Part shown: one piece after another, positions 1 through 64,000 of the stretch
How the letters are laid out: every line of letters starts with the position of its first letter
Numbering within the stretch: position 1 is the stretch's first letter
DNA from: Patescibacteria group bacterium UBA2773
GTDB lineage: Bacteria; Patescibacteriota; Minisyncoccia; Moranbacterales; DUUL01
Direction: 5' to 3'
Assembly: GCA_002352465.1 (NCBI GenBank)
Contig: DEIN01000017.1
Span: 64,777-128,776, forward strand
DNA length: 64,000 nt
Made by a program: the position numbers and the translations under genes
Notes under the pieces: model-generated
What the model was told of the DNA's origin: nothing
Database searches by the model: none
The model's input: the letters and a program-made list of their open reading frames with translations, nothing else

Positions 1-1
1 G

Positions 2-313
2 GTGGCTTTGGGAACTTCATTGCCAGAATTGGCGGTTAGTTATACGGCGGTGCGAAAAGGAAACGTGGAAATTGCGATTGGCAATATTTTAGGTTCTAAT
101 ATTTTCAATTCGTTGGCGGTGATGGGAGTATCGGCGATGATTGGAACATTGGTGATATCTGATAGCGTCTTATTTTTTGGTCTTCCAATGATGATGGTGG
201 CAACTTTTATGTATGTTTTTATCACGCAAGATCGAAAAATTAACAAATGGAAGGGTGGATTTCTTTTAATTTTTTATGTTTTTTATATTGGTAAACTTTT
301 TGGGTGGTTTTGA
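2..313 (+). CDS. C-terminal part of a Na+/Ca2+ exchanger (CaCA/YrbG family) antiporter; the 5' end lies outside the window
   Basis: The open frame runs from the window edge. It carries the alpha-repeat motif GTSLPELAVS that is typical of CaCA antiporters, followed by hydrophobic TM segments. Confidence 0.7.
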   Translation: MALGTSLPELAVSYTAVRKGNVEIAIGNILGSNIFNSLAVMGVSAMIGTLVISDSVLFFGLPMMMVATFMYVFITQDRKINKWKGGFLLIFYVFYIGKLFGWF

Positions 314-332
314 TTTTTAAGACTTAGTTAAA

Positions 333-644
333 ATGAATAAAGGACTTTTGATTATTTTGGGAATTTTTATGGTCATTAATTTTATGGCATTTTTGATAAT
401 GTTGTGGGATAAAAATAAGTCAAAGAATTGGAATAATAAAAGAATTTCTGAGGGTTTATTGTTTTTTATGGCGACTTGTTTCGGAAGTATTGGGGTTTAT
501 GCCGGGATGTTTGTTTTTCGGCACAAAACTCAAAAATGGTATTTTTTAATGGGAATTCCATTGTTGATGATTCAAAACATTGCTTTAATCTACTTGATTT
601 TTTTATTAATTAATCGTATCGTAGCACAAAGAGTAGTTCTTTGA
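333..644 (+). CDS. DUF1294 family small membrane protein
   Basis: The product is 103 aa with WDKNKSK...RISE..L...ATCFGSIGVYAGMFVFRHKTQKW, the characteristic DUF1294 signature. It has two or three TM helices. Confidence 0.65.
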   Translation: MNKGLLIILGIFMVINFMAFLIMLWDKNKSKNWNNKRISEGLLFFMATCFGSIGVYAGMFVFRHKTQKWYFLMGIPLLMIQNIALIYLIFLLINRIVAQRVVL

Positions 645-1380
645 GAAAAAGTGAACAAATTTAAATTTAAATTTATTATTTTAAGAGGAGATCTATTTAA
701 GAAATTCGAAAAACAATATTTTTTGATTTAAGGTTTGGTCTGTATTATCTATAAACTGAATCTTATTTGATCATAATTATTTTTTTAAAAAATTATTGGG
801 AGGTAATTTAATGGAAGATGGGAAAGACATTAAAAATCAAGTCCGTTTTTTTGACGAAAGTTTGTTGTCGGGTTGATTCTATTTTTGCTTAGAGCTTATT
901 TTGGCTTCTGGGCAGAAAAATTTTGATTTGAATTTTTTTTATCAACTAAGCGACGAAAGCGGTTGCTTTGAACGTGATTATAAGAATAAAATTTTGTTTT
1001 TTTGCGTTGTGAGTGAAGTCTTTACTTTTCTCGTCGGAACGAAAACGATTTGGAGTTAAATTCTTAAAAAAAATGAAAAATCTTTAATAGGATTGGCTAC
1101 AAAGTCAAAGTGGTCGCAAGAAATTCGCTTAATGGCGGTTCAATTAATTTTCTTTATAAACCGAAATAATTTCATTGTTGAAAGACTAGTCATCAAGGAA
1201 ATTGGTAATCCTGAAAACTGGAATTTCAGCAACGAACAAATGCGTCAAATTTGTTTTTCGAACGAAGAAAGTCAAAATTCTTTAGTTCAGATTATTACTA
1301 AAGGTTTTGGCATTTAAATCAAAAAAAATCTAAAAAGTCCTGTTTTTTATTAATCAATAGGGTTTTTAGATTTATAGAAA

Positions 1381-1893
1381 CTATTTTATTTGAAGTGATT
1401 TGATTGCTTTGAGGGTAATCTCTTTTTTTCCAGTTTGATAGATATTGTTGGCAAGCGAAAGGGCTTCTTTTGGAGTGCACCATTGATAGTCGTCGAATTC
1501 GGTTCGTTTAATGTTCAACTTAGTTATCTTGGCTTGAATTTTTATGAATAAATAACGTTTACCTTTCATTTTAATTTCTTTACCAGCATCTGTTTTTAAT
1601 TCTCGAATTCCTTGAAATTTTGAAGAAAATTCAAGTTGATTTTCTTCGATAATGCTGATATCTTCAAAGTTACAATTTTTAGCAAAAGATTTACCTAATT
1701 CTTCAGTCATTTCTCGTTTTAAAGCTTCTCGAATGGTTTCTTGGTTGTCAATTCCGCCTTGAGGTAGTTGCCAAAGTTTATGGGCTTTTTTGTATAAAAA
1801 TAAAATTTTATCATTATTAATGAAACAACCGACAACTTGCGGACGAAAACCTTTTTTGCGAATGTTATCGATTATTCCTAGTTCTTCTGACAT
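1381..1893 (-). CDS. NUDIX hydrolase
   Basis: Nudix box GGIDNQETIREALKREMTEELG (GX5EX7REUXEEXGU). The gene is compact at 170 aa and sits immediately downstream of dnaE on the same strand. Confidence 0.75.
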   Translation of the reverse strand: MSEELGIIDNIRKKGFRPQVVGCFINNDKILFLYKKAHKLWQLPQGGIDNQETIREALKREMTEELGKSFAKNCNFEDISIIEENQLEFSSKFQGIRELKTDAGKEIKMKGKRYLFIKIQAKITKLNIKRTEFDDYQWCTPKEALSLANNIYQTGKKEITLKAIKSLQIK

Positions 1894-1896
1894 AGT

Positions 1897-4800
1897 TTAA
1901 TTAGATATTTTAATATTTTCTTTTCCGACGATTTTTTCAAATTCAGTGATTACTTGTTTATTATACAGAATTTTTTGAGGAATTTCCAATTTTCCAGTTC
2001 GACCTGCGGTTGTGATAAAAATTTTGCTATTACCTTTGTTTGCATTTTTTAAAAAAGTCGAAATAGCTGAAAGTTTTTCTTGAGCTCGGTTTTTTTCAAT
2101 GTGAACGGTGATTTTTATGGATTTTTCAGTTTTAACTTTATTATTTCCTGTCTCATTGCTAAAAGATGAATTGACTCCAAAGCCTTCATGTTTACCTTCT
2201 TTCTTGAATTTTTGAAGTTCGAGTTCATCAACTAAGTTAACTTCTTCGCATAAAAGTTTGTATTCGCCATCTTTATCGGAAAGTTTTCCTTTAATTAGAA
2301 CAATTTTTTCTTCTTGCCAAATTTCTGGATTTTTTTCTAGTGTTTTAGGGAAAACTAAAATTTCCATTTTGCCCATTCCATCTTCAATAGTGTTGAACAT
2401 CATTAGTTTATTTCTTCGAGTATAAATTTTTTGAACCTTAGTAATAATTCCACCGAGGACAATAGTTTGATCAATTAATCCACTGTGAAGATTTCTAATT
2501 GGGATAGCGTGAGCAGAAAAATAATCTTGATAATTTCTTAACGGATGATCAGAAATGTAAAGGCCCAAAAGTTCTTTTTCCCAAGAGAGTTTAACTCGGT
2601 TGGTAGCTGGTTTTACAGTTTGAAGAGATATTTTGGGAATTTCTAATTTGGGTTGGTCTTTTCTCGCGATGCCAAAAAGAGAGGTTTGTCCAGAAGCTAC
2701 GGTTTTTTGATATTGTTTAGAATAGGCTAAAATAACCTCCATATTTTCGACTAAGCGATTTCTTTCGGTTAGATCGTCTAGCGCGCCAGATTTTCCCATT
2801 GCTTCTAATGATTTTTTATTTAAATCTCGGCACTGAACTCTTTCAACAATTTCTATTATATCTTTAAAAGTTCCATTTTTTTCTCTTTCTTTAATTAGTT
2901 CTGAAGCAATATTGGTTCCAACTCCCTTGATAGCTTCTAGCCCAAATCGAATTTTTGGTAAGGTTTTTTTCTTAGATTTGGCTTTTTTTCTGATTTTTTC
3001 TAATTCTTCTAAATTGTTCATAATAACCGCAAAATCGTTGAAACTTTCATTGATGTTGGGAGCGAGTACTTCAATTCCCATTTGACGTGATTCTTCAATT
3101 TCAATGGCAATTCGGTCAATATCATCTTTGTCAGAATTGAGTAGCGCGGCCATAAATTGAGCGGGGTAGTGAGCTTTGAGGTAGGCTGTTTGGTAGCCAA
3201 TCAAGGCATAGCAAGCGGCGTGTGAACGATTGAAACCGTAGCCGGCGAAGGGTTCAATAAATGAAAAAACTTTTTCAGCTAATTCTTCCCTAACTTCATT
3301 CGTAACACAGCCTTCAATGAATTTTTTCTTTTGTTCTTGAATCATTTCGTGAATTTTTTTACCCATCGCTTTTCGGAGAACATCAGCTTCGCCTGGAGTA
3401 AAACCGGCTAATTCTCGTGAAATTTGCATTACTTGTTCTTGATAAACAGCTACTCCATAGGTGTTTTCTAAAATTGGTTTGAGCTTGGGATGCAAATATT
3501 CAACTTTTTTAGTGCCATGTTTTCCGCCGATAAAGTCTGGAATCCATTCCATCGGACCGGGTCGATAGAGGGCAACCATAGCGATAATGTCTTCGAAAAC
3601 AGTGGGTTTTAGTTTTTTGAGATAGCGTTTCATTCCAGATGATTCTAGCTGAAAAACTCCAGTAGTATCTCCGTTTTGTAAAAGGTTAAAAGTTTTTTTG
3701 TCGTCTAACGGTAGAATATCAATGTCGATTATGTCGCCAGTGGTTTTTTTGATAATACTAAGAGCATTTTGGATGATTGTCAGATTTTTTAGTCCCAAAA
3801 AATCCATTTTAACTAAACCAATTTTTTCAACGTAAGAAGATCTGGAAGAGCCATTGTATTGGGTCACCATACCTTGATCTTCTTTGCCGGCCATATATTG
3901 AAGTGGAGTATATTCAACTACTGGTTTAGGGGTGATTACGACTCCACAGGCGTGAACTGAAGCGTGACGAGCTACGCCTTCTAATCGAACGGCGGCGTCT
4001 AAAATTTGACGAGCATCTTCATTGGTTTTGTATTCATTCTTTAATTCAGCGGTGTTTTCCATAGCGTCTTTCAAGCCAGTAAAGGCTGGGACCAGCTTGG
4101 AAAGTTTGTCACAATAGGAATATTCAAAATCAAGGACTCTTCCGGCATCTCGAATAGCGGCTTTGGCGGCCATTGTTCCAAAGGTAATAATTTGAGCGAC
4201 GTGGTCGTGACCAAAAGTATCTCGAACGTAAGCCAAAACATCGTCTCGGCGATCGTCTGGAAAATCAAGATCAATATCAGGTAGAGAAATTCGATCAGGG
4301 TTTAAAAAACGTTCGAATAAAAGTTTGAATTCGATTGGGTCAATGTTGGTTATTCCGGTTAGATAGGCAATGATACTGCCGGCGGCACTTCCACGACCAG
4401 GTCCGACAATAATTTCGTGGTTCTTGGCCCAATTAACAAAATCTTGAACAATTAGAAAATAGCCAGCAAAACCCATTTTTTTGATTACTCCTAATTCAAA
4501 TTCTAGTCGTTCCAGGTGTCCTTTAGTGATGTTTTCTCCATAGCGTTTGGGCAGACCTTCTTCGCAAAGTTTGCGTAAATAAGATTGAGGTGTGAAGCCT
4601 TTTGGAACTTTATAATTAGGTAATTTGTGGTTGCCGAATTCAATTTCTACATTGCACATTTTTGCAATTTTTCGGGTGTTTTTAAGGGCTTCGGGGGTGT
4701 CTTTAAAAAGCTCATGCATTTTTTCTGGACTTCTTAAATGAAGCTTGAAGTCTTTCATTGAAAATCGATTGGGATCACTTATTTTTTTTCCAGTTTGGAG

Positions 4801-5475
4801 ACACATTAGAATATCTTGAACATGGGCGTCATCTTCATTGACATAGTGAACGTCGGCGGTTGCCACTAAAGGAATGCCAGTTTTTTTAGAAATTTCTTTT
4901 AGTCCCTTATTGGCAATATTCTGTTTTTCTAATTGTGGTAAATATTGAAGTTCGAGATAATAATTTCCTTTGCCTAATATTTCTTGATATTCTAGTGCTT
5001 TTTCAGTGGCTTCTTTCATTTTTCCACCAATGACTAATTGTGAAATATGACCTTGGACACAACCACTACAACCAATTAAACCTTCGGAGTATTTTTTTAA
5101 GACTTCCATATCAATTCGAGGTTTATAGTAAAAACCTTTGAGATGAGCTTCAGTTACCAATTTCATTAAATTTTGATAGCCTTTATTATTTTTGGCTAAT
5201 AAGATTAAATGAAAACGTTCTTCGTCAACGCGCGGGCGTTTATTTTTTAAACCGTTGGGAGCGAAATAAAATTCGCAACCAATAATTGGTTTAATCCCAG
5301 CTTTTTTGGCTTTTTGATAAAATTCAATTACCCCATACATTGTTCCGTGGTCAGTGATTGCCATTGAATCCATATTAAATTCTTTGGCTCGATCTAAAAG
5401 ATCGTCAATTTTTCCTAGGCCATCTAGTAAACTATAATGGGTATGAACATGTAAATGGGTGAATTTTTTATTCAC
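1897..5475 (-). CDS. dnaE: DNA polymerase III alpha subunit
   Basis: The product is 1192 aa. It has an N-terminal PHP domain (HLHVHTHYSLLDG), a polymerase core (GFYYKP, PDIDLDF) and a C-terminal OB fold region. Confidence 0.95.
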   Translation of the reverse strand: MNKKFTHLHVHTHYSLLDGLGKIDDLLDRAKEFNMDSMAITDHGTMYGVIEFYQKAKKAGIKPIIGCEFYFAPNGLKNKRPRVDEERFHLILLAKNNKGYQNLMKLVTEAHLKGFYYKPRIDMEVLKKYSEGLIGCSGCVQGHISQLVIGGKMKEATEKALEYQEILGKGNYYLELQYLPQLEKQNIANKGLKEISKKTGIPLVATADVHYVNEDDAHVQDILMCLQTGKKISDPNRFSMKDFKLHLRSPEKMHELFKDTPEALKNTRKIAKMCNVEIEFGNHKLPNYKVPKGFTPQSYLRKLCEEGLPKRYGENITKGHLERLEFELGVIKKMGFAGYFLIVQDFVNWAKNHEIIVGPGRGSAAGSIIAYLTGITNIDPIEFKLLFERFLNPDRISLPDIDLDFPDDRRDDVLAYVRDTFGHDHVAQIITFGTMAAKAAIRDAGRVLDFEYSYCDKLSKLVPAFTGLKDAMENTAELKNEYKTNEDARQILDAAVRLEGVARHASVHACGVVITPKPVVEYTPLQYMAGKEDQGMVTQYNGSSRSSYVEKIGLVKMDFLGLKNLTIIQNALSIIKKTTGDIIDIDILPLDDKKTFNLLQNGDTTGVFQLESSGMKRYLKKLKPTVFEDIIAMVALYRPGPMEWIPDFIGGKHGTKKVEYLHPKLKPILENTYGVAVYQEQVMQISRELAGFTPGEADVLRKAMGKKIHEMIQEQKKKFIEGCVTNEVREELAEKVFSFIEPFAGYGFNRSHAACYALIGYQTAYLKAHYPAQFMAALLNSDKDDIDRIAIEIEESRQMGIEVLAPNINESFNDFAVIMNNLEELEKIRKKAKSKKKTLPKIRFGLEAIKGVGTNIASELIKEREKNGTFKDIIEIVERVQCRDLNKKSLEAMGKSGALDDLTERNRLVENMEVILAYSKQYQKTVASGQTSLFGIARKDQPKLEIPKISLQTVKPATNRVKLSWEKELLGLYISDHPLRNYQDYFSAHAIPIRNLHSGLIDQTIVLGGIITKVQKIYTRRNKLMMFNTIEDGMGKMEILVFPKTLEKNPEIWQEEKIVLIKGKLSDKDGEYKLLCEEVNLVDELELQKFKKEGKHEGFGVNSSFSNETGNNKVKTEKSIKITVHIEKNRAQEKLSAISTFLKNANKGNSKIFITTAGRTGKLEIPQKILYNKQVITEFEKIVGKENIKISN

Positions 5476-5614
5476 ATTTAGAAATTATTTTTTATTGAAA
5501 GATTTTTATAGATAACTTTATCTTTTTCCATAATATCATTATTCAATTTTATTGTAAAAGAAATTTTGATGTGATAAAATTTTATTAGAATTTGTTTTAA
5601 TTAAATAAAAAACA

Positions 5615-7231
5615 ATGAATAAAAATAAAAGAGGACCGGTAGTGCTTTGTATTTTGGATGGTTGGGGTGAGACGGGAGAAATTCGAGGAAATCCGATTTT
5701 GAAAGCTAATTTACCAACAATTAAAAAACTTGATGAATATTATCCTAAAACTTATTTACAGGCTTCTGGAATTGCTGTTGGTTTGCCTTGGGGTGTTGTT
5801 GGAAATTCGGAAGTTGGACATCAAGCGATGGGAACTGGTCAAATTATTTATCAAAAATTACCAATTATCAACACTGCCATTCAAGATGGAACTTTTTTTG
5901 AAAATGAAACTTTAATTAAATCAATTGAATTTGCCAAAGAGCATAAATCTAGAATTCACTTGTTTGGTTTAGTTAGTGATGGAGGTGTTCATTCTCATGT
6001 GGAGCATTTATTTGCTTTGCTAGAGGTGATGAAAAATAATAAATTTGACGATGTTTTTATTCACGTTGTCACCGATGGTCGGGATACTGCGCCTAGAAGT
6101 GCCAGGGCTTTTTTGGCTGATTTATTAAATAAAATTAAACAAATTGGGGTAGGTGAAATTGCTACTATTGGGGGTCGTTACTATGCAATGGATAGAAGTC
6201 AGAATTGGGATCGGATTGAAAAAGCTTATAATGCGATGGTTTATGGAGAGGGAATAAAAGCAAAAGACCCAGTTAAAGCTGTTGAAGATCAATATAAAAA
6301 AGACATTTCTGATGAATTTTTTGAACCGATAGTAATCGAAAAAACTGCTGGAAAACCAGTGGCAAAAATAAAAGAAGATGATGTTTTTATTTGTTTCAAT
6401 TTTCGAAAAGATCGAGCGAAACAAATAACCGAGGCTTTTGCTTTAAATAATTTTGAAGAATTTGAAAAGATTAACCCAATTAAAAAGATTAAAGTGATTT
6501 GTTTTACTGAATATGAGGTTGGATTGCCAGTCGATATTGTTTTTGTTTCACAGAAAATTACTTCTAGAGTGGGGGCGGAAATTGAAAAAGCTAATTTAAG
6601 TCAATTACGAATAGCTGAAACGGAAAAGTTTGCTCATGTTACGTATTTTTTTGATGGAGGGAAAATGATTGATTATAAAAATCAGGAAAAAATTCATGTT
6701 TTATCAAAAAAAGTTTCTTCTTATGCCAAATTGCCAGAAATGAGTGCGCAAGAAGTGACTGACAAGATAGTTGAAGCCTTGGAAAGTAAAAAGCATCCAG
6801 ACTTTATTTTAGTGAATTATGCCAATCCGGATATGGTTGGGCATACTGGTGATTTTGATGCAGGGATTAAGGCAGTTGAATTTACTGATAAATGTCTAGG
6901 AACATTAATAGAAAAAACTTTAATGTTAAATGGAGCTTTAATTGTCACGGCTGATCATGGTAATGTTGAGGAAATGGTTAATTTATCAACCGGCGATATT
7001 GACACTGAACATTCTAATAATCCGGTTCCGTGCTGGTTGGTTAAGCCTGATAATCATCAGTCGAAAAATAAGTCAATTGAAGGAAGTGAAGAAATTAATA
7101 GATTTGAAATTGGGGGATTTTTGTCTGATATTGCTCCTACGGTTTTGGAATTATTGGAAATTAAAAAATCAAATAAAATGACTGGAGATAGTTTAGTACC
7201 TTTGTTTAATGGAGAATTTTATGAAGAATAA
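5615..7231 (+). CDS. gpmI: 2,3-bisphosphoglycerate-independent phosphoglycerate mutase
   Basis: The product is 538 aa with CILDGWGE, GNSEVGHQAMGTGQIIYQ and ADHGN motifs of iPGM. Confidence 0.9.
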   Translation: MNKNKRGPVVLCILDGWGETGEIRGNPILKANLPTIKKLDEYYPKTYLQASGIAVGLPWGVVGNSEVGHQAMGTGQIIYQKLPIINTAIQDGTFFENETLIKSIEFAKEHKSRIHLFGLVSDGGVHSHVEHLFALLEVMKNNKFDDVFIHVVTDGRDTAPRSARAFLADLLNKIKQIGVGEIATIGGRYYAMDRSQNWDRIEKAYNAMVYGEGIKAKDPVKAVEDQYKKDISDEFFEPIVIEKTAGKPVAKIKEDDVFICFNFRKDRAKQITEAFALNNFEEFEKINPIKKIKVICFTEYEVGLPVDIVFVSQKITSRVGAEIEKANLSQLRIAETEKFAHVTYFFDGGKMIDYKNQEKIHVLSKKVSSYAKLPEMSAQEVTDKIVEALESKKHPDFILVNYANPDMVGHTGDFDAGIKAVEFTDKCLGTLIEKTLMLNGALIVTADHGNVEEMVNLSTGDIDTEHSNNPVPCWLVKPDNHQSKNKSIEGSEEINRFEIGGFLSDIAPTVLELLEIKKSNKMTGDSLVPLFNGEFYEE

Positions 7232-7236
7232 AAAAA

Positions 7237-7260
7237 CCAGAAATTAATTCTGGCTTTTTG
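7237..7260. terminator. Bidirectional rho-independent terminator between gpmI and the convergent ferredoxin gene
   Basis: The hairpin ccagaa-attaa-ttctgg is preceded by an A-run and followed by a T-run (ctttttg). Confidence 0.6.
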
Positions 7261-7272
7261 AATAAAGTTGAA

Positions 7273-7458
7273 TTACTTTGTTTGATCAACTGTTATCGCA
7301 TCTGTAGGGCATTGATTAGCGGCTTTATCGGCACATTCCAAGTCATCACCTTCAATGACTTCAGCTTTCATTGTGTCGGTGTTTAGTTTGAAAATTTTAG
7401 GGCAAATCTCGGTGCATCTACCGCATCCAATGCAAGTATCAGGATTGATTTCTATCAT
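7273..7458 (-). CDS. Small 4Fe-4S ferredoxin
   Basis: The product is 61 aa with two Cys clusters, CIGCGRCTEICP and CADKAANQCP. Confidence 0.8.
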   Translation of the reverse strand: MIEINPDTCIGCGRCTEICPKIFKLNTDTMKAEVIEGDDLECADKAANQCPTDAITVDQTK

Positions 7459-7618
7459 TATTTTTTATTAATTTTTAACTCTAAATGGATTAACTTTATT
7501 TAGTATAACATATCTCTTGAAATCATTTCAAGCTTATGTTAAAATAGTCTGGTATCTGGTTGAGAGAATTTTTTATAAAGTATTCGTATACTTAATACTT
7601 AATACTATAAATATACAT

Positions 7619-7692
7619 GGCGACTATAGTTCAGTGGTAGAACACTGGTTTGTGGTACCAGCTATGAGGGTTCGATTCCCTCTAGTCGCCCA
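7619..7692 (+). tRNA. tRNA-His(GUG): tRNA-His (anticodon GTG)
   Basis: The cloverleaf was folded by hand. The acceptor GCGACTA pairs with TAGTCGC. The D arm is GTTC/GAAC. The anticodon stem CTGGT/ACCAG encloses loop TTGTGGT, giving anticodon GTG. The T arm is GAGGG-TTCGATT-CCCTC. The discriminator is C, and a genomically encoded G at position -1 is diagnostic of tRNA-His. Confidence 0.9.
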
Positions 7693-7760
7693 GAATCCAA
7701 AACCGCTCCCTTTAGGGAGTGGTTTTTCGGATTCTGGAGCGACTAGAGGGAATCGGACAG
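7693..7760. repeat. Hairpin plus an inverted 17-nt copy of the tRNA-His 3' end, immediately downstream of the tRNA
   Basis: gaatccaaaaccgctccc-ttta-gggagtggtttttcggattc forms a strong hairpin. It is followed by gcgactagagggaatcg, the exact reverse complement of the tRNA 3' segment cgattccctctagtcgc. Confidence 0.6.
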
Positions 7761-7882
7761 ACGGAGGTCCTAGATTGCGAATAAATAGAAAATGAACTGA
7801 AATCAAATTATCAATTTGATGGTTCAAATTTATTTTTTGATTGTCGTGTATACTATAGATGCATCTATTTTAAAATTATTTT

Positions 7883-9292
7883 TTATAAATTTCCTTTTTT
7901 AATTTCTTCAATCATCGTTCCGAATTTTGCATAATATTCATCCCATTGTCGGCCGGACCAATCTTCGGGTTTTTCGAGGATGATTTGATTGGGACTAGGG
8001 TAGTTGGCTGGATTGTCATAAAAACTTTTAAAAACATCTTGAAAAACTTCTTGATCTTGTTGGTCTTTAACAATTTGCTTCAGAGAAGTTCTTAATTTCC
8101 CTTCAGGGGTTCTTTCTATGATTTCTGGACCAATTAGCTCAACGTTGAACAAGTCTTCCTTAGAATAGAAATCAATAAAGAATTTTTTGGCAGGTTTATC
8201 AATTCTGGTTTGAATCAATAAATAGTCTTGAGTGGTATTTTTTATTTTTAAATCAGGCTTGGGGACATAGACGGTGGCGTCAGTTCCGGGCGGATTATAA
8301 TAGTGAACTGGATAGGAGTGGTTGTGTCTCTCAGTCACTTTTAGTCCAGCATTTAGTGCGGCTCGAAACATTGTGGTCGAGAGTTGACAAATTCCTCCTC
8401 CAAATTCAGGAACAGTTTGATTCTTTTTGATAACTAATTCTTCTTTGTAACCAGTAGTTTCGTCTACTTCGCCTAAGATGGTAGTGAAAGAGAATTCTTC
8501 TTTTGGCTTGATTACTAGACCATCAAATTTTTTGGCAGCAGTTTCAATATTGTAAATCCTGGTTTGAGAAGAACCAGTAAAATCAGATTTTCCAGTTCCA
8601 ATTAATTCTTTTATTTGATATTTATCAAGGTTGTTGCTGGAAATTTCGGGTGGAGTTTCGATGACAACTAGAGGAATATAAGAACTTTTAGGATTTTCGA
8701 TAAAGCTTTCTTTGATTTTTTGATAACTGTCTGCGACTACTAGCTCAGTTCCATTTTGACTTTTTTCTAAAATCGATATTTGTTTAGCATTGTTTATTTT
8801 GAATTTTGCATCAATTGGAATCTGATTAATATTTTTGGAAATTGATCTTAAAAATTCTTTGGTTTCGTCTTCTTTAAGAAAAATGGTAGAACTTTTTCGA
8901 TAATTTAATTTGTTCTCATAAAGTTGTTCTAATTCTAGATAAGCATTCTTGAGCAGATTTTCTTGATTATTTAGTAAGGGATCTTCAATCTCCGATGAAT
9001 AGTTAGTGTCGAAAACTAATTGATAGTCCCATTCAATAAAGTCCTTGAGATAGAAGAGACTAGCATTTTCTTTATTGTTTCCAAATAAGTAAAAAGGTTT
9101 TTCTAGGATTTCTTGTAAGGGTTTGTTTTTGAAAAATCCAAGTTTATTTTTTTCTTCAGAAGCCTGAACATTATTAAAAACGCTTGTTAAAAAAATCAAG
9201 ATAAAAAGTAAGATTAGATTTTTTTGATATTTTTTCATTTTCATTCTGGTTTTTATGGAAGGTTCTTCAGCTTTAAAAATTAAGACCAGCAT
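7883..9292 (-). CDS. VanW domain-containing secreted protein
   Basis: The product is 469 aa with an N-terminal signal/TM (LILLFILIFLTSVF). The C-terminal VanW signature is GGGICQLSTTMFRAALNAGLKVTERHNHSYPVHYY. Confidence 0.75.
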   Translation of the reverse strand: MLVLIFKAEEPSIKTRMKMKKYQKNLILLFILIFLTSVFNNVQASEEKNKLGFFKNKPLQEILEKPFYLFGNNKENASLFYLKDFIEWDYQLVFDTNYSSEIEDPLLNNQENLLKNAYLELEQLYENKLNYRKSSTIFLKEDETKEFLRSISKNINQIPIDAKFKINNAKQISILEKSQNGTELVVADSYQKIKESFIENPKSSYIPLVVIETPPEISSNNLDKYQIKELIGTGKSDFTGSSQTRIYNIETAAKKFDGLVIKPKEEFSFTTILGEVDETTGYKEELVIKKNQTVPEFGGGICQLSTTMFRAALNAGLKVTERHNHSYPVHYYNPPGTDATVYVPKPDLKIKNTTQDYLLIQTRIDKPAKKFFIDFYSKEDLFNVELIGPEIIERTPEGKLRTSLKQIVKDQQDQEVFQDVFKSFYDNPANYPSPNQIILEKPEDWSGRQWDEYYAKFGTMIEEIKKGNL

Positions 9293-9305
9293 TGGCTGGT
9301 CTTAA
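9281..9305 (-). terminator. Hairpin terminator after the Hsp20 gene
   Basis: taagaccagc-attg-gctggtctta is a perfect 10-bp stem lying between the Hsp20 stop and the VanW start. Confidence 0.45.
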
Positions 9306-9334
9306 CTATCATATAAAAGAGGAGAAGACTTAAT

Positions 9335-9991
9335 TTAGAAGCCTCGAACTTGTAATTTCCTGGTTTTAGCTACTTCTATTTTTGGCAATCGAATGGTTAA
9401 AATTCCGTTTTTCATGGTAGCTTCAGCTTTTTCGGTAATAATTTCTACTGGCAAAATTATTGAACGGGAGAAAGGTCCCCAATAACATTCTTGATAGTAA
9501 TAATTCTCAGCGTCAACTTCGTCGTCTTGAGTTCTTTTTCCCTTAACAGTCACCATCTCACTGTTGATATCAACATCTAAATTTTCTGGTTTAACTCCGG
9601 CGATAGTTGATTTAATGACAATATCTTTGTCTGTTTGATAAACATCGATTGTTAATTGTCCTTCGGCATCAACTTCTAGATCTTCGTCTGGAATTTCTTC
9701 TTTTTTGATTTCTTTGGTAGGTTTTTCAACTTCTTCAAAAGGATCTGGATCATTTTTTTTTGGTGGTTCTGCTTGAACATCATCTTCTTTATTTTCTTCT
9801 TCTTTCGAAAAAAAATCGTTTTCTGGTTCTTCCTCTTTTTTTGATGTATCTTTTGTTGGAAATTCATAAGCATCATCTTCGACCAATTCTTTTTTTGGAA
9901 GAGAAGAATTGTTTATTTCGATTTCGCTTTCATCGTCAATTTTTTGAATACCAGTAAGCTTTTCGAAAAAAGATTTTTTTTGTTTTGTCAT
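9335..9991 (-). CDS. Hsp20/alpha-crystallin family small heat-shock protein with a long acidic low-complexity N-terminal extension
   Basis: The C-terminal ~100 aa match the alpha-crystallin domain (IDVYQTDKDIVIKSTIAGVKPENLDVDI...GILTIRLPK). The N-terminal ~110 aa are E/D/K-rich. Confidence 0.75.
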   Translation of the reverse strand: MTKQKKSFFEKLTGIQKIDDESEIEINNSSLPKKELVEDDAYEFPTKDTSKKEEEPENDFFSKEEENKEDDVQAEPPKKNDPDPFEEVEKPTKEIKKEEIPDEDLEVDAEGQLTIDVYQTDKDIVIKSTIAGVKPENLDVDINSEMVTVKGKRTQDDEVDAENYYYQECYWGPFSRSIILPVEIITEKAEATMKNGILTIRLPKIEVAKTRKLQVRGF

Positions 9992-10060
9992 GATTTTTTG
10001 ATTATTTAAAATGATAGGAGATTTCTCCTTGAATATTTATAATTATTTTAACAAGTATTT

Positions 10061-10564
10061 TTAAAATTGTAAATCAATTATATTTAAATTATAAATTAAA
10101 TGCAAGAAAATTGCCAATAGAAAATAAATGATAAATATTTTAGAGTTATTTCTAAGATAAATAACGGCTATCATTAGGAGAATTGAGGTGATGACGTGAA
10201 TTAATACAATCAGAGAAATCGGGAATAATTCCAATAATTGAGGGTCGAAGTGAGGAAAAATTAGAATAAATTCGAAAAAACTGAAACCAAGACCGAAAAA
10301 AAATCCTTTGAAAATATTTGCTAGATTTATTATTCTAGAATTAATTAATAAGAAATTGATTAAGCTGAATTTAATAAATTCTTCAATTAAAACTAGAATT
10401 ATTAGAAAAATTAAATTTTCTTTTGACCAGAAACTAAAATTTTCAAAAATTAAATTAATGACGATTGAAAAGATTAAGGCCAAAAATCCAGCTGAAAAAC
10501 CGCCTAGCAGAAAAAGAATTAAGCCAGAAGATTTTTTATTTAATGGTTTGGAGTTGAGTTTCAA
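10061..10564 (-). CDS. Hypothetical polytopic membrane protein
   Basis: The product is 167 aa and almost entirely hydrophobic (4-5 predicted TM). The start overlaps the valS stop by ~29 nt. There is no recognisable motif beyond a weak EExxK element. Confidence 0.4.
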   Translation of the reverse strand: MKLNSKPLNKKSSGLILFLLGGFSAGFLALIFSIVINLIFENFSFWSKENLIFLIILVLIEEFIKFSLINFLLINSRIINLANIFKGFFFGLGFSFFEFILIFPHFDPQLLELFPISLIVLIHVITSILLMIAVIYLRNNSKIFIIYFLLAIFLHLIYNLNIIDLQF

Positions 10565-13178
10565 GGTCTTTTATCTTTATTTTTATTTGAGTTTGTTTGA
10601 TTTGTTCTTTTTTGACAATTTCTTTGGGGGCATTTTTGACGAATCGTTGATTGTTCAATTTGCTGTCTAAAGATTTCAGGAGTTTGTTTAATCTTTCGAT
10701 TTCAGTTTTCAATTTTTTAGCTTCTTTATCTAAATCAACGATTCCTTCTAGCGGAATATAGATTTTAATCGTTTCGACTTGAGAATAGAAAGCGTTCGGA
10801 ACTTCATCGCTGGATTCAGTGATTTCAATTTTTTCAGTGTTGGTTTGCAGATTGGTTAATAGATTTTTTTGGTCTTTGAGTACTTCTAGTTTATCATCAG
10901 CTTGAATAAAAACTTTAATTTTATCTTGAGGATTTAGCTTGTATTGTGCCCGAGCATTTCTAACTATAACTATAATCTGTTTAATCAAATCAAAATCAGC
11001 AATTTCTTTTGTATATTTTTTATATTTATTTTCTTCAGGCAAAGACTCTGTCATCAACATTGAACTGGCAACTTTTTGCCAGATGGTTTCGGTAATGAAG
11101 GGAATAAGGGGATGCCATAGTTTCAGTAAATCTTTTAGGATTTCTGTTAAAATAATTTTTTTAGAAGAATTAGTTTCGATTTTACTAATTTCTAAATACC
11201 AATCGGCAAAATCTTCTCGGGTGAATTTTCGAAGTTTTTCTCCGGCAATAGAAAAATTGTGGTTTTCAATATCAGTTTTAACTTCAATATTAAGTTGATG
11301 CATCTTGGACAAAATCCATTGATCAGCTAGGGTTAAATCAGCTAAATCTAAATCGGCTATTTTTTTACTGAAATCTAATTTTTCGGTCTTTAATTGATTC
11401 AAAACAAATCGAGCAATATTCCAAATTTTATTAACAAAATTTCGATAACCTTCAATCTTTCTTTCTGATATTTTCATATCGTTACCGGCAGTGCTTCCAA
11501 TCAACAAAGAAAGTCGAACGGCATCGGTGCCATATTTTTCAATCATTTCGATTGGATCGATTCCGTTTCCTTTAGATTTGCTCATTTTTTTACCGTGTTG
11601 GTCCAAAATCATTCCGTGGAGGTGGACTTTTTCAAAAGGAATCTCACCAACTGCAAAAAGCGACATCATAATCATTCTTGAAACCCATAAAGTCAAAATT
11701 TCATAACCAGTATTTAAAACTTGAGTAGGATGAAATTGAGCGAGATCTCCAGATTTTTTATTATCTTCAAAAGTATTAGGCCAACCGAGAGTAGAGAAAG
11801 TCCACATTCCAGAGGAGAACCAAGTGTCGAGAGTGTCTGGGTCTTGAGTCCAACCAGGGCCTGGAGTCTCGGCTTGAACTTTTATTTTGCCGTCTTTGTG
11901 CCAAGCGGGAATTCGATGACCAAGCCAAATTTGCCTTGAAATACACCAGTCGTGAAGATTTTCCATCCAATCCTCATAACGCTTGGTGAATCTTTTGGGA
12001 ATAAATTCAATTTCTTTGGACTTGGAAACTTCAATAGCTCGTTCTTTTAAGGATTGGTTGTCGAATTTTTCTAATTTTTTATCAACTGAAATAAACCATT
12101 GTTCGGAGGGTAGGGGCTCGATTATTGTTCCGCATCGATAACAAACGGCGGCTGAATGTTGATAATTTTCATCAATATGGTCGATTAATCTTAGCTCTTG
12201 CATATCAACTACAATTGCTTCTCGGGCTTTCAAAACGGTCATTCCAGCGTATTTTCCGCAGTTTTCCATCATTTTGCCGTTTTCATCAATAATTTTTTTA
12301 GAAGGAAGATTGTGTCGGATAGCAATTTCGTTATCCACAAAACTGTGAGCTGGAGTTACTTTGATGGCACCAGAGCCAAATTTTGGGTCAACAGCTTTAT
12401 CTGCTACTACTTTGACTATAAATTTTCCTAAGACTCCTTCGATTTCATAATCTTTTCCAACCATTGCTTGATAGCGTTTGTCATCGGGATGAACGGCTAC
12501 GGCGGTGTCTCCAAGTTTGGTCTCTGGGCGAGAAGTAGCTAAAACAAAAGGACCATATTTTAGCCAATAAAGTTTAGCTTTTTCTTCTTTGTGTTCAACT
12601 TCGTCGTCGGCTAGAGTGGAATGACAGCGAGGACACCAATTAACCATTCGTTCACCTCGATAAATTGCACCGGCTTCGAACATATCGATAAACATTTTTT
12701 CAACCGCTTTTTTTCGTTGGTCATCAAAGGTAAAGGCCAGCCTTGACCAATCTAAGCTAGCTCCCATTCGGCGAGTTTGATTCAAGATAGTGGATTGAGT
12801 GGTTTTCATAAAATCCCAAGCTTCTTCCATAAATTTTTCTCGGCCTAAGTCGTGGCGAGTTTGATTTTTTTCTTTAAATAATTTTTTTTCAACTACATTT
12901 TGAGTGGCAATGGCAGCGTGATCAGTTCCGGGAAGCCAGAGCGTTCGAAAGCCCTTCATTCGGTGGAAACGCACTAATAAATCTTCGATGGCGAGCATTG
13001 AAGAATGACCAAGATGAAGTTTGTCGGTGATATTAGGAGGAGGAAGAATGATGGTGTAGGGTTTGGCGTTTTCGGCCAAATCTAAATTATCGGGATTGAA
13101 TTTTCCTGATTCTTCCCAATATTGATAAATTTTTTCTTCGTTTTCTTTGGGATTATAAGTTTTGGCTAGAGTTGGCAT
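10536..13178 (-). CDS. valS: Valine--tRNA ligase
   Basis: The product is 880 aa. Class I HIGH motif is PPPNITDKLHLGH and the KMSKS motif is KMSKSKGN. It has an editing domain and a C-terminal coiled-coil typical of ValS. Confidence 0.9.
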   Translation of the reverse strand: MPTLAKTYNPKENEEKIYQYWEESGKFNPDNLDLAENAKPYTIILPPPNITDKLHLGHSSMLAIEDLLVRFHRMKGFRTLWLPGTDHAAIATQNVVEKKLFKEKNQTRHDLGREKFMEEAWDFMKTTQSTILNQTRRMGASLDWSRLAFTFDDQRKKAVEKMFIDMFEAGAIYRGERMVNWCPRCHSTLADDEVEHKEEKAKLYWLKYGPFVLATSRPETKLGDTAVAVHPDDKRYQAMVGKDYEIEGVLGKFIVKVVADKAVDPKFGSGAIKVTPAHSFVDNEIAIRHNLPSKKIIDENGKMMENCGKYAGMTVLKAREAIVVDMQELRLIDHIDENYQHSAAVCYRCGTIIEPLPSEQWFISVDKKLEKFDNQSLKERAIEVSKSKEIEFIPKRFTKRYEDWMENLHDWCISRQIWLGHRIPAWHKDGKIKVQAETPGPGWTQDPDTLDTWFSSGMWTFSTLGWPNTFEDNKKSGDLAQFHPTQVLNTGYEILTLWVSRMIMMSLFAVGEIPFEKVHLHGMILDQHGKKMSKSKGNGIDPIEMIEKYGTDAVRLSLLIGSTAGNDMKISERKIEGYRNFVNKIWNIARFVLNQLKTEKLDFSKKIADLDLADLTLADQWILSKMHQLNIEVKTDIENHNFSIAGEKLRKFTREDFADWYLEISKIETNSSKKIILTEILKDLLKLWHPLIPFITETIWQKVASSMLMTESLPEENKYKKYTKEIADFDLIKQIIVIVRNARAQYKLNPQDKIKVFIQADDKLEVLKDQKNLLTNLQTNTEKIEITESSDEVPNAFYSQVETIKIYIPLEGIVDLDKEAKKLKTEIERLNKLLKSLDSKLNNQRFVKNAPKEIVKKEQIKQTQIKIKIKDLETQLQTIK

Positions 13179-13253
13179 TGTTTGTAATAAAGTTTTATTT
13201 TTTGGAATTTCCCGGAGTCGAACTTCGGAAAATCACAGGAATAGTTTGTTGAT

Positions 13254-14624
13254 TTACTTAGTTATTTTACCAGAAGTTAGCAATAAGGCAAGGGCAAGCC
13301 AGAAGATGAACTGACCTTGAGGAAGAGTCCAGAAGTAGTGATCAAAAAATCCAAGCAATAAAAAACTGCTGACTAATAAAATAAACAGGGTTTGTTTCGC
13401 GGAAAATTTGAAAGATTGAGACTTTATAAATAAAGTTAGTAGAATTAGTCCAACTAGCCCAATTTCGCTCCAAATTAATAAATAAAGGTTATGAACGGGT
13501 TGGATATTGTAAGCGGGTAGATTTTGAGGATTGAGATCTTTGAAGATTATTGGAAATTGACCAATTCCAACTCCCAGCCAGCAATTGTGACGAAGAATTT
13601 CTTTTCTGGAAAAATCAGCGTATTGAGCTCTGAGAGAAAATGATTGATCTTGGCAATTTCCAGGGCAAAGACGAGCCGGGATAAATTTATGAAATCCGAT
13701 TAATAAAATTATTAGAATTATTAAAACGGGAAATATGGATTTAAATACTGATTTAAATCTATATTTTTGATAAAAAAGATATTTGAAATATTTTATTATT
13801 AAATAAATACTTAAAAAAGCGGTTATTAGCCAAATGCTTCGAGAAAAAGTGACTATAATTCCAGTTAAAATTAGAATTAAACCGATTTTAAAATGAATTT
13901 GGCCAGTTAGGAATTTGAATTTTGGTTTTAGCTGAAGTTTTTTAAATTTTCGAGGAAGTTTGAATGGGATTTTGAAATTTTTATTTAAAATGAAATATAG
14001 ACCAGTGACTAGGGATAGAAAGAGAAAAGCTCCAAGTAAGTTGGGATGAGGCAAGGTTCCGTAGCCTCGAATGAATTTTTCGCCACCCGCTTCTAGTTTG
14101 GCGACTCCTAGGATTTGGGGAGATAAAGCATTTTCCCCTAAATATTTTAGACCGAGGGATTTTTGAAAAATAAATTGCAATAAGGTGATGATGGATTGAA
14201 TCACACCTGAGAGAAAAATCAGATAAAGAGTTTGGTTGAAAGGTTTTTTGGTTTTAATTAGGTCGATAAAAATTAGGGAAAATCCGATAACTTCTAATAA
14301 TCGGAGAGAATTATACAATGAAATATTTGAATTAGTAGAAATAAACAGAGAATTCCAAGCTAAATAGATGATTAGTAAAAATAAAAACCAATTAGATTTG
14401 GAATTTTTTGGAATTTTTTTAGTTTTAATTTTTCGAAGAAACCAGCTTGAGAAAATTATTAAAAATAAAATGTCAAAAAAATAGAGAGAATATTGAAGAT
14501 TTTCTTTAAAAAATAAAAAATCTTTGGTAGTGGAGAAGTTGAAAATATAGTGAAAATTGAATGGCAAAATAAAAACCAAAATTAGAATTAACTTCTCTGT
14601 TGTTTTATTGGTATTTATTTGCAT
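13254..14624 (-). CDS. O-antigen ligase (Wzy_C/WaaL-like) family membrane protein
   Basis: The product is 456 aa with about 10 TM segments. It has the conserved H-N-x-Y-L-x4-E-x-G-x-x-G motif (VHNLYLLIWSEIGLVG). Confidence 0.6.
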   Translation of the reverse strand: MQINTNKTTEKLILILVFILPFNFHYIFNFSTTKDFLFFKENLQYSLYFFDILFLIIFSSWFLRKIKTKKIPKNSKSNWFLFLLIIYLAWNSLFISTNSNISLYNSLRLLEVIGFSLIFIDLIKTKKPFNQTLYLIFLSGVIQSIITLLQFIFQKSLGLKYLGENALSPQILGVAKLEAGGEKFIRGYGTLPHPNLLGAFLFLSLVTGLYFILNKNFKIPFKLPRKFKKLQLKPKFKFLTGQIHFKIGLILILTGIIVTFSRSIWLITAFLSIYLIIKYFKYLFYQKYRFKSVFKSIFPVLIILIILLIGFHKFIPARLCPGNCQDQSFSLRAQYADFSRKEILRHNCWLGVGIGQFPIIFKDLNPQNLPAYNIQPVHNLYLLIWSEIGLVGLILLTLFIKSQSFKFSAKQTLFILLVSSFLLLGFFDHYFWTLPQGQFIFWLALALLLTSGKITK

Positions 14625-14973
14625 AGCTTAATTCTAGGAAAATTTTTATAAGAAAGCAAGGTGCGGTAGAATTAAATTGAAAAATTATTAAATTATATTA
14701 AAAATAAGAAGTTTAAAATAGATTTTTAAATTTAAATAAAAAACATGAAAAAATCAATGATTGGAATTGAAATTGTATTGCAAGTTTAATGATAACTGAC
14801 TCTAGTTAATTATTAAACTTATGTCAATAATAAGTTTTTGTGGTTAAATTATAAATAAAAACTTTCTAACTTTCTAAACTTTAGAGACTTTTTGATCATC
14901 TTGTTTGATAAAGAAAATGAGTTGAGGTAGAATTGAATTAAATAAATTAATATTTTAAATTAAATTTTATTAT

Positions 14974-15732
14974 ATGAAAATATTCAAAAAATTATTCAAG
15001 GGGAATACTTTGTATTATCCGGGGTGTTTGACTAAGTTCGCGCTGAAAGACATTCAAGCTAGTTATGAAGAGATTTTGCGTCGGGAGGGAATTGATTTTA
15101 TCAAACTTGCTGACAAAGAATTGTGTTGTGGTTCGCCGGTCAAAAATGCTGGCGGAAAAAAACTTTTCAAAGAAATAGCCGAGAAGAATTTGAAGATTTT
15201 TAAGGAGCACAGTGTTGACCGAATTATTACTAATTGTCCGGCTTGTGCTTTGGTTTTAAGAAAGGACTATAAGGAAATTTTGGAGGAGCAGTGGGATATT
15301 GAAGTTCAGCATATGACTGAGATTATTACCGAGAAAAATTTGAAGCAATTTGAGGGGGTGAATAATGGAGTTGCTACTTATCATGATCCTTGTCACTTAG
15401 GGAGAGGTTTGGAAATTTATGAGGAACCGAGAGAAATTATTAAAAAGGCTGGTTTTGAAATTAAGGAAATGGATTTGAATAGAGAAAAAAGCTATTGTTG
15501 TGGAGCCGGTGGAGGCGTGAAGACTAACAATCCAGAATTGTCCAATCGAATTGCTGGGGAACGGTTTGATCAAGCTCAAAAAACCAAAGCCGACAAACTG
15601 ATAACTCCTTGTCCAATGTGTTTTGCTCAATTTAAAGAAAATGCTAAAAAACAAAATAAAAAAATTGAAATTAAAGAATTGAGCGAAATTTTGGTGGAGA
15701 AGAATAAAAAAAATAAGAATAACAAAAAATAA
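14974..15732 (+). CDS. Cysteine-rich CCG-domain (Fe-S)-binding oxidoreductase subunit (HdrB/GlcF/LutA-like)
   Basis: Two CCG-type Cys clusters are present (CLTKF...CCGSP...CPAC and CHLGRG...CCGAGGG...CPMC). The 3' end lies inside a 158-bp sequence that is repeated downstream. Confidence 0.65.
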   Translation: MKIFKKLFKGNTLYYPGCLTKFALKDIQASYEEILRREGIDFIKLADKELCCGSPVKNAGGKKLFKEIAEKNLKIFKEHSVDRIITNCPACALVLRKDYKEILEEQWDIEVQHMTEIITEKNLKQFEGVNNGVATYHDPCHLGRGLEIYEEPREIIKKAGFEIKEMDLNREKSYCCGAGGGVKTNNPELSNRIAGERFDQAQKTKADKLITPCPMCFAQFKENAKKQNKKIEIKELSEILVEKNKKNKNNKK

Positions 15733-15822
15733 AAAAAAGTAAAAAATAGCCATAAAATTAAGGATAATCAGCCTTAAAAAAATAGTTTTTCTACCATTCT
15801 TCAGTGAATGGTGGGAAATGAG
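15665..15822. repeat. Left copy of a ~158-bp direct repeat (3' end of the CCG-domain gene plus its downstream hairpin)
   Basis: It is nearly identical to 20167..20324, with 4-5 mismatches. It contains the hairpin accattc-ttcagt-gaatggt. Confidence 0.85.
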
Positions 15823-15846
15823 TTAATTTTTAAATAAAAAAATTTT

Positions 15847-18800
15847 ATGGAAAATCAAAATTTTAAACAAGAAACAGTTAATTCTCTTGAGGAAATTGAA
15901 ATGCCTGAAAGTGAAGCCCAAAAGGAAACTTTTGAAGAAGCGCTTTTAAAAAAGATTGAAAAACTAGAAAATAAAATTAGAAAATCTATTGATCAGAAAA
16001 AAGAAGCTGAATTAAAAGAATATGCTGAAAAACAATTAGAAAGAGTGAAAGAAACAGAAGTGACAAGAAAAAAGATTGAAGATTCTAAAAAGCAACGGCA
16101 ACTTCATAAAGAAAAATCTTTAGAAAATAAGGCAGAAAAACCAAAAGGATTTATCGATAAATTGAAAGAAAAAAATATTATTAGAAAACTAAAGAAAGAG
16201 GGAATTGAAAATCCTGAAAAAGTTTTAGAATTTGTTGCCTATGTTAAAAACAAAGGAGGCGGAGATGCTAAAAATTTTGAACAAATAAAGTCTTGGGGTT
16301 ATTTGGAGGCTTTTGAATATTTAGATGACCCGATTGTTTTTTATGAGAAAGTGAATTCGATAACAGGAGCAACAGTTGAACCTTGTCCTTCTGAAATAAA
16401 AAGCGATGATTATTGGATCGATAGTCTCATAAAAATTCCAAATATTTTAGAGAAGTTAAATTTATGCGAAGAAGTTAAAAATTATTTAGGTTTAGAATTT
16501 AACGAAATGAGCGTTCAGTGTTTTTGTGAAGAATCAGGGTTGCAGTCTAAATTGTCTAAGGAGAATCTTGAAAAAGTTAAAAATTTGATTGAAATTTCGG
16601 ATAAAGTTTTAGAACTAAAAAGAGGTTATGGTCCAATCGCTAATTTGGAGTTTATTTTGGATTATGTGGAGAATGAAGACCATTATGAGTTACTAACTAG
16701 ATATGTTAAAGATTCAGGAAACAAACTTTCGACTGAATTTTTAGACCAAGTTTTGAAATCTGAAATTGGTGAGGATCTGTTGATTGGTAATAGTAATTAT
16801 TTGAACTTAAAGAAAGACGTGTTGAGTTATTCTCATGAGATGTCAGATGAAAAAAAGTTAAGAATTAAGGCTTTGAATTTAGGCGAATTTGCAGAAGACA
16901 AAGCTTTTTCTAAATTTGCAGAAGATTTTCATTTTTTGAAGGAGGACAAATTTTCGTTGGAAGAATATGAGCTATTAAAAGATTTGTATGAAAATCACAA
17001 AGAGCATGCTTTAGCATTTTATCAGGTTTTTGAAGAGTTAGAAATTGCTGATGATTTTCAAGATTTTTATTTGAAATTTAACGAGTGGAGAAAGGACGTT
17101 AAGGGAATTAAAGATTTTTTCTTGATTTTAGATGAATCTTTTCAAGAGGTAGCCAAGGGTTTTGAAAATTGCAAAGATTATATGTCAATTAGCTATTTAG
17201 GATATTTAGCTTTTGTGTTCAATAATACCGAAATATCAGAGAATTCAAATTTGATAAAAGAAATAATGGAAGAAGCCTCTTTTGATTTCAATATTAGGGA
17301 TTTTGGATTTTTGTTTTTTGCTGAACGTGATTCAATTAACTCTATTGGAATGATAATTAAAAACATTGCTAATAAAGCTGAATTAAAAATTTGTCTTGAA
17401 TTTATTCGGAGAGATTACAGCGATTTTGTAGAAAATTTTAAGGCTTTTGTTAGTATAAAGGACAAATATGATTATGATATTAGCTTAAGCACATTGTTGA
17501 ACAATCCAGAAATAATAGAAAAACTTGATTCTTGGGAAGCTAAAAAATTGATGGATTCTTTTGATAAGAACGGAATTAGTTTAGTAGAAAATATAGGGTT
17601 ATTCGATTATCCTGAGAATTCTTTGAGATTGATTGAGATGATGAGCCGTTTTTTTAATATAGACGGGCGATCAATGGATCATTTTATTAAATATGCGAAA
17701 GAAAATACGGACGAATTTTTAAACTTTATGGCTAGTTGTAATTTTAAAGAAGAAAAAAGTTATTTGAATTTTGACTCTTTGGCTATTCTTTTCGACAATC
17801 TTAAGGATTTTAATCAGCTTGAATTTTTAGGAAAACATTCTGAATTTTATTTTAATGGAAAAGTGGTCGCTTTTATAGAGGATAATCCAGATAAAGTAGT
17901 CGGGATATTTTCGTTAGCAGAACAAGGTGTCTTGGAGAAAAAAGACTTTTGCGAAATTGTAGCGAATAATTTAGAAGATGTTTTGAGGGCTCCTTCGGAA
18001 AAAATTAATTTATGGGTTGAGCTTTATAAAAAGCTGGATGGTATCCAATCATCTGAACTGCAGAAAACTAAAAAAGAAATTGCTAGGGAATTATTGTATT
18101 CAAAAAATCCAGAAGAAGCTTGTCAAGAAATCATAGAAGTATTTACGACTAATTGTTTGCCTATGGTAGGGAAAAAATATAAAGTATTTTCTATTTTGTA
18201 TAATCCACAAAAAATAAAAAAAGATTTTGAAGAACGAAAGTATCTAAGTCCTTATTTGGAGAAATCAAGCAGTCGGCGGAAATATTTTACTTTTTATCGA
18301 GATCTCTTGAATATTAGTATCAAATCAAATGATAGTTCTTTGAGAAAATATTTGGAAGTTTTTCAAGAAGGTCAAGCAGTTTTTGAAAAAATTGATATTG
18401 AAGGTGAGGAAGGGCTTGATGAAACAGAAAGAAGGCAGGCAGAGTTTATTCTAAAAAGGTTTAAAATGCTGTGGCTCAATTCGGCTTTAAGTAATCATAA
18501 AAATATTAATGATATTAATTTGGACGAAGGAATAGAAACTTCGTATATAAAAATGAGAGCTTTAATAAAAGCGGAAGATGGTCAGTCAGTTGAAGATAGA
18601 GTTTCTCAGATGTTTTTGAAGCCGGCTAGATTTAATGATGTAAAAGAGGTTTTGGATGAAATGAAGCAATCGAAAGAATTAGCAAAAAAAAGAAATTTTG
18701 AAAATTATAATTCAATAATAAAAGGAGATTTCAGTTGTGAGGAAGGTGATCTTGTGAAAGGTGTTGATGCTGCAAGTAGCGATTTTATTTTAGAATTTGG

Positions 18801-20127
18801 GATGACTGCGGGTGAATTTTTGGGGGTTGACGCTGGTAGTGATCAAACTCCTTACGATTCTGATTTTATAAGGATTCCCGAGAAATCTGAAGATAAATCT
18901 TTTATTGATAATATTAATCATTATTCGATAAGATGGGGTGACATTGATTTAATTATTAAAAACAGAGGGCAGTTTAGTGAAACTTCTCAAGGGGAGGGAG
19001 CGGAGTATGATGTTTCGAAATTTGAAATTTTTAATTCAGGTGTGATGAATAGAAATCACTATGGAGTAAGAACAGGCCTTCCTTCAACTGAAATTGATTT
19101 GATAGTGAGTCGTGATAATCGTAATAAAAATTTATTTTTGAATATTGCAAAAAATGGATTTTATATACCGGTTGTAGACGAAAAAGGACGGGTTGTATTT
19201 GATCCTGAACAGTATGAGGAGTATAGGAAGGTTTTTAGGGGAATTGATAGTCTTGAAGGAGATACTTTTGAATATCTTGATACTAAAACTGAAGATTTTG
19301 ATTATGATGATGTAGAAAAAATTAGAAAAGATATTCAAACAAGTTCTTTCGAAGTGCAAAATAAAACAAAGGAGATTAGAAACTTGATTAAGGAAACTTT
19401 AGAAGAATTTGGAATTCAATTGAAAGATGAATATGATGATAGTATTTTTGGCGCGAATTTATTGGATATTGGTTCTACTGGCAGGGGCACTAATATGACT
19501 GGAGATTTTGATTTTGATTATAGTTTATGTTTAGATAATCAGGATATAGATAAGGTTAGTTCGATTTTGGATTCGCTTAGAAAAAAATTAGGGATAACGG
19601 AAGACAATGGCTCTCATGACGACGTCGATGGTTATCAGTTGAGAGTCAAAAATTGCAAAGTTTTTGGTGAAGAGCCTTTGGATATTGATGTTGGATTTGT
19701 TCGAAAAAATGATTTAATCAATCTTAGTTCCGGTGAAGCCATTCAAGAGAGATTTGATTGGATAAAAAATAATATTGGTAAAGCAGAATACGAGAAGGTT
19801 ATCGCCAATATTGTTTTGACTAAAAAAATATTAAAAGAAGGTGGAGCGTATAAAAAATTTGAAGATGGAGGAATTGGAGGGGTTGGGGTCGAAAATTGGA
19901 TATTATTGAACGATGGTAATATGATTAAGGCTTTTGAATCTTTTCTCGATAATGCGCTAGGAAAAGATGGAGAAGTGATTTCTTTGGATGATTTTCGGGG
20001 AAAATATAGTATTATAGATCCAGGATTGAATTTAAAAGGAGGAGGTCATGATGATTTTGTCTATAAATTGAAAAAAGAGGGATATAATAATATGATTAAA
20101 GTTATAAGAAAATATCTTGATACATAA
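15847..20127 (+). CDS. Large (1426 aa) acidic, largely alpha-helical hypothetical protein with a C-terminal Pol-beta-superfamily nucleotidyltransferase-like domain
   Basis: This is a single uninterrupted ORF. The C-terminal ~230 aa carry hG[GS]-x9-13-DhDh (IGSTGRGTNMTGDFDFDY, nt ~19468-19521) and a downstream hDh (LDIDVGFV, nt ~19678-19701). The N-terminal region is coiled-coil/charged and has no motif I recognise. Confidence 0.6.
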   Translation: MENQNFKQETVNSLEEIEMPESEAQKETFEEALLKKIEKLENKIRKSIDQKKEAELKEYAEKQLERVKETEVTRKKIEDSKKQRQLHKEKSLENKAEKPKGFIDKLKEKNIIRKLKKEGIENPEKVLEFVAYVKNKGGGDAKNFEQIKSWGYLEAFEYLDDPIVFYEKVNSITGATVEPCPSEIKSDDYWIDSLIKIPNILEKLNLCEEVKNYLGLEFNEMSVQCFCEESGLQSKLSKENLEKVKNLIEISDKVLELKRGYGPIANLEFILDYVENEDHYELLTRYVKDSGNKLSTEFLDQVLKSEIGEDLLIGNSNYLNLKKDVLSYSHEMSDEKKLRIKALNLGEFAEDKAFSKFAEDFHFLKEDKFSLEEYELLKDLYENHKEHALAFYQVFEELEIADDFQDFYLKFNEWRKDVKGIKDFFLILDESFQEVAKGFENCKDYMSISYLGYLAFVFNNTEISENSNLIKEIMEEASFDFNIRDFGFLFFAERDSINSIGMIIKNIANKAELKICLEFIRRDYSDFVENFKAFVSIKDKYDYDISLSTLLNNPEIIEKLDSWEAKKLMDSFDKNGISLVENIGLFDYPENSLRLIEMMSRFFNIDGRSMDHFIKYAKENTDEFLNFMASCNFKEEKSYLNFDSLAILFDNLKDFNQLEFLGKHSEFYFNGKVVAFIEDNPDKVVGIFSLAEQGVLEKKDFCEIVANNLEDVLRAPSEKINLWVELYKKLDGIQSSELQKTKKEIARELLYSKNPEEACQEIIEVFTTNCLPMVGKKYKVFSILYNPQKIKKDFEERKYLSPYLEKSSSRRKYFTFYRDLLNISIKSNDSSLRKYLEVFQEGQAVFEKIDIEGEEGLDETERRQAEFILKRFKMLWLNSALSNHKNINDINLDEGIETSYIKMRALIKAEDGQSVEDRVSQMFLKPARFNDVKEVLDEMKQSKELAKKRNFENYNSIIKGDFSCEEGDLVKGVDAASSDFILEFGMTAGEFLGVDAGSDQTPYDSDFIRIPEKSEDKSFIDNINHYSIRWGDIDLIIKNRGQFSETSQGEGAEYDVSKFEIFNSGVMNRNHYGVRTGLPSTEIDLIVSRDNRNKNLFLNIAKNGFYIPVVDEKGRVVFDPEQYEEYRKVFRGIDSLEGDTFEYLDTKTEDFDYDDVEKIRKDIQTSSFEVQNKTKEIRNLIKETLEEFGIQLKDEYDDSIFGANLLDIGSTGRGTNMTGDFDFDYSLCLDNQDIDKVSSILDSLRKKLGITEDNGSHDDVDGYQLRVKNCKVFGEEPLDIDVGFVRKNDLINLSSGEAIQERFDWIKNNIGKAEYEKVIANIVLTKKILKEGGAYKKFEDGGIGGVGVENWILLNDGNMIKAFESFLDNALGKDGEVISLDDFRGKYSIIDPGLNLKGGGHDDFVYKLKKEGYNNMIKVIRKYLDT

Positions 20128-20166
20128 AATTGTAAAAATTATTTCAAACAAAACAAAATAAATAGT

Positions 20167-20324
20167 TTGAAATTAAAGAATTGAGCGAAATTTTAGTGGA
20201 GAAGAATAAAAAAAATAAGAATAACAAAAAATAAAAAAAAGTAAAAAATAACCATAAAATTAAGGATAATCAGCCTTAAAAAAATAGTTTTTCTACTATT
20301 CTTCAGTGAATGGTGGAAAATGAA
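20167..20324. repeat. Right copy of the ~158-bp direct repeat
   Basis: It duplicates the last ~22 codons (IKELSEILVEKNKKNKNNKK*) of the CCG-domain gene and its terminator hairpin. Confidence 0.85.
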
Positions 20325-20430
20325 GAAAATTTTTTTGTTTAGTTTTTGTCTTTTCTTGGGGTTTTAAATTGATTTTTCAAGTTGAGGAGCGAAAAAATAA
20401 AACTATTTTTAATAAATTTTTACAAAGAAT

Positions 20431-20739
20431 ATGAAAAAATTTCAGCGGAGGATTGAGGATTTTGAGTGTGAGAATTGTGGGGCGTTTGTGGCAGGGAATG
20501 GGTATACTAATCATTGTCCGGAATGTTTGTGTTCTAAACATGTTGATATTAATCCGGGAGATAGGCTCAATGAATGTGGCGGGTTGATGAGACCAGTTAA
20601 CGCTTTTTTGAAAAATCAAGAATGGATTTTAGAACAAAAATGTGAAAAGTGTGGGGAAGTGAGGAATATTAAAGTTCGAGAAGAAGACAATAAAAAAGTG
20701 ATCGAAAAAATCGTTGCAGAAAAAGTAAAGCATTTTTGA
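20431..20739 (+). CDS. RNHCP domain-containing protein (Cys-rich zinc-ribbon-like)
   Basis: The product is 102 aa with ENCGAF...YTNHCPECLCSKH...CEKCGE. The NHCP motif defines the RNHCP family. Confidence 0.55.
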   Translation: MKKFQRRIEDFECENCGAFVAGNGYTNHCPECLCSKHVDINPGDRLNECGGLMRPVNAFLKNQEWILEQKCEKCGEVRNIKVREEDNKKVIEKIVAEKVKHF

Positions 20740-20821
20740 GAAATAAAATTAATTTTTAGAGGATATCCTAAAATGTTCTATAGTACATACTATTTTGATT
20801 TATAATCTTTAAGTTTTTTGT

Positions 20822-21205
20822 ATGAAAATAATTTTAGTCGATGCGGTGAATGTTTTTGTGAGTAAAGAGGGCAAAATTTTTGAAGAAATGTCCGAGTTAC
20901 TAGAAGAATATCCAAATAGAAAAATTATTCTTACTGGGGCGGATGAGAAACAACAAGTTGTATTTGGTTTGGATAAAATGCCGTATGAAGTCTTTACTTT
21001 AAATCATAATCCAGAGAAAATCGATCCGAGTTATTATAGAAAGACGTTGGAATATTTCAATCTGGATTCGGAAGATGTTATTTATTTTGAACACGACAAA
21101 GCGGCAGTTGAGAGTGCTGAGTCAGTTGGAATAAAAACTTATTATTATAACAAGGACAAGCGGGATGTCGTTGACTTAAAGGGGTTTTTGGATAATAATG
21201 TTTAG
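20822..21205 (+). CDS. Hypothetical protein with a degenerate HAD-like fold
   Basis: The product is 127 aa. The C-terminus resembles HAD motif III (EDVIYFEHDKAAVESAESVGIKT). The N-terminal DxDG catalytic motif is degenerate (LVDAVNV). Confidence 0.35.
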   Translation: MKIILVDAVNVFVSKEGKIFEEMSELLEEYPNRKIILTGADEKQQVVFGLDKMPYEVFTLNHNPEKIDPSYYRKTLEYFNLDSEDVIYFEHDKAAVESAESVGIKTYYYNKDKRDVVDLKGFLDNNV

Positions 21206-21283
21206 GGTTGATTTTTTAAATAAAGATTGTTCTTTTTATAAAGTTTAAAATAAATTTTTTGTAATTTAAAGGGGAGGTAAAAG

Positions 21284-21559
21284 ATGAAGGGGTTTAGATC
21301 GTTTTTTGGATTTTTAGGCAAATTGATTTTTTGGTGGTTTTTAATGTTTCTTAACTTAGAAGATGACGGAAGTCTGAAAGATCTTCTCAAGGGATTTGCT
21401 TTGTTGATAATTGGAGCTTTGTTTATTATTCCAATGTCCCTGTATATTGAATTTTTTGATTTAAAAAATTCAGTTTATTTTGGATTAGCCTATTTGATTA
21501 CTGGCGGAATTGTAGAGCTGTTTGCGAGATATTTTTTAAAGAAATCAATTCTTGAATAG
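21284..21559 (+). CDS. Small membrane protein carrying a GWxxxxFINxDEDDG-like module
   Basis: The product is 91 aa with two TM segments. It is paralogous to the two internal repeats of the next gene. Confidence 0.5.
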   Translation: MKGFRSFFGFLGKLIFWWFLMFLNLEDDGSLKDLLKGFALLIIGALFIIPMSLYIEFFDLKNSVYFGLAYLITGGIVELFARYFLKKSILE

Positions 21560-21586
21560 AAATATTTAAAGAAGGAGCGAGATAAA

Positions 21587-22123
21587 ATGAAAAAACGTGA
21601 GAAATCTTTTCTTGTTTTAAGGTTTTTTGGGTGGCCCTTGTGCCTATTTATAAATCTTGATAAAGATTATGACGAGTTTAGAAATGCTTTGAGTAGTGTT
21701 TTCGTTGCAACTGGAGTCGTATTTTGGTGGTTGATTTTTGATGAACCTAATTTTTATCGCATTTGTATTTATTTGGTTGTGGGCTTAATAGTTCATTTCT
21801 TGGAAAGACGAATGTGGAAAGATTCTTTTTTGGAGAAAGACCTAAAAAGAGGAGAGAAATATAAAAAGTTTATTTTTGTCTTAAAATTATTAGGGTGGAT
21901 GATTTTTATGTTCATAAATATGGACGAAGATGATGGAAATAGCAAAAGTTTTTTTAACAGTATTTTTTTGGCGATTGGAACAGCTGCGATTCTTTTGACT
22001 ATCGTTAGTTTTAAATCTTGGTGGGGGCTAATACCCTTTCTTGTTTATTTGTCGGTGGGCTTCATTGCGCATCGTTACGCTAAATCTGAATGGGGAGGCT
22101 CTTTTCTGAGAGAAAAAAGTTAA
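21587..22123 (+). CDS. Membrane protein with two tandem copies of the same module
   Basis: The product is 178 aa. FFGWPLCLFINLDKDYDEF... and LLGWMIFMFINMDEDDGNSKSFF... each resemble the preceding 91-aa protein. Confidence 0.5.
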   Translation: MKKREKSFLVLRFFGWPLCLFINLDKDYDEFRNALSSVFVATGVVFWWLIFDEPNFYRICIYLVVGLIVHFLERRMWKDSFLEKDLKRGEKYKKFIFVLKLLGWMIFMFINMDEDDGNSKSFFNSIFLAIGTAAILLTIVSFKSWWGLIPFLVYLSVGFIAHRYAKSEWGGSFLREKS

Positions 22124-22402
22124 AAAAAGATTTTATGAGGCGTTGTTCGAGGAACAGGGCCTTTTTTGTTTGTTTTGACTATTTTTTAGGTTTATGATTT
22201 TGTGGAGAGGTAATAATATTTTTAAATAACTTGATTCCCGCTTTTACACAGTCGCTGAAGCTATGGTGCATGAGGCGCGGGAATGACAAGGTATAAAATA
22301 AAGAAAAGCGGAAAGTCGAGTTAAATAGCTAAAATTCCAGCGGTTCGACCGCTGTATCCACAGAGGTCAAACCGCTCGGAATTTTTCGTGGAAATGATAA
22401 AT

Positions 22403-22436
22403 AAAAAAACACCTCATTGTAAAGAGGTGTTTTTTA
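22403..22436. terminator. Bidirectional rho-independent terminator
   Basis: An A-run, then cacctc-attgtaaa-gaggtg, then a T-run. It lies between convergent genes. Confidence 0.65.
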
Positions 22437-22452
22437 ATATAAAAAAGTAAAT

Positions 22453-22806
22453 CTATTTGCTTAATTTCATCTTATCGATCATTCTTTTGAAAATCTCTGG
22501 TTCATTCATTGCCAATTTGGACAAAATCTTTCGGTCTAAATTAATGGTGTTATCTCTGAGATATTTAATGAAAGTAGAATATTTCCAGTCATTTTGTCTT
22601 AAGGCATTGTTAAGTTGTAAAATCCAAAGTGCTCGGAAAGTTCGTTTTTTGTTTCTTCGATCTCGGTAAGCATATTTTCCAGCTTTAATTAAGGCTTCTT
22701 TAGCAGCTCTGAAATTGCTTTTTCGTCGCCATTTGAAACCTTTGGCTCTTTTTAATAGATTTGATCGTCGTTTTGAGGCGGTTACTCCTCTTTTTATTCT
22801 TGGCAT
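22453..22806 (-). CDS. rplT: 50S ribosomal protein L20
   Basis: The product is 117 aa, MPRIKRGVTASKRRSNLLKRAKGF... Confidence 0.95.
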   Translation of the reverse strand: MPRIKRGVTASKRRSNLLKRAKGFKWRRKSNFRAAKEALIKAGKYAYRDRRNKKRTFRALWILQLNNALRQNDWKYSTFIKYLRDNTINLDRKILSKLAMNEPEIFKRMIDKMKLSK

Positions 22807-22967
22807 ATCTATAATAGAAGTTAAATGTTTGGCGCAGTTCTTTGTTGGATTTTTAGCTACTCATTCGTCGTACTATTCAGTGCGTCTCATTCGTTGCTCA
22901 AATCCGCCTCGAATTGTTCTCAAACCTTTAATTTCCCCTGATTATTCGAATTATTTATAAATGATTT

Positions 22968-23165
22968 CTATTCACTCAAAAGGTCTCTTTTAATAGAAGC
23001 TCCTATTTTACCGGTCACAATTTGATTTCCTCGCTTAGTTCTTTTTTGATCAGAGGTTTGTCTGGCATTAAAATGATTTTGGTTGGATTTTCTTCTAGAA
23101 ACTTTTCCAGTACCAGTGATTTTAAATCTCTTTGCTACCGCTTTTCTTGTTTTAAGTTTTGGCAT
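22968..23165 (-). CDS. rpmI: 50S ribosomal protein L35
   Basis: The product is 65 aa, [21 protein letters not shown]... Confidence 0.9.
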
Positions 23166-23250
23166 AGTTTGGTGAAATTATCTGCAAATATTTTTTTAAC
23201 TTTCTAGTCAAAACTGTGATTGAAAACAATTTCTTAATCGTAAATTAAAA

Positions 23251-23751
23251 CTAGTCTCCTTTAATAATGGGAGCTATGATGACATTAAATCCATTTCCTT
23301 GTTGTCTAATGTCTTGTTCTATTTTAACTGGAAAATCGATTTTGTCAATGAATTCTTTCAATCGTTTCTTGGCTTGTTCAGCAAACGCCTTTTCTCGTCC
23401 TCTTAAAACGACTTGAATTTTAATCTTATTTTCTTTGGTTAAGAATTTTTTGGCTTGTTCGGCTTTGAAAGTTAAGTCTCCGTCACCAGTGCTTGGTCGA
23501 AATCTGATTCCTTTTAGTTTGGTCTTTTTTTGAGTTTTCTTGTTCTCGTATTTCTTTTTAGTTTCCATATATTGAAATTTTCCCCAGTCAATTATTTTGC
23601 AAACTGGTGGTTCGGCTTTGGGGGCAATTTCGACTAAGTCTAGATCTTGAGATCTGGCTAAAATCAAAGCATCACGAATTGCCATAATTCCGTGTTGTTC
23701 GCCTCTTTCGCCCACTACTCGAACGGTTGGTATATGAATAGCTTCATTCAC
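23251..23751 (-). CDS. infC: Translation initiation factor IF-3
   Basis: IRVVGERGEQHGIMAIRDALILARSQDLDLVEIAPKAEPPVCKIIDWGKF. The start is non-ATG, apparently GTG. The infC-rpmI-rplT order is conserved. Confidence 0.9.
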   Translation of the reverse strand: MNEAIHIPTVRVVGERGEQHGIMAIRDALILARSQDLDLVEIAPKAEPPVCKIIDWGKFQYMETKKKYENKKTQKKTKLKGIRFRPSTGDGDLTFKAEQAKKFLTKENKIKIQVVLRGREKAFAEQAKKRLKEFIDKIDFPVKIEQDIRQQGNGFNVIIAPIIKGD

Positions 23752-24059
23752 CTTATTCTTCGGTTTTCGCGGGACTGGTTTAAATACTCTTTTGATAAAT
23801 TTAATTTATTGATTAATTCTTTTGAGGGATTATTTTTAATCACCCTTTTGATGTTGCTAATATAGCAATATTCTTTATTTTTAGCAAGGCTAGAAAAATA
23901 AATTCTGAATTTTGAATTTAAAATTTCGATCCAATTTTGAATGACTTCATTTTTTAAATTCATAAGCGAAGCTTATGTAATTAAAAACTAAATAATTATT
24001 ATATTAAAAATTCATTTAAAATTTAAAATTGATTTTTCTTCAAAAGAAGAAAAACTTTG

Positions 24060-24654
24060 TGGAGGTGATGGGAATTGAACCCATGTCCAGTGTCAAAATT
24101 TTAAAATCGTCTACAGATATGTTCCATCTGTTTTTGAGAATAAATCTCAGAAGTTCAATCGCGTTGAGATGGACAAAAAAAGCGAGAGAACTTTTCTTTT
24201 GTGTGATTTGATTAATTTGCCAAAAGAAAACAAACTAACTACGTTCTAATGTTGACACCGATAAGGAATTGCAAGCAATTCCAGAGACTTATTAGAAATC
24301 AGTCAATCGATGGGCCATAGGTTAAAATTAAGCTATGGCAGCAGCAAAGTTAGGTGTGAAAGCAGATGCTAACGCACTTTTTGCTTTATTATATAAGTTT
24401 GCACTTATAAGGTTTCGGGATTGGCTTTAAATGTTCTTTTTACTACAATCGAAAATTTTTGATTAAATTTTCTTCAAATTTTTTTACATTAATTTTGGTT
24501 AGTGCTTCAAAAATTATTTAGAAAATTTATTCTAAAAATTTTCAATTTCGAAAACAAAATAACACTTAAAGCCAATCCCTGTATATTTTTAACAAGATAT
24601 ACAGCTTGATCTGCAAATTTCAAAATACTTAACCTGTCGAAGCCTGGCACCCCC
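24060..24654 (-). ncRNA. ssrA: tmRNA (SsrA), unusually long at ~595 nt
   Basis: On the minus strand the 5' end GGGGGUGCCAGGCUUCGACAGG matches the tmRNA consensus GGGGxUGxxxxGGxUUCGACxGG. The 3' end is a T-arm AUGGG-UUCAAUU-CCCAU followed by CACCUCC-A. Acceptor GGGGGUG/CACCUCC pairs with the G3:U wobble that specifies alanylation. The terminal CCA is not fully encoded. The gene lies immediately downstream of smpB on the same strand. A candidate tag frame is ...GCU GCU GCC AUA GCU UAA. Confidence 0.7.
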
Positions 24655-24659
24655 AGCGT

Positions 24660-24815
24660 GTTTTTCCGAAGAAACAAGGACACAAGAAACAAACAAATTA
24701 AAAATTTCAATATTTAAATTTCAAACTAAAAGCCTTTGGCTTTTTTATTTTTAAAATTTTAATTTGAGATTTGTTTGTTTCTTGTATCTTGTGTCCTTGT
24801 ATCTTAAAAAAATAA
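24660..24815. repeat. Long imperfect inverted repeat with a central terminator hairpin between smpB and ssrA
   Basis: aacaaggacacaagaaacaaacaaat pairs with atttgtttgtttcttgtatcttgtgtccttgt. The central hairpin is aaaagcc-tttg-gctttttt with a T-run. A related copy of the arm sequence occurs at 63888-63946. Confidence 0.6.
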
Positions 24816-24827
24816 TCAAATAATTTT

Positions 24828-25304
24828 TTAACGTCTTTCCTTATAGGCTCTTTCAATCTTGACCTTGTCTTCACGATTTTGAATCGATTGACGTTTGTCG
24901 TGCTTTTTCTTTCCCTTAGCTAAGGCAAATGAAAGCTTAATTAGGCTTTTTTTATTATACATTGAAACAGGTACTAATGTCAAGCCTTCAGTTCGAACTT
25001 TTCCTAGTAATTTTTTGATTTCACTTTTTTTGACTAACAATTTTCGCGGTCTGGTCGGGTTGTAGCCTTCGATAATTCCAGCTTGCTTGTAGGGATTGAT
25101 GTGAGCGTTGGTGAGGTATAATTCACTTCTGTTGAAAGTGACAAAAGCACCTTTGAGAGAGACGTGACCTGATTTGACTGATTTGACTTCGTAGCCTTTT
25201 AACACTAAACCGGCCTCGAAGGTTTCGAGGAGTTGGTAGTCAAAGTGAGCTCGTTTGTTGACAGCTAGTGATTTCATTGTGTTGACGGCTTGTCTATTTG
25301 ACAC
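24828..25304 (-). CDS. smpB: SsrA-binding protein
   Basis: The product is 158 aa, KRAHFDYQLLETFEAGLVLKGYEVKSVKSGHVSLKGAFV... Confidence 0.9.
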   Translation of the reverse strand: MSNRQAVNTMKSLAVNKRAHFDYQLLETFEAGLVLKGYEVKSVKSGHVSLKGAFVTFNRSELYLTNAHINPYKQAGIIEGYNPTRPRKLLVKKSEIKKLLGKVRTEGLTLVPVSMYNKKSLIKLSFALAKGKKKHDKRQSIQNREDKVKIERAYKERR

Positions 25305-25477
25305 ACTTTTTTGTCGAATTTTCCGTCACTCATTCAATGTACCAGTTTAGTACATTTCGTTCGGTACTCAAATTCTCCTCAAATTGTGCTCAAATATACA
25401 ACCCTTAATTAGAAAAATACTTAATCAAACTATTGTATGAGGCGTCTTTATTAGTTTTCAAGCTAATTGTAATCTAT

Positions 25478-26395
25478 TTAAAAGAAAATTTCAATGAAAC
25501 GCCATTTTTGGGAGAAGTCTTTGCTGAATTTGAAGTTGGCCTGGGGAAAAATCTTTTTAAATTCTGTTTGAGCGAACTTTTTTTGTTCCGGAGAAATTTC
25601 AAAAATTAGATAAAGATTTTGAACTAAATCAGGTAGTTTATGTCGTTTGATTTGGTTTAAAAGCTTTAAATAGAATTCTAGGCCGTCTTTTTTGGCAATC
25701 AGGGCTTTTTTAGGTTCAAAAGCCTGAACAGAAGCGGGGCAGTTGTGATAGATTTTTGGTGATAAGTAGGGGAGATTGGCCGTGATTATTAATTGGGTTT
25801 TGTTATCGAACTTGTTACTTAACAAGTTACTTAACAAAGATTTTAATAAATCTCCTTTTGAAAAATCAATTTTCCAGTTAACTTCCAAATTTTTCGCATT
25901 TTTTTCTGCAATTTTCAAAGCTTTTGTCGAGATGTCTATTCCGAAAGCTTCGATTTGGGAGTTTCTGAATCGACTTTTTTGGAGTTCTTTCAAGAGGGAA
26001 ATTAAAATACAGCCTGAGCCTGTTCCAACGTCAATTAAGGCGATTTTTTTAGAGGGATAAAATTGCTGGTGACAATATTCTAAGGTTTTTTCGATTAATA
26101 GTTCAGTTTCAGGGCGAGGAATCAAGGTGTCAAGACTGACGCCGAAAGGTCGACCGTAAAAATTTTTTTCTTTGATTAAATAGGCGATTGGCTCTTGCTG
26201 AATTCTTTTTTGAATTAAAGTTTTGAATTTTATTATTTTTTGAGGAGAAACTTCCGCATCAGGATAGGAAAATAAAAATTCGCGATTTTTTTTTAAAATT
26301 GAGCTTAATAAAATTTCTGCATCCAAGTCTGGGGTTGGTGAAAAATTGCAAAGTTTTAATTTGCTTTGCTGAAGCAATTTTTTAATTTTCATCAT
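25478..26395 (-). CDS. prmC: Release factor glutamine N5-methyltransferase (HemK/PrmC family)
   Basis: SAM-binding [11 protein letters not shown] and an NPPY-like motif (ANLPY). The gene overlaps the 3' end of prfA by 14 nt in the classic prfA-prmC arrangement. Confidence 0.7.
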
Positions 26396-27452
26396 TCAAT
26401 TTCATTTCTAAATCTTTTTGGGTAATTTGCTCAACGATGTCGTCTAAGTTGCCGTTTAAAATTATTTCAATGTTAGACCAACTGACTTTGATTCGATGAT
26501 CAGTAATTCGGTCTTGAGGGAAATTATAGGTCCTGATTTTTTCACTCCGATCTCCTGTTCCGATTTGTTGTTTTCGTTCCGAAGAAGCTGCCGCTTGTTC
26601 TTTTTCTTCTTTTTGGGCTAAGAGTCTGGAGCGAAGAATCTGCATCGCTTTTTCCTTGTTTTGAAGTTGAGATTTTTGATCTTGGCAAGAAGACATTGTG
26701 CCAGTTGGAAGATGGGTAATTCGAACAGCAGAGTTGGTGGTATTGACGGATTGACCACCTGGGCCTGAAGAAGCGAAAGTATCAATCCTTAGTTCGTCTG
26801 GTCTGATTTTTAAATCAGTTTTTTCAGCGCGAGGAATAACGGCGACTGTGACGGTCGAAGTGTGGACTCGCCCTTGTTTTTCGGTTTCGGGAATTCTTTG
26901 GACTCGATGAACTCCGGATTCAAATTTAAGTTTAGAGTAAACATTTTTACCAGAAATTTCAAAAATTATTTCCTTAAAGCCACCCAAGACGTTGGGACTA
27001 GAACTGTTGAGTTCAGTTCGCCAATTATTTTTTTCAGCGAAACGGGAATACATTTTGAATAATTCTCCTACAAAAAGACTGGCTTCATCGCCACCGGCGC
27101 CGGCTCGAATTTCAATAATAATACTTTTTTTATCTCGAGGATCAGAAGGCAAGAGCAATTTTTCCATGTTTGTCTCTGTTTTTTTTAAAATGTTTTCAAG
27201 TTCGATTTTTTCTAGTTTAGACATTTCTAAAAATTCTTCGTCAGTTTCTTCTTCTAAAAATTTTTCATTTTCTTTGAGTTGTCTTTGCGTTTCTTCTAGC
27301 GTTTTTGTTTCCGTTACTATTTCTTCAATTTCGCTCAAGTCTTGGTTGAGTTTTTTGAGTTTTTCGGGATTAGAAAAATTAGCTGGGTTTTCTAGCTCTT
27401 TTTTTAGGTCGGTGTATTCTTTTTTGATTTTGTCGATTCTTTTTTGATTCAT
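26382..27452 (-). CDS. prfA: Peptide chain release factor 1
   Basis: GGQ motif ([12 protein letters not shown]) and the RF1-type PxT tripeptide ([17 protein letters not shown]). Confidence 0.9.
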
Positions 27453-27591
27453 AGAAATTAGTTAGAAAGTTCATAAAGTTAAAAGTTCGTAAAGTCTTTC
27501 ATATTAAATAGAGTATAACATAGATTTTAATAAAAAAATTCCCGCTAATAATTTGAAAAGGTTTAGCGGGAATTTTGTAGTGTCCTCAAAG

Positions 27592-27891
27592 TTATTTTTT
27601 ATCTTCTTTTTTCTCTGATTTTTCAGGAGTGTTGGTTGTTTCTTCTTTAGGAGCTTCTTTTTTAGTAGTTTTTTTAACTTGCATGGCAGAACTTTTTTCC
27701 ATTCGTTTCTTGAATCGGTCAACTCGGCCAGTGCTATCGACTAATTTTTCTTTTCCAGTGTAAAAAGGATGACATTTATTGCAAATTTCAATGTCTATTT
27801 TTTCGGCGGTGGAACCAACTTTAAAAGTGCTTCCACAAGCACATTTGACTTCAACGTCAGAATTGTATTTTGGGTGAATCTTTTTTTTCAT
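27592..27891 (-). CDS. rpmE: 50S ribosomal protein L31 with a Lys/Glu-rich C-terminal tail
   Basis: [28 protein letters not shown]...[11 protein letters not shown]. Confidence 0.85.
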
Positions 27892-28106
27892 AAAGCTTTT
27901 TAATCTTATAAGTAGTTAAATCGGAAATAATTCCAAGTAACTTCAAGTGAAATTTTAGCATAATTTTGGAAAGGAGGCAATAGATAGTGAAATTGATTTT
28001 GAATAATAATTAAAATTTGCATATTTTTTAAAAATTAGTATACTTTAAATTAAGCCATTGTTTTTTTGGCAGATTTGAATTTTTAAAAAATCAGTAAATA
28101 ATATAA

Positions 28107-30704
28107 ATGAAAAAAGACGAAATAAAAAATTTTTTGAAAACCAGAAAAAATGTTGAAATTAAGGCTCAAAAAAATGAAGAGACGACTACAATGAAAAATG
28201 AAAACAAAACAGGGGAAGTGACGAAAAAAGTTAAAAATTCAAAATTAATTGATTGTACAATTAAAATTCCTCTTTATTTAGTGGTCATATTATTGCCAAT
28301 CTTTTTTTATGCCAATGTTTCAAGCCCGTTTGAACTTAATAAGCAGATTTTGTTAGTTGGATTGGTTGGAATTAGTGCGTTGGCCTGGATTGGAAAAATG
28401 GCTTGGAAAAATGAAATAAAATTTAAAAAAAGCTTTTTATTAATTCCTGTTTTAACATTTTTGCTAATTTATGGAATCAGTACCGTTTATTCTAGCTATT
28501 ATGAACAAAGTATGTGGGGATATTTTGGTGGTGAAAGCAACGCTTTTGTCACGGTTTTGTTTTTGATTACTTTTTTTGTTTTGATTTTTAACAATATTAA
28601 TAATTACAGCGGAATTGCTAAATTGATTTTTTCTTTTCTTTTTAGTGGTTTCATTTTGACGATTTTCAGTATTCTTCAATTTTCAGGTGTTTATTTGTTG
28701 CCTTTTGAATTTGCCAAGGTTAGTTCTTTTACTACGATTGGATCTGTGTATGTTTTTTCGATTTATATTGCTTTAATTTTTTTGGTTTCTGTAACACTAT
28801 TTTTATCCAGTGCCTCCAAATGGATTAAAGCTTTTTTGATGCTTTTGTCTTTTGGTTCATTCTTTTTGTTAGCAGTGATTAATTTTAAAATGATTTGGAT
28901 ATTTTTGATTTTTATGTTGGCTGTCATTTTGGGAATAACTATTTTAATTGAAAATAAAAAACCTTCTCAATCAAGGGTTTTGCCAATGATTTTTATTATT
29001 TTTACTCTTTTGTTTTTTTTAAGAGGGAAGCCTCTCATAAATAATGTTAATTTGCCAGTGGAGGTTTTCTTGAAGCATAAAGTAGCGGCAGAAATTTCTT
29101 TGAGTTCAATCAAGGACAATCCGATGCTGGGAAGTGGACCAACTACTTTTGCTAATGTCTATAAGAAGAACAGACCAAGTGATTTGGGAGAATTTTCAGC
29201 GGTTAATTTTAATGAATCGACTAGCTATTTCTCGACACTAGCTTCTACGACTGGTATTTTGGGAGTAGCTTCTTTCTTGTTTTTAGTAATTGCTGGGTTG
29301 TTCGTTGTTTTCAAAGAAGTTATGCGAATTATTAAGAGCGTTGATGATAGGCAGAAAAATAATTTCAATAATTATTCGATAATTGCGTTGGCGGTAGGGT
29401 GGTTGTTTCTGACAATCTTTCTTTTTGCCTATTTTTCAAATATCACCATTATGATGTTGTGGTGGCTTTTTCTTGCTCTGCTTCTAGTTTCGTATTTTTT
29501 AAATAGGAAGAGCGAAAATTCAGCTTTGAATGAAATTACAACTACTTCTAATAGCCCTAAAACTTCTTTCATTCTTTCTTTTGGTTTTGTTTTGGTGATA
29601 ATTGGTTTTACAGCAGTTATGTACCTTCATGGTCAAAAATATGTGGCTGCGGTTTATTTTGGGCAAGCTCTAGCTGCTAGCAACAAGGAAGACAATATTG
29701 AAAAAACAGCTGAAAAAATATCGAAAGCGGTTTCTTTGGATCCTAATCGAGATCTATATTATCGAGATTTGGCAGTAGTCCATTTGGCTTTGGCCAAAGA
29801 TAAAATTGAAGAGAAAGGTTTGGAAAATTTAACGCCAGATGAATCTAATTTCATCAGTACTAGATTTAGAAGTGCTTTACAATCTTTGGATAAAGCCAAA
29901 ACTTTGAATCCAGCTGATTCTCTTAATTTTATTTCGATTGCTAATCTTTATCGAGAGTTCATTGTTATTCAGAAAGATTCTGGTATTAAGGCTATTGAAA
30001 ACTACGAAAAAGCAATTGAGTTGGATCCAAAAAATCCAGAAATATATCAATATTTAGCTAACGTTCAAATAACTTTAGCCGATTTGGAGATGATAGAACA
30101 AAATTCAGGTAAACAGGCTGAAGCGGAGATGGAGCTTCCTCAAAAAAGTTTAGAATATTTATCAATGGCAGAAGATTATTTAAAAAAAGTATTAATTTTA
30201 AAACCGGAACATGTCGGAGCTAATATTACTTTAGTTAGTCTTTATGAAAGACAACGAGAGACAGAAAAGGCTTTGAATAAGGCGATTGAAAATGTGGAAC
30301 TTTATCCTCAGGCAGCTGAATTGCAAATGGATTTGGGAAGACTTTATTATCAACGAGAAGATTATGATCAGGCAGAAGATTCTCTTTTAAGAGCACTTGG
30401 GTTGAATGTTGAATATGCCAATGCTAGATATTTATATGGCTTGGTTCTTGATAAAAAAGGCAATAAAAATCAAGCGATAAAAGAGTTCGAAAAAATCAAA
30501 GAATCAAATCAAGACAATGAATTGCTTCAGAAAATAATTGATAATTTGAAAAATAATCGAGAAGCTCTGGCTAATTTGAATGAAAGTGCTTCAGCGACTT
30601 TGCCGGTTGTTGAGGAAAATGCAACTGATCAGGAAGGTCCTGTTTTAGAAGAGCCAGCTGGGGTTGATTCACCGGCTGAAAATCCAGAAAATATAGCTAA
30701 CTAA
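28107..30704 (+). CDS. Polytopic membrane protein with an O-antigen-ligase-like N-terminal domain and C-terminal TPR repeats
   Basis: The product is 865 aa. The first ~500 aa are ~12 TM helices. The C-terminal ~330 aa are TPR-like (AIENYEKAIELDPKNPEIYQYLANV...). It ends in an acidic tail. Confidence 0.6.
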   Translation: MKKDEIKNFLKTRKNVEIKAQKNEETTTMKNENKTGEVTKKVKNSKLIDCTIKIPLYLVVILLPIFFYANVSSPFELNKQILLVGLVGISALAWIGKMAWKNEIKFKKSFLLIPVLTFLLIYGISTVYSSYYEQSMWGYFGGESNAFVTVLFLITFFVLIFNNINNYSGIAKLIFSFLFSGFILTIFSILQFSGVYLLPFEFAKVSSFTTIGSVYVFSIYIALIFLVSVTLFLSSASKWIKAFLMLLSFGSFFLLAVINFKMIWIFLIFMLAVILGITILIENKKPSQSRVLPMIFIIFTLLFFLRGKPLINNVNLPVEVFLKHKVAAEISLSSIKDNPMLGSGPTTFANVYKKNRPSDLGEFSAVNFNESTSYFSTLASTTGILGVASFLFLVIAGLFVVFKEVMRIIKSVDDRQKNNFNNYSIIALAVGWLFLTIFLFAYFSNITIMMLWWLFLALLLVSYFLNRKSENSALNEITTTSNSPKTSFILSFGFVLVIIGFTAVMYLHGQKYVAAVYFGQALAASNKEDNIEKTAEKISKAVSLDPNRDLYYRDLAVVHLALAKDKIEEKGLENLTPDESNFISTRFRSALQSLDKAKTLNPADSLNFISIANLYREFIVIQKDSGIKAIENYEKAIELDPKNPEIYQYLANVQITLADLEMIEQNSGKQAEAEMELPQKSLEYLSMAEDYLKKVLILKPEHVGANITLVSLYERQRETEKALNKAIENVELYPQAAELQMDLGRLYYQREDYDQAEDSLLRALGLNVEYANARYLYGLVLDKKGNKNQAIKEFEKIKESNQDNELLQKIIDNLKNNREALANLNESASATLPVVEENATDQEGPVLEEPAGVDSPAENPENIAN

Positions 30705-30862
30705 TTTTGTTTCAAAGAGAATGTTTTTGATTACTCTTTTCACCGTTTACCTCGCTGAGGTTTGTTGAGATGAACAATTTTCTAATTTTGGATTAAGCGT
30801 TTACTTTACGAAACTGCGACTGGAAAAAATTTCCTAAAAATTAAGTTAATATTAAAGATAGA

Positions 30863-32200
30863 ATGCCAAAAAAGGAAACAAAAAATATAATAGAAATAAA
30901 AAATCTTAACGTTATTTATCATAAAGGAGAATCAAATCAGGTTCGGGCTTTGGATGATGTTAATTTAGAATTTGAAGCGGAAGAATGGATTATAATTTTT
31001 GGTCCTTCTGGTTGTGGAAAATCAACTTTGTTAAATTCAATTGCTAGTTTTGAAACGCCTACTAGAGGCACGATTAATGTCTTAGGCAAAAATATTAATG
31101 ATTTTGATAGTGACGAAAAATCAATATATAGACGAAGAACCGTCGGAATGATTTTTCAGTCTTTTCATTTAATTAATTCTCTAAAGGTTTTAGATAATGT
31201 TTGTTTGCCCCAGGTTTTTTTTGGAGTTAATTTGGAAAAAAGAAGATCTTTAGCGAGAGGTTTTTTGGAACGATTTGATATTGCTAATCAGGCGGAAAAG
31301 TATCCATCTGATATTTCTGGAGGACAACGGCAAAAAGTTTCAATTGCGAGAGCTTTGATGAATCAACCGGAGATAATTTTAGCGGATGAACCGGTAGGAA
31401 ATTTGGATTCTAAGTCGGTCTATAATGTGATGGCGATTCTCAAAGAGTTGAACGAGCTTGACAAAAAGACGATTATAATGGTGACGCACGATGCTAATCA
31501 TTTGGTTTTTGCTGATCGAATTGTTTATATTAAAGATGGAAAAATTCAAAAAGTAGTTGTGACAAAGAAGAGAAGAGAAGCAAAATTCAACAAGGAAAAA
31601 AAGAAAAAAATGGTTCTTACTAAACAAACCAAAATTCCCAATGATCTGCGACTTTTAATGAATTCTTTCAAAGATTTATCGAGTGCTAATATTGGTCAAT
31701 TGTTGACGCCTTTTAAAGTGAAACAAATTTTTTCTCACTTAATGTTGCCGATAACTAATTATCAAACGGATTTGACTCAGCGTTATATGAAGAACTATTT
31801 GTTGGGAACTTTAAACGAAAAACAATTTTTTGACCAAATAAATAAATCATTGGAAGATGGTGGAGCTGGTTGGGACAAGCGAAGTGCAAAACATTTTGTT
31901 GAACAGGTGGCAGTTTTTTATAAAGAAGCTGAAAAAATTGATTATTCAGAACCGTTTAAATCAGCGATAAGATTAAAGAATTTTTTTATTAAACGATATC
32001 CGATTAAAAAAACGGAATACAGGATGAATGTTTTGAAAAACAGCATTGAAAGTCGTTTAAATGAAGAATTAGCTCGGGATGATTTTCAGGCAATTTTAGA
32101 TCGACCGGTTTCGGAAGAAGGATTGGGTTTGAATTCGAGAACAGCCGAAAAGATTGCTAGAGAGCTGGAATTGTTGATTCTAATAAGATATTCGGGCTAA
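30863..32200 (+). CDS. ABC transporter ATP-binding protein (MacB/LolD-like) with a ~220-aa C-terminal extension
   Basis: Walker A GPSGCGKST, signature LSGGQRQKVSIARAL, Walker B ILADEP. Confidence 0.85.
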   Translation: MPKKETKNIIEIKNLNVIYHKGESNQVRALDDVNLEFEAEEWIIIFGPSGCGKSTLLNSIASFETPTRGTINVLGKNINDFDSDEKSIYRRRTVGMIFQSFHLINSLKVLDNVCLPQVFFGVNLEKRRSLARGFLERFDIANQAEKYPSDISGGQRQKVSIARALMNQPEIILADEPVGNLDSKSVYNVMAILKELNELDKKTIIMVTHDANHLVFADRIVYIKDGKIQKVVVTKKRREAKFNKEKKKKMVLTKQTKIPNDLRLLMNSFKDLSSANIGQLLTPFKVKQIFSHLMLPITNYQTDLTQRYMKNYLLGTLNEKQFFDQINKSLEDGGAGWDKRSAKHFVEQVAVFYKEAEKIDYSEPFKSAIRLKNFFIKRYPIKKTEYRMNVLKNSIESRLNEELARDDFQAILDRPVSEEGLGLNSRTAEKIARELELLILIRYSG

Positions 32201-32201
32201 T

Positions 32202-33389
32202 ATGAAATTTATTGATTTAATAAAGTTATCCACTAGAATGTTTCGAGCTAGAACGTCGCGAACGCTTTTGACTATTTTGGGGATTGGAGTTGGAACAGCA
32301 ACGATTTTGTTTCTGATTTCTTTGGGATTTGGAGTTCAGGAAGTGGTTTTGAATAGAATTACTACTTCTGATTCATTATCTTCGATTGATGTTTATTCTA
32401 ATGATGAGACAGGTAAAAAAATTAATCAAAAAACGGTTGATCAATTCAGCTATATTAATGAATTGGAGAAAATTATTCCGTTGATGAAATATGATGGCCA
32501 AATAATAACTGAAGATAATCTTAGTAATACCTCTTTTTTCATTACCGATCCGGGTTATTTGAGTATGGATGGGAAAAAGATGCTTTTAGGGGAAATGCTT
32601 TCGAAAGAAATGGAAAACGGGATTGTTTTGTCTTCGGCTTTTTCGAAAATTTTGGGAATGGAAATGGAAGATTTGATGAATGAGGAAGTCGAAATTGTTT
32701 TAAATATTCCTAGCGGAGAACAGGGGCAATTTTTGGAAAAAAAGATTGAAAAAACTTTTACGGTTATTGGAATAGTCGAGAATGATCGGTCTAATGTTTT
32801 TGTTAGCGCTATTGATTTTCAAGATCAAGGTTTAACTGAGATTTTTTTGCTGAAAGTCAAGGCTTGGAACTCTAATCAAGTTGACGACGTTAAGGCAGTG
32901 ATTGAAAAATTGGGTTATAAGACTTCTTCTATTTCAGAGGTAGTGCAACAATCTAAAAAATTCTTTTCAGTAGTCAGTTTGATTTTGGCAATTTTGGGAG
33001 TAGTGGCCTTGTTTGTTAGTTCGATTGGAATGTTCAATACGATGATTATTACTTTACTGGAAAGAACTGAAGAAATCGGTATAATGAAAGCAATCGGAGC
33101 AACGGACAAAAATATTTTAAGTATTTTTATTTTTGAATCAGCTCTGATGGGTTTTCTGGGGGGAGTTTCGGGAGTTTTAATGGGCTTTTTGGTTCAAAAT
33201 GTTTTTAATTGGATTGTTAATTTTATTGCGGTTCGAATGGGTGGTGAGGCTTTTGATTTGTTTCACTCCCCGTTTTGGTTTATTTGTTTATTATTAACCA
33301 GTTCTTTATTAATAGGAATCTTCACTGGTTTAATTCCAGCCAGAAAAGCCAGCGTTGTTGATCCGCTAGAAGCTTTGAAGAGAAGATAG
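32202..33389 (+). CDS. ABC transporter permease, FtsX/MacB-like
   Basis: The product is 395 aa. It has an N-terminal TM, a large periplasmic domain and a C-terminal three-TM FtsX-like domain. The start is adjacent to the ATPase stop. Confidence 0.75.
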   Translation: MKFIDLIKLSTRMFRARTSRTLLTILGIGVGTATILFLISLGFGVQEVVLNRITTSDSLSSIDVYSNDETGKKINQKTVDQFSYINELEKIIPLMKYDGQIITEDNLSNTSFFITDPGYLSMDGKKMLLGEMLSKEMENGIVLSSAFSKILGMEMEDLMNEEVEIVLNIPSGEQGQFLEKKIEKTFTVIGIVENDRSNVFVSAIDFQDQGLTEIFLLKVKAWNSNQVDDVKAVIEKLGYKTSSISEVVQQSKKFFSVVSLILAILGVVALFVSSIGMFNTMIITLLERTEEIGIMKAIGATDKNILSIFIFESALMGFLGGVSGVLMGFLVQNVFNWIVNFIAVRMGGEAFDLFHSPFWFICLLLTSSLLIGIFTGLIPARKASVVDPLEALKRR

Positions 33390-33519
33390 GAAGAATAAAA
33401 ATGGAAGAATCGAGTTTAAGTTCGGGGAAAATTTCGCATCTGAAGGGCATTATAAATTTTGAATTTCGAATTTTGATTCAATTTCGAATGAATTAATTTA
33501 TGATTTATAAACTATATTT

Positions 33520-33690
33520 AATTTTAAATTTTAAAATAAAAACCCCTTCAACCCTTCCCTTTTTTTATCAAGGGGGGGGTGGCGAAGAAGCTTTTTAAAA
33601 TAAACGTGAAAGATTGGGTGAAGTATCCCCCTTTTGCAAAGGGCCCTGCCTCCGCAAGCTTAGAACGAGCCAAGGGACACAGGGGGTTTT
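33520..33690. repeat. Cluster of MITE-like aaaaCCCnCC...CCCTTT-loop-AAAGGG repeat units
   Basis: ccccttcaacccttcccttttttt...gggggggg and gtatcccccttttgcaaaggg...agggggtttt. Related copies are listed under findings. Confidence 0.6.
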
Positions 33691-33797
33691 AGAAAACAAT
33701 AAACAACAAAAATTATAAATTGACTAGATTCCCACCAGATCTTATTCTCAAACAGTCGGGGCAGGAACAACAAAAAAGGATAATTTTATAACATAAA

Positions 33798-34451
33798 ATG
33801 AAAAAAATTTTAATAAAAAAAATTTTAATAAATTCTTTGCAAACCATTCTGCTTTTTGCTTTGCTTTTTGGTGGCTTGGTGTCTTTCGAGTATTGGCAAC
33901 AGCAGAATGAAAGTAATAAAATGAGTGCGGTTAATTTGTATCAAAAGGATTCTAGAAAAGGTTTAGTGCAAGTTTTGGGTGAGACTACTAAAGCTGGAGA
34001 AGAATATAGTGGTGAGCGTTTTGTGGCTCAGGACATCGTTTTGGGAAGCGAGGCTTTGATGGCGATGACTGATGATGATCGAACCAGACCAATTGAAATT
34101 TCTCATTTTCAAGGCAAGCTTTTTAGGTCCAGTGAAGATAAAGACGATATTAGTTATTATGCCTCTTGGCAGTCCAATAAGCCGATTTTTTCAACAATCA
34201 GATATAAAGGCGATGAAGATTCAAAGTTTCAAGAAATAGCGGAAAATAATTTTGCTTATGTTCATAGTTTTACTTTGCCTAGTATTGAATTTTCTAGCGT
34301 TTATACTTATGTTATTCAAAGCAAAGATCGTTGGGGCAATGAGGTTGAATCAGATGAATTTGTATTTTATACTGGTCCGCCAGATACTTCTTTCTTCCAA
34401 TTACTGGAAGAATCTTTTAATGATATTTTTGGTTGGACGGTGGGGAAGTAA
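33798..34451 (+). CDS. Hypothetical secreted/membrane-anchored protein
   Basis: The product is 217 aa with an N-terminal TM/signal peptide (LFALLFGGLVSF). There is no recognisable motif. It is bracketed by 20-bp direct repeats. Confidence 0.45.
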   Translation: MKKILIKKILINSLQTILLFALLFGGLVSFEYWQQQNESNKMSAVNLYQKDSRKGLVQVLGETTKAGEEYSGERFVAQDIVLGSEALMAMTDDDRTRPIEISHFQGKLFRSSEDKDDISYYASWQSNKPIFSTIRYKGDEDSKFQEIAENNFAYVHSFTLPSIEFSSVYTYVIQSKDRWGNEVESDEFVFYTGPPDTSFFQLLEESFNDIFGWTVGK

Positions 34452-34539
34452 TTCGCAGTATTTAGTATCAAGTATTAAGTATAAAAATTTTGAATGTTTT
34501 AATTTAAAATAACAAGGTAATGATTAGAATGATAGCGGT

Positions 34540-34935
34540 TTGACCACAGTGGAACGGTGGTCGAACCGTGGGAGACTACAAGAGGGAAATAAATTAAATA
34601 ATCAATATTCAACAATTAGCATTCATTCAACATTCAAGGTTCTAAAAATCAAACAACTTAAATTAGTCTAAAAGTTTTTCAAAATTTCCCTCGGTTTGAC
34701 CAGTGTATTCACATCGGTCGAACTGGGGAGGATTTTGTTTCGAAAAAATTTTATGTTAAAATAAATTTACTGAAAATAGCCTTTAATATTTTTGAAATAC
34801 AAAATAAAACATTTTTTTTAAAACTCAAAATTTCCCTAAAAACCTTTCCTCTGGTTTCCACTGGTTGAACCAGTGCACTGGTTCAACCAGTGGAAACCAG
34901 TGTATTCACCTAGGTTGAACTGGGGGAAAAACTTA
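34540..34935. repeat. Non-coding region packed with REP-like palindromes of families 1 and 2
   Basis: 34546-34573 is gcggtttgaccacagtggaacggtggtcgaaccgtggg. 34684-34735 is a family-1 unit. 34858-34893 is the perfect 36-bp palindrome ccactggttgaaccagtgcactggttcaaccagtgg, followed by another family-1 unit. Confidence 0.7.
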
Positions 34936-35324
34936 TTCTTCAAAAAATTAAAATCTTATAGTATACTAGAAATTGAAAACTAGCATTGAAAGTCTAAATA
35001 CAAAATTTAAAAATGTTTTAAAATATTAAATTAAGAACAACAACTAGAAATTAAAAATAATAATTATAAATTGACTAGATTTCCGCTTGCGCGGGAATGA
35101 CAAGCAAGGTAATTGAAAATAATAATTATAAATTATGAATTATGAAACAAAAAATAGAAAATGTTGTTGAAAATAGGAACGGAAAAAACCCCTCGGTCCC
35201 CCTTTGGGAAAGGGGGAGGAGAAAAGAGAAAATTAAAAAACAAATTGGAATTCTAAAGATTTTTTTTCGAAAAAAGATTAAAAAAACAATTACTAGATTG
35301 AAGAAAATTGGGGATTGGGGATTG

Positions 35325-35954
35325 ATGAAAAAACGAAAAATTGTTTCAGTTTTGGGAGTGGTGGTGGTGGGAGTGGTGACGGGATTTTTTTTGGTCTATG
35401 CCCAAGAAATTATTGACAGTTTTACGAGTGATTCAAGCGTGGCAGATACTTGGAACGTGGAAGTGGATACTACGGCAGGAGAAGTGAAATTGGAAGCTCG
35501 GAGTTGTGACAGCGGGACTTGGTTTTGTGGAACTGGTTATGATGATGTTTGCGCTAATACTTTGGGCGATGGGGATTATATTGTGGTGGCTAAAACTGAT
35601 ATTGCAACTACGCAACAATGGAAAAGCGAAAATACAGCTTGTAATCAGTCTCAGTGTGGAATTGATGGTGGGCAAAATGGAGATGAAATGGTAGCAGATA
35701 ATACGGTTAATTTTGCTGATTATCCCGCTCGGCAAGCTTGTAAAGCGATTGGAGGGCGTTTACCAACTAAAACCGAGTTGAGCTATATTTATAGCAATAA
35801 AACTACTTTCGGGGACAATTTCGGCACGAGCTACTATTGGTCCGCCACGGAGTACAATGCTACGAACGCTTGGTACGTGAGATTTTCCGACGGGTATGTG
35901 TCCAGCCCCAATAAGACGAATAGCTTCTCAGTTAGGTGTGTTCTAGGGTGGTAA
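35325..35954 (+). CDS. DUF1566 (Lcl C-terminal domain) secreted protein
   Basis: The start is placed at MKKRKIVSVLGVVVV, a signal peptide. The C-terminus GRLPTKTELSYIY...YYWSATEYNATNAWYVRFSDGYVSSPNKTNSFSVRCV is the DUF1566 signature. The longer ORF starting at 35142 is rejected because it reads through an intergenic repeat. Confidence 0.7.
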   Translation: MKKRKIVSVLGVVVVGVVTGFFLVYAQEIIDSFTSDSSVADTWNVEVDTTAGEVKLEARSCDSGTWFCGTGYDDVCANTLGDGDYIVVAKTDIATTQQWKSENTACNQSQCGIDGGQNGDEMVADNTVNFADYPARQACKAIGGRLPTKTELSYIYSNKTTFGDNFGTSYYWSATEYNATNAWYVRFSDGYVSSPNKTNSFSVRCVLGW

Positions 35955-36039
35955 TTCCTGCCGGTAGGCAGGAATAATTTGGTTTTTGGAAACTTGTCTC
36001 CGAAGCCGCTTGCGGTTTTAGATTTGGAAATTTTGATTT

Positions 36040-36145
36040 TTAAAATAAAAACCTCCACCTCGGCAAGTCTCGGCGAGACGGGTCCTCAGTCTCCCTTTAC
36101 CTGTCTTCGCTAAAGCTACGCCGAGGCAAGAGCGAAGAATAAAAT
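36040..36145. repeat. MITE-like repeat unit upstream of the LamG giant gene
   Basis: aaaataaaaacctccacctcgg...cttcgctaaagctacgccgaggcaagagcgaag. The gctaaagctacggcgaggcaag motif is shared with 52404, 63824 and 63984. Confidence 0.55.
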
Positions 36146-36166
36146 TTTCAAAAATTTAAATAAAAA

Positions 36167-39100
36167 ATGAAATTAAAAATTCAATACAAATTAGCGGTTT
36201 ATTTTTGCTTGAGCTTCCTGCTTTTTGGCGGGGTTTCTTTGGCGCGGGCTGATTATTATGCTCAAGGTACAATGAAATCTACTAATCTTTTGGTGGGTGC
36301 GGAGGTGACGGCCATCAACAGTTTTACGGTTGATTCAACTATTCCAGCCGGAACTACTGTTTCAGTTCAATTTTCCCAAGATCGACATATTTTTTATTCT
36401 TCGGCGGGAACCAAGGGCGGTTGGGATTCTTTGAGCGCCGGAGAGGATGAAGTTGATCTTTCTGGATTGAGCTGGGATGGGGCGGTTTTGTATTATAAAT
36501 TGAAACTAGAAACGACTGATTCTGCTTTGACGCCAGTGGTGAATGATACGACTTTAGATTATACGGGGACGGAAGCCGATGCTCCGGGAGGAACAATTTA
36601 TCATCAAGAAGGAGCGATTGTTTCTACTAATATGGTTGGTAGCACTGGAGAAAGAATTTTGGCTGTTAATAGTATTGATATTACCACTGATATTCCAGCT
36701 GGAACTAGTGTGGCAGCTCAATTTTCAGAAGACGGAGAAAGTTGGTATTCATCTTCTGGAACCGCCAACGGCTGGGATTCTTTGGTTGACGAAGAAAATT
36801 TGATTGATCTTTCGGGGCTGGAGTGGACCAGTTCTCTATATTATAAAGCCAAACTGGAGACCATCGACGGAGCAATGATTTCTAAAATTACTGAAGTGGA
36901 GGTGGATTATGATAGTGGAGGACCGGCTGATCCAGTGGGGTATTGGAGTTTTGATGAGGGGTTTGGGACAACGGCGTATGATGAAAGTTCACAGGGGAAT
37001 GATGGGACGCTGACTAATGGCCCGGTTTGGAAAGATGAGAGTGAGTGTGTCTCGGGAAAATGTCTTTATTTTGATGGAACTGACGACTCCGTCGCAATTT
37101 CCAATTTCCAATTTCCAATTTTCAATCAATTTTCAACTACCCAATTTTTTAATTTTCAAACGCTAGCAGTTTCCAAACCAATCACGGCTCAATGGGGTGA
37201 TAGTCAAAATGCAGTTTTAATAAAATTAGATGATACTAATAGCGATGAAATCAAAGTTTGCATCGCCGACGCTTTAACTGATGATTGCACTAATTATGGA
37301 ATAACTACTGACGCTGATATTTCGGCGAATAGTTGGTATAATTTGCAAATAGTTTATGATGGAGCGGGAAGTGAAAATTCGGACAAAATAAAATTGTATT
37401 TAGACGGAATAGAAAAAACTTTATCTTTCACTGGCACCATTCCGACTGCATTTCCTGAATCAAGTGAAGGATTAGAAATTGGTGGAGACACAGATTTGGC
37501 GACTTATACTAATGGAAAAATCGACGAAGTGAAGATCTATCCGTATGCGAGGACGGCGGGACAGATCAAGCAGGATTATAATGCGGGGCTTTCAGGAGTG
37601 AAATCCAGTCGGGGGACCTCAGTGTCTTTCGGCGGGAAATCAGACAAGTGGATGTCGGATGGGTTGGTGGGACATTGGAAGATGGATGAAGCCAGTTGGG
37701 ATGGAACGGCGGGGGAAGTGCTGGATGCGAGTGGGAATGGGAATGATGGAACGCGAACGGGAGATGCTACTACAGCGGGAGGAAAATATGGCAACGGCGG
37801 AATATTTGATGGAGATGGTGATCTTATTACAAGAGATAGCACAGCAAGTCTAGAACTTACCATGGCGGGAACTATTTCGACTTGGATAAAACAAAGTGGC
37901 GCTGATCAGGATACTTATGCTGGATATGTAGCAAAAACTGTTGGAGGGAATCCTGTAAATGTATCTTATGCTTTATATCACTATGATGATTCTAATGTTA
38001 TTCGAGGTATAATTTGTGATGATAGTGCGTGTGACATTGTGGAAATTCCAGAATTAAGTATGAGTGACACGGATTGGCATCATTTCATTTTTAGTTGGGA
38101 TGGGTCTTCTTTGTATTTATATCAGGATGGAATTCTATTAAACACAGAAACGCAAACAATCGTGCTTGATGTTGAGTCTACTGATAAATTTAAAATAGGG
38201 GGAGACTGTTTTGGTCTTAGTTCCTACTCAGATGATTTTAATGGTCAAATCGATGAAGTGCGGATTTATAATCGGGCGTTGAGTCCTGATGAAGTCAAGG
38301 GGTTGTATGAATACGCGCCAGGGCCAGTTTTGCATTTGAAGATGGATGAGAAAGTGGCGGGGGATGCCCAGACGCTTTATGACATTTCCGGCAATGAAAA
38401 CAACGGCACGACGGTAGACGGCGCCAATGATTCGGGGATGGATTGTTCGGTTTTGGGGAAATACGGCTCGGCTTGTGAATTTGACGGAACGGATGATTAT
38501 GTGGATGTTGGAAATGATGCAACATTGAAACCAGGAGCAAATAATTTTTCAGTAGGAGGGTGGTTTAAGCATGCTGCTGTCGATTCTTTCGAAATTATTT
38601 TTGGAAAGGCAAAAACTATCCCTGTCTATCAACAATGGACGGTTTCATCGGGATCTGTTCAGTCAACAGGCTCTACTAATCCAAGTAAAAGAATTTCAGT
38701 TATGCTGATACATACTGGTGGGAACTTAGTTTTTTCTGCTTATACGGATACCGATATTATTGATGGTAATTGGCATTATGTTTCTTTGGTGAGGGAAGGT
38801 GCAGATTATCCCAAGTTATACATTGATGGTATTGAGCAAGGATTGACGATTACTAAGGCTTGGGGACCTTTTAACTTTGATGTAGATACCGATAATTCCT
38901 TTAAGATAGGAGGTAATGGAGTAAACGCTAATTTTACTGGGCAGATTGATGATGTGAAATATTATAATTACGCGCGGACGCAAAGCCAAATTTTGGAAGA
39001 CATGAATGGGGGAGGTCCAGCAAACAAATCTCCGATTTTGCATTTGAATTTTGATGAAGGGCGGGGAGCGACGGCGTATGATTCTTCCGGATTTTCTAAT

Positions 39101-41068
39101 GATGGAACTTTGATTCCTGGAACCCTCGGAACTAACACCACTGTTTCTTCAATGTGGGATAAAAATGGGAAAATGGGTGGGGCGATGGAGTTTGATGGGA
39201 GCGATGATTATGTTGAAATCCAAGATACTGCACTATTTATTGATATGCAACAGTATACTTTGTCTGCGTGGATTAATCCAGTAATTTTAGATACAAGTCA
39301 AAGACAAGGGATTATGGGTTGGGGATTGTATGGCACTCAACGAGCAGTCAATGCTCTTAGACTTGTGGAAAACTCAGTTTGTCCTGGCGGAGATGGTTTG
39401 GTTAATTATTGGTGGAGTGATGATTTTAGGGAATGTAATTTGGGATTGTCAGTGGGAGAGTGGAACCATGTGCTCGTAACATATAATGGTTTTGAAAGGG
39501 CTATGTATGTGGACGGAGAATTAAAAAACACTAATACTCCGACAGGCAGTCCAAGTTTTAAAGACGGAAAATTTACAGTTGGAACAACAGGGGAAGGGGA
39601 AGTAGCAGATTTTAAAGGTCAAATCGACGAAGTGAAGGTTTGGAATTATGCTTTGACGGAGGATGAGGTGAGGCAGGAGTATGCTAATTCGGGTTCGGCG
39701 GTTTCGATGGGAGGGGAGAGGGCTGAGGCGAGTGATGACGGGACAGAAGTGGGAGGATTTTCTAGTAAATATTGTATTCCCGGTGATACCGCCAAATGCT
39801 CTCCACCGGTTTTGGAACTTTCGATGGATGAAAAATCTGGCACAACAGCCTATGACACTTCGGGGAACGGCAATGACGGAACTTTGACTAATGGTCCGAG
39901 TTGGGTGCGAGGAAAATATGGTAGTGCTTTGGATTTTGATGGGGTGGATGATTATGTGGACTTAGGCACATATCCAAAAATAAGTTCAGAAGATACTGTT
40001 TATACTATTTCTGCGTGGATGAAATCTTCTAGCGATAATTCAATAGGGATTTCCAGAGGAAATTCAGGAAATTGCTATTATAATCCTTCTGTAACTTTAA
40101 ACTCTGTAAATGAGAGTGGATGTTCTGGATTGAATCAACTATTGCTTGGAACAAACACGGATGGCTTGTGGCACAACGTTACTGCTGTGCGGAGTGGCGA
40201 TGATTTTAAAGCATATCTTGACGGAAAATTAATGGCTTCAAAAATTATTGCCTCTCACGGCCTGACAGACTCTACTTTTACTCCTGAGGCTCGGATAGGT
40301 TCGTACTATAAAAGTATTGGAAGTAGTTTTAAAGACGGCATTGTCGATCAAGTTGTTGTTTATGACTACGCGCGGACGCCGGCGCAGATTGCTTGGGACT
40401 ATAATCGCGGGAAACCGGTGGCCCATTGGAAAATGGACGAAGGGACAGGAACGACGGTTCACGATGAAAGCGGGAACGATAACGACGGCACTATGACCAA
40501 TATGGACGCCAACACTGATTGGGTTGACGGTCATTCGGGAGAAGCCTTGGATTTTGATGGAGCAGATGATTATGTTGAAATAGCAAATTCAAGTATTTGT
40601 AATATTAATGAAGAGTTAACAATTTCTATGTGGGTAAGACCTGCGATTGTATACGACTCTTCATTATCTGATTATAGAGTAATGCTTGATAGACAATGGA
40701 CTGCGGAAAATGATTCATATTTTTTTGGTTTTAATGCTGATGGCAAAATGCATTTAGGTTCAAACGGAGGAAGTATTCAATCGACTCAAAGTGTTTGGAA
40801 TGCAAATCAATGGTATTTTATTACTGGAACATATAGAGATGTGGGAGGCGTTTATAGTGGTGAGCTCTATGTAGATGGAGTTTCGGAGGTGCTATCTATC
40901 GATAATTATGATGATATGGAAGGAGGAAGTAATAGTATCGGCATTGGGGGGTCTGATCGTTTTGATAAATTTAATGGTCAAATCGACGATGTTCAAATTT
41001 TTAACTACGCTTTGACAGAAGAACAAATCAAAAATCTTTATAACGGAAGCGCGATGAGGTTTGAGTAG
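36167..41068 (+). CDS. Giant (1633 aa) secreted protein composed of ~8-9 tandem LamG/concanavalin-A-like lectin modules
   Basis: It has a signal peptide. The repeated module signature is Y/HWxFDEG.GTTAYD.SGNGNDGTLTNGP.W..GK.G.AL.FDG.DDYV...FxGQIDEVRIYNRALS..EV, the classic LamG_3 pattern. Confidence 0.75.
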   Translation: MKLKIQYKLAVYFCLSFLLFGGVSLARADYYAQGTMKSTNLLVGAEVTAINSFTVDSTIPAGTTVSVQFSQDRHIFYSSAGTKGGWDSLSAGEDEVDLSGLSWDGAVLYYKLKLETTDSALTPVVNDTTLDYTGTEADAPGGTIYHQEGAIVSTNMVGSTGERILAVNSIDITTDIPAGTSVAAQFSEDGESWYSSSGTANGWDSLVDEENLIDLSGLEWTSSLYYKAKLETIDGAMISKITEVEVDYDSGGPADPVGYWSFDEGFGTTAYDESSQGNDGTLTNGPVWKDESECVSGKCLYFDGTDDSVAISNFQFPIFNQFSTTQFFNFQTLAVSKPITAQWGDSQNAVLIKLDDTNSDEIKVCIADALTDDCTNYGITTDADISANSWYNLQIVYDGAGSENSDKIKLYLDGIEKTLSFTGTIPTAFPESSEGLEIGGDTDLATYTNGKIDEVKIYPYARTAGQIKQDYNAGLSGVKSSRGTSVSFGGKSDKWMSDGLVGHWKMDEASWDGTAGEVLDASGNGNDGTRTGDATTAGGKYGNGGIFDGDGDLITRDSTASLELTMAGTISTWIKQSGADQDTYAGYVAKTVGGNPVNVSYALYHYDDSNVIRGIICDDSACDIVEIPELSMSDTDWHHFIFSWDGSSLYLYQDGILLNTETQTIVLDVESTDKFKIGGDCFGLSSYSDDFNGQIDEVRIYNRALSPDEVKGLYEYAPGPVLHLKMDEKVAGDAQTLYDISGNENNGTTVDGANDSGMDCSVLGKYGSACEFDGTDDYVDVGNDATLKPGANNFSVGGWFKHAAVDSFEIIFGKAKTIPVYQQWTVSSGSVQSTGSTNPSKRISVMLIHTGGNLVFSAYTDTDIIDGNWHYVSLVREGADYPKLYIDGIEQGLTITKAWGPFNFDVDTDNSFKIGGNGVNANFTGQIDDVKYYNYARTQSQILEDMNGGGPANKSPILHLNFDEGRGATAYDSSGFSNDGTLIPGTLGTNTTVSSMWDKNGKMGGAMEFDGSDDYVEIQDTALFIDMQQYTLSAWINPVILDTSQRQGIMGWGLYGTQRAVNALRLVENSVCPGGDGLVNYWWSDDFRECNLGLSVGEWNHVLVTYNGFERAMYVDGELKNTNTPTGSPSFKDGKFTVGTTGEGEVADFKGQIDEVKVWNYALTEDEVRQEYANSGSAVSMGGERAEASDDGTEVGGFSSKYCIPGDTAKCSPPVLELSMDEKSGTTAYDTSGNGNDGTLTNGPSWVRGKYGSALDFDGVDDYVDLGTYPKISSEDTVYTISAWMKSSSDNSIGISRGNSGNCYYNPSVTLNSVNESGCSGLNQLLLGTNTDGLWHNVTAVRSGDDFKAYLDGKLMASKIIASHGLTDSTFTPEARIGSYYKSIGSSFKDGIVDQVVVYDYARTPAQIAWDYNRGKPVAHWKMDEGTGTTVHDESGNDNDGTMTNMDANTDWVDGHSGEALDFDGADDYVEIANSSICNINEELTISMWVRPAIVYDSSLSDYRVMLDRQWTAENDSYFFGFNADGKMHLGSNGGSIQSTQSVWNANQWYFITGTYRDVGGVYSGELYVDGVSEVLSIDNYDDMEGGSNSIGIGGSDRFDKFNGQIDDVQIFNYALTEEQIKNLYNGSAMRFE

Positions 41069-41115
41069 GGTATTGAGCATCTAGTATTAAGTGGGGAGGT
41101 TTTTGGACTAAGCGA

Positions 41116-41167
41116 GTTCTGGAGGTTTGACCTCGGTGGATACCGCGGTTGAACCTCGGGAATGGAG
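41116..41167. repeat. REP-like family-1 palindromic element directly after the LamG gene stop
   Basis: ctggaggtttgacctcggtggataccgcggttgaacctcgggaatgg. It is nearly identical to 59794-59843. Confidence 0.7.
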
Positions 41168-41424
41168 TTTCGGAAATAGAACATACTATAGAAAAGAAGT
41201 AAATTCAAAATTAAGCATCATTTATAAATTACAAATTATAAATTAATTCGAAATACGAGGATTTGTATTTTAGGTTGATTAGATTTCTGTTTATTTTCGC
41301 TAAATCCGCCTGCCAGTAGGCAGTACTATGGTGAGGCAAGCCTGAGCAGAAATGAAAAAATAAGAGAACAAGCGATAGAAAATATGAACACAACATTTTT
41401 CTATCGGTTTCTCCCACTGGTCTC

Positions 41425-41460
41425 CCACTGGTTGAACCAGTGCACTGGTTCAACCAGTGG
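41425..41460. repeat. REP (family 2) perfect 36-bp palindrome upstream of the RAYT gene
   Basis: ccactggttgaaccagtgcactggttcaaccagtgg. A half-copy tctcccactgg precedes it. Confidence 0.85.
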
Positions 41461-41596
41461 GAATTAAAAAATTGATAATAAATTCAAATGTTCTCAGTTT
41501 TTTTGTTTCAATTTAATTAGAAAGATAGTTTAGGGGATAGTTTGTTGATTGAGTCTTGGTTTCAGTTGAATAACTAATTAAATTAAATCAAATCCA

Positions 41597-42253
41597 ATGA
41601 AAAAAGAACTTTTTTGGGGAGATTGTTATCATATTTTTAATAGGGGTGTAGAAAAAAGAAAGGTTTTTTGTGATAAATATGATTACAAAAGATTTATTGA
41701 CAGTATGAAAGAATTCAACAACCACGAAGTTGGATCTTTGCGAGATAGATTAGATTCAAAATTTTCCACTGGTCCAACCAGTGCACTGGTTCAACCAGTG
41801 GAAGAAGAAAAGCTGGTTGAAATAGTAGCTTATTGCTTGAATGCTAATCATTATCATTTAATTTTAAAAGAAGTTTCTGAAGATGGTATTGCAAAATTTA
41901 TTCAAAAAATAGCAACAGGTTATACTCGATATTTTAATGAAAAGTATAAAAGAACAGGTGGTTTATTTCAAGGTCGGTATAAAAGAGTCGAAGTGGAATC
42001 GAACCCGCAATTGCTTTATTTGTCGGCTTACGTTAATGGAAATCATTACATTCATAAAATTAAAGAACTTGAGAGTTGGGAGTTTTCAAGTTTGCCAGAA
42101 TATTTGAAAAATAAAAAAAATGGATTTTGTTTTAAGAACGATATTTTAGGTCAATTTAATAATAGTGGAGAAGATTATTTAAAATTTTGCAAGAAAAATT
42201 GTGATGACATAAAAGAGAAAAGAGCTTTCTCTAAATTTTTGTTAGAAGAATAA
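41597..42253 (+). mobile_element. REP-associated tyrosine transposase (RAYT, IS200/IS605-like Y1 HUH transposase)
   Basis: The product is 218 aa with the HUH motif NHYHLIL, then GGLFQGRYKRV...LLYLSAYV, which matches the G-LWQ-RY / catalytic Tyr region of RAYTs. REP palindromes lie upstream, inside and downstream of the gene. Confidence 0.7.
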
Positions 42254-42276
42254 GGTGCGTTTCGTTTGTTGATTTT

Positions 42277-42312
42277 CCACTGGTCCAACCAGTGCACTGG
42301 TTGGACCAGTGG
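42277..42312. repeat. REP (family 2) perfect palindrome 24 nt downstream of the RAYT stop
   Basis: ccactggtccaaccagtgcactggttggaccagtgg. Confidence 0.85.
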
Positions 42313-43015
42313 GAGGAAATTTAAGGATAAAAATTTTGAAGTTCGTCAAGGGAATTTTTTTTGAAAGTTTACTATTAGAAAGTTAAATTTAGGTAAAAAA
42401 TATTTAACAAAAAACAAATTGGTTATTTGTTTTTTTTGTTTTTATTTTACTTCCATACGACGTCGTATAGTAGCAAAAAAGTGAGTTGAATAAATAAATT
42501 ATTAATTGAATTTTTTTGTTTTTATAAGTTGGTTTTTATTGGTATTGAGAGTTTTTTGAAATTGAGATATCGGAGTTATTTTTTTGTTGAATGATTTGTT
42601 TTTAGAGTTTTAAAATATTCAAGTTTGTTTTTGTTTATTTTATAGAATAAAATATTTCGGTGGTTTATTTTACAAAAATTTAGGGAATTTTTTAAATTTT
42701 AAATTTTATAAAAATTAATATTTTTGGTAATATTTTTTATTTTCAAAAAATGTTTTTTTTATTTTTTAAAAAAATTCAAAAATAGGATTTTTTGAAAAAT
42801 ATTTTTAGCTTAAATAAGGGATTTTTTTGAGGCCAAAAAAGAGTCAAAAAAAGAGTCAAAAGTTATGCACAAAAAAGACTTTTTTCTATTTGGCAGAGGC
42901 TTATTTTTGTGTTAAAGTTAAACTAGTTTGAAAAATATAAAAAACCTCTCTTGGTTTTGTCTTCTCGGTTGTTTGTTTTAAAACAAAGAAAGACCTAAAA
43001 ACAGGAGTTTATAGT

Positions 43016-46000
43016 TTGTCAAAAATGAATTTAGTTCAAACAAAAATAATAGAAAAAATAAAGGCTAATTTTAGCCAAAAACGAGAACTAATTCTTGGTA
43101 AGGGAGGTGATTTTGTTATGGTCTTTTTTGCTGTTTTTTTAGGCTTTATTTTGTTTTCAATACCAGCTGAAGCTTCGATTGCCATGGATCTTTCAATGTT
43201 TGTTCTTGATAAAGAAACTAACAAACCTTTGGAGGGGGTTCAAACAGTAATTTTTTCAATTTATCCGGAAAATTCAGAGATTGCAATTTGGCAAGAAACT
43301 CAAGAAATTGAGCTGAATTTTGGTTTGATTCGAACTGCTTTAGGTGAAATAAATGTTTTGCCTTTGAATTTAAACATGCTTGACAATAATTATTATTTGG
43401 GAATAAAAATTGGAGATGATAAAGAATTGGTTCCAAGAAAAAGAATTTCTCCGAATTTGTTTGCAGTTTCTTCTGCTTATGCTCAAAATGCTGGAAGTTT
43501 AAACGGCAGTGTTATTGGTGAAAATGAAGGCAACTTGATGCTATTGGGAAAAGGCGGAGAAGTAGATTCAAAATTTTTGTCTAGTGATCTTTCTTTGCTA
43601 GGAGACGAAATCGATATTTCTTCTGAAACAAACTTGGGAGTGGCTGGTTCATTATTGACGCTTAGTGGTGACAATCTTTCAGTTAAAGAAGGAGTTTTGA
43701 CGGATGGAAGATTCTGTACTTACAGTACTACTAATGGATTGGTTTGTGATACCGATGGGGGGGCAATTACTCATGATGAAGTGACATTGAGTAATTCTCC
43801 CGGAATTTATGATTATTTAACACTTTCCGGACAAGCTTTGACACTCGACCAAATTGATTTGACTACGGATGTCAGCGGAATTCTTCCTGATGTAAATGTT
43901 GCTAATAATTTGACTATTGACGGCGGATTGATTTTTGGTACTGATTTAGACTTGAAAACTGGAACTGATATTACCGAGGGTAGAATTCAGTGGGATGCTA
44001 CAACTGATAGAATTGTGGTTGGAACTGGAAGCGATTTTACGACTTTTTATTCTGGATCAGGAGCAGGTGGAATTGCTGGAAGTGGAATAACAAATCATTT
44101 GGCTTATTGGTTGGATTCAAACACCTTAACTTCAACTGGTGGATCCGCTAGTCAAATGTTAATAAATAATGCTTCAAGCGTTCCAACTTTTGTTTCAATC
44201 GGTGGTGACATTGCAATAACTTCCGGCGGATTAACTAGTATTCAAGCTGATTCAGTGGCGTTAGGAACCGACACGACTGGCAGTTATGTTCAATCAATCA
44301 CCAATGGCAATGGAATTAGCGGAGCCGACGGTGGTTCGGAATCAGCCATTTTAACTTTAGCAATCGACGCTACAACAACTGGAACGACTGTCACAACTGC
44401 TTCTAATTCTGGTTTAGAAACTACTGCTGATGGTTTGAGAATAATTGGAGGTTGTAGCGATGGTCAAATTTTGACTTGGAATTCTTCACTTGAAGTTTGG
44501 TCTTGCAATAATAATACAGGGGGAACAAGTAATTGGACGGATAGTGGAAATTTGACATTTTTAACAAATACTACCGACGATTTTGCTATTGGTGGAGGAA
44601 CTTTGGCTTCAGCAATGTTCGCTATTGATGAAAGTGCTGGTAATTTCTACTTCGCTTCTGACAACAGTGCTAATCCAACTTTCTTGTTTGAAGCGACTGA
44701 TTCAGATACGGGAAGTTTTGGATTTAATACGAATGACGCTTTCTATTTCTCAGATGCGAATGTGGGAATCGGAACAACAGATCCATCAACATTTTTTGAG
44801 GTTGCTACTACTGCCAGATTTTCTGGTTCTGTTGATGAAACTGCTTTGGGGTTGGATCGAATTGACATCGGGGTTCAAAATGGAACACCAAGAATGGTTT
44901 TTGAAGACAATAGCTATACTAGATGGGAAATTGATAATTCAGAAGGAGTCTTCAGGTGGTTTACTCCTGGATTTGAAAGGCTAACCTTAGACGCGAGCGG
45001 AAATATGAATTTAGTGACTGGAAATTTAGAGATAGGATCAGTTAGTGTTTTGACAAGTGCTCGACAATTACAAAATTTAACAGGGCTAGCTTCTTCTGGA
45101 ACAATTACTTTTTCTGGTTTAACTACCGATGGAGTTGTCACAGTTTCTTCTGGAGCTCTTTCAAGTGAAGCTCAATTAGCAATATCTCAAGGTGGAACCG
45201 GAGCTTCTTTGACTGACCCAAATGACGACCGAATTATGTTCTGGGATGACACAGCTGGAGCTGTCACTTGGTTAGACTTAGGAGCCAACTTGACTATTAC
45301 TGGCACTACCATTGCAGCTACTGACACTAACACTACTTACACCGCTGGAATCGCTCTTGATCTAAACTCTACTACTTTTGATGTTGATTTAAGCGAATTA
45401 ACAACTTCAACCGCTGATATTGATGGAGATTACTTTGTGGTAATAGACACTTCCAACGCTCAAAAGAAACTAACTAAAGCTAATATTGCTTTAAGTGGCT
45501 TTGATAATGACTTAGGTTGGACTACTAGTACTGGAGATATTACAAGTGTTGTCGCCGGAGCTGGACTAACTAACGGAGGAACTTCTGGAGATGTCACTCT
45601 TAACATCGGCGCTGGAACAGGAATTACCGTTAATGCTGATTCGATTGAAGCGACTTTGGGAACAGCGATTGAAAAAGGAGAACTAGTCAATTCTGGAAGT
45701 CTGTCCTTTGATTGGCTCGACAGTGAAGTTGCTAATAGCTTGACTATTACTGGTGGAACGATTGACGCTACTACTACGATCGACAAAGACCCAGTGATTA
45801 CCTTGGGAACAGACTTGACTGGAAATGTCACTTTGTCCAACCTAGCTTCTGGAACTTTAAATGCCACAATCGTTGCTAATTCAGTAGCCTTAGGAACCGA
45901 TACTACTGGAAATTATGTCTCAACCATCACTGGTGGAACGGGAATTGATTCAACTGGAGCGACTTCTGGAGAAAATATCGTTCATTCTTTGAGTGTTAAT

Positions 46001-49000
46001 ACAACTGAGATAGGAACAACAACTTGGTTCGACAAAACCGCTGGAACTGACATTCTTTGGAAATTTGATGGAGAATCTAATGATGGAACATTTGGGTATT
46101 ATGAAGATGAAGACGCTTTTGGGTTTACTAATTCAAGCGTTGGGATTGGAACAACCAATCCAACCGCTAAACTTCAAATCGCTGCTGGAACTACTTCGGC
46201 TGGTTCAGCACCTTTGAAATTAACCAGTGGAGATTCAATGACCACCGTCGAAGCTGGAGCTTTAGAATATGACGGATCTAAGCTTTATTTCACTCCAGTT
46301 GGAACCAGAGAAACAGTGGCTTACATCTCAGACATCACTGGAGCCGCTCACCCAGCAGTGACCATCGGAACAGCCAGTGGTTTAAGCATCGATGGTTCTC
46401 AAGTTCTTTCACTTGGATTAGCTTCATCCGGTGTCACTGGTGCTTTAAGTGGAACTGATTGGGATACTTTTAATGCTAAACAAGTCGCTTTAACTATTGG
46501 AGATTTATCTGGAATGGCTGATCAAGTGACTGTTGCAAATGGAGCTGGATCAATCATTGGTTCAGGCGTGACTTTGAGTTTGCCACAATCGATTGCGATA
46601 ACTTCAACTCCAACTTTTGGAGGGTTGACTTTGACAACTGATCTTTCAGTGGACAACGGTGGAACTGGCACTTCGACTTTCACTTCAGGTGGAATGCTCT
46701 ATGGTAATGGAGCTTCGGCGATTGGAGCGACGGCAGTTTTAAGCAATGGTCAACTTTTGATTGGAGATGGTTCTGGCGTTCCAACTTTGACGACTTTGAC
46801 GGATGGAACGGGAATCACTATTACCGAAGGGGCCGGTTCAATCACAATTGCCTCAACTTTGGGAGAGACTATTGAAACGGGAGAAATAACTAATGATTCA
46901 ATTTTGGAAGTTGATTTTGATGTGACAAATGTTGCAACTGATAATTATATTTTGAGTTATGATTCAGATTCTGGCGGTTTCACTTGGATTGATAACACTG
47001 GAGGAACAGGGGCTTCTAAATGGACTGATGATGGAACTTTCAGTTATTTGACGGAAACGAATGACGATTTGGTTATCGGTGGATCCACAACTTCTGCTCC
47101 TTTATTCTTCGATTCTTCTGAAGCGACACTTTCTTTGGGCTACAATGGAACTTCGGGCTCTTTGTCTCTTTATAGTGAAGTGGGTGGGACTGATTATACT
47201 CTTAAATTCCAACCAAGTTCTTCAATGACTCAAAATGTTACTTATATGATGCCTGTTGACGATGGAACTTCTGACCAAACTCTTATTACTAATGGAGCTG
47301 GAGTTCTTGCTTGGGGAACCGTAACGGAAATTAGTGGAGCTGGAGACATTACTGCTATTGGAGACGTTTCCACCGGATCAGCTTTTACTGCCACTGGGAC
47401 TCAAGGAACTTCCCTTTATTTTTATGATGCTGATGGTCGAGGTCAATTGAAAACGGCCGACCTCACCGCCGCTAGAACCTATACATTGCCAGATGCCACT
47501 GGAACAATGGCTTTAACTTCGCAATTGCATGACGCAGTGACCATCGGAACAGCCAGTGGTTTAAGCATCGATGGTTCTCAAGTTCTTTCACTTGGCTTAG
47601 CTTCATCCGGTGTCACTGGTGCTTTAAGTGGAACTGATTGGGATACTTTCAACAACAAACAAACAGCTGGAAATTATCTTACCGCTTTAACTGGAGATGC
47701 GACTGCTACTGGACCAGGATCAGCAGCAATTACTTTGGCTACTGTAAATTCCAACATTGGAGTCTTTAACAATCTTACGGTTAACGCTAAAGGTTTAGTG
47801 ACTGGAGCTTCGAATGTTGCTTATCTTACCAGCTATACTGAAACTGATCCGATATACATAGCTTCACAAGCTCACAACATTGATGCGACTGATATTGCTA
47901 ATCTTGGAAATCTTTCTGGAACTAATACTGGAGATATTACTTTAGCTGGAACTCTAGATTACTTGACTTTAAGTGGACAACAAATAACCAGAGGCTTAAT
48001 TGATTTAACCACAGATGTTTCTGAAATTTTACCAATTACTAACGGTGGAACTGGTGCTTCAAGTTTGGCTGATTTAATCGCACTAGGAACCGACACTACT
48101 GGAAATTATGTTAAATCAATCACTAACGGCAATGGAATTACTGGCGGAGATGGTGGTTCTGAATCAGCTGTTTTAACAATTGCAATTGATGCTGATACTA
48201 CTGGAACAACGGCAACTACTTATTCTAACTCTGGTTTAGAAGCCACTGCCGATGGACTAAGAATAATAGGGGGTTGTTCAACTGGTCAAATTCTGACTTG
48301 GGATGCCTCGGATGTTCGTTGGGAATGTACTACTAATACAGCTGGATCAAGTGATTGGACAGATACTGGAACTTTGACTCACTTGACCGACACTGCCAAT
48401 GACTTTGCAATTGGTGGAACTTCATTGGTTGCTTCAATGTTTGCGATTGATGAAAGTGCTGGTAATTTCTACTTCGCTTCTGACAACAGTGCTAATCCAA
48501 CTTTCTTGTTTGAAGCGACTGATTCAGATGCGGGAAGTTTTGGATTTAATACGAATGACGCTTTCTATTTCTCAGATGCGAATGTGGGAATTGGCGACAC
48601 TTCACCGACGGCTCTTTTCACGGTTGGAACCGCGGATGCCTTTCAAATAGACGCTTCTGGAAACGTGACAACTTCAGGAACAGTGGAGGGTTTGACTCTA
48701 GCTTCAGCGGAGGATGGTTTCACAATTGCTGGTGGAACAACTTCTAGAACTTTAACCATCGCAGGAGATGACGTTTCGATTAATCAATCTTTACTGACAA
48801 CTTCCGCTCCAACCTTTGTTACTTTAAACACTGGCAACGGAGATTATGAGCTTTTCGCAATGAATCAAGATGTTGAAACCACTGATTCGGTCACCTTTAC
48901 CGGTTTAACTTTGAGCGGATTAACTCAAGGTTCAGTGCCATTTATCGGAGCCAGCGGAGTAGTTAGTCAAGATAATTCCAATCTTTTCTTTGATGATACT

Positions 49001-52000
49001 AACAAACGATTAGGAGTGGGAACAGCGACGCCAACCACTGGTTTAGAGCTTTATGGTTCAACGGTCGACACAATTTTCACGATTACTTCGGCTAGTGATA
49101 CTTATAATCCAATGATGCAATTTAGGTCTGGGGCGACTCCTTCAGTTGGATTCTCTTTAGGAATGGACAACTCTGACAGTGATAAATTCAAGATTTATCC
49201 AGGGGATGACATTGCTGGAACTAGTATCTTTACCATGGATTCAGTTGGAAAAACTTCTATTTCTAATCTTCAATTAGGAAGTCAATCTTTCGCTGATGAT
49301 TCAGGAATAATTAGTTGGATTGATATGGCCGTCACCAGTAGTGCAGTTGATGACACGGTTGAATCCTATACTGCAATGCTGGATGGAAATGCGATGATAA
49401 CAGTTTATGGACTTTCTGACGGAGCCGGTGGAGTCGATAATTTGGGAGTTGGTATTAACACTGCCACGCCAACGGCCAGACTTCATCTTCCAGCGGGAAC
49501 AACCACTGCCGGTACGGCACCGTTGAAACTAACCAACGGAGATATAATGACTGCTGGAGAAGCTGGAGCTTTAGAATATGACGGATCTGAGCTTTATTTC
49601 ACTCCAAGTGGAACTACTCAAGAAACTGTGGCTTATGTTTCAGATATCACAGCTAGCGCCGTTTCTTTGACTAATTCTCCTGGAACTTATGATTATCTAA
49701 CTCTTTCTGGTCAAGCTATTACTCTAGCTCAAATTGATTTAACCACTGACATTACTGGAATTTTGCCAATGGCCAACGGTGGAACCAACAAAAATATGAC
49801 CGCTTCTGCTGGTTCAATTGCTTATTCTGACTCTGATTCTCTTGAATTTTCCGCCGTCGGAACTGCTGGTCAAGCTCTGATCTCTGGTGCTACTGGCGCT
49901 CCAACTTGGTTTGCTCCAACGGCTGGATCGCTCTTATTTGCTGGAACTTCTGGAATTCTTCAACAAGACAACGCAAGCTTATTCTTCGACGATACCAACA
50001 ACCGATTAGGAATTGGAACCGCTACGCCAAGTTATACATTAGACATTAATGGAGCTAGCGGGGTGACGGATTTATTCCAAGTGGCTACTAATGGCACTAG
50101 CGTTTTAACTGTGACGGACACTCAAACTACTTTTGATAATCCAGTTAATTTCGCCAATGTCGGAGATGTTTCAATGGCTTATGACTTGTTGATGACCAAT
50201 GCAACGGCGGGGAATATTAAATTCTCGGGACCGGGTTATGTTCAAACTGACAGCGCTTGGCAGAATTTGGATTTGACTTTGAACGCCGCTAATGATGGAT
50301 TTGTGGTAGTGGATGATACTTTACAAAATGCGCTAGATTTAACCACTACCACTGCTGGAGACTACTACGGTTTCTTAGGTGATGTTAACTCTACTGGAAT
50401 TTTCACCGCTGATACTACGAATACTTACGGAGTTTATGGAGATGCTTCCTCAACTGGAGTGTCAACTGGTGGAACAGTCAACACTTATGGCGGATATTTC
50501 ACTGCTACCGGAGAAAGCACTGGTGCTGCCACTACTAATGCTTATGGTTTGTATGTGGATGGAGCAACTGGCGCTGACAATAACTACAGCGCGGTGTTTG
50601 AGAATGGGAATGTCGGAATTGGCGACGCTACTCCTTCTGCCCTTTTAACCGTTGGAACTAGTGACGCTTTCCAAGTAGATAGCTCTGGAAATTTGACAAC
50701 GACAGGAACAGTGGAGGGTTTGACTCTAGCTTCAGCGGCGGATGGTTTCACAATTGCTGGTGGAACAACTTCAAGAACTTTGACTATTACTGGAGCGGAT
50801 GTTTCAATTAATCAATCTCTGCAAACAACTGATGCTCCAACTTTTGCTACTTTAAACACTGGTCAAGGAGATTATGAACTTTATGCGATGAATCAAGATT
50901 TGGAAACGACTGATAGTCCGAGTTTTGTTTCGCTTGATCTTCAAGAAGCGGGAACAGCTAAAGTTAATACCGATATTTTCTCGATTACCAATTCTGGCAA
51001 TGCAGTTGATATGGATGGAACTTTAAGTTCAATTCTTTTCAATCAATACTATTATGATGCTTCCACTCCAGCGGTGGCGGATGCCGGACGAATTTCAATT
51101 GGAACGGAAACTGACTGGACTTCAACTGCTTCCACTCAAGATTCATACCTTTCATTATCAGTGGCTGTTGATGGGACTTTGACTGAATATGCCAAATTGA
51201 CTAGTGCTGGATATTTCAATATCTATGATTCAACTGGAGCTGATTATGTTTCCATTTATCACGATGGAATGGATGCTCAAATCAGCACCAACACTGGTTC
51301 AATTGAAATTGGTTCTTCTGGAGATTTTGTGATTGACAGTGGTGTAAATGTTGGAATTGGTGGGGTGACCAGTTTTGGAACCAGTGCTGATAATGTTTTA
51401 GCAATTGCTTCGAGCACGGCGCCAACTACTTCAATTACAGATGGGGTTCAGCTGTACAGCATTGAAGCCACTGGCTATCATCGACTATATGTTCGAGATG
51501 AAGAAGGGAACGCTACTCCTGTTTCTCCTCATGATTTTTCCTTATTGCCTGAAGATGAAATAAGAGAATCTTTGTCTTGGTCTTACTATTCAGAAAAAGA
51601 TGATTCGGCAATTAATGTTGATATGACTAAAGCAATCAGACTAATCGAACAAATTTCTGGTGAAAAATTGATTTATAAGGTTGACTTGTTGACTGGTTTG
51701 GAACTTGTGGAAGAAAATCTTGATTTGGAAATAGATTCAGAATTCTTGTTTAGTGAAGAACAACAACAGGCAATTACAGTTCTTACTAATAATCTTGAAA
51801 CTTTGCAAACTGAAACGACTGACACGCAAGCCCGATTGATTGAAATAGAAACTTTGGTTGAAAGTTTGACTTCATTTGACAGTTTGGCGGCTGAACAACT
51901 TTCTTCTCAACAACAAAGAATTAACGCTTTGGAAATCGCAATTGAGACTGGAATAATCCCAGATGCTGAAAAATTCTCAGTTGACGCCGAGGGCAATGTC

Positions 52001-52318
52001 ACTTTTGCTCAAACGCTTTTTGCCGAAAAAGTTGAGTCAAATGTGATTGTGGCGGGAGAATATGTGATTGCTAAAGATGAAAGTGAGAGCGATAAGAATA
52101 CTGGTTCGGTGACAATCTATGCCGGGCAATCAGAAATTTTTGTAGAAAATACCAAGATTAATAATAGCTCTAGAGTAATGGTGACTCCAATTGGAAGTAG
52201 TCCAATTAATTGGATTGTTTCTGAGAAGAGGGAAGGACAAGGATTTATTATTAAATTAGACGGTGGCGTTAGTGAAGATATTGTATTTGATTATTGGATA
52301 GTTCAGGCGGAGGAATAG
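43016..52318 (+). CDS. Giant (3100 aa) membrane-anchored Gly/Thr/Ser-rich fibre-like repeat protein
   Basis: N-terminal TM (MVFFAVFLGFILFSIP). Motifs recurring 3+ times include LTNSPGIYDYLTLSGQALTLDQIDLTTDVSGILP, NVGIGTTDPS and GTTSAGSAPLKLTSGD...GALEYDGSKLYFTP, which are tail-fibre-like. The C-terminus has a coiled-coil. Several near-identical 150-bp intragenic DNA repeats are present. Confidence 0.7.
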   Translation: MSKMNLVQTKIIEKIKANFSQKRELILGKGGDFVMVFFAVFLGFILFSIPAEASIAMDLSMFVLDKETNKPLEGVQTVIFSIYPENSEIAIWQETQEIELNFGLIRTALGEINVLPLNLNMLDNNYYLGIKIGDDKELVPRKRISPNLFAVSSAYAQNAGSLNGSVIGENEGNLMLLGKGGEVDSKFLSSDLSLLGDEIDISSETNLGVAGSLLTLSGDNLSVKEGVLTDGRFCTYSTTNGLVCDTDGGAITHDEVTLSNSPGIYDYLTLSGQALTLDQIDLTTDVSGILPDVNVANNLTIDGGLIFGTDLDLKTGTDITEGRIQWDATTDRIVVGTGSDFTTFYSGSGAGGIAGSGITNHLAYWLDSNTLTSTGGSASQMLINNASSVPTFVSIGGDIAITSGGLTSIQADSVALGTDTTGSYVQSITNGNGISGADGGSESAILTLAIDATTTGTTVTTASNSGLETTADGLRIIGGCSDGQILTWNSSLEVWSCNNNTGGTSNWTDSGNLTFLTNTTDDFAIGGGTLASAMFAIDESAGNFYFASDNSANPTFLFEATDSDTGSFGFNTNDAFYFSDANVGIGTTDPSTFFEVATTARFSGSVDETALGLDRIDIGVQNGTPRMVFEDNSYTRWEIDNSEGVFRWFTPGFERLTLDASGNMNLVTGNLEIGSVSVLTSARQLQNLTGLASSGTITFSGLTTDGVVTVSSGALSSEAQLAISQGGTGASLTDPNDDRIMFWDDTAGAVTWLDLGANLTITGTTIAATDTNTTYTAGIALDLNSTTFDVDLSELTTSTADIDGDYFVVIDTSNAQKKLTKANIALSGFDNDLGWTTSTGDITSVVAGAGLTNGGTSGDVTLNIGAGTGITVNADSIEATLGTAIEKGELVNSGSLSFDWLDSEVANSLTITGGTIDATTTIDKDPVITLGTDLTGNVTLSNLASGTLNATIVANSVALGTDTTGNYVSTITGGTGIDSTGATSGENIVHSLSVNTTEIGTTTWFDKTAGTDILWKFDGESNDGTFGYYEDEDAFGFTNSSVGIGTTNPTAKLQIAAGTTSAGSAPLKLTSGDSMTTVEAGALEYDGSKLYFTPVGTRETVAYISDITGAAHPAVTIGTASGLSIDGSQVLSLGLASSGVTGALSGTDWDTFNAKQVALTIGDLSGMADQVTVANGAGSIIGSGVTLSLPQSIAITSTPTFGGLTLTTDLSVDNGGTGTSTFTSGGMLYGNGASAIGATAVLSNGQLLIGDGSGVPTLTTLTDGTGITITEGAGSITIASTLGETIETGEITNDSILEVDFDVTNVATDNYILSYDSDSGGFTWIDNTGGTGASKWTDDGTFSYLTETNDDLVIGGSTTSAPLFFDSSEATLSLGYNGTSGSLSLYSEVGGTDYTLKFQPSSSMTQNVTYMMPVDDGTSDQTLITNGAGVLAWGTVTEISGAGDITAIGDVSTGSAFTATGTQGTSLYFYDADGRGQLKTADLTAARTYTLPDATGTMALTSQLHDAVTIGTASGLSIDGSQVLSLGLASSGVTGALSGTDWDTFNNKQTAGNYLTALTGDATATGPGSAAITLATVNSNIGVFNNLTVNAKGLVTGASNVAYLTSYTETDPIYIASQAHNIDATDIANLGNLSGTNTGDITLAGTLDYLTLSGQQITRGLIDLTTDVSEILPITNGGTGASSLADLIALGTDTTGNYVKSITNGNGITGGDGGSESAVLTIAIDADTTGTTATTYSNSGLEATADGLRIIGGCSTGQILTWDASDVRWECTTNTAGSSDWTDTGTLTHLTDTANDFAIGGTSLVASMFAIDESAGNFYFASDNSANPTFLFEATDSDAGSFGFNTNDAFYFSDANVGIGDTSPTALFTVGTADAFQIDASGNVTTSGTVEGLTLASAEDGFTIAGGTTSRTLTIAGDDVSINQSLLTTSAPTFVTLNTGNGDYELFAMNQDVETTDSVTFTGLTLSGLTQGSVPFIGASGVVSQDNSNLFFDDTNKRLGVGTATPTTGLELYGSTVDTIFTITSASDTYNPMMQFRSGATPSVGFSLGMDNSDSDKFKIYPGDDIAGTSIFTMDSVGKTSISNLQLGSQSFADDSGIISWIDMAVTSSAVDDTVESYTAMLDGNAMITVYGLSDGAGGVDNLGVGINTATPTARLHLPAGTTTAGTAPLKLTNGDIMTAGEAGALEYDGSELYFTPSGTTQETVAYVSDITASAVSLTNSPGTYDYLTLSGQAITLAQIDLTTDITGILPMANGGTNKNMTASAGSIAYSDSDSLEFSAVGTAGQALISGATGAPTWFAPTAGSLLFAGTSGILQQDNASLFFDDTNNRLGIGTATPSYTLDINGASGVTDLFQVATNGTSVLTVTDTQTTFDNPVNFANVGDVSMAYDLLMTNATAGNIKFSGPGYVQTDSAWQNLDLTLNAANDGFVVVDDTLQNALDLTTTTAGDYYGFLGDVNSTGIFTADTTNTYGVYGDASSTGVSTGGTVNTYGGYFTATGESTGAATTNAYGLYVDGATGADNNYSAVFENGNVGIGDATPSALLTVGTSDAFQVDSSGNLTTTGTVEGLTLASAADGFTIAGGTTSRTLTITGADVSINQSLQTTDAPTFATLNTGQGDYELYAMNQDLETTDSPSFVSLDLQEAGTAKVNTDIFSITNSGNAVDMDGTLSSILFNQYYYDASTPAVADAGRISIGTETDWTSTASTQDSYLSLSVAVDGTLTEYAKLTSAGYFNIYDSTGADYVSIYHDGMDAQISTNTGSIEIGSSGDFVIDSGVNVGIGGVTSFGTSADNVLAIASSTAPTTSITDGVQLYSIEATGYHRLYVRDEEGNATPVSPHDFSLLPEDEIRESLSWSYYSEKDDSAINVDMTKAIRLIEQISGEKLIYKVDLLTGLELVEENLDLEIDSEFLFSEEQQQAITVLTNNLETLQTETTDTQARLIEIETLVESLTSFDSLAAEQLSSQQQRINALEIAIETGIIPDAEKFSVDAEGNVTFAQTLFAEKVESNVIVAGEYVIAKDESESDKNTGSVTIYAGQSEIFVENTKINNSSRVMVTPIGSSPINWIVSEKREGQGFIIKLDGGVSEDIVFDYWIVQAEE

Positions 52319-52374
52319 GAGGGAGAATTTTAAATTTTAAATTTGAAGTCAATTTTAAATGTTTTAATTTTCAA

Positions 52375-52845
52375 GAAAAAACCCACCTAGCCTCCTCGCC
52401 TCGCTAAAGCTATGGCGGAGCGGGTCTTTGAAAAGGGAGGGGAGCAAAAAACAAGTTTTTTAAAAAATTAGACATTTTAATTAGGGCGAAGCATCCCCCT
52501 TTCCTAAAAGGGGAATTAAAGGGGGTTTTAACAAATAACAAGTATTGACTGAATTTTATTTCGGTAAAAAAACGACGCAAAAAATTGGGTCTAGGAGGCT
52601 TTTAAATTAAAAAAAGGATTAGAAATACTTGGGAAATTTTAAATTTAGAATTTTAAATTTTACTTGCCTCGCCAGAAGTTTATTGAAGGCGGGATTCAAT
52701 TTTGAATGATTTAATTTTTAATTTTAAAATAAAAACCCACCCAGCCTCCCTTTGCGAAAGGGAGGGGAGCGAAGAAGAATATTTTAATCGGGGTGAAGTG
52801 TCCCTCTTTTGGAAAAGGGGGAGGAGCGTGGAACAAGATTTAAAG
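52375..52845. repeat. Array of at least five MITE-like units between two giant genes
   Basis: aaaacccacctagcctcctcgcctcgctaaagctatggcggagcgggtc. gcatccccctttcctaaaaggggaattaaagggggtttt. aaaacccacccagcctccctttgcgaaagggaggggagcgaagaag. gtccctcttttggaaaagggggaggagcg. Confidence 0.65.
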
Positions 52846-53032
52846 TAGTTTAAGTTTTGAGATAGAATGTGTCATGGAACGTTTTATAGTACATATTAGG
52901 CAAAGAAGATATTATTGAGTTTTTCTTTGAGAAGTTAGGAGCAAAAATAATAAAAATTAAAATGATAAAATTAAAAATTGAATATTAAAATATTGAATGA
53001 ATATTGAATATTGATTATTGAGCATTTAACTT

Positions 53033-56000
53033 ATGAATAAATTAAAATACACAATCTATTTTTTGATTTTTGGAATAGCAACATTGACAGCTAATCAAAC
53101 TCAAGCTGTTTACCTCGTTGCTGGGCGAAAAAAGTTTCGGTTTGGATTATTCTTGATTTTTGCTGTTTTCTTTTTTGGTCTAGCTATAGCCTCGCCGACT
53201 TTTGCTGCTACTTGCAACGATCAAGCGGATGGAAATTGGAACTCGGCGGCGACTTGGGATTGTGGGATTGTTCCGGATGCCGATGATGATGTGACGATTG
53301 ATTCGCATACGGTGACGATGACGGCCGATTCGCTTTCCAATACTGTCACGATTTCTGGTGGGACTTTATCTTCTGGCAATTATAAAATTATTACTAAGGA
53401 TTTTGTGCAAACGGGAGGGACGGTTTCGATGGGGTCGGGAGCGATGAAAGTGGCGGGGGATTTCACTAGGATGGGAGGGATTTTCACGGCGGGGACGAGT
53501 GTGGTTTCGTTGGTGGGAGTGGATCAAACCATTGACGTGACAGGAGCACCGACAACATTTTATAAACTTTATAAACTTACTAATTCGGCGGATACTTTGA
53601 CTATCACCGCTGGGAATGAATTGATGATTGCGTCAGGTGGGGTGATGCGGTTTTGGGGAAAACCAGAATCAAAAACTTTATCCATTGTTTCTTCCAGTCC
53701 TGGAACTTCCTACACTATTACTCGAATGGGAACCGCTGAACTAGAATACACCGATTGGTCGGATGCGACTTGGTCTGCTTCTCAAACAGTGGCGGCTTCT
53801 AGTTTGGGAACTGGAAATACTAATTTGACCGTGACAAAAGAATTTATTTCGACTATCAGAGCAACGGGTGGAGATTATTCCTCTTTGTCTTCTTGGGAAT
53901 CAGCCAATCAAACTGATTTAACGGCGACGACTACCAAAGTTTTTTCTCACGGCGGAATTACTGGCACCATCGCTGACACCGACACAATCACTGGTTCAAC
54001 CAGTGGAGCGACCGCTAATGTTGTCCACGCCACCACAACTCAAATACTTCTTGAATCAATTTCTGGTACTTTCCAATCTGGCGAGCAAGTTCAAGTGGAT
54101 GCCTCTAACCTCGTCACGATTTCGGACGCCGGCTTCGGCGCCATTTCCACGGCGGAATGCTACAACGATTGGCCGAGCGGGTTGGTGGAAGATTATGTGT
54201 CAATTTCTGGTTGGACAACGGGTAAAAATAATTATGTAAAAGTTTATACACCTCAAGGTCAACGTCACAACGGTGTATTAAAAAATGAAAGTGGAAATTA
54301 TACAGGTTTTACAATTAAACAAACAAATTATTCTGGTAAGACCTCGGTTTTTGGTAACGAACAAAATTATACGATTATTGATGGGATAATTATAGTTGCT
54401 GCTGAAAGTCAGGTTTCCTACGGGATTTCGAGTGAAGTCGCATATTCCACTGTGAGTAATAATATTGTTTACAGGGAGGTTGGTACAGGACAGCAAGGAA
54501 TAAGATTTTATACGACAGCAAGTGTCGGTTCGTATATTTTTAATAATATTGTTTATGGATCTGACAGTAATAATTGGGAAATTTGTTTTATGGGTTGCAA
54601 GGGAGAGGTATATAATAACGTGGCTTATGAGTGTGATTATGGGTTTGTTAATTATTCTACTTACGATAATGAATTGACAAATAATAGTGCATTCAATAAT
54701 AATATTTATGATTTTGGTGGTTCTGTTAATGCAATTATTTCAAATAGTATATCAAGTGATGGCACAGCTGATGATTTTGGGGGTAGCGATAATATTGTAG
54801 ATGCGACTTTGGCTGATCTAGATTTTGTCTCGACTACGTCTGGATTAGAGGATTTGCACATTGAAACAGATTCGGTGGCCCGAAATGAGGGATTGGATTT
54901 GTCGGTTGATCCTGATTATCCATTAGTTTCTGATATTGACGGAGATTCAATGCTGGGGTTTGCGGAGTGGTCGATTGGGGCAGATCAATATTCTGATTTT
55001 GACTATTCTTCCCTTAGTCCGACTGATGGAAATAAATCGGTGGCGGTGGGAGCGGATTTTGTGATGAATTTCTCAGAAAGTGTGACAGCCCAAGCGGGAA
55101 AATATATTTATATTAAACGAGAAGATGATGACTCAACGGTTTTTGCGATTGAAGCTGACGACACCACCCAAGTTTCGGGTTCGGGCACGGTGCAAATCAC
55201 TGTCAATCCAGCCGAGAATTTGGAAGCGGGAACAAAATATTACGTCACAATGGACAGGAGTTGTTTTATAAATGTTTATTTGCACCAAAACGCGGTGATT
55301 TCCGACAGCATCGAGTGGAATTTTCAGACTGCGTCTTTTGATTGGCATGATAAGTCTTGGACTAAACGCAAAAAAATCACCATTGACGAGGGGGAAGTCT
55401 CGGGTGGGCAAACTGATTTTCCGGTTTTGCTTTCCGTGACGGACACTGATTTCAAAGACCACGCTCAAACTGATGGCAATGATTTTTTCTTGACTGACAC
55501 CGCTGGCAACCAACTTCCGCACGAAATCGAATCCTACACCGCCTCAACTGGTGAGTTGGTTTTGTGGTTTAAAGCCTCCTATCTTTATGACACCTCTGAC
55601 ACTCATTTCTATGTATATTATGGCAATTCGTTGGCAGATGATCAGCAAGACGCGGAGAATGTTTGGGATGAGAATTACAAAATGGTTCAGCATATGGATG
55701 ATACTACAACGTCAACTATCACTGATTCAACGGCTAATGATAATGATGGAACAAAATATGCAGTTAATGAACCAGCGGCGGGAACAGGATTATTGGCTGA
55801 TGGCTTAGTTGGAAAGGCACAAGACTTTGATGTGGTTGACGATGTGGTTAATTGTGGCTCTGGAGCATCTATTGATGATATTTTTGCTGGTGGTGGAACT
55901 GTTCAATTCATAATGAAGCCACAAGGTTGGGGTGAGTTTGAATATGGAAGAGTCTTAGATAAGGGTCCCGATGCTTCTAATTTAACATCTACACAATTTT

Positions 56001-57778
56001 ATATTTCCTCTAATGGTGATCTCCTCTTTACTAAATCTTTTTCAACTACAAACGGAGTTTGGGGTCCTGGTTCTGACACAATTTCATTAAATAATATATA
56101 TTTTTGTAGTTTGGTATATGATAGTGATTCTGTCACAAATAATCCTATTATGTATTTAAATGGATCAGATGCTACAGCACTAGCAGCTGCTACGCCATCT
56201 GGATCTGCAACATCAGATGCTGGAAATGATTTATTTTTAGGTGCAAGGGGCACGGATAGAGAATTTGATGGGCTTATAGATGAAGTTAAGTTTTTATCAA
56301 CAGAGTTATCAGCAGATTGGATTTCAACAGAATACAACAACCAATCCGCGCCGGGGGATTTCTTGAGTTTGAGTGCGGAGGAATCAAGTGGAGCAGAGTC
56401 TTCGGCCGGGCAAGACGGGGGAGTGAGTAGCGACGGTTTGGTCGGTTACTGGTCTTTTGACGGCTCCGACATCTCTGGCACGACGGTTTATGATCGAAGT
56501 GGCCAAGGCAACAACGGAACTTTGACCAATGGCCCCACTCCTGCTCTAGGTAAACTTGGTCAAGGAATGAGTTTTGATGATACTAATGACTATGTAAATA
56601 TTGGAAATATTTCTGCTTTAAAACCTGCTTTTCCTTTTAGTGTTTCTTTTTGGTCGAAAAGAACAATAGGTAGTGGAGTCGTTTTCAGTACTGGACCAGC
56701 TAATATGGGTGCGTCTGGTTATAGAGGTTGGATGATTTATGATGGAGGAGATTTTAGGGGCGGTGATGGATCAGGTGTCGGAATTGGAGACAGATTTGGG
56801 CGGAATGTACTTGTTAATCCTGGCATTGATGGCATTTGGCATTATAAAACGATTGTAGTGACTAGCTCTACTAATATTAATTTATATTTAGATGGAGAAT
56901 TAAATAATGGTGCATACACAAATGGAACTGCTTCTAGTTTGGGATATGGATCGGACAGGGTTCTTATTGGTGCAAGTGATGATGGGGGAACTCCAGAGAA
57001 TTTTTTTGGTGGCTTTGTTGATGAAGTTCGGGTTTATAATCGAGCTTTGTCGGCTAATGAAATTTCCGGGCTTTATAATTCCGGGCAAGCGAAATTCCAA
57101 ACTTCTGATAACGAAAATAATCTTTCTGATGGTTTGGTAGGCTATTGGCCATTTGACGGCTCCGACATCTCTGGCACTAACGCCTATGACCGTTCGGGAA
57201 ATGGCAACAACGGCACTCTCACCAACGACCCCATCCCCGCCCTAGGAAAATTAGGTCAAGCGTTGAGTTTTGACGGGATGGACGATTATGTCTTAGTGCC
57301 AAACAGTTCTGAAATTCATCCAGTAAATGAATTGACAATAGGGGCTTGGGTTAACCAAAATAATAATGCTACTAGTCCATATCAAAGAATAACTGAAAAA
57401 AATGATGATTTAACGTGTTGGATTAACGATAATAATGGTGATGTGTGTGTTAGGCTCAGTGCTAATAAAAATGGTGAAGCGTCTCAAACTTGCTTTGAGG
57501 CAGATATAAGTCAAAATAGGTGGTATCATTTATTTTTTACTTATAAAAGTGATGAATCTGTCGTTAGTCTTTACATTGATGGAGAATTATTTGATACTAG
57601 TAGCTATTACTATGGACTTTTAACGACTAATACTAATGCTTTGTATATTGGTAATAAGAGTAGTATTGATAGATCTTGGATGGGACAAATTGACGAAGTG
57701 CGGATTTATGATCGGGCTTTGTCGGCTGTTGAAATATCCCAATTATACAACATGGGTCGAGTGGAAATAACGAACTAA
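53033..57778 (+). CDS. Giant (1581 aa) secreted protein with a beta-helix-like N-terminal region, an AECYNDWPSGL module and C-terminal LamG-like modules
   Basis: The N-terminal leader contains VAGRKKFRF. The FISTIRATGGDY...AECYNDWPSGL module is shared with the 60043 gene. The C-terminus has two LamG modules (SDGLVGYWSFDGSDISGT.VYDRSG.GNNGTLTN...FFGGFVDEVRVYNRALSANEI). Confidence 0.7.
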   Translation: MNKLKYTIYFLIFGIATLTANQTQAVYLVAGRKKFRFGLFLIFAVFFFGLAIASPTFAATCNDQADGNWNSAATWDCGIVPDADDDVTIDSHTVTMTADSLSNTVTISGGTLSSGNYKIITKDFVQTGGTVSMGSGAMKVAGDFTRMGGIFTAGTSVVSLVGVDQTIDVTGAPTTFYKLYKLTNSADTLTITAGNELMIASGGVMRFWGKPESKTLSIVSSSPGTSYTITRMGTAELEYTDWSDATWSASQTVAASSLGTGNTNLTVTKEFISTIRATGGDYSSLSSWESANQTDLTATTTKVFSHGGITGTIADTDTITGSTSGATANVVHATTTQILLESISGTFQSGEQVQVDASNLVTISDAGFGAISTAECYNDWPSGLVEDYVSISGWTTGKNNYVKVYTPQGQRHNGVLKNESGNYTGFTIKQTNYSGKTSVFGNEQNYTIIDGIIIVAAESQVSYGISSEVAYSTVSNNIVYREVGTGQQGIRFYTTASVGSYIFNNIVYGSDSNNWEICFMGCKGEVYNNVAYECDYGFVNYSTYDNELTNNSAFNNNIYDFGGSVNAIISNSISSDGTADDFGGSDNIVDATLADLDFVSTTSGLEDLHIETDSVARNEGLDLSVDPDYPLVSDIDGDSMLGFAEWSIGADQYSDFDYSSLSPTDGNKSVAVGADFVMNFSESVTAQAGKYIYIKREDDDSTVFAIEADDTTQVSGSGTVQITVNPAENLEAGTKYYVTMDRSCFINVYLHQNAVISDSIEWNFQTASFDWHDKSWTKRKKITIDEGEVSGGQTDFPVLLSVTDTDFKDHAQTDGNDFFLTDTAGNQLPHEIESYTASTGELVLWFKASYLYDTSDTHFYVYYGNSLADDQQDAENVWDENYKMVQHMDDTTTSTITDSTANDNDGTKYAVNEPAAGTGLLADGLVGKAQDFDVVDDVVNCGSGASIDDIFAGGGTVQFIMKPQGWGEFEYGRVLDKGPDASNLTSTQFYISSNGDLLFTKSFSTTNGVWGPGSDTISLNNIYFCSLVYDSDSVTNNPIMYLNGSDATALAAATPSGSATSDAGNDLFLGARGTDREFDGLIDEVKFLSTELSADWISTEYNNQSAPGDFLSLSAEESSGAESSAGQDGGVSSDGLVGYWSFDGSDISGTTVYDRSGQGNNGTLTNGPTPALGKLGQGMSFDDTNDYVNIGNISALKPAFPFSVSFWSKRTIGSGVVFSTGPANMGASGYRGWMIYDGGDFRGGDGSGVGIGDRFGRNVLVNPGIDGIWHYKTIVVTSSTNINLYLDGELNNGAYTNGTASSLGYGSDRVLIGASDDGGTPENFFGGFVDEVRVYNRALSANEISGLYNSGQAKFQTSDNENNLSDGLVGYWPFDGSDISGTNAYDRSGNGNNGTLTNDPIPALGKLGQALSFDGMDDYVLVPNSSEIHPVNELTIGAWVNQNNNATSPYQRITEKNDDLTCWINDNNGDVCVRLSANKNGEASQTCFEADISQNRWYHLFFTYKSDESVVSLYIDGELFDTSSYYYGLLTTNTNALYIGNKSSIDRSWMGQIDEVRIYDRALSAVEISQLYNMGRVEITN

Positions 57779-57796
57779 GAATTAAGTATCTTTCCT

Positions 57797-57851
57797 AATT
57801 TCCCTCATCGGTTTGACCGTTGTATTCATATCGGTCGGACTAGGGGAAATT
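57797..57851. repeat. REP-like family-1 element immediately after the giant-gene stop
   Basis: aatttccctcatcggtttgaccgttgtattcatatcggtcggactaggggaaatt. Confidence 0.7.
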
Positions 57852-57932
57852 ATGATTGGAAATAGCTTTGTCAATTTTTTAAAAATAAGTTAAAATTACT
57901 TATAAATTGGATTAAAAAATATAAAATAAAAA

Positions 57933-58529
57933 ATGGAAGAGAAAAAAAAGATTATTGTAGAGAACTCTATAGAGACGGTTAAAAAAAGAAAATATAAAAT
58001 TGATTATCGAAACTTGAGTTTTTTGATTGGAGGATTGATTTTATTGATTGGGATTATTGGAGGAGGGATTTGGTTTTTTAAATCAAAAAAAGGAGAAGTC
58101 AAAGTTTATGATGCTTTGGTGATGTTGAAAGATCAAAAATCTGCTAATTCCGAAGAAGATGCTAAAAATTCAGCCAAAAAAGGAGATGTGATTTTGATCA
58201 GAGAAACTGGTCAAGAATGGTCAAAGACGGAAAAAATCAGTTATTTGATTTTAAAAATTAAATTGAATGAAAAACAAGCGCAAAAAATTGTTCAGGCTAA
58301 AACCAAAAAACTTTCGAAAGATGAAGCCAAGGAAAAAGGACTGGTGGATGATGAGCGATTGAAAACTATGGAAAAAGAAGAGCTTGAGCAGACCTTAAAA
58401 GAGGATATTTTGTTTCGGGAATATCGAGTAAAGATTGAAAAGTTGGAATTTGATCCGATGAAAGTCCGGAATGAGCAACCGTTTGAAGATGAGGAGTTTG
58501 GGTGGAGTCTTGTTGAGAAAAAAGATTAA
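57933..58529 (+). CDS. Hypothetical single-pass membrane protein with a charged C-terminal domain
   Basis: The product is 198 aa. It has an N-terminal TM (LSFLIGGLILLIGIIGGGIWFF) followed by K/E-rich sequence. Confidence 0.45.
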   Translation: MEEKKKIIVENSIETVKKRKYKIDYRNLSFLIGGLILLIGIIGGGIWFFKSKKGEVKVYDALVMLKDQKSANSEEDAKNSAKKGDVILIRETGQEWSKTEKISYLILKIKLNEKQAQKIVQAKTKKLSKDEAKEKGLVDDERLKTMEKEELEQTLKEDILFREYRVKIEKLEFDPMKVRNEQPFEDEEFGWSLVEKKD

Positions 58530-58660
58530 AAGAATTTATAGTCAATATATGACAAAAAGAAAAATAAACGTAAAAAATAGAATCAGTTAGTTTTATCTTG
58601 GAACATACTGTCGATAATGGCAGAAAATAAATAATCTAAATTTTAAACTGGTCGAATTCG

Positions 58661-59722
58661 ATGGGTTTAGAGGTTGACGAAAAGACAATTGACATTAAAC
58701 AACCTGATATGTTAAAAAAAAATCAACAAAAATCACAAATCATTATTTATAAAACTGAAGATGGACGGACGAAAATCGACGTGCGTTTTGATGGGGATAC
58801 GGTTTGGTTGACGCAAAAACTTATAGCGCAGTTGTTCCAGGTTTCTATACCAACTATAAATGAGCATATTAAAAATATCTACAATGAGGCTGAATTAAAT
58901 AAAAATTCAACTATTAGGAAATTCCGAACAGTTCAAAAAGAAGGCAATCGTGAAATAAAAAGAGCGCTGGAGTTTTATAATCTTGATCTTATTATTTCCG
59001 TTGGTTATCGGGTTAAAAGCTCAATTGCTACAGCTTTCCGTCAATGGGCGACGCAGCGTTTAAGCGAATATATTATAAAAGGTTTCGTGCTTGACGATGA
59101 ACGACTTAAAAATCCAGATTTGCCTTTTGATTATTTTGAAGAACTTACTAGGCGAATTGCTGATATTCGAATAAGCGAAAAAAGATTTTATCGTAAAATT
59201 ACTGATATTTATGCAACTAGTGTTGATTATAATCCAACTAGTAAGGAAAGTCTTAGGTTTTTCAAAACTGTCCAGAACAAAGTTCATTGGGCAATAACCG
59301 GTCAAACTGCACCGGAAATTATTGCATCACGTGTCGATAGTAAAAAACCGCAAATGGGACTGACTTCCTGGCGAGCTGTAAAACCACGCAAAGAAGATGT
59401 TGCGATTGCAAAAAATTATTTGAACGAAAAGGAATTATTGGCTTTGAATAATCTGGTTGAACAGTATTTAGTATTTGCTGAGGGTCAGGCGATGCGTCGA
59501 GTGCCGATGTATATGAAAGATTGGATTGATAAATTGCACGGTTTTTTGTCGATTAATGATCGAAAAATATTAAATAATGCAGGTAAAGTATCGCACGAAA
59601 AAGCTTTGGAAAAAGTAGATAAAGAATATGAAATTTTTCATAAAAAATCGAAAGAAAAGTTTATAGAAACGGATTTTGATCGAGAGGTGAAAAGGATATT
59701 AAAAAAGGGGGAAAGAAAATAA
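58661..59722 (+). CDS. RhuM family (virulence-associated, Fic/DOC-related DNA-binding) protein
   Basis: IRKFRTVQKEGNREIKRALEFYNLDLIISVGYRVKSSIATAFRQWATQRLSEYIIKGFVLDDERLKN is the hallmark RhuM core. Confidence 0.75.
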   Translation: MGLEVDEKTIDIKQPDMLKKNQQKSQIIIYKTEDGRTKIDVRFDGDTVWLTQKLIAQLFQVSIPTINEHIKNIYNEAELNKNSTIRKFRTVQKEGNREIKRALEFYNLDLIISVGYRVKSSIATAFRQWATQRLSEYIIKGFVLDDERLKNPDLPFDYFEELTRRIADIRISEKRFYRKITDIYATSVDYNPTSKESLRFFKTVQNKVHWAITGQTAPEIIASRVDSKKPQMGLTSWRAVKPRKEDVAIAKNYLNEKELLALNNLVEQYLVFAEGQAMRRVPMYMKDWIDKLHGFLSINDRKILNNAGKVSHEKALEKVDKEYEIFHKKSKEKFIETDFDREVKRILKKGERK

Positions 59723-59734
59723 AATCCTTAAATT

Positions 59735-60030
59735 TCAAACAAAAACCCCTCGGTCCCCCTTCTCAAAGGGGAAGGAGCGAAGGAGATGATCTAGTTCCGG
59801 AGGTTCGACCTCGGTGGATACCGCGGTCGAACCTCGGGAACGGAGATGGAATTTTGAAAGATTGGTATTAAGTATTAAGTATTGAGTATAAAACCCACCC
59901 AACCTCCCTTTTCAAAGGGAGCGGAGCGGAGAACAAGTTTTTGAAAAATAAATAATTAAAATCGATGTAAAAATTTTTCTAGGAGTTTCCACCGGTTCGA
60001 TCGGTGTATCCATATTGGTCGAACTGGTAA
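59735..60030. repeat. Composite of two MITE-like units and two REP-like family-1 palindromes
   Basis: 59740-59790 aaaacccctcggtcccccttctcaaaggggaaggagcgaagg. 59794-59843 ccggaggttcgacctcggtggataccgcggtcgaacctcgggaacgg. 59885-59940 aaaacccacccaacctcccttttcaaagggagcggagcgg. 59985-60030 ccaccggttcgatcggtgtatccatattggtcgaactgg. Confidence 0.7.
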
Positions 60031-60042
60031 AAAATAAATTAT

Positions 60043-63000
60043 GTGTTTATTATGAAAAAAATAAAAATTAGTTTAATATTTTTTATTTATTTTATTGCTT
60101 TAGCTAGTGCTAGGGGTTTTTTGGGGGTTTACTCCGTTGCTGGGCGAAAAAAGTTTCGATTTTTAAAACCTTTATTAGTTAGCTTCATTTTCTTTTTTGG
60201 GCTAGCTATTACCTCGCCGGCTTATGGGGCGACGGAATTTATTTCAACCATCAGGTCTAGCGGTGGGGACTATACAACTCTTTCTGGTTGGGAATCAGCC
60301 AATCAAACGGATTTGACCGCTTCAACTACCAAAGTTTTTTCGCACGGTGGAATCACTGGAGCGATTGCTGACACCGACACCGTCACGGGAAAAAATTCTG
60401 GAGCAACGGCTTCGGTGGTTCATACTACTACCGACCAAATTCTTCTAGAAACAATCTCGGGAACTTTTCAATCGGGAGAGCAAATTTATGTCACGCTTGA
60501 TACTATTTACGTGACAATTTCAGATGCAGGAGATTCTGCTATTGCCGTCGCCGAATGCTACAACGATTGGCCAAGCGGGTTGGATGACTCGGTCAATATT
60601 GACGGTTGGACAACGGGAGTGAATAATTATGTGAAAATTTACACTCCAGAATCAGAAAGACATAATGGTAAAATTTTCAATGGCACAGACTATACTGGAT
60701 TTGCTTTAAAAAGTACTCAAGTTGGAAATGTTATTGATTTATCTGCTAATTATTCAAGGATTGATGGTTTGATAATTGATGCAGCTCATGTAGATGTGGA
60801 AGATGGAATTAGCGAAGAAGGAGCATTACTTGATCATTTTATTTCAAATAATATTTTATACAGATCTGTTGGGAATAATGATAATGGAATTTACACTTAT
60901 TCTACGAGTTCTATTAATAGAACAATTGTTTGGAATAATATAGTTATTTGCGGTGATTCTAATACATGGAGTTCTGGTATAAACACTAATCATGGAGATA
61001 TACAAAATAATACTGTTTATAATTGCACTAATGGAATTACTCAATCTATAGATTATCCTAATAAATTAAATAATAATATTTCTGTTGATAATTCTTCCGC
61101 TGATTATTTATTAAGCGCTGGTAGTTGGCAAGTGGATTCTAGTAATAACATCTCCTCTGACACCACTGCTCCTGAAGCGAATTCTCAAACCAGTGTAGCG
61201 TTAGCGGATTTGGATTTTGTGAGTACCACTTTAGGTTCGGAGGATTTTCATATTGGGGCGGATTCAGTGGCGTTGAATGCAGGGGTAGATTTATCTTCAA
61301 CTTTTACAGATGACATTGATGGGCAGACGCGGGATATGGATGGGGAGGGTTTTGATATTGGGGCAGATGAGGGACAGCAGGATTTTATTTCTAAAATTAG
61401 AGTTAATACCGAGTCAGATTGGGATTTTGATAAACTTTCAACTTGGGAAGATGCGATTGAGTCAGATCTGACCGCCACCACTTCCAAAATATATACCGTT
61501 TCTGACACGGGAACTTTTGACGACACCACTGACCAAGAGCAAGCCGTGACGTTCACCGGTGGGGGAACTGGAACTTTGCTCGATATCAATTCTTCGGGGG
61601 TGGCGTATATCACCGGTGTTTCTGGCACAGTGCAAGCGGGAATCGTCACGGTTGACACCAATTCCCACACTTTTACCATCTCCGACACCGGCGCCAAAGT
61701 CGGCCGAGCCGTCGCCGAATGCTACAACGATTGGCCAAGTGGGCTGGAGGATAATTTTTGGATTAGTGGTTGGACAACTAGCGCAACGAATTATGTAAAA
61801 GTTTATACATTAGCAAGTGAAAGACACGATGGTTGGACTTGGACGGATGACACTCAAACTGTTTATTCTGGTTTTGCAGTTGTGAATAATTCAATTTATT
61901 GTACAATTCGTGCTAGCAATTATTATACACAAATCGAAGGAGTTATTGTTAATCAAAACAATAAAGGTGGTGGTACTTATAGCGGTTTGCGATTAGGCGA
62001 TTATGTTAAAGCAGATTCTATAATTGCTTTTAATTCACCTAAAGCTGGGGTAATGACTGTTCCAGGTACATGGACAAACCCTTTATATTTATCAAATATT
62101 CTTGTTTATGATAATAATTATGGAATTTATAATGGTTATGGGGTTAGACTTTATAATGTGACAGCAGTGAATAATACCAGTTATGGAATTTACAAAAATA
62201 ATCTTTTAACTACGTATTTAAAAAATGTTTTAGCTTATGATAATGGTATCAAAGATTTTTATAATTCAGGTAGTGGTGATTTCGATGTTTTAAATTGTGC
62301 CTCTTCTGATGATACAGCTGATGATTTTGGTGGCTCTGGAAATCGGATTGATCAAGAATTTTCTTTTGTAGATGAAGATAATGATGATTTTCATTTGGCT
62401 TTGGATGACACGGGGGCGAGGAATTTTGGAACTGATTTGAGTTTGGATTCGACTTTTCCTATTTCAACAGATATTGATGGGGAAGTGCGGGATGTGGATG
62501 GAGAAGGATGGGATATTGGGGCGGATGAGAGTGGGCAGGATTTTGTTTCGAAAATTCGAGTGAATACCGAGTCGGATTGGGATTTTGATAAACTTTCAAC
62601 TTGGGAAGATGCAATTGAATCGGACTTGACGGCGACGACTTCTAAAATCTATACGGTTTCTGATACCGGAACCTACAGCGACACTACCGACCAATCTCAA
62701 GCCGTGACATTCACCGGCGGGGGAACTGGAACTTTGCTGGATATCAATTCTTCGGGTGTAGCCTATATCACCGGAGTTTCTGGCACAGTCACGGCTGGAA
62801 CCGTCACAGTCACTTCTTCCTCCCACACTTTCACCATCTCCGACACCGGCGCCAAAGTCGGCCGAGCCGTCGCCGAATGCTACAACGATTGGCCAAGTGG
62901 GTTGGATGATAGGGTTGATATTAATGGTTGGATAACGGGGGTGAATAATTATGTTAAAGTTACTTCACCATCTTCTGAGAGACACACAGGAGTTGCTGGA

Positions 63001-63774
63001 ACCGGATTTATAATAAAAAATGATACGAATTCATATGTTGTAGGTTTATATAATTACTACTCTGTTGTTGAATGGTTGGAGGTTACCGGAGTCGGAGCGG
63101 ATACAACTTATCACAATGGTGTTGGAATGAGTCGATACTCTACCGCTAGAAATTTGATTGTTCATGATATAGTAACAAACGATGGAGGTGATCTTGTGAC
63201 AGGTATATCAATGGGTTCTAATGGAGGAAGTTATATATATAACAATATTATTTATAATATTAAAAATTATTCTGCAACCGTCACAAAGAATCCGAACGGA
63301 ATCAAATACATAGGAACCTCTCCATTTATTTATAATAACACTGTCTACGGTATCGATGCTCCTAATAATCCTGGAAAAGGTACTGGTATTTTTGCAGGTC
63401 TGGGATTTGTTAAAAATAATATTGTAATTAACAGCGGATATGTGGATTTTAATATTATGGAAAGTGCAAATCATACTAATAATATATCTTCTGATGATAC
63501 GGCGCTGGGGTCGAATTCTCAAACCAGTGTAGCGTTAGCGGATTTGGATTTTGTGAGTACCACGGCGGGAACGGAAGATTTGCATATTGGTGAAGACTCA
63601 GTCGCGCGAAATGTGGGGACGGATTTGTCTTCGGTTTTTACACTGGACATTGATGGTTATGAGCGGGGAGTGGGATTGACTAGTTGGGATATTGGAGCGG
63701 ATGAGGTGAATGAATATACTACTACTATTAAGGGAGGGGTTAATATTAAGGGAGGGGTTAAGATTACTAATTAA
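60043..63774 (+). CDS. Giant (1243 aa) secreted protein with three tandem ~386-aa beta-helix-like modules, each containing AECYNDWPSGLDD
   Basis: The leader has VAGRKKFRF. Modules 2 and 3 are near-identical at the DNA level (61378-61755 vs 62536-62913). Each module ends with DIDG..RD.DGEG.DIGADE. The C-terminus is IKGGVNIKGGVKITN. Confidence 0.7.
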   Translation: MFIMKKIKISLIFFIYFIALASARGFLGVYSVAGRKKFRFLKPLLVSFIFFFGLAITSPAYGATEFISTIRSSGGDYTTLSGWESANQTDLTASTTKVFSHGGITGAIADTDTVTGKNSGATASVVHTTTDQILLETISGTFQSGEQIYVTLDTIYVTISDAGDSAIAVAECYNDWPSGLDDSVNIDGWTTGVNNYVKIYTPESERHNGKIFNGTDYTGFALKSTQVGNVIDLSANYSRIDGLIIDAAHVDVEDGISEEGALLDHFISNNILYRSVGNNDNGIYTYSTSSINRTIVWNNIVICGDSNTWSSGINTNHGDIQNNTVYNCTNGITQSIDYPNKLNNNISVDNSSADYLLSAGSWQVDSSNNISSDTTAPEANSQTSVALADLDFVSTTLGSEDFHIGADSVALNAGVDLSSTFTDDIDGQTRDMDGEGFDIGADEGQQDFISKIRVNTESDWDFDKLSTWEDAIESDLTATTSKIYTVSDTGTFDDTTDQEQAVTFTGGGTGTLLDINSSGVAYITGVSGTVQAGIVTVDTNSHTFTISDTGAKVGRAVAECYNDWPSGLEDNFWISGWTTSATNYVKVYTLASERHDGWTWTDDTQTVYSGFAVVNNSIYCTIRASNYYTQIEGVIVNQNNKGGGTYSGLRLGDYVKADSIIAFNSPKAGVMTVPGTWTNPLYLSNILVYDNNYGIYNGYGVRLYNVTAVNNTSYGIYKNNLLTTYLKNVLAYDNGIKDFYNSGSGDFDVLNCASSDDTADDFGGSGNRIDQEFSFVDEDNDDFHLALDDTGARNFGTDLSLDSTFPISTDIDGEVRDVDGEGWDIGADESGQDFVSKIRVNTESDWDFDKLSTWEDAIESDLTATTSKIYTVSDTGTYSDTTDQSQAVTFTGGGTGTLLDINSSGVAYITGVSGTVTAGTVTVTSSSHTFTISDTGAKVGRAVAECYNDWPSGLDDRVDINGWITGVNNYVKVTSPSSERHTGVAGTGFIIKNDTNSYVVGLYNYYSVVEWLEVTGVGADTTYHNGVGMSRYSTARNLIVHDIVTNDGGDLVTGISMGSNGGSYIYNNIIYNIKNYSATVTKNPNGIKYIGTSPFIYNNTVYGIDAPNNPGKGTGIFAGLGFVKNNIVINSGYVDFNIMESANHTNNISSDDTALGSNSQTSVALADLDFVSTTAGTEDLHIGEDSVARNVGTDLSSVFTLDIDGYERGVGLTSWDIGADEVNEYTTTIKGGVNIKGGVKITN

Positions 63775-63779
63775 TTAAC

Positions 63780-64000
63780 AAGGATTGTTAATTACAAGAT
63801 ACAAGAAACAAGGACACCCACCTCCGCTAAAGCTACGGCGAGGCAAGCAAGAAATAAATAAATTAAGTCATAAAGGACACAAGATACAAGGACGCAAGAT
63901 ACAAACAAATTAAAAATTAAAATATTTAAATTTCAAATAAAAAGCTTCGCTTTGATAAGATATACAAGGACACCCACCTCCGCTAAAGCTACGGCGAGGC
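63780..64000. repeat. Repeat block at the window end (caaggacacaagatacaa-type plus MITE-like acacccacctccgctaaagctacggcgaggc, twice)
   Basis: It shares caaggacRcaagaWacaaacaaattaaaaatt...atttaaatttcaaa with 24671-24733. cacccacctccgctaaagctacggcgaggc occurs at 63817 and 63975. Confidence 0.6.

What the first reader, a model, noticed from the sequence alone, without database searches (positions are those of the whole stretch)
15665..20324. A single 4.3-kb gene sits between ~158-bp near-perfect direct repeats that duplicate the 3' end of a housekeeping gene
The last ~22 codons of the CCG-domain gene plus its downstream hairpin occur twice, at 15665-15822 and 20167-20324, with only a few mismatches. 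The repeats bracket exactly one gene, the 1426-aa ORF at 15847-20127. This architecture is what integration into the 3' end of a gene, with regeneration of the target, leaves behind (attL/attR-like). It is also what homologous-recombination-mediated cassette capture leaves. No integrase is present, so this looks like a minimal single-cargo island in an otherwise core block (valS, O-antigen ligase, CCG protein, RNHCP).
Basis: seen in the sequence. Interest (0 to 1): 0.8.

Follow-up and report, generated by a model that had tools for sequence, protein, structure and literature searches.

The report
Single-gene insertion flanked by duplicated gene tail
In one uncultivated Patescibacteria (Moranbacteria-like) population, a single large gene of unknown function sits between two normally adjacent genes and is bracketed by a duplicated copy of the upstream gene's tail plus a conserved hairpin. 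It is a real but non-autonomous recombination scar, not an integrase-borne mobile island.

Summary
Positions 15648-15831 and 20150-20333 form a 184-nt direct repeat. Its 157-nt core, 15665-15821, has 4 mismatches. The repeat brackets exactly one ORF, 15847-20127. Each copy holds the last 23 codons of the CCG-domain gene, its stop codon and a 13-bp hairpin.

Relatives support a lineage-specific insertion. Three lineages have CCG overlapping RNHCP. One has CCG, a single hairpin, then RNHCP, which is the predicted empty site. Two carry a different small gene (Trp-repressor family) between two hairpin copies. The hairpin is a selected structure: 8 of 11 stem pairs show compensatory changes.

The inserted gene is not an orphan. 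It belongs to a large unannotated family; every member that carries a source name comes from Patescibacteria or Parcubacteria. Its C-terminus has a CCA-adding-enzyme/terminal nucleotidyltransferase fold. No recombinase was found by sequence or fold, composition is native, and homologues elsewhere lie in unrelated contexts.

The best reading is a Campbell-type or homology-driven insertion that duplicated its target. The icd/icdC arrangement at prophage e14 is analogous, but here there is no integrase. The mechanism is inferred, because only one population is available.

Interest is moderate to low. It is a new variant of a known architecture.

The parts
14974..15732 (+). CCG-domain (Fe-S oxidoreductase, HdrD/LutA-like) gene, 252 aa, intact. 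Its last 23 codons lie in the left repeat copy.
   Evidence: Pfam PF02754, E 5e-40. The C-terminal tail KELSEILVEKNKKNKNNKK is of the same type as in relatives P0005 and P0006.
15648..15831 (+). Left copy of the 184-nt direct repeat (core 15665-15821). It holds the CCG tail, the stop codon, a 54-nt spacer, the hairpin and a few bases beyond.
15787..15818 (+). Hairpin, left copy: TTTTCTACCATTC-TTCAGT-GAATGGTGGGAAA. The stem is 13 bp with two U.G pairs that form only on the + strand. The duplication ends 3 nt after its foot.
   Evidence: 118-nt fold, z = -4.4. Covariation across 8 instances in 5 genomes: 100% paired, 8 of 11 pairs compensatory.
15822..15846 (+). Insert-specific 5' leader of about 24 nt between the repeat core and the start codon of the inserted gene.
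15847..20127 (+). Inserted gene, 1426 aa. The N-terminal ~730 aa are all-alpha (coiled coil plus helical repeats) and vary across the family. The C-terminal ~700 aa are a conserved family module.
   Evidence: ORF. Exhaustive HMMER: 948 cluster representatives with E<=1e-3, conserved part at aa ~707-1426. No Pfam, NCBIfam, PHROGs or PDB-sequence match. N-terminal model is all-helical with no PDB fold match.
19294..20124 (+). Pol-beta-type, template-independent nucleotidyltransferase domain of the inserted protein (aa ~1150-1426). Invariant motif G1209-S1210 ... D1222-x-D1224 ... D1279/D1281, followed by a helical K-x-x-L-K ... Y-K ... G-G-x-G-V-E-N-W-I-L region.
20128..20149 (+). Insert-specific 22-nt 3' spacer between the stop codon of the inserted gene and the right repeat copy.
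20150..20333 (+). Right copy of the 184-nt direct repeat.
20163..20234 (+). Dead copy of the CCG tail. An in-frame TAG (20163-20165) is followed by FEIKELSEILVEKNKKNKNNKK and a stop. At the two positions that can be polarised (TTT Phe codon at 20166-20168; TTA at 20193-20195) this copy keeps the state seen in most relatives, and the left copy is derived.
20289..20320 (+). Hairpin, right copy. Both substitutions relative to the left copy keep + strand pairing (C-G to U.G, and U.G to U-A).
20431..20739 (+). RNHCP-domain gene, 102 aa. In relatives it is the immediate downstream neighbour of CCG, or overlaps it.
   Evidence: Pfam PF12647, E 2e-26. Synteny.

Best explanation
In this lineage a single gene was inserted between the CCG-domain gene and the RNHCP gene. 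The recombination event duplicated its own target: the last 23 codons of CCG, the stop codon, the spacer and the conserved downstream hairpin.

The architecture (gene body, R, X, R, next gene) is what one reciprocal crossover produces between the chromosome and a circular or looped DNA that carries X next to a ~160-180-nt copy of R. This is Campbell-type insertion-duplication. Ordinary homologous recombination suffices, and no element-encoded integrase is needed. Codon usage is native, so the incoming DNA came from the same genome or a close relative.

Consequences:
- CCG stays intact, because the left copy supplies its tail.
- The right copy is a dead tail.
- Both the new gene and RNHCP sit just downstream of a hairpin copy.
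- The two copies remain a substrate for homologous deletion, which would restore an L023-like site.

The insert is a passive, non-autonomous single-gene islet. Its protein is an uncharacterised Patescibacteria family member with a CCA-adding-enzyme/terminal-nucleotidyltransferase-like C-terminus.

Shown: the repeat, its content, the single ORF, the empty and alternative states in relatives, hairpin covariation, the absence of a recognisable recombinase, native composition, and the fold of the cargo.

Inferred: the crossover mechanism, the direction (gain rather than loss), and the source of the DNA.
For: - Repeat anatomy and significance.
- One ORF with only 24 nt and 22 nt of private flanks.
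- CCG tail intact and of native type.
- Empty sites in relatives: CCG overlapping RNHCP in L012, L014/15 and L016/17. L023 has CCG, one hairpin, then RNHCP. That is the product expected from deletion between the window's repeats, or the substrate expected before insertion.
- No recombinase in the insert by Pfam, PADLOC, NCBIfam or PHROGs or by fold: the C-terminal half is NTase-like and the N-terminal half is all-alpha with no match.
- No integrase among the called genes within +-10 kb, and no tRNA at the site.
- GC 0.30, GC3 0.23 and a codon-usage distance of 0.05 all fall inside the range of resident genes.
- The nearest homologues (at most 49% identity) are ordinary chromosomal genes in unrelated contexts, and no flanking repeats were found around the one examined, L021.
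- At both polarisable coding positions the displaced right copy keeps the state of most relatives and the left copy is derived. This fits a left copy that came in with the insert. It rests on two sites only.
Against: - No circular form, donor locus or occupied/empty polymorphism was observed. All four sequence sources are 100% identical, so they represent one population.
- A circle that already carries the CCG tail presupposes an earlier event that placed the gene next to such a tail. The model therefore explains spread better than first origin.
- The mismatches cluster at both repeat edges. The right edge coincides with the hairpin foot. Plain homologous recombination does not predict this, and it hints at a role for the hairpin.
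- Two relatives have a different gene between two hairpin copies with no detectable duplication of the CCG tail. The slot can therefore be filled in a way that duplicates only the hairpin.
- The copies differ by 2.5% in the core, so the event is not very recent and later changes may have blurred the junctions.
Confidence: 0.5

Rival explanations
1. In-situ replicative rearrangement. A fork stalled at the hairpin and switched template to another place in the same genome (microhomology-mediated, MMBIR/FoSTeS-like). It copied the 4.3-kb gene and switched back ~184 nt upstream of where it left. The result is an insertion flanked by a target duplication with no circular intermediate.
For: The right edge of the duplication lies 3 nt after the hairpin foot. 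The left edge lies in an A-rich run with a shared 13-mer, AAAACAAAATAAA. Codon usage of the gene is native. The insert is trimmed to one ORF with 22-24-nt flanks. The family looks like ordinary chromosomal genes in other Patescibacteria.
Against: No second copy exists in the 64-kb window, and none at 50-99% identity was seen, although the search design could hide one. Copies made in situ start identical, and decay is expected mainly in the unconstrained right copy. Yet at the two polarisable sites the right copy is ancestral and the functional left copy is derived. This is weak evidence.
Confidence: 0.2
2. Remnant of an integrase-mediated integrative element of the e14/phage 21 type. These elements integrate into the 3' end of a protein gene (icd) and bring a replacement 3' end, leaving the displaced host tail (icdC) at the far end. 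On this reading the integrase and all other element genes were later deleted, leaving one cargo gene between attL and attR.
For: The architecture is the same: target gene kept intact by one copy, a dead tail at the other end, and a few substitutions between the copies (e14 icd/icdC as described in PMC13626634). There is a 13-nt identical block at the left edge, followed by clustered mismatches. The displaced right copy is the more ancestral one.
Against: There is no integrase, excisionase or any phage or plasmid gene, and no PHROGs hit. The insert-specific flanks are only 24 and 22 nt, so deletions would have had to trim both sides almost exactly to the ORF. Composition is native. The cargo family is chromosomal elsewhere. 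The hairpin motif gave no viral-contig match.
Confidence: 0.12
3. The hairpin is itself a recombination site. It would be recognised as a structure (folded ssDNA, as with integron attC sites or IS200/IS605 ends) or as an 11-6-11 Xer-like site. The CCG-RNHCP slot would then be a loading site for single-gene cassettes. On this reading the window's 184-nt repeat is a hairpin site plus hitch-hiking flank.
For: In three genomes the inserted gene begins just after a hairpin copy (8 nt after it in L011 and L013, about 29 nt in the window) and is followed by a second copy: window (big gene), L011 and L013 (Trp_repressor-family gene). In L013 the two copies are an identical 28-nt perfect palindrome with unrelated flanks. 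The stem sequence drifts while the structure is kept, which is attC-like behaviour. The hairpins in relatives are 11-6-11, or 28 nt. Twelve Logan contigs of another relative all stop at a palindrome right after CCG. The window encodes a Y1 (IS200-like/RAYT) hairpin-ssDNA transposase 21 kb away.
Against: The hairpin occurs only at this locus in every stretch examined, 5-64 kb per genome. No GTTRRRY/RYYYAAC boxes or extrahelical bases are seen. No integron integrase lies among the called genes within +-10 kb. The arms covary rather than being conserved, whereas a Xer-binding site would be expected to be conserved (inference). U.G pairs form only on the + (mRNA) strand, which favours an RNA role. 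The palindromes around the Y1 transposase are an unrelated sequence family. A site-specific event would duplicate only the site, not 140 nt to its left.
Confidence: 0.1
4. The two-copy arrangement with the big gene is ancestral for this clade, and relatives lost the gene by recombination between the repeats. This would be an old local duplication rather than an insertion.
For: The L023 state (one hairpin between CCG and RNHCP) is exactly what deletion between the repeats would leave. The repeat copies have diverged by 2.5-6%.
Against: Three lineages have CCG and RNHCP overlapping by 28 nt with no hairpin. Repeat-mediated deletion cannot produce that state. None of the six related lineages has the gene in the slot. 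The closest homologue is only 49% identical and lies elsewhere.
Confidence: 0.05
5. Assembly artefact: a chimeric contig or a mis-joined repeat.
For: All sources could stem from the same or related samples, since they show 0 mismatches over 24 kb.
Against: Three different assemblers and collections give the same join. The two copies differ at fixed positions. Logan unitigs connect left-type variants to the 5' end of the gene, the 3' end of the gene to right-type variants, and right-type variants to RNHCP.
Confidence: 0.02

Closest known systems
e14 / phage 21 integration into the icd gene of E. coli K-12 (icd plus the icdC pseudogene)
   Same: An insert sits in the 3' end of a protein-coding gene. 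One repeat copy completes the gene. The displaced tail remains as a dead fragment at the far end. The two copies differ by a few substitutions. Recombination between them removes the insert and makes a chimeric gene (PMC13626634; original description by Hill et al. 1989, from my own knowledge).
   Different: e14 is a 15-kb prophage with its own integrase and excisionase and SOS-induced excision. Here the insert is one gene with 22-24-nt private flanks, no recombinase by sequence or fold, native composition and no evidence of excision.
Campbell-type single-crossover insertion-duplication (as with suicide plasmids carrying a short internal or terminal gene fragment)
   Same: The product structure is identical: the homologous segment is present once on each side of the inserted DNA in direct orientation. 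It is RecA-dependent and reversible by recombination between the copies. Roughly 160-180 bp of homology is sufficient in many bacteria (established genetics, own knowledge).
   Different: This is a natural case with no vector backbone. The source of a circle that carries exactly one gene plus the CCG tail is unknown. The edges coincide with a hairpin and an A-rich tract.
Homology-facilitated illegitimate recombination during natural transformation (de Vries and Wackernagel 2002, own knowledge; term used in PMC8116780 and PMC3410848)
   Same: A single short homologous anchor (~150-200 bp) lets foreign DNA integrate, with the other end joining at a microhomology. This could give donor-type left and host-type right copies if the illegitimate join falls upstream of the end of the anchor.
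   Different: HFIR usually replaces or deletes recipient DNA rather than duplicating the anchor. Competence of this organism is not shown.
Integron gene cassettes (ORF plus attC hairpin), Acinetobacter pdif (XerC/D) modules, and IS200/IS605 or PATE hairpin-ended elements
   Same: Single genes with minimal flanks are bounded by structured palindromic sites whose sequence drifts while the structure is kept. The relatives' hairpins are 11-6-11 (28 nt), like Xer sites. A Y1 transposase gene is present in the window.
   Different: There are no attC R/L boxes or extrahelical bases and no IntI. The arms are not conserved as a protein-binding site would be expected to be. The hairpin was found only at this one locus. 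The window's repeat extends 140 nt beyond the hairpin on one side. The Y1 transposase has its own, unrelated palindromes.
Archaeal class I CCA-adding enzymes and other template-independent Pol-beta nucleotidyltransferases (Cid1/TUTases, poly(A) polymerases, OAS, cGAS/DncV-like CD-NTases), for the cargo protein only
   Different: The domain is the last ~280 residues of a 1426-aa protein. Upstream lie a conserved ~400-residue helical plus beta-rich module and a variable all-alpha N-terminus, neither with a known relative. Sequence identity is 10-16%. No Pfam model reaches threshold. The substrate is unknown.

Membership tests
Integrase-borne integrative element (prophage/ICE/genomic island) inserted in the 3' end of a gene | Direct repeats (attL/attR) that duplicate part of the target gene and flank the insert | tested here: met
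   184-nt repeat with a 157-nt core at 97.5% identity, containing the CCG tail
Integrase-borne integrative element (prophage/ICE/genomic island) inserted in the 3' end of a gene | Target gene remains intact after insertion | tested here: met
   CCG protein is full-length, with a tail like those of relatives
Integrase-borne integrative element (prophage/ICE/genomic island) inserted in the 3' end of a gene | Element encodes a site-specific recombinase (tyrosine or serine integrase) | tested here: not met
   The only ORF has no Pfam, NCBIfam, PHROGs or PADLOC recombinase hit. The C-terminal half folds as an NTase. The N-terminal half is all-alpha with no match. No integrase among the called genes within +-10 kb.
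Integrase-borne integrative element (prophage/ICE/genomic island) inserted in the 3' end of a gene | Empty target sites exist in related genomes | tested here: met
   L012, L014/15, L016/17 (CCG overlaps RNHCP) and L023 (one hairpin)
Integrase-borne integrative element (prophage/ICE/genomic island) inserted in the 3' end of a gene | Evidence of mobility: the same element at the same att in other genomes, an excised circle, or an occupied/empty polymorphism | tested here: inconclusive
   Only one population is available, with 0 mismatches among sources. Homologues at 49% identity or less lie in other contexts, and no flanking repeats were found around the one checked, L021. The metagenome scans failed their positive control. 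Reads could not be mapped.
Integrase-borne integrative element (prophage/ICE/genomic island) inserted in the 3' end of a gene | Foreign composition (common, not defining) | tested here: not met
   GC, GC3 and codon-usage distance lie within the range of resident genes
Campbell-type (single-crossover, homology-driven) insertion-duplication | The homologous segment is present in direct orientation on both sides of the insert, with the target reconstituted on one side | tested here: met
Campbell-type (single-crossover, homology-driven) insertion-duplication | A circular donor molecule carries the insert plus one copy of the homologous segment | not testable with these tools
   Needs read-level data (outward-facing pairs or long reads) or a donor genome
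Integron gene cassette / attC | attC with R''-L''/L'-R' boxes (RYYYAAC ... GTTRRRY) and extrahelical bases | tested here: not met
   The hairpin is a perfect 11-13-bp stem with no bulges and no GTTRRRY at its 3' foot. GTTAATT follows the left copy only.
Integron gene cassette / attC | IntI integrase and attI next to the array | tested here: not met
   No such gene among the called genes within +-10 kb or among the window ORFs scanned. The rest of the genome was not available.
Xer/dif-type site (pdif module, IMEX) | 28-bp site with two 11-bp arms around a 6-bp central region | tested here: met
   L011, L013 and L023 hairpins are 11-6-11. The window's is 13-6-13.
Xer/dif-type site (pdif module, IMEX) | Arm sequences conserved as recombinase-binding sites | tested here: not met
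   8 of 11 arm positions change between instances, always with a compensating change in the other arm. Wobble pairs are good only on the + strand. Only the inner CAT(A/T)C/G(T/A)ATG is semi-conserved.
IS200/IS605-type or PATE element | Hairpin-forming ends recognised by a Y1 (HUH) TnpA; no target duplication | tested here: not met
   A 184-nt target duplication is present. The only Y1_Tnp gene (41597-42253) is flanked by an unrelated palindrome family.
Pol-beta superfamily template-independent nucleotidyltransferase (cargo protein, C-terminal domain) | G-[SG] ... [DE]-x-[DE] ... [DE] catalytic motif on the Pol-beta palm | tested here: met
   G1209, S1210, D1222, D1224 and D1279/D1281 are invariant in 18-48 family members
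Pol-beta superfamily template-independent nucleotidyltransferase (cargo protein, C-terminal domain) | Fold similarity to solved members | tested here: met
Class I CCA-adding enzyme proper | Body and tail domains that hold the tRNA acceptor stem; CCA-adding activity | not tested
   Only ~215-300 residues align, with TM-score 0.36 normalised to the target. Activity is not testable here. I do not file the cargo as a CCA-adding enzyme.

The most novel reading that the evidence does not exclude
The covarying 28-32-nt hairpin downstream of the CCG gene is the recombination site of a structure-directed, single-gene cassette-loading system in Moranbacteria-like Patescibacteria. It would be functionally analogous to integron attC sites or to hairpin-ended IS200/IS605 elements, but unrelated to them in sequence. 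The slot has been filled at least twice (a Trp-repressor-family gene in L011 and L013, the 1426-aa NTase-family gene here). The window would show the youngest event, with flanking sequence still duplicated.
Probability: 0.1. Interest if true: 0.75.

Novelty: new variant of a known kind. Interest (0 to 1): 0.35.

Why it matters
- It is a clean, comparatively verified case of how a streamlined, uncultivated CPR genome gains or relocates a single gene without any recognisable mobile-element machinery. The insertion duplicates the tail of the upstream gene so that nothing is broken.
- It flags a small, locus-specific, strongly covarying hairpin. Across related genomes this hairpin marks the boundary of whatever gene occupies the slot. 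That makes a testable lead for RNA processing or for structure-directed recombination in Patescibacteria.
- It points to a large protein family with no Pfam model (948 cluster representatives at 50% identity). Every member that carries a source name comes from Patescibacteria or Parcubacteria. The family has a CCA-adding/terminal-transferase-like catalytic domain.
- None of these points changes current concepts on its own.

Tried and rejected
- Word-indexed homologue search of the cargo, first alone and then as an 18-sequence profile. It returned only the query, because K/E-rich words saturated the 8000-candidate list. The apparent orphan status was wrong: exhaustive HMMER found 948 family representatives.
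- Genome-contig scan with the CCG protein. It gave only ~35% identical proteins from unrelated phyla. The organism is not among the species representatives.
- Empty-site pattern (CCG body, 172-202 nt, RNHCP leader) in metagenome contigs: 0 hits. The positive control, the hairpin itself, also gave 0 hits, although a JGI contig carries it. The negative result is therefore uninformative. The viral-contig scan also gave 0 hits.
- Rfam at a permissive E-value over 14500-21000: nothing. The terminator scan found no canonical terminator.
- Test for a decayed CCG-tail duplication next to the second hairpin in L013 and L011. Local alignment scores were no better than shuffles (296-678 of 2000 shuffles scored at least as high). 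In those genomes only the hairpin is duplicated.
- Search for a Trp-repressor-family gene in the window: none.
- Search for a second copy of the cargo in the window: none.
- Search for synteny between the window and the neighbourhoods of the closest homologues L021 and L022: none. No flanking repeats around the L021 homologue.
- PDB sequence-profile search of the family: only low-complexity noise.
- Operator hypothesis (the palindrome as binding site of the TrpR-like protein). I set it aside because within L011 the two hairpins differ in their outer arms, yet each stays self-complementary, with wobble pairs good on one strand only. Binding to the semi-conserved inner part is not excluded.

Full report
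**1. Observation**

The repeat is real.
- The repeat finder reports one two-copy family of 184 nt at 15648-15831 and 20150-20333, with spacing 4502 and 94% identity. The pairwise alignment confirms it.
- A base-by-base comparison gives 11 differences. Three cluster at the left edge (15661, 15663, 15664) and four at the right edge (15822-15827).
- Four transitions lie inside a 157-nt core, 15665-15821: 15693 G/A, 15749 G/A, 15795 C/T and 15815 G/A. The core is 97.5% identical.
- Exact blocks reach 55, 45 and 28 nt. The longest exact direct repeat in 20 block-shuffled versions of the window is 16-18 nt.
- Of the direct-repeat families of at least 40 nt in the 64-kb window, only D17 (129 nt, 95%) is more identical, and it lies in the repeat-rich region of large ORFs rather than around a gene. 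The remaining families are 60-91% identical and lie in that same region or are short multi-copy motifs.

Content of the repeat:
- The left copy contains the last 23 codons and the stop codon of the CCG-domain gene (14974-15732; Pfam CCG, E 5e-40). It also contains a 54-nt spacer and a stem-loop, TTTTCTACCATTC-TTCAGT-GAATGGTGGGAAA (15787-15818).
- The right copy has the same tail behind an in-frame TAG (20163-20165) and the same hairpin (20289-20320).
- Between the copies lies one ORF, 15847-20127, 1426 aa. Only 24 nt upstream and 22 nt downstream of it are insert-specific.

The arrangement is not an artefact.
- ENA, JGI and Logan assemblies are identical to the window over 24 kb.
- The Logan unitigs break where the copies share at least 30 nt. 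They still connect left-type variants to the 5' end of the gene, and right-type variants to its 3' end and to RNHCP.

**2. Surroundings and relatives**

The block is iPGM, ferredoxin, VanW, HSP20, valS, Wzy_C, CCG, X, RNHCP, three small ORFs, then L20/L35/IF3, SmpB, PrmC, RF-1 and L31. The only source labels among the closest CCG homologues are Moranbacteria, Moraniibacteriota and Patescibacteria.

Homologues of the CCG protein at 73-83% identity lie in the same synteny. The CCG-RNHCP junction has three other states:
- (a) CCG and RNHCP overlap by 28 nt with no hairpin. This is seen in L012, L014/L015 and L016/L017.
- (b) CCG, then a single hairpin CACACCCATAC-TCTAGT-GTATGGGTGTG, then 37 nt, then RNHCP.
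- (c) CCG, hairpin, a 139-149-aa Trp_repressor-family gene, hairpin, RNHCP. This is L011 and L013.

In a further relative, L024-L026, twelve Logan contigs all stop at a palindrome (ACTACTATATAACGTTATATAGTAGT) just after CCG. This suggests a repeat there too.

None of the relatives has the 4.3-kb gene. State (a) cannot arise by deletion between the window's repeats. Gain in the window's lineage is therefore the parsimonious reading.

**3. The hairpin**

Eight instances from five genomes align as an 11-bp stem with a 4-6-nt loop.
- All 87 cells form standard pairs.
- 8 of 11 pairs show changes on both sides. The covariation score is 0.65, against 0.26 in shuffles and at most 0.19 when the partner columns are slid.
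- U.G pairs have U in the 5' arm, so they pair only on the + (mRNA) strand.
- Within the window, both substitutions between the two hairpin copies keep + strand pairing.

The motif was found only at this locus in every stretch I hold, 5-64 kb per genome. Rfam has nothing there. The hairpin is not a canonical terminator, because no T-run follows it. Canonical A-stem-T terminators do occur elsewhere in the window.

I conclude it is a selected structure, most simply an RNA processing, stability or regulatory hairpin. Covariation alone cannot exclude a folded-ssDNA role.

In L013 and L011 only the hairpin is duplicated around the inserted gene. The flanks are no more similar than shuffles. In the window the duplication extends 140 nt to the left of the hairpin and ends 3 nt after its foot.

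**4. The inserted gene**

It first looked like an orphan, because the two word-indexed searches returned only the query. An exhaustive HMMER search of residues 227-1426 then found 948 cluster representatives, 635 of them below 1e-30.
- The members are proteins of 700-3000 aa that share the C-terminal ~700 residues. The best is 49% identical.
- Every member that carries a source name is a hypothetical protein. Five of the six named clusters are from Patescibacteria or Parcubacteria; one partial sequence is labelled Pseudobdellovibrionaceae.
- There is no hit in Pfam, NCBIfam, PHROGs or by PDB sequence. The only sequence hint is a weak PADLOC cyclase match at the GSTGRG...DFDFD motif.

Structure predictions:
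- The catalytic G1209-S1210, D1222, D1224 and D1279/D1281 are invariant in the family.
- The N-terminal 760 residues model as an all-alpha coiled coil plus helical repeats, with no PDB match.

The insert therefore encodes no recognisable recombinase.

Its GC (0.30), GC3 (0.23) and codon-usage distance (0.05) are typical of resident genes. The two closest homologues lie in unrelated chromosomal neighbourhoods, between an ABC transporter gene and TrmB, and between a Na/H exchanger gene and a DUF218 gene. No flanking repeats were found around the first of them, L021; the second was not checked for repeats. Both have ordinary intergenic regions. They show no synteny to the window.

**5. Mechanism**

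Shown: a lineage-specific single-gene insertion whose flanks duplicate the target, with the target gene kept intact.

Inferred: how it happened. The structure equals the product of one reciprocal crossover between the chromosome and a circular or looped DNA carrying the gene next to a copy of the CCG tail and hairpin. This is Campbell-type insertion-duplication. About 160-180 nt of homology and the host's own recombination system are enough, so the missing integrase is not a problem. I rate this at 0.5.

A small hint supports an incoming left copy. At the two coding positions that can be polarised with relatives (Phe TTT against Ile ATT, and Leu TTA against TTG), the displaced right copy keeps the state of most relatives and the functional left copy is derived.

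Weak points of this explanation:
- A circle that already carries the CCG tail needs a prior event.
- Mismatches cluster at both edges, and the right edge coincides with the hairpin foot.
- No donor, circle or polymorphism is visible, because all sources are one population.

Rivals:
- Hairpin-stalled replicative template switching within the genome (0.2).
- A decayed e14/icd-type integrase element (0.12). The architecture is the same as icd/icdC, but both sides would have to be trimmed to the ORF.
- A structure-directed cassette site (0.1). In its favour, a hairpin copy lies on each side of whichever gene fills the slot in three genomes. Against it, the site was found only at this locus, has no attC or Xer features, and the window's repeat has a 140-nt extension.
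- Ancestral presence with loss in relatives (0.05).
- Artefact (0.02).

**6. Comparison with known systems and novelty**

In architecture this is the icd/icdC pattern of prophage e14, or equivalently a natural insertion-duplication. It fails the defining test for an integrative element, because it has no recombinase. It also fails the tests for integron cassettes, Xer modules and IS200/IS605 elements (see the membership table). I therefore file it as a new variant of a known kind: a recombinase-less, single-gene islet bounded by a duplicated gene tail in a CPR genome.

The cargo works like, and probably is, a Pol-beta-type template-independent nucleotidyltransferase. I do not claim it is a CCA-adding enzyme.

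**7. Verdict**

- Interest is 0.35. The finding is solid and tidy, with two modest leads (the covarying locus-specific hairpin and the large unannotated NTase family), but it is a single event in a single population with an inferred mechanism.

Noticed in passing
window 41418-41463, 41759-41805, 42270-42315 and 34851-34900; ORF 41597-42253 (+): Four copies of a GC-rich, near-perfect long palindrome (core CCACTGGTTGAACCAGTGCACTGGTTCAACCAGTGG, stems 16-23 bp) surround a 218-aa ORF that matches Pfam Y1_Tnp (IS200-like/RAYT-type HUH transposase, E 2e-10). One copy lies inside the ORF in frame, between the YHIFNRG and HYHLIL motifs. This looks like a REPtron-like unit in a Patescibacteria genome, with an in-frame palindrome insertion reminiscent of Rickettsia RPEs.
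   Followed up: partly
L013 10742-10769 and 11202-11229; L011 6139-6166 and 6610-6639: In two related genomes a 139-149-aa Trp_repressor-family (YerC/YecD-like) gene occupies the CCG-RNHCP slot. It is flanked by two hairpin copies. In L013 they are an identical 28-nt perfect palindrome. In L011 the outer arms have diverged but each stays self-complementary. The flanks beyond the hairpins are unrelated.
   Followed up: yes
L024 6749-6774 (also L025, L026 and 9 further Logan contigs): Twelve independent Logan contigs carrying the same CCG protein (P0008) all end exactly at a 26-nt perfect palindrome, ACTACTATATAACGTTATATAGTAGT, 10 nt after the CCG stop codon. This suggests the palindrome is repeated in that genome and that its slot is occupied as well.
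   Followed up: partly
window 15631-15663: The window's CCG protein has four extra residues compared with most of the aligned relatives. At the DNA level this looks like a 15-nt tandem quasi-duplication, AAAGAAAATGCTAAA / AAACAAAATAAAAAA (KENAK / KQNKK). It lies exactly at the left edge of the 184-nt repeat.
   Followed up: no
window 15847-20127 and family members P0122-P0270: The cargo belongs to a family of 948 cluster representatives (50% identity clusters). Members are large proteins (700-3000 aa) and share a ~700-residue module. The module combines a helical part, a beta-rich part with invariant D-x-T-P-x-D-x-D and H-x-G-x-R-T-G motifs, and an NTase. No Pfam or NCBIfam model matched any member tested. 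The middle part has no identified fold relative.
   Followed up: partly
window 20740-22450; L012 11020-11480; L013 11555-12910; L014 7014-7668; L023 4227-5297: The stretch between RNHCP and rplT (L20) is also variable among relatives. It holds HAD-like, 91-aa and 178-aa ORFs here; dCMP deaminase, a 127-aa ORF and RidA in L013; a radical-SAM/SPL gene in L023; and one or two small ORFs elsewhere. The whole CCG-to-L20 interval therefore behaves as a small plasticity zone.
   Followed up: no
window 24662-24812: A 70-nt inverted repeat (73% complementary, 11-nt gap) lies in the intergenic region upstream of the smpB-side genes. A related arm occurs at 63873-63922. ARAGORN found no tmRNA in the window.
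   Followed up: no
window 36167-63774: There are several very large ORFs (1633, 3100, 1581 and 1243 aa) with many internal and mutual repeats at 65-95% identity, including a 129-nt repeat at 95% (46355/47534). GC is higher there (0.39-0.42) than in the rest of the window. A RhuM-family gene lies at 58661-59722.
   Followed up: no

Follow-up and report, generated by a model that had tools for sequence, protein, structure and literature searches.

Introduction

The Rickettsia palindromic elements (RPE) are described, in a study that cites Ogata et al. (2000, 2002), as palindromic repeats that form long stem-loops and lie between genes as well as in frame in conserved protein genes (PMC2229807); sizes of 100-190 nt and of 105-146 bp are given for them (PMC2229807; PMC1458961). 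They also occur inside the genes of tmRNA and RNase P RNA (PMC2229807; PMC1458961); in R. bellii, 526 RPE were counted, 53 in protein genes and 1 in tmRNA (PMC1458961). The RPE are without clear target-site duplication (PMC2229807). As for the tmRNA gene itself, a database paper of 2025 distinguishes three forms, standard, permuted and intron-containing, and leaves insertions of repeat elements unmentioned save for the intervening sequence of one permuted gene (PMC11915505). In the literature searched, no report of RPE-like elements in genomes of the Candidate Phyla Radiation (CPR) was found.

Here we describe a tmRNA gene (ssrA) from a stretch of 64,000 nt (the window, i.e. the whole DNA that was analysed), in which an extra segment stands beside pseudoknot 1 (PK1). 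This segment is very probably an inserted copy of a palindromic repeat family.

An unusually long tmRNA gene

The Rfam tmRNA model RF00023 matched the window over model positions 1-374 with 57.5 bits (E = 6e-20; gathering cut-off, 47 bits) and put the gene ends where a preliminary description, made from the letters of the stretch, had set the canonical ends of a tmRNA of about 595 nt. At its 3' side the mature RNA probably stops with the discriminator A (24060), which gives a length of 595 nt, the CCA being absent from the gene. The acceptor stem pairs GGGGGUG with CACCUCC and includes a tRNA-Ala-like G3.U pair, and the T-arm reads AUGGGUUCAAUUCCCAU. The tag ANLYNKAKSALASAFTPNFAAAIA* is the same in the related locus L001, where it was called by ARAGORN, and is conserved among relatives. 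The GC content of the tmRNA minus the insert is 35.9%, and no terminator-like site was found within the gene on its own strand. An intact smpB precedes ssrA, which lies 173 nt downstream of it, and the genes are ordered rpmE-prfA-prmC-smpB-ssrA-infC-rpmI-rplT. The closest relatives of the window by SmpB are MAGs of Moranbacteria and Parcubacteria.

In the alignment to RF00023, 172 nt were left unaligned directly 3' of the PK1 hairpin. The score is well below the 133-139 bits of relatives whose insertion site is empty, and L001, L102 and L111 stand in between with 102, 94 and 85 bits; the lowered score of the window is explained by the insertion penalty. The covariance model thus bears out the tmRNA assignment of the preliminary description and ARAGORN does not, since on the 64-kb window it called a tRNA-His only and missed ssrA. 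In the related loci the same program called 47 tmRNAs.

Relatives at species level (80) were fetched via SmpB, and both tmRNA ends were located in about 45 of them. The tmRNAs of these relatives mostly measure 387-416 nt, the shortest having 342 nt and some outliers reaching 420-481 nt; those of L102 and L111 have 558 nt each. Considering that most relatives lie at 387-416 nt, the 595 nt of the window are a true outlier, as the preliminary description had held.

Table 1. Positions of the tmRNA gene, its insert and neighbouring features in the window
Feature	Position	Strand	Basis
ssrA, standard one-piece form	24057..24654	(-)	RF00023 full-length match; whole-RNA fold z = -9.2
T-arm (24068-24084), 3' acceptor strand CACCUCC (24061-24067), discriminator A (24060)	24060..24084	(-)	
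Extra mini-hairpin UGAGAUUUAUUCUCA at site B	24135..24149	(-)	Exact place of the full-length elements in L102 and L111
Extra mini-hairpin GGAAUUGCUUGCAAUUCC, PK2 region	24265..24282	(-)	Alignment; missing in most relatives
Tag reading frame: GCA resume codon (24402-24400), then ANLYNKAKSALASAFTPNFAAAIA and stop	24328..24402	(-)	Translation
Single-stranded linker of 14 nt, GAAACCUUAUAAGU, from insert to resume codon	24403..24416	(-)	Alignment
Palindromic repeat element at tmRNA site A, 163 nt, 22% GC, single rod	24417..24579	(-)	Fold; profile; alignment to L111
Closing helix, 3' arm = terminal inverted repeat AACAUUUAAAGCCAAUCCC	24417..24435	(-)	
AT-rich interior, 125 nt, 16.8% GC	24436..24560	(-)	
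Closing helix, 5' arm = terminal inverted repeat GGGAUUGGCUUUAAGUGUU	24561..24579	(-)	
PK1: P3 CAAG/CUUG and P4 CUGUAUAU/AUAUACA(G)	24579..24608	(-)	Covariation
smpB, tmRNA partner protein, 149 aa from ATG	24828..25277	(-)	PF01668; P0001 100% identical

A self-complementary insert between PK1 and the resume codon

The insert at site A is closed by a helix of 19 pairs, 18 Watson-Crick and one G.U. A 19-bp helix had been proposed before and does exist, with arms about 10 nt away from the places first assigned to them (Table 1); the block that it encloses is AT-rich, as described, and has 125 nt instead of the ~140 nt initially given. With up to three mismatches allowed, the 19-mer occurs in the 64 kb at these two places only, against 0.06 occurrences expected by chance. 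From each end of the inverted repeat, AGG GAT TGG CTT TAA is read inward, and the RDWL-stop that had been pointed out on both strands is correctly read and a trivial effect of this repeat. Over its full length of 163 nt, the insert forms a single long and imperfect hairpin, with 62 pairs and about -55 kcal/mol (z = -7.8 in comparison with shuffles).

On the 5' side of the insert, PK1 keeps the layout usual in the clade, in which the 5' strands of P3 and P4 are followed by the 3' strand of P3, an A-rich linker and the 3' strand of P4; from 5' to 3' these are CAAG, CUGUAUAU, CUUG, UUAAAA and AUAUACAG in the window. In an alignment of 24 relatives, P3 was paired in 100% of the cells and P4 in 67%. 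All 10 of the 10 pairs have changed on both sides, the covariation score was reached by 0 of 500 shuffles, and slid registers scored far below. The G at 24579 is both the last base of P4 and the first base of the insert stem. On the other side of the insert, the 3' end of the linker (9 nt, namely UUAUAAGU and the preceding base) matches several relatives with an empty site, which read ...GUAU/CAAACUUAUAAGU-GCA, the slash marking the insertion point. SmpB reads only the four nucleotides that immediately precede the resume codon (PMC8363625) and the insert stops 14 nt before this codon, so that the nucleotides read by SmpB are undisturbed.

The PK1 of the window and that of L001 differ by compensatory changes, with CAAG/CUUG against UGAG/CUCA in P3 and CUGUAUAU/AUAUACAG against UUAUAUGC/GCAUAUAG in P4. 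Taken as sequence evidence, this compensation, the identical tag and the intact smpB demonstrate that the host ssrA has been under continued structural selection since the insertion.

Copies of the element at other sites

The tmRNAs of L102 and L111, two related Moranbacteria, each contain an AT-rich block of about 163 nt that is likewise closed by a stem and lies where PK4 adjoins helix 2 on its 3' strand (site B); this site presumably is close to the point where natural two-piece tmRNAs are interrupted. The local alignment of the window interior with the L111 block covers 102 nearly ungapped columns, with z = 16.7 against shuffles. A first family profile, made of the three tmRNA-borne copies only (window, L102 and L111), matched L001 at 1444-1634 with E = 4.5e-21, in the spacer that separates prfA from the rpmE terminator, and L002 at 3285-3446 with E = 9e-12, within the open reading frame of prmC. 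With the profile rebuilt from five copies, every copy scored from 1e-24 to 1e-40. Copies of about 165 nt are present at four distinct sites in five genomes. The tmRNA copy of L111 is 88% identical to the intergenic copy of L001, and the copy of L102 is inverted relative to that of L111 at the same site B. This full-length homology of the insert to copies at another tmRNA position, in a spacer and in prmC of related genomes speaks for the inserted element that the preliminary description had listed among its options.

The copies have the common termini AGGGAYUG...CARUCCCU and the central motif UUUUGAAGCUUUAGC-N5-YUAAGGCAAAA, which is decayed in the window copy, as is the apical motif of the family, GAAGCUUUAGC..UAAGGCAA. 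The consensus hairpin of the five copies has 70 pairs, with compensatory changes in 26 of them, and the folds of the individual copies reach z = -7.8 to -11.3. One strand of the elements folds better than the other by 7-31 kcal/mol owing to G.U pairs, regardless of the direction of the host gene.

The prmC copy of L002 is in frame and antisense, is free of stop codons and lengthens the protein by 54 residues, the flanking PrmC being intact; the insertion point falls in a loop of variable length among relatives. This is the sole in-frame protein insertion that was found. When proteins were searched for the 60-residue peptide of the prmC insert, no candidates emerged, a weak negative given that the index needs three shared 5-residue words. 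A weak profile match in L054 was traced to an ordinary trigger factor N-terminus, and PrmC inserts of about 25 residues in L111 and L105 gave no convincing palindrome.

The profile search revealed no second copy in the 64-kb window, and no further copies were found within +-10 kb around smpB in L120, L122 and L124. Six copies are all located within the 4-kb stretch from rpmE to ssrA, which is also the most heavily sampled region. Comparison of filled and empty sites gave no recognisable target-site duplication, and neither a cognate transposase nor a partner insertion sequence was found in the ~115 kb of element-bearing genomes, a sample of partial genomes throughout. In a metagenome-wide scan, the terminal 19-mer was present at 15 loci, with both arms only in L084 and L095, whose tmRNAs are of the L001 type; the other 13 loci were single-arm chance matches in unrelated sequence. 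Within this collection the pair of 19-mers is confined to L001-type tmRNAs, and the stem variant of the window is therefore not dispersed. In viral contigs, the core motif of the family had three matches, all in ordinary coding sequence, with no sign of a phage vector.

Two extra mini-hairpins of the window tmRNA (Table 1) may also be traces of the family: to judge by sequence and place, the one in the PK2 region may be the deletion remnant of another copy, and the one at site B may likewise be an element remnant. At the position of the PK2 mini-hairpin, L099 has AGGAUUGUUUUCAAUCCU, which resembles the element termini. The tmRNA of L006 contains an unrelated stem-closed insert.

History of the insertion

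Site A is occupied only in the window and in tmRNAs of the L001 type (L001, with the same sequence in L084, L095 and L121, which come from other assemblies), and is empty, with the sequence ..UAU/CAAAC.., in L002, L099, L101, L102, L105, L108, L111, L114 and L124. In L001 it contains the same 19-bp stem with a 23-nt loop, a closed hairpin of 61 nt in total, from which the distal 102 nt of the interior are missing. The window and L001 are sister taxa, with 79.8% identity and 473 of 500 bootstraps over 797 aligned residues of PrfA, PrmC and SmpB; the resolution of a tree of SmpB only was too poor to choose further members of their clade. Alignment to the tmRNAs of related CPR genomes thus restricts the site A insert to the window and its sister lineage, and 'lineage-specific', another term of the preliminary description, is descriptively right; the segment did not, however, originate in the tmRNA itself by expansion. 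The simplest history would be a single insertion in the common ancestor of the window and L001, followed by an internal deletion of 102 nt in the L001 line. The 163-nt version is known from one assembly only, and the ENA contig is identical.

The 61 nt common to the window and L001 are identical at 60 of 61 positions, in comparison with 78.6% for the other parts of the tmRNA (Fisher p = 2e-5), and the adjacent PK1 has 13 differences in 36 nt.

We propose that a non-autonomous palindromic repeat, similar to a MITE or to the RPE, entered ssrA in the ancestor of the window and L001 and landed at the junction of the last PK1 strand and the single-stranded linker, 14 nt ahead of the resume codon. 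Its mobility would be at the DNA level, via a transposase. Since the element can pair with itself along its whole length, it would fold on itself in the transcript and zip into an independent arm of ~62 bp, by which the host RNA would not be disturbed; PK1, the linker read by SmpB, the tag frame and the tRNA-like domain could then adopt their normal folds, and the function of the gene would be preserved. The distal part of the arm would have been free to decay, becoming AT-rich in the window and being deleted in the sister lineage, with the base kept. Low copy number in the sampled DNA, the lack of a target-site duplication or of a found transposase, and the single in-frame protein example count against this origin.

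The insert would be neutral or near-neutral to the tmRNA. According to Tanner 2006, as cited in PMC3968760, a small stable hairpin can take the place of PK1, and an extra helix beside PK1 is therefore plausibly harmless. The 60/61 identity exceeds the conservation expected of a neutral passenger and counts against neutrality. As to the mature tmRNA, the likeliest fate of the arm would be to stay as a protruding rod, for which, taken by itself, we see about even odds.

Fate of the arm in the transcript

A long uninterrupted duplex is a classical substrate of RNase III, and the insert offers 19 bp without interruption, extended to ~62 bp. The rod might then be an intervening sequence of palindromic-repeat origin, at which RNase III would cut and so make a two-piece tmRNA from a non-permuted gene. 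In this model, which we hold to be possible and on balance unlikely, a 5' piece of ~80 nt (acceptor strand, helix 2 strand and PK1) and the coding piece would be joined by helices 1 and 2. The stem base is nearly invariant in the two lineages, as a processing site would be. Natural two-piece tmRNAs function despite their broken backbone (PMC11915505, PMC3968760), and in the translocated state PK1 is drawn between the ribosomal subunits (PMC8363625), a space in which a long rod would be awkward; a 62-bp rod on PK1 could clash there, which favours trimming or processing. Nevertheless, the cut would fall 14 nt before the resume codon and would part the freed mRNA-like domain from PK1, and the sister lineage has shortened the arm, not lost it, so that a retained arm fits equally well. 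We know of no natural tmRNA whose mRNA-like domain is severed from PK1.

The near identity of the kept part of the element, set against the divergence of the rest of the tmRNA and of PK1 in particular, would also be understood if the base of the element had been co-opted as an arm of the tmRNA, which would stack on the weak AU-rich PK1 and stabilise it, or would bind a protein. The terminal 19-mer is absent elsewhere in the metagenome collection save in L001-type tmRNAs, and gene conversion or homogenisation from other copies is therefore unlikely; moreover, the deletion in L001 has left a tidy closed hairpin, and a stable hairpin can stand in for PK1 (PMC3968760). Against co-option, the comparison comprises two lineages only, stems evolve slowly anyway, PK1 itself is still kept by compensatory changes, and the nearest relatives with an empty site fare well without the arm. 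On the strength of sequence comparison, we regard co-option as improbable. Taking the two proposals together, it is rather doubtful that the element has ceased to be a passenger and that its conserved base is now either an RNase III site that leads to a two-piece tmRNA or a new arm that partly replaces PK1.

That the segment is an artefact, a chimera of assembly at a palindrome, or that the ssrA is a pseudogene, is very improbable: palindromes can disturb assembly, two Logan contigs with an identical smpB stop in the spacer before ssrA, and the Rfam score is lower than in relatives, but a shorter version stands at the same site in L001, L084, L095 and L121, the insert is homologous to a family present in other genomes, and the tmRNA features are intact, with a compensated PK1 and the same tag as in the sister lineage. 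An intron, self-splicing or spliced by other means, whose exons would be re-ligated to a tmRNA of normal size and which the preliminary description had allowed for, can practically be dismissed, for although group I introns of tmRNA exist (883 unique sequences; PMC11915505) and the segment is a discrete helix-closed insertion, its 163 nt are too small and form a simple rod of 22% GC with no catalytic core, a permissive Rfam search of the insert (E <= 10) gave no intron family and only sub-threshold plant miRNA precursors, which are long hairpins, the catalogued tmRNA introns are all in the T-psi-C loop (PMC11915505) and the insert follows PK1, and homologues of the segment are found in a spacer between genes and, in antisense orientation, in prmC and L102.

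Significance and comparison with known systems

To our knowledge, earlier descriptions have treated palindromes of protein-coding genes that also invade structural RNA genes as peculiar to Rickettsia and Wolbachia; RPE-like palindromes are now found in the streamlined genomes of the CPR as well. The window provides a natural case of tolerance, with a predicted 62-bp arm beside PK1 and 14 nt upstream of the resume codon, which bears on how much bulk trans-translation can take and on whether RNase III can make two-piece tmRNAs. For annotation, such genes are missed by ARAGORN and fall in Rfam from about 135 to 57 bits, and some MAGs reported to be without tmRNA may carry similar insertions. If the element does serve the tmRNA, this would be a case, in a CPR lineage, of a selfish repeat reshaping the architecture of an RNA that is essential to ribosome rescue, and the tmRNA would be a recurrent landing pad, with two, possibly three, sites of the family in addition to the unrelated insert of L006.

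Among the known systems, the group I introns of tmRNA also interrupt ssrA and lengthen the gene greatly; unlike the insert, they invariably occupy the T-psi-C loop and possess a catalytic core, their average length is 293-414 nt, and a covariance model detects them (PMC11915505). In the permuted genes of two-piece tmRNAs the backbone may likewise be interrupted, and the intervening sequence of one such gene contains a repetitive element (PMC11915505), whereas the gene described here has the standard order and is matched by RF00023 over its full length. Among rRNAs, the intervening sequences of 23S and 16S, which are excised by RNase III and not re-ligated, resemble the insert in being AT-rich, closed by a long helix, placed in a structural RNA gene and patchy among close relatives. 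They differ in that the host here is a tmRNA, for which excision is a candidate process, and in that the repeat family is also present outside RNA genes.

The bacterial MITEs (Correia/NEMIS, ERIC, RUP and BOX) share with the family a small size, terminal inverted repeats, transcripts with long stem-loops, dispersed copies and internal deletions. In contrast to them, no target-site duplication, TA or other, and no partner insertion sequence were found here, and the whole element is self-complementary, not its ends alone.

The closest known analogue are the Rickettsia palindromic elements, which are alike in size, fold and range of sites, and in the host genes being still functional. The likeness is one of behaviour and not of membership, the hosts being Alphaproteobacteria in the case of the RPE and Patescibacteria (Moranbacteria) here, and with the phyla so different no sequence homology would be expected; in addition, the present family is of low copy number in the sampled DNA, with one protein-coding insertion. 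The tmRNA of Rickettsia is, as we take it, of the permuted two-piece form, whereas here the tmRNA is of the one-piece form and the element lies in its mature part, beside PK1 and the resume codon.

A palindrome in the smpB-ssrA spacer

The spacer between smpB and ssrA, the tmRNA gene, is taken up in the window by a 150-nt AT-rich palindrome, whose two arms of 70 nt each exhibit a complementarity of 73% and whose apex is a terminator-like hairpin (AAAAGCC-AAA-GGCUUUU). A related copy was found in the prmC-smpB spacer of the related locus L111 (E = 7e-10) and a partial copy elsewhere in the window (E = 9e-5), and together these palindromes look like a second palindromic repeat family. The smpB-ssrA spacer of another relative, L099, measures 3 nt only. 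The Logan contigs L097 and L098, from two independent short-read assemblies, present an identical smpB and both stop before ssrA, their ends falling within or just past the spacer palindrome (~24677 in the window); palindromes at this locus may cause assemblies to break off. Beyond ssrA, the 71-residue ORF that precedes infC gave no Pfam match, and most relatives have no called gene for it.

Coordinates of the features (nt; ~, approximate)
Feature	Locus	Position	Sequence
Spacer palindrome	window	24662-24812	
Related copy	L111	2278-2422	
Partial copy	window	63881-63954	
Mini-hairpin, PK2 of tmRNA	window	24265-24282	GGAAUUGCUUGCAAUUCC
Mini-hairpin, tmRNA	window	24135-24149	UGAGAUUUAUUCUCA
ORF between ssrA and infC	window	23748-23963 (-)	
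tmRNA	window	24057-24654	
Intergenic element copy	L001	1444-1634	
Weak profile match, prmC 3' end	L124	1914-1997	
Weak profile match, prmC 3' end	L111	2107-2201	
Weak profile match, prmC 3' end	L001	3547-3635	
prmC insert	L111	~1820-1930	
prmC insert	L105	~1780-1890	
tmRNA	L006	4572-5052	
tmRNA block, PK3 region	L006	~4838-4925	

Element-like sequences in the tmRNA and in prmC

Two mini-hairpins of the window tmRNA are missing in most relatives. At the place of the one in PK2, L099 carries AGGAUUGUUUUCAAUCCU, which is similar to the termini of the element (the palindromic repeat of the window tmRNA), while the position of the other is the exact site of the full-length elements in L102 and L111. 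Both may be remnants, by deletion, of further insertions.

The intergenic element copy of L001 contains a 29-nt G+C-rich insertion (GUCCGCCUCGGCAAGCCUCAGCGAGACGG) nested in its 3' arm. In several genomes the terminal 3' part of prmC repeatedly gives weak matches to the element profile (best E = 3e-4), which may be a compositional effect. The inserts of about 25 residues in PrmC of L111 and L105 share a variable loop with the 54-residue element of L002; a convincing palindrome was looked for at these inserts and none was found.

Detection and expansion of tmRNAs

The window tmRNA is not called by ARAGORN and its Rfam score is down to 57.5 bits, only 10 above the threshold, so that the genome could be annotated by pipelines as lacking ssrA. 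The tmRNA of the Moranbacteria-related L006 reaches 481 nt, with a block of about 85 nt, unrelated to the element, whose ends pair in a G+C-rich helix (~19 bp; CCCCCCACCACUUAU.../...AUAAGUGGUGGGGGG) around an AT-rich interior. The tmRNAs of L030 (450 nt) and L047 (435 nt) are likewise enlarged, and tmRNA insertions seem to be recurrent among Moranbacteria-related genomes.

Follow-up and report, generated by a model that had tools for sequence, protein, structure and literature searches.

In-frame REP copies in RAYT-like transposase genes of a Patescibacteria clade: locus-specific palindromes translated within a permissive loop

Why does a gene for the presumed mobilizing enzyme of a palindromic repeat carry, in frame within its own coding sequence, a further copy of the repeat that flanks it? 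The question is raised by a locus in a 64-kb stretch of DNA from the Patescibacteria group bacterium UBA2773 (64,000 nucleotides, referred to here as the window). A preliminary description of this stretch had recognized a RAYT (REP-associated Y1 transposase) gene bracketed by cognate palindromes, with one more in frame inside it, and this arrangement can indeed be read in the window sequence. Below, we describe the gene and its repeats, compare them with homologous loci and weigh how the internal copy may have arisen and persisted.

The window locus: gene, protein and repeats

The elements concerned are listed by their window coordinates, followed by the strand.

34851..34900, no strand: distal REP doublet, perfectly palindromic over 50 bp; its core (34858-34893) has the sequence of the 5' copy
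41411..41419, no strand: stuttered partial arm CCCACTGGT, just 5' of the 5' doublet, read directly from the sequence
41423..41462, no strand: 5' REP doublet, perfectly palindromic over 40 bp (core 41425-41460), loops TGA/TCA
41597..42253, + strand: RAYT-like HUH/Y1 transposase gene (218 aa, intact), HUH motif N84-H85-Y86-H87, catalytic Tyr Y145
41766..41801, + strand: in-frame REP doublet with loops CCA/TCA and two central mismatches, residues 57-68
42277..42312, no strand: 3' REP doublet, a 36-bp perfect palindrome with loops CCA/TGG
53989..54005, + strand: lone hairpin unit with loop TCA, in the large ORF 53033-57778, read as ITGSTSGA

The transposase ORF is translated straight through the internal copy (..KFSTGPTSALVQPVEEEK..), which encodes residues 57-68 (STGPTSALVQPV) in the alpha1-beta2 loop, a region modelled with low confidence. 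The assignment to the RAYTs made in the preliminary description is borne out by a match to the Pfam family Y1_Tnp (PF01797; E 2.2e-10, 41.2 bits against a cut-off of 23), by the best fold match and by the alignment of the HUH and Tyr residues with those of E. coli RayT. An AF2 model based on 32 homologues (pLDDT 85, pTM 0.82) is confident except for residues 41-70, with pLDDT values of 53-56 across residues 51-70. When this model was used for a fold search, the top PDB match was 4er8_A (E 1.6e-5; TM 0.65, normalized to the target), which represents E. coli TnpA-REP with a REP hairpin bound and outranks the structures of IS608 and ISDra2 TnpA. A PDB sequence search with the family profile returned no relative, even at E 10, leaving the fold search as the sole connection to solved structures. 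In a profile alignment to E. coli RayT (hhalign), N-H-Y-H pairs with E-H-M-H, Y145 with Y115 and W-x-F-S-S with W-P-F-S-T, and the helix-to-strand (alpha1-beta2) loop comprises ~31 aa in the window protein versus ~4 aa in E. coli RayT.

The HUH motif takes the H-Y-H form (NHYHLIL), and a proline-rich N-terminus is absent from the 218-aa protein. The catalytic residues are all present: when the window protein is aligned with 31 homologues from the databases, H85, H87 and Y145 are invariant, as are 31 other columns. The intact ORF and the invariant HUH and Tyr residues argue that the gene is not a pseudogene. The NCBIfam RAYT equivalog model (NF047646) scores 27 bits and thus does not pass its cut-off of 80, and the window protein is a distant relative of this curated family. 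As judged from sequence and predicted fold, the gene encodes a RAYT-like HUH/Y1 transposase for which REP cleavage and rejoining are predicted.

The repeats are built from a 17-nt hairpin unit, CACTGGT-NNN-ACCAGTG, which is paired to form a doublet in all four window copies and varies only in its 3-nt loops, with TGA/TCA in the 5' and distal doublets, CCA/TCA in the internal doublet and CCA/TGG in the 3' doublet. The 64-kb window contains nine such units, compared with 0.05 expected from shuffled sequences. The doublets had previously been described as four copies of one perfect 36-bp palindrome, which holds only in part. The 36-mer quoted at the time has exact matches only at 34858-34893 and 41425-41460. 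The internal copy (CCACTGGTCCAACCAGTGCACTGGTTCAACCAGTGG) differs from it at two positions and is no longer a perfect palindrome, whereas the 3' copy (CCACTGGTCCAACCAGTGCACTGGTTGGACCAGTGG) differs at four positions, yet is perfectly palindromic itself. Moreover, the perfect symmetry reaches beyond the 36-mer in the 5' copy (40 bp, 41423-41462) and the distal copy (50 bp, 34851-34900), and the spacings reported as 137 nt and 24 nt are 136 nt from the 5' copy to the ATG and 23 nt from the stop codon to the 3' copy. The internal copy is composite: the 3' copy has the same left half, preceded by the same five bases, and the 5' copy has the same right half. Its A-B (CCA/TCA) loop combination is absent from every outside copy in the window.

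As single-stranded DNA, the window doublets adopt predicted folds of -15 to -28 kcal/mol, far below those of shuffled sequences (distal, -28.3 kcal/mol, z -10.3; 5', -21.5 kcal/mol, z -8.8; 3', -19.8 kcal/mol; internal, -14.8 kcal/mol). The GC content of the internal copy is 58%, compared with 27% for the remainder of the ORF. The window unit, (C)CACTGGT..ACCAGTG(G), is devoid of a 5' GT[AG]G (or CGTC) foot and contains no GTAG; GTAG..CTAC double feet are present in some other members of the clade (L056, L063, L059, L061 and L066). The identical arrangement of the locus in two independent assemblies, from ENA (L001) and JGI (L002), indicates that it is not an assembly artefact.

Besides the copies at the RAYT locus, the window contains two further repeat sites, namely the distal doublet, which sits between the ORFs 33798-34451 and 35142-35954, and the lone unit at 53989-54005, which is likely, although not proven, to belong to the repeat family. 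Across 59 loci, distal cognate copies occur at a density of 0.53 per 10 kb. Outside the RAYT regions, palindromes are depleted about 9-fold in ORFs (49 in the 79% of sequence that is coding versus 117 in the remaining 21%), although a few cognate doublets do lie inside other, non-RAYT ORFs; the RAYT ORF is thus an exceptional host. A metagenome scan for the window doublet yielded only one further locus (L085), which comes from another organism, shows the same arm nesting as the stuttered arm at 41411-41419 and has no RAYT in the 6.5 kb examined. A search of the palindromes against Rfam gave only sub-threshold matches to generic hairpins (miRNA precursor), and a scan for promoters and terminators performed no better than on shuffled sequences, with the palindromes showing no terminator-like tail. 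The E. coli rayT locus, included as a negative control under a strict perfect-stem criterion, was uninformative because this criterion misses its known imperfect flanking REPs.

Occurrence and history of the internal palindrome in the clade

Database relatives of similar length number 525, are labelled mostly as Moranbacteria, Parcubacteria or Patescibacteria, and all contain a variable stretch at the position of the loop that houses the internal copy (loop 1). We retrieved 80 homologous loci from species-representative Patescibacteria MAGs and scanned a total of 81 ORFs for GC-containing perfect palindromes with a stem of at least 7 bp. Such palindromes are restricted to window residues 54-75 (in up to 62 of the 81 ORFs per column), to residues 153-164 (about 6 of 81) and to a handful of C-terminal positions that are each occupied at a single locus; none of the 81 ORFs has a qualifying palindrome in the conserved core. 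In total, loop 1 contains a palindrome in 67 of the 81 loci (83%), with stems of up to 26 bp and many perfect palindromes of 33-52 bp. The in-frame REP, which had been considered unusual, is thus the norm in this clade. As judged by tblastn in a single frame, the reading frame is open across loop 1 in all 81 ORFs, which, together with the presence of the HUH and Tyr residues, contradicts the earlier suggestion that the insertion might mark an inactivated pseudogene. The loop-1 palindromes make use of all three reading frames and variable offsets, and loop length grows with the span of the palindrome (Spearman 0.58). Their median GC content is 50%, compared with 32% for the rest of the ORF, and exceeds the latter in 66 of 67 cases. 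The internal palindrome is therefore a clade-wide and translated element that is confined to permissive loops.

The sequence of the palindrome is unrelated between loci. A palindrome arm is present in the flanks of its own locus in 47 of 67 cases, compared with 3.1% of 4422 cross-locus pairs. Typically, a locus has three hairpins, which are located 20-50 nt 5' of the ATG, within loop 1 and 1-36 nt past the stop codon. Even paralogues from the same MAG, which are ~45% identical, differ in their hairpins, and each internal copy corresponds to the hairpins of its own locus. The palindrome sequence is thus specific to each locus and matches the locus's own flanking or dispersed copies, even between paralogues of one genome. 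Identities within the clade range from 41 to 65%, and the closest homologues of the window protein (L003 and L004, 65%) carry different palindromes in the same loop. Homologues do not share the 12-residue segment of the window protein; instead, each has its own palindrome-encoded peptide. The degree of flank matching depends on the type of insert: internal single hairpins match their flanks in 31 of 32 cases and long internal doublets in 16 of 35 (Fisher p 2.5e-6), leaving 19 of 35 loci with long doublets that have no flanking copy.

Several candidate explanations of a general kind were rejected. A chance resemblance to native coding sequence is ruled out by the shuffles and the locus-specific matching. 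Operators for dimeric repressors, as well as stems sequestering a Shine-Dalgarno sequence (AGGA in the TTCCTAAAGC family), do not apply generally, given that the hairpin sequences are unrelated between loci.

The history of the palindrome can be followed most closely in a subclade of nine loci, in which the hairpin TTCCTAAAGC-nnn-GCTTTAGGAA lies at identical codons (aa 64-67), with its flanking counterparts at -28..-50 and +1..+8. At each locus, the stem variants AAGC/GCTT, AAAC/GTTT or AAGG/CCTT are common to the internal, flanking and distal copies. An analysis of 27 copies from this subclade found base pairing in 96% of cells and changes on both sides of the stem at two pairs (11 cells), with a covariation score that none of 500 shuffles attained. 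The stems change in a compensatory manner, and the flanking copies mirror these changes. The shared codons and the covarying flanks, along with the same-loop palindromes in 67 of the 81 homologues, are at odds with the recent self-insertion envisaged in the preliminary description. Similarly, the differences between the orthologous 50-52-bp doublets of L018, L020 and L065 are all substitutions mirrored on both arms. In the DGLM subfamily, an ancestral doublet encodes NPxAxLxDF and LKLSFRK; its left half, its right half or both have eroded in individual lineages, with the gene intact and the motif NPxAxLxDF retained. None of the 67 palindromes shows a stem that extends through an isolated mismatch, G-T included, which weakly favours copying at the DNA level over selection on RNA folding. 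The stems have essentially no internal mismatches on which an asymmetry of G-T over A-C mismatches, as a sign of selection at the RNA level, could be scored. The use of three frames and variable offsets points to turnover rather than to one inherited insertion, and the history of loop 1 is one of inheritance plus turnover.

The internal copy can also be a site of gene loss. At locus L003, a relic second copy is located 2 kb 5' of the full gene. Its RAYT sequence covers the 5' half as far as the internal REP, where it passes directly into sequence found past the 3' REP in the full copy. This is a REP-to-REP deletion that removed the catalytic half of the gene, showing that recombination between the internal and the 3' copy can delete this part of a RAYT. 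No identical gene copies were found among the loci examined, which come from incomplete genomes.

More distant RAYTs with 36-38% identity (L086, L089/L090, L092 and L093) have matching flank hairpins, which are two-sided in L086, L089/L090 and L093, but are devoid of a loop-1 palindrome. In L094, loop 1 contains an imperfect GC-rich palindrome, and L091 has a decayed remnant and a loop-2 palindrome. The outgroups without a loop-1 palindrome indicate that the intragenic copy is a derived feature of the close family, which comprises ~170 clusters at 50% identity.

Origin and upkeep of the internal copy

We consider it probable that the locus represents a REPtron-like RAYT system whose cognate REP or REP doublet entered a permissive loop early and has since been maintained in line with the local REPs. 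Beyond what sequence comparison provides, we infer the following course of events. The system would consist of an intact gene for a putative ssDNA HUH/Y1 endonuclease-ligase with cognate hairpins at both sides and a further doublet inside the ORF, the latter occupying an expanded, apparently disordered loop that connects helix alpha1 with the strand leading to the HUH motif. Early in the history of the clade, a REP or REP doublet may have been inserted in frame, with the RAYT itself, acting in cis on its surroundings, as the probable agent. The internal copy would then be held identical to the active local REPs, either because the RAYT excises and re-inserts it or through short-tract conversion. 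With only the reading frame under transposase selection, the encoded peptide would be free to vary. Once a lineage's cognate REP changes, or one half is left unmatched, the respective part would be expected to decay to ordinary loop sequence. The data leave room for a dedicated function of the internal copy, such as autoregulation, but do not call for one, and any role beyond tolerance is unproven.

Certain observations count against this scenario. The retention of the palindrome at 83% of the loci over an identity range of 41-65%, and its perfect stems of up to 26 bp, exceed what simple tolerance would lead one to expect. Long doublets often have no flanking copy, so homogenization with neighbours cannot be the whole story. 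The three frames and variable offsets speak for turnover rather than for a single inherited insertion. Furthermore, the repeat is sparse in the sequence examined, with only two other sites in the 64-kb window and one further locus in the metagenome scan, and with 27 bits the protein falls short of the 80 bits required by the NCBIfam RAYT model.

The excess over simple tolerance could be accommodated if the internal palindrome were a selected cis-element, acting either as a self-limiting, autoregulatory site or as a gene-linked master copy. In the autoregulatory version, the RAYT would bind or cut the hairpin in its own gene, or the hairpin in the mRNA would stall ribosomes or be cut by RNase III, keeping expression low; in the master-copy version, the co-inheritance of the RAYT and its REP doublet would be guaranteed. 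Such an element would fit the near-universal retention at one loop (67 of 81), the perfect symmetry with compensated substitutions in the orthologous doublets of L018, L020 and L065, the persistence of internal doublets without flanking copies (19 of 35 loci) and the strong stability of the ssDNA folds. It would also fit the situation in the outgroups, whose flanking hairpins without a loop-1 palindrome indicate that nearby REPs do not by themselves give rise to an internal copy. However, its position and frame vary, and second and third sites exist at residues 153-164 and at the C-terminus. Half or full decay has occurred in several lineages with the gene intact (including L050 and L075), and the absence of stems running through an isolated mismatch among the 67 palindromes is better explained by DNA-level copying. 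In the window, no terminator-like U-tract follows the internal copy, and no outside copy has its A-B loop combination, so it is not the evident source of the others. Taken together, we regard a selected cis-element as the main rival reading, but as unlikely on the whole. A more specific proposal, which appears doubtful to us, is that the in-ORF doublet, far from being a passenger, serves as a built-in, gene-linked copy of the substrate that would couple the transposase to its repeats, either as a self-limiting feedback site or as a heritable master copy. In the former case, the RAYT would bind, cut or recombine its own gene, with the L003 relic as one conceivable outcome; in the latter, the REP population would be re-seeded from the in-ORF copy after transfer or loss, which, if true, would explain how long internal doublets persist without flanking copies.

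The remaining alternatives depart further from a REPtron-like system. The locus could be an autonomous insertion sequence of the IS200/IS605 type, delimited on the left and right by the flanking palindromes, the internal copy being a nested end. The Y1_Tnp domain, the hairpins directly 5' and 3' of the gene in most loci and the low density of distal copies (0.53 per 10 kb) would be in line with such an element, but the best fold match is TnpA-REP (4er8), above the TnpA proteins of IS608 and ISDra2, and instead of identical gene copies there are same-genome paralogues with ~45% identity and different hairpins. In addition, the flanks represent the same symmetric palindrome, whose orientation flips freely, rather than distinct left and right ends; isolated doublets are found far from any RAYT (34851-34900; L085); and the L003 relic shares sequence beyond the 3' REP, indicating that the copied unit is not bounded by the hairpins. 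An insertion sequence of this kind is therefore very unlikely. The original proposal, in which the copy either inserted itself recently and is tolerated in the loop or signals an inactivated pseudogene, is the least probable. The high GC content of the REP (58%, in a gene of 27% GC), a loop that is long relative to that of E. coli RayT and the existence of REP-REP deletion relics might have suggested it, but the reading frame is undamaged, the HUH and Tyr residues do not vary, the homologues with 65% identity (L003 and L004) already have different palindromes in the same loop, both the position and the peptide motif are inherited across subclades, and the gene is identical in independent samples.

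Relation to known REP systems and significance

The E. coli RayT/TnpA-REP REPtron (structure 4ER8; Ton-Hoang, 2012; Messing, 2012) resembles the window system in its aligned HUH and Tyr residues, in the W-x-[FY]-S-[ST] motif following the Tyr helix and in the REPs bracketing the gene. However, it shares only ~14-20% sequence identity with the window protein, its alpha1-beta2 loop has four residues, no REP is annotated inside rayT, and it lacks the additional helical C-terminal region of ~65 aa seen in the window protein. The REPs of E. coli are imperfect, tagged with GTAG and present in hundreds of copies.

In-frame REPs in RAYT genes are already known in kind. They have been described for tnpA-REP genes of subclass 2.4 and some of subclass 2.8 and interpreted as neutral insertions into a peripheral region (Quentin et al., 2018; BMC Genomics 19:475, PMC6006769). 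Compared by description, these subclasses resemble the window clade in possessing a Y1 HUH gene with cognate REP flanks and frame-keeping REPs inside a peripheral, variable region of the coding sequence, and subclass 2.8 shares with the window protein the H-Y-H form of the HUH motif (PMC6006769), but not the proline-rich N-terminal domain that also marks this subclass. Moreover, fully palindromic 'double-foot' REPs occur both in subclass 2.4 and in several members of the clade (e.g. GTAGGGATCCGATCCCTAC in L056). The site of insertion is different, lying mainly upstream of the HUH motif (54-75) and to a minor extent downstream of Y145 (153-164) in the window clade, and the host organisms belong to the Patescibacteria instead of the Cyanobacteria or Bacteroidetes. 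The window clade further differs in its occupancy of 83% and in the many inserts that are zero-spacer perfect doublets of 33-52 bp, and the window REP has no GT[AG]G foot. What is new here is thus the location in a loop upstream of the HUH motif, the phylum, the near-universal occupancy and the zero-spacer perfect doublets, as well as the documented co-variation, decay and deletion.

Palindromic repeats that are translated in loops or linkers of apparently functional proteins are also known from Rickettsia, whose RPEs, like intragenic GTAG/CGTC REPs, lie in frame in unrelated genes (Di Nocera et al., 2013; PMC3733652). By contrast, the host gene considered here is that of the element's own presumed mobilizing enzyme, and the site is conserved and co-evolves with the repeats flanking this enzyme. 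The doublets are reminiscent of REPINs (Bertels and Rainey, 2011), in which two inverted REP units likewise form one long hairpin with symmetric evolution of its arms. However, classical REPINs, which accompany the Group 2 and 3 RAYTs of Proteobacteria, are extragenic and have spacers of tens of nucleotides, whereas the spacer measures 0-7 nt in the window clade and one copy is coding. Our literature search yielded no report of RAYTs in Patescibacteria, and the papers by Bertels and Rainey that were consulted do not mention intragenic copies.

RAYT-REP systems are a model for the lasting coexistence of a domesticated transposase with non-autonomous repeats, and the way in which the specificities of enzyme and repeat are matched is poorly understood. 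The clade described here shows that such systems are common in Patescibacteria, whose genomes are tiny and gene-dense. It provides dozens of natural enzyme-hairpin pairs, several of them orthogonal within one genome, with each gene carrying its own copy of the substrate, and thus constitutes a compact data set for deriving the rules of recognition. It also makes REP turnover directly accessible, since decay series, half-swaps and REP-to-REP deletions are visible. Moreover, it offers a testable case for the question of whether an intragenic REP may regulate its own mobilizing enzyme.

Internal palindromes of the RAYT genes

Among the 81 RAYT loci compared (the window and its homologs L003-L082), two architectures were distinguished, one with a single internal hairpin that is matched by others both upstream and downstream of the gene, and the other with a long internal doublet, composed of two hairpin units, and mostly lacking flanking copies. 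A second site for in-frame palindromes lies directly after the catalytic-Tyr helix, and in L071 both this loop and loop 1, the alpha1-beta2 loop, are occupied by the same hairpin.

Palindromes at the second in-frame site
L091 (outgroup RAYT), aa 211-222
Homologs L030, L058, L064, L071, L073 and L080, ~aa 152-177

Palindromes in other coding sequences

Three very large ORFs, probably encoding giant surface proteins, surround the window RAYT.

Very large ORFs in the window
36167-41068, 1633 aa, Laminin_G_3 domains
43016-52318, 3100 aa
53033-57778, 1581 aa, containing a lone unit B hairpin

This single unit B (53989-54005), a 17-nt hairpin with the loop TCA, encodes ITGSTSGA. A similar peptide, STGATSGE, is encoded at 45950 by DNA without a palindrome. 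The hairpin may be due to chance codon choice, or to a REP that was inserted in frame or acquired by conversion.

Separately, a second palindromic family, AAAACCCCCTCGGTCCCCCTT-nnnnn-AAGGGGGAGGA, is located in N-terminal parts of ORFs and translated as ..PSVPLxxGG... It is also carried by unrelated genomes.

Copies of the second palindromic family
Window 35180-35220, within ORF 35142-35954
L003 509-529, 1136-1155 and 1181-1200
L045 (a further locus) 6066-6086

Relic and nested copies

Comparison with L003 2955-3665 identified L003 800-1010 as a relic RAYT copy, from which the catalytic half, corresponding to the segment between the internal and 3' REPs, is deleted; the duplication also takes in the flank beyond the 3' REP.

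Moreover, a partial, stuttered palindrome arm (CCCACTGGT; window 41411-41419) is nested outside the doublet upstream of the window RAYT, and L085, a locus from another organism with the same doublet, contains three such arms per side (88-160). This nesting of partial arms outside doublets suggests that palindromes were repeatedly inserted into existing copies, or that slippage occurred there.

What the first reader, a model, noticed from the sequence alone, without database searches (positions are those of the whole stretch)
53033..53225. Two giant surface-protein genes share a conserved bipartite leader, with 23 identical nucleotides around VAGRKKFRF
The 53033 gene encodes ...AVYLVAGRKKFRFGLFLIFAVFFFGLAIASPTFAA. 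The 60043 gene encodes ...GVYSVAGRKKFRFLKPLLVSFIFFFGLAITSPAYGA. The DNA gttgctgggcgaaaaaagtttcg is identical in both (53109-53131 and 60135-60157). Each leader has a first hydrophobic stretch, the basic VAGRKKFRF motif and a second hydrophobic stretch ending SP.(F/Y).A. This may be a lineage-specific secretion or sorting signal, or a conserved 5' cassette that allows recombinational swapping of surface-protein bodies.
Basis: seen in the sequence. Interest (0 to 1): 0.6.

Follow-up and report, generated by a model that had tools for sequence, protein, structure and literature searches.

The report
Signal peptide plus inserted second signal cassette
Two large secreted-protein genes of a candidate-phyla (Patescibacteria-type) bacterium carry an ordinary export signal followed by a conserved 33-34-codon insert that encodes a second export-signal-like segment, and whose two ends also pair as an RNA helix in nearly all other copies and in one of the two genes here; this is a lineage-specific module that has not been described.

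Summary

The leader is a family, not a quirk of two paralogues. I found at least 24 copies, and all named sources are Patescibacteria. They sit in front of at least five unrelated passenger types.

Anatomy:
- **Unit 1** is an ordinary Sec signal peptide. Neighbouring paralogues use it alone.
- **Unit 2** is a 99-105 nt in-frame insert exactly at the signal-peptidase site. It reads VYPVAGR(R/K)KF, then about 20 hydrophobic residues, then SPAYG|A.
- The mature N-terminus after unit 2 is the same as in paralogues without it.

Unexpectedly, the two conserved peptide motifs are also fixed at synonymous sites. They form a 12-bp long-range helix bracketing unit 2, with one covarying pair. Gene B keeps this helix and gene A has lost it.

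No Pfam, NCBIfam or Rfam family matches, including ESPR, YSIRK and Tat.

Most likely this is an extended (tandem) Sec leader cut after SPAYG. The role of the helix is unknown. A "lineage-specific sorting signal" is supported. A "recombination cassette" is only weakly supported.

The parts
53033..57778 (+). Gene A, 1581 aa. It holds the leader, a ~210-aa N-terminal domain, one EFISTIR beta-helix-type module, Big_5, DUF2341 and three LamG domains.
   Evidence: ORF list; Pfam; comparison with gene B; identical to called protein P0122.
53033..53107 (+). Gene A unit 1: MNKLKYTIYFLIFGIATLTANQTQA. This is a complete Sec-type signal peptide: n +2, h 15 aa, c-region TQA.
   Evidence: Homologous unit 1 is used alone as the signal peptide in paralogues elsewhere.
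53108..53206 (+). Gene A unit 2 (99 nt): VYLVAGRKKFRFGLFLIFAVFFFGLAIASPTFA. It is a second signal-peptide-like cassette, and the predicted mature protein starts at A59 (53207).
   Evidence: Family alignments. The helix arms (53113-53125 and 53194-53207) are degenerate here: CTC replaces CCC, and TTT GCT replaces TAT GGG. The family helix is not predicted for this copy.
53117..53139 (+). Exact 23-mer shared with gene B. It covers the second half of the 5' helix arm and the RKKF codons.
   Evidence: 2 matches, 0 expected.
60052..63774 (+). Gene B, 1240 aa from ATG 60052. It holds the leader followed directly by three tandem ~385-aa EFISTIR modules, each ending in a choice-of-anchor-Q-like motif.
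   Evidence: (P0121).
60052..60126 (+). Gene B unit 1: MKKIKISLIFFIYFIALASARGFLG. It has a signal-peptide-like n and h region, but its c-region (FLG) is degenerate.
60127..60228 (+). Gene B unit 2 (102 nt): VYSVAGRKKFRFLKPLLVSFIFFFGLAITSPAYG. The predicted mature protein starts at ATEF (60229).
   Evidence: Homologues with simple signal peptides or no leader start at (M)ATEF.
60132..60144 (+). Gene B 5' arm of the long-range helix: C TCC GTT GCT GGG.
   Evidence: Alignment columns 18-30. The helix is predicted in this copy's own MFE structure.
60216..60229 (+). Gene B 3' arm of the long-range helix: G CCG GCT TAT GGG G.
   Evidence: Alignment columns 105-118.
60136..60158 (+). Exact 23-mer shared with gene A.
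57933..58529 (+). Context only: a small protein with an N-terminal TM segment. Its homologues lie 1-2 genes upstream of EFISTIR-type leader genes in three other loci. Its function is unknown, and membership of the system is not shown.
   Evidence: tblastn: L002 67%, L020 44%, L001 34% identity. No Pfam hit.

Best explanation
The 'bipartite leader' is two things in series.

**Unit 1** (about 25 aa) is the ordinary Sec-type signal peptide of this lineage's secreted beta-helix and LamG proteins.

**Unit 2** is a discrete in-frame cassette of 99-105 nt sitting exactly at the signal-peptidase junction. It encodes:
- the motif VYPVAG;
- a basic cluster, R(R/K)K;
- about 20 hydrophobic residues;
- a cleavage region, SPAYG|A.

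Unit 2 is therefore a second signal peptide without a start codon.

**Most likely mechanism (inferred).** The basic cluster and H2 of unit 2 engage Sec in the usual N-in/C-out orientation. Signal peptidase I then cuts after SPAYG (after SPTFA in gene A). This releases a passenger with the same N-terminus (ATEF..., AEYYV...) as paralogues that lack unit 2. Unit 1 then acts as an N-terminal hydrophobic extension, as in other extended signal peptides, and may change targeting, timing or transient membrane retention.

**Nucleic-acid layer.** The two ends of unit 2 (GTT TAC CCC GTT GCC GGC and TCG CCG GCA TAT GGG G) form a conserved 12-bp helix, most likely in the mRNA. The peptide motifs VYPVAG and SPAYGA are therefore partly images of a nucleic-acid constraint. 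What the helix does is not known.

**Shown:** the anatomy, the family, presence/absence among paralogues, and the conserved, partly covarying pairing potential of the two arms.

**Inferred:** the export route, the cleavage site, that the helix actually forms (and in RNA rather than DNA), and the functional effect.
For: **Family**
- A four-leader profile gave 16 hits at E<1e-3 in 1.84 billion representatives, all with the same layout.
- Further copies came from degenerate DNA scans and look-ups.
- In total there are 20 DNA copies and at least 24 overall.

**Layout**
- N1 carries +2 to +5 in most of the 21 copies (the few lower values are copies whose start is uncertain or cut). H1 is mostly 12-17 aa. 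The loop mostly carries +3 to +5.
- H2 is about 20 aa. The whole leader is 58-72 aa.
- c1 obeys the -3/-1 rule in 19 of 21 copies. c2 is A-Y-G|A, or a variant with small residues.

**Unit 1 alone is a functional-looking signal peptide in neighbouring paralogues**
- L008 gene 1 reads ...GLAQNSQA|AEYYVSPTDS.
- P0134 reads ...GLAKSSEA[34 aa]AEYYVSPTDS, with about 93% identity over the first 70 mature residues.
- The empty site is GCG^GCG. The filled site is GCG[GTT...GGG]GCG.
- In six clusters only one paralogue in 2-4 carries unit 2.

**Mature N-terminus**
- EFISTIR-family relatives with short signal peptides read ...A|ATEF.
- Leaderless relatives start MATEF.

**Constraint**
- Leader identity is within a point of, or above, passenger identity in all 6 pairs of EFISTIR-type homologues.
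- H2 has pN/pS 0.41. Its hydrophobicity is not explained by base composition.

**Helix**
- Synonymous codons are fixed: TAC 13/13, CCC 10/11, GGG 11/11, TCG 8/10, CCG 10/11. Neighbouring synonymous sites vary.
- RNAalifold and 5 of 6 single-sequence folds give the same helix.
- 92% of cells are paired, against 39-44% when the partners are slid.
- Pair 27:108 is C-G x10, U-A x7, U.G x3 and never unpaired.

**Passengers.** They are extracellular-type folds: beta-helix, Pel9A-like, chondroitinase B-like, LamG and choice-of-anchor Q.
Against: - No experiment and no trained signal-peptide predictor was available. The cleavage site and the Sec route rest on rules and on homology.
- The topology is frustrated. 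N1 and the loop between H1 and H2 are both strongly basic, so H1 and H2 both prefer N-in/C-out.
- c1 remains a good signal-peptidase site in 19 of 21 copies. That would not be required if only c2 is cut.
- Unit 2 was never found alone behind its own start codon. One possible exception is P0014, if it starts at an internal Met.
- H2 is long for a cleaved signal peptide, so it might be an uncleaved anchor.
- Covariation rests essentially on one base pair, possibly one evolutionary event. The shuffle control for overall pairing is not significant, because the columns are nearly invariant.
- Gene A in the window has lost the helix while keeping the coding features. The helix is therefore not essential to keep the ORF.
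Confidence: 0.55

Rival explanations
1. **Selfish or mobile in-frame hairpin element**, comparable to Rickettsia palindromic elements. Unit 2 would be a ~102-nt palindrome-ended element inserting at the signal-peptide/mature junction of this gene family. It would be tolerated because it brings its own n-h-c signal, so host signal peptidase removes it and restores the original mature N-terminus (a 'self-cleaning' insertion). The conserved arms would serve the element's own propagation or excision, not the host protein.
For: - Clean presence/absence between close paralogues, at exactly the same junction.
- Nucleotide-level conservation of both ends, with complementarity and a compensatory pair.
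- The codons flanking the insert match in 8 of 12 copies (permutation p=0.012).
- Unit 2 precedes unrelated passengers.
- IS200-like Y1 transposase ORFs lie near leader genes in the window (41597-42253), L001 and L032.
- In-frame palindromic elements have a precedent in Rickettsia (PMC10969869).
Against: - Copy number is very low: 1-2 per locus, and only 3 true hits to a strict form of the motif in one genome of each of 185,579 species.
- The insert is always in the same frame, orientation and position. It was never seen in an intergenic region or inside other genes.
- Two copies in one MAG are only 72% identical in unit 2, but 83% in unit 1, so no recent transposition.
- The empty site holds both flanking codons, so there is no target-site duplication.
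- H2 is under amino-acid-level purifying selection.
- Frequent G.U pairs suggest sense-strand RNA rather than DNA.
- The same pattern could arise from repeated precise loss of an ancestral unit 2.
Confidence: 0.2
2. **Anchoring add-on.** H2 of unit 2 is not cleaved and acts as an N-terminal membrane anchor. Adding unit 2 would turn one paralogue per cluster from a released protein into a membrane-tethered one, for instance the base of a surface assembly.
For: - H2 is about 20 residues and strongly hydrophobic, which is typical of anchors.
- Only one paralogue per cluster carries unit 2.
- The family shares a C-terminal strand-like tail, TTPPAAPxGLxVN, that could mediate assembly.
Against: - SPAYG|A is a well-conserved cleavage-type c-region, with a helix breaker and small residues at -3 and -1.
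- There is no stalk between H2 and the folded domain. The domain begins at the very residue where leaderless homologues begin.
Confidence: 0.12
3. **Recombination cassette**. The conserved leader DNA would be a homology block allowing surface-protein bodies to be swapped between loci or strains.
For: - In L016, two tandem genes are 87/87 nt identical from mid-H1 onward, but differ upstream.
- Very similar unit-1 signal peptides precede unrelated passengers within one MAG.
- In gene A, a ~210-aa domain sits between the leader and the module that follows the leader directly in gene B.
Against: - The exact identity in the window is only 24 nt, and unit 1 of A and B is 54% identical. That is too short and too divergent for efficient homologous recombination.
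- Conservation across distant genomes is concentrated in two complementary arms. That pattern points to pairing, not to a homology tract.
- No breakpoints were mapped.
Confidence: 0.08
4. **Twin-arginine (Tat) signal.** AGRRKFLL resembles the S/T-R-R-x-F-L-K motif, so unit 2 would route folded passengers through Tat.
For: About half the copies read G-R-R-K-F/L-L-L.
Against: - RR is present in only 11 of 21 copies. The others read RK (8), QR (1) and RF (1), and both window genes read RKK.
- H2 is very hydrophobic (mean Kyte-Doolittle 1.3-2.7), and the c-region has no basic residue.
- No Tat-signal family was reported in Pfam or NCBIfam.
- The passengers are 450-1600-aa proteins.
Confidence: 0.03
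5. **Nothing special.** The similarity would simply reflect two recent paralogues, or a mis-called start codon that adds a spurious upstream hydrophobic stretch.
For: A and B are paralogous in part of their bodies, and those bodies hold exact runs of 20-21 nt.
Against: - At least 24 copies in different genomes keep both units, in frame and behind a Met, with conserved features in unit 1.
- No in-frame start codon precedes unit 2.
- Leader identity is about equal to or above passenger identity.
Confidence: 0.02

Closest known systems
[quoted passage not shown]
   Same: - Long leader (over 50 aa) with an N1-H1-N2-H2-C layout.
- Found on large beta-helical surface proteins.
- A lineage-restricted conserved part sits next to a canonical signal peptide.
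- The proposed role is modulation of Sec export, not export itself (PMC8151025; PMC2805444).
   Different: - In ESPR the conserved, lineage-specific part is the N-terminal extension, which cannot act as a signal on its own.
- Here the N-terminal part is the ordinary signal peptide, used alone in paralogues. The conserved part is the insert downstream of it.
- No sequence match was found to PF13018.
- The hosts are Patescibacteria, not Proteobacteria, and no autotransporter barrel is present.
- No nucleotide-level helix is known for ESPR.
YSIRK-G/S and KxYKxGKxW signal peptides of Gram-positive surface proteins
   Same: A conserved short motif lies in or next to the basic n-region of a long signal peptide. 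They occur on large surface proteins of bacteria that, like Patescibacteria as generally described, lack an outer membrane. They are thought to direct a sub-route or site of secretion (my own knowledge).
   Different: - The motif differs, and no profile match was reported.
- Those signals have a single hydrophobic core, whereas this leader has two.
- They are not discrete inserts showing presence/absence among paralogues.
Rickettsia palindromic elements (RPEs) and other in-frame MITEs
   Same: A short (~100-150 bp) element capable of forming a hairpin. It is found in frame inside protein-coding genes, encodes a conserved peptide, and is present or absent between homologues (PMC10969869).
   Different: - RPEs are multi-copy and scattered over unrelated genes and intergenic DNA.
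- Unit 2 is low-copy and always at one functional position, the signal-peptidase junction.
- It is under amino-acid selection and would be removed from the mature protein.
- Its pairing includes many G.U pairs.
Bipartite presequences (thylakoid-lumen proteins, mitochondrial intermembrane-space proteins)
   Same: Two targeting units in series. The second is a basic-plus-hydrophobic signal-peptide-like segment, cut by a signal-peptidase-type enzyme (my own knowledge).
   Different: Those presequences serve two successive membranes or compartments. No second membrane is known for these bacteria. Here the first unit is itself a hydrophobic signal peptide.

Membership tests
Sec-type (signal peptidase I) signal peptide | Basic n-region, hydrophobic h-region, and a polar c-region with small residues at -3 and -1 | tested here: met
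   Both units have n, h and c regions in 21 copies. c1 fits the rule in 19 of 21. c2 is A-Y-G|A or TFA, ANA, ASG or VYG. The test is rule-based only; no trained predictor was available.
Sec-type (signal peptidase I) signal peptide | Actual cleavage and Sec-dependent export | not testable with these tools
   Inferred from homologues. Simple-signal-peptide relatives read ...A|ATEF, and leaderless relatives start MATEF.
ESPR (PF13018) | Match to the PF13018 profile | tested here: not met
   Pfam scans of the whole proteins and of isolated leaders, up to E=10, did not report PF13018.
ESPR (PF13018) | An N-terminal extension that cannot act as a signal by itself, upstream of a canonical signal peptide | tested here: not met
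   The N-terminal unit is a complete signal peptide and is the only signal in neighbouring paralogues.
ESPR (PF13018) | N1-H1-N2-H2-C layout longer than 50 aa | tested here: met
   58-72 aa with two hydrophobic stretches and two basic stretches.
ESPR (PF13018) | Carried by type V secretion proteins of diderm bacteria | tested here: not met
   All named sources are Patescibacteria MAGs. No autotransporter or TPS domain appears in Pfam.
Tat signal peptide | Nearly invariant twin arginine in S/T-R-R-x-F-L-K | tested here: not met
   RR in 11 of 21 copies; RK in 8, QR in 1, RF in 1. The window genes read RKK.
Tat signal peptide | Weakly hydrophobic h-region; profile match (TAT_signal models) | tested here: not met
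   H2 has mean Kyte-Doolittle 1.3-2.7 and is rich in F, L and I. No Tat family was reported.
Tat signal peptide | tatA and tatC present in the genome | not tested
   Only fragments of the carrier genomes were available.
YSIRK-G/S or KxYKxGKxW signal peptides | Presence of the eponymous motif, or a profile match | tested here: not met
   Neither motif is in the sequences, and no profile match was reported.
Type IV prepilin (class III) signal | Short basic leader, G at -1, F/M at +1, E at +5, then a hydrophobic helix | tested here: not met
   There is a conserved G followed by F or L inside H2, but no E at +5. No N_methyl match was found on the leaders. A true pilin-type N-terminus does occur on another homologue, P0080.
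In-frame palindromic mobile element (RPE/MITE-like) | Inverted-repeat ends able to pair | tested here: met
   A 12-bp helix between the ends. 92% of cells are paired, against about 40% when slid. One compensatory pair.
In-frame palindromic mobile element (RPE/MITE-like) | Presence/absence at homologous sites | tested here: met
   L008 gene 1 against P0134 and L008 gene 2. One in 2-4 paralogues carries it in six clusters.
In-frame palindromic mobile element (RPE/MITE-like) | Many dispersed copies, in unrelated genes and intergenic DNA | tested here: not met
   Only 1-2 copies per locus, and always the same position, frame and orientation. Whole genomes were not available, so this is a limited test.
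In-frame palindromic mobile element (RPE/MITE-like) | Target-site duplication | tested here: inconclusive
   Flanking Ala codons match in 8 of 12 copies (p=0.012). However, the empty site already holds both codons.
Any Rfam RNA family | Covariance-model match over unit 2 | tested here: not met
   No match in the window at gathering score, nor in five loci at E<=1.

The most novel reading that the evidence does not exclude
Unit 2 is a dual-coded cassette of about 102 nt. Its ends are kept for a nucleic-acid helix, and its reading frame is kept as a self-sufficient signal peptide.

It can be gained or lost precisely at signal-peptidase junctions. Two versions are possible:
- **A 'self-cleaning' selfish insertion.** Host signal peptidase removes it from the protein, in the way splicing removes an intein or intron.
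- **A hairpin-assisted switch.** It would toggle one paralogue per cluster between two export fates.
Probability: 0.2. Interest if true: 0.85.

Novelty: new variant of a known kind. Interest (0 to 1): 0.6.

Why it matters
Patescibacteria are ultrasmall, mostly uncultured episymbionts. Their large surface proteins are thought to mediate host contact, yet how those proteins are sorted is largely unknown.

**What a new leader class offers**
- A conserved add-on to the signal peptide, with a recognisable motif (AVYPVAGR(R/K)KF ... SPAYGA), marks a specific subset of their exported proteins.
- It gives annotators a new leader class to model.

**Overlapping protein and RNA constraints**
- The two peptide 'motifs' coincide with the arms of a conserved helix. 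This is a clean example of protein and RNA constraints overlapping.
- It is also a warning that conserved signal-peptide motifs can be nucleic-acid features.

**If the mobile or switch reading is right**
- It would be a new way for an insertion to live inside a gene without harming it.

Tried and rejected
1. **Programmed -1 frameshift.** I tested the in-frame A_AAA_AAG heptamer (CGA AAA AAG). It is not conserved (P0007 CGA CGA AAG, P0001 CGA AAG AAA), and it lies inside the loop of the helix. Rejected.
2. **Internal start codon for unit 2.** None is in frame.
3. **Tat signal.** RR is not invariant.
4. **Membership of ESPR, YSIRK, KxYKxGKxW, prepilin or SipW-type signals.** No such family was reported in Pfam or NCBIfam, even at E=10.
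5. **Leader-only searches through the word index.** They found nothing the first time, and only two short ORFs with a 15-leader profile. The exhaustive HMM search was needed.
6. **Viral contigs.** Three hits, all the same out-of-frame chance sequence. Chance hits in genome and metagenome scans (L005-L007, L010, L012, L013, L015, L017, L019, L022, L023, L026, L027) were set aside after translation. L023 lies inside a membrane-transporter-like ORF in another frame.
7. **A dedicated partner gene next to all leader genes.** None was found. The small TM protein goes only with the EFISTIR-type loci.
8. **Translational bypass of unit 2.** The flanking codons match in 8 of 12 copies. But the helix starts 5 nt after the would-be take-off codon, no stop codon follows it, and the ORF through unit 2 is under selection. 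I consider it unlikely, but it is not excluded.
9. **Literature.** No paper mentions YPVAGR, or extended signal peptides in Patescibacteria. Searches on Tat in this group were uninformative.
10. **Structure prediction.** I did not run it. It would not discriminate between the models.
Full report
**1. Check of the observation**

- For gene B the mechanical ORF begins at GTG 60043. The family-consistent start is ATG 60052 (MKKIKIS...), which is also the start of the publicly called protein P0121.
- The 23-mer GTTGCTGGGCGAAAAAAGTTTCG occurs exactly twice in 64 kb, at 53117-53139 and 60136-60158. None was expected in shuffles.
- The genes are partial paralogues. A aa 270-652 aligns with B aa 65-443 at 54% identity.
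- Gene B consists of three tandem copies of that module. Gene A has a different ~210-aa domain between the leader and the module.
- Exact DNA runs of 20-21 nt also occur in the bodies.
- At identical residues the same codon is used in 22/30 leader positions, against 103/205 body positions (Fisher p=0.02).

Inside this window alone, the DNA identity is thus only mildly unusual.

**2. The leader is a family**

- Searching with the first 449 residues of B showed two more proteins with the same two-part leader. These are P0001 and P0007, the latter named Candidatus Moranbacteria.
- A profile of the four leaders, run against 1.84 billion representative proteins, returned 16 hits at E<1e-3. These were the two window genes, P0001, P0007 and 12 new proteins, all with the same layout.
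- Fully degenerate DNA patterns for A-V/I-Y-P-V/I/M-A-G-R-R/K-K found true copies only in Patescibacteria MAGs and in metagenome contigs. The MAGs are Candidatus Gottesmanbacteria and two 'Patescibacteria group' assemblies. The true loci are L008, L009, L011, L014, L016 (two tandem copies), L018, L020, L021, L024 and L025.
- The remaining hits were chance matches without the surrounding features, and no true copy was found in viral contigs.
- A local HMM of 21 leaders finds only the two copies in the window.
- The consensus is ..K.K..(h1)..a....AVYPVAGRrKf...Gflf..fiff.gl.f..sPAYGAt.
- No Pfam, NCBIfam or Rfam family covers it. No paper in the library mentions it.

**3. Anatomy at protein level**

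Across 21 copies:

- The N-terminus carries +2 to +5 in most copies. The few lower values are copies whose start is uncertain or cut.
- H1 is mostly 12-17 strongly hydrophobic residues.
- A polar c-region follows, with small residues at -3 and -1 in 19 of 21 copies. Gene B (FLG) is one exception.
- The stretch between H1 and H2 carries a net charge of mostly +3 to +5.
- H2 is about 20 residues and ends in SPAYG|A. The total length is 58-72 aa.

Each half therefore looks like a Sec signal peptide.

The decisive evidence comes from neighbouring paralogues.

- In L008, gene 1 reads ...FGLAQNSQA|AEYYVSPTDSLAAAVSQLQPGDTL.
- P0134, from the same MAG, reads ...FGLAKSSEA[VYPVAGQRKFLLTGFLFTFFIFFAGLIFASPAYG]AEYYVSPTDSLATAVSQLQPGDTL.
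- At DNA level the empty site is CAG GCG^GCG GAG TAT TAT GTT TCG CCG ACT.
- In L008 gene 2 the filled site is TGG GCG [GTT TAC ... TAT GGG] GCG GAG TAT TAT GTT TCG CCG ACT.
- In six gene clusters only one paralogue in 2-4 has this insert. The others carry unit 1 alone, as '...FGLAKSSQA|A...'.

In the EFISTIR family, relatives with short signal peptides read ...KAFA|ATEF or ...KTAYG|ATEF. Many homologues with no leader start MATEF. So the mature protein most probably begins at the Ala after SPAYG, and unit 2 is a discrete insert of 33-35 codons at the signal-peptidase site.

Unit 2 precedes at least five unrelated passenger types:

- the EFISTIR beta-helix module;
- the N-terminal domain of gene A;
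- LamG proteins starting AITIRP;
- pectate-lyase-like or chondroitinase-B-like beta-helices starting A(T/E/D)YYV;
- a family starting A.NVYYSVGQ.

Leader identity is within a point of, or above, passenger identity in all 6 pairs of EFISTIR-type homologues. That is unusual for signal peptides.

**4. An unexpected nucleic-acid layer**

Tabulating codons over 13 and then 20 independent DNA copies showed fixed synonymous choices at two places. Most copies had been found with patterns or searches blind to third positions.

| Residue | Codon | Count | Background frequency |
|---|---|---|---|
| Val | GTT | 11/11 | 0.37 |
| Tyr | TAC | 13/13 | 0.26 |
| Pro | CCC | 10/11 | 0.16 |
| Ser | TCG | 8/10 | 0.13 |
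| Pro | CCG | 10/11 | 0.25 |
| Gly | GGG | 11/11 | 0.18 |

Other synonymous sites in the same copies vary freely. The second Tyr, for example, is TAT 7 and TAC 4.

The two conserved stretches are complementary. CCCCGU pairs with AUGGGG, and GCCGGC pairs with GCCGGC. Together they give a 12-bp helix with a small internal loop, closing about 74 nt that encode H2.

- RNAalifold predicts this helix from the alignment.
- Five of six single sequences fold into it on their own, including gene B.
- On 20 copies, 92% of cells are paired, against 39-44% when the 3' partners are slid.
- Pair 27:108 links the third position of the Ala codon with the third position of the Pro/Ser codon. It is C-G in 10 copies, U-A in 7 and U.G in 3, and is never unpaired.
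- The observed alternatives (GCC/GCT opposite G, TAT/TAC opposite G) all keep pairing.
- The many G.U pairs favour sense-strand RNA over DNA.
- Synonymous divergence is 0.22 in the 5' arm, against 0.54-0.59 in the basic cluster and interior of unit 2.

Two caveats apply.

- The columns are nearly invariant, so the shuffle control for overall pairing is not significant.
- The U-A copies may represent a single event.

The interior is still under protein-level selection. pN/pS is 0.41, and composition-preserving shuffles reach the observed hydrophobicity in only about 7% of trials per copy.

The motifs VYPVAG and SPAYGA are thus partly mirror images imposed by a helix. In the window, gene B keeps the helix (arms 60132-60144 and 60216-60229, with a U.G pair). 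Gene A has lost it on both sides: CTC replaces CCC, and TTT GCT replaces TAT GGG (arm remnants at 53113-53125 and 53194-53207).

**5. How it most likely works**

Positive-inside reasoning makes both H1 and H2 prefer N-in/C-out. A basic cluster a few residues after c1 would also hamper export started by unit 1. I therefore favour the following sequence.

1. Unit 2 supplies the operative n-h-c signal.
2. Signal peptidase I cuts after SPAYG.
3. Unit 1 remains as a hydrophobic N-terminal extension.

This is the general logic of extended signal peptides such as ESPR, where the extension modulates rather than enables export (PMC8151025).

It is an inference, at confidence about 0.55. Three observations sit uneasily with it:

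- c1 is kept as a good cleavage site in 19 of 21 copies;
- unit 2 was never seen alone behind a start codon;
- H2 is long for a cleaved signal peptide.

The role of the helix is open. It could be an mRNA feature affecting translation or stability of the one paralogue that carries it. It could instead be a structure that promotes precise loss or gain of the cassette.

**6. Rivals**

- **Selfish or mobile in-frame hairpin element (0.2).** Removed from the protein by signal peptidase. It is supported by the clean indel, the conserved arms and the matching flanking codons (8 of 12, p=0.012). IS200-like Y1 transposase ORFs also lie near leader genes in three loci. It is weakened by low copy number, the fixed position, divergence between copies in one MAG (72% in unit 2 against 83% in unit 1) and the absence of a target duplication.
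- **Uncleaved anchor (0.12).**
- **Recombination cassette (0.08).**
- **Tat signal (0.03).** RR is present in only 11 of 21 copies.
- **Mere paralogy or a mis-called start (0.02).**

A -1 frameshift at CGA AAA AAG was tested and rejected.

**7. Comparison with what is known**

At protein level the closest analogues are ESPR and the motif-bearing long signal peptides of Gram-positive surface proteins. Membership fails on profile match, host range and, for ESPR, on which half is canonical.

At DNA level the closest analogue is the in-frame Rickettsia palindromic element (PMC10969869). Those are multi-copy and scattered, whereas this insert is low-copy and confined to one functional junction.

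I rate it a new variant of a known kind: an extended signal peptide with a lineage-specific, dual-coded insert.

**8. Verdict**

- The 'sorting signal' interpretation is supported, in corrected form.
- The 'recombination cassette' idea is only weakly supported.
- Interest is 0.6. The main uncertainty is functional and needs experiments or whole-genome scans that I could not run.

Noticed in passing
L008, L016, L018, L033, L037, L039, L040, L041 (C-termini); window 57758-57778 and 63754-63774: Many proteins of this secreted family end at a true stop codon with ...WDIGAYEY..(D/E)TTPPAAP(T/S)GL(T/S)V(N/K/S). This holds with or without unit 2. The tail looks like the first strand of an FN3 domain cut short. 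Window genes A and B end GRVEITN and GGVKITN. It may be a C-terminal tag or an assembly strand. A choice-of-anchor-Q motif lies just upstream in several.
   Followed up: partly
window 57933-58529 (+): A small protein with an N-terminal TM segment and no Pfam family. Its homologues lie 1-2 genes upstream of EFISTIR-type leader genes in L002 (67% id), L020 (44%) and L001 (34%). In L020 a RhuM gene lies between, as in the window.
   Followed up: partly
window 41597-42253 (+); L001 9544-10215; L032 15649-16224: IS200-like Y1 transposase ORFs sit among the large surface-protein genes in three related loci. The window copy is 42% identical to the one right after P0007. Whether they relate to the hairpin-ended insert is unknown.
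   Followed up: no
L041, L033, L040 (several genes each): Within one genome, unrelated secreted proteins share almost the same unit-1 signal peptide, for example MKSCNSK(F/L)KTVFFLA(M/I)LFF..FGLAKSS(E/Q)A. That is unusually high conservation for signal peptides across non-homologous passengers.
   Followed up: no
L016 (minus strand, two tandem genes): The two leaders are 87/87 nt identical from mid-H1 to the contig end, but differ strongly in the first ~40-60 nt. This sharp mosaic boundary lies inside the leader.
   Followed up: partly
L032 10001-10267 and 10264-13857: In a Moranbacteria contig the leader is a separate 88-aa ORF (P0135). It overlaps the start of a 1197-aa LamG gene in another frame, which suggests a frameshift or assembly error. 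In L035/L036 a leader-only 67-aa ORF (P0130) is followed by a Bro-N gene.
   Followed up: no
P0127 (protein only): One family member has about 38 extra residues between AVYP and PVAGRRKF, including a second RRRFILLAG-like stretch. This looks like a partial internal duplication of unit 2.
   Followed up: no
Proteins P0002-P0120: The EFISTIR/ATEF module occurs with four kinds of N-terminus: none (MATEF..., the majority), a short signal peptide, the tandem leader, and a prepilin-type N-terminus (P0080, PF07963). Some named sources are archaea and Proteobacteria.
   Followed up: no
window 24057-24654 (-): The tmRNA match spans 598 nt against a 374-position model, so it probably carries an insertion. 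It lies beside an smpB-like ORF (24828-25304).
   Followed up: no
window 36000-64000: The block of large surface-protein genes has G+C 0.39-0.43, against about 0.26-0.35 in most of the rest of the window. The cause could be composition (Gly/Thr/Ser/Ala/Asp-rich proteins) or foreign origin.
   Followed up: no
window 53120-53134 and 53170-53184: In gene A the 23-mer region (GCUGGGCGAAAAAAG) is predicted to pair with the second conserved block (CUUUUUUGGUCUAGC). This forms an alternative inner hairpin (z=-2.3), although the family helix is lost in this copy.
   Followed up: partly
L033 4383-4459: The unit-2-bearing gene P0129 ends ...TTAPAAPAGISIK. It is followed 75 nt later by a 159-aa gene with its own signal peptide, an FN3 domain and a dockerin-like domain.
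   Followed up: no
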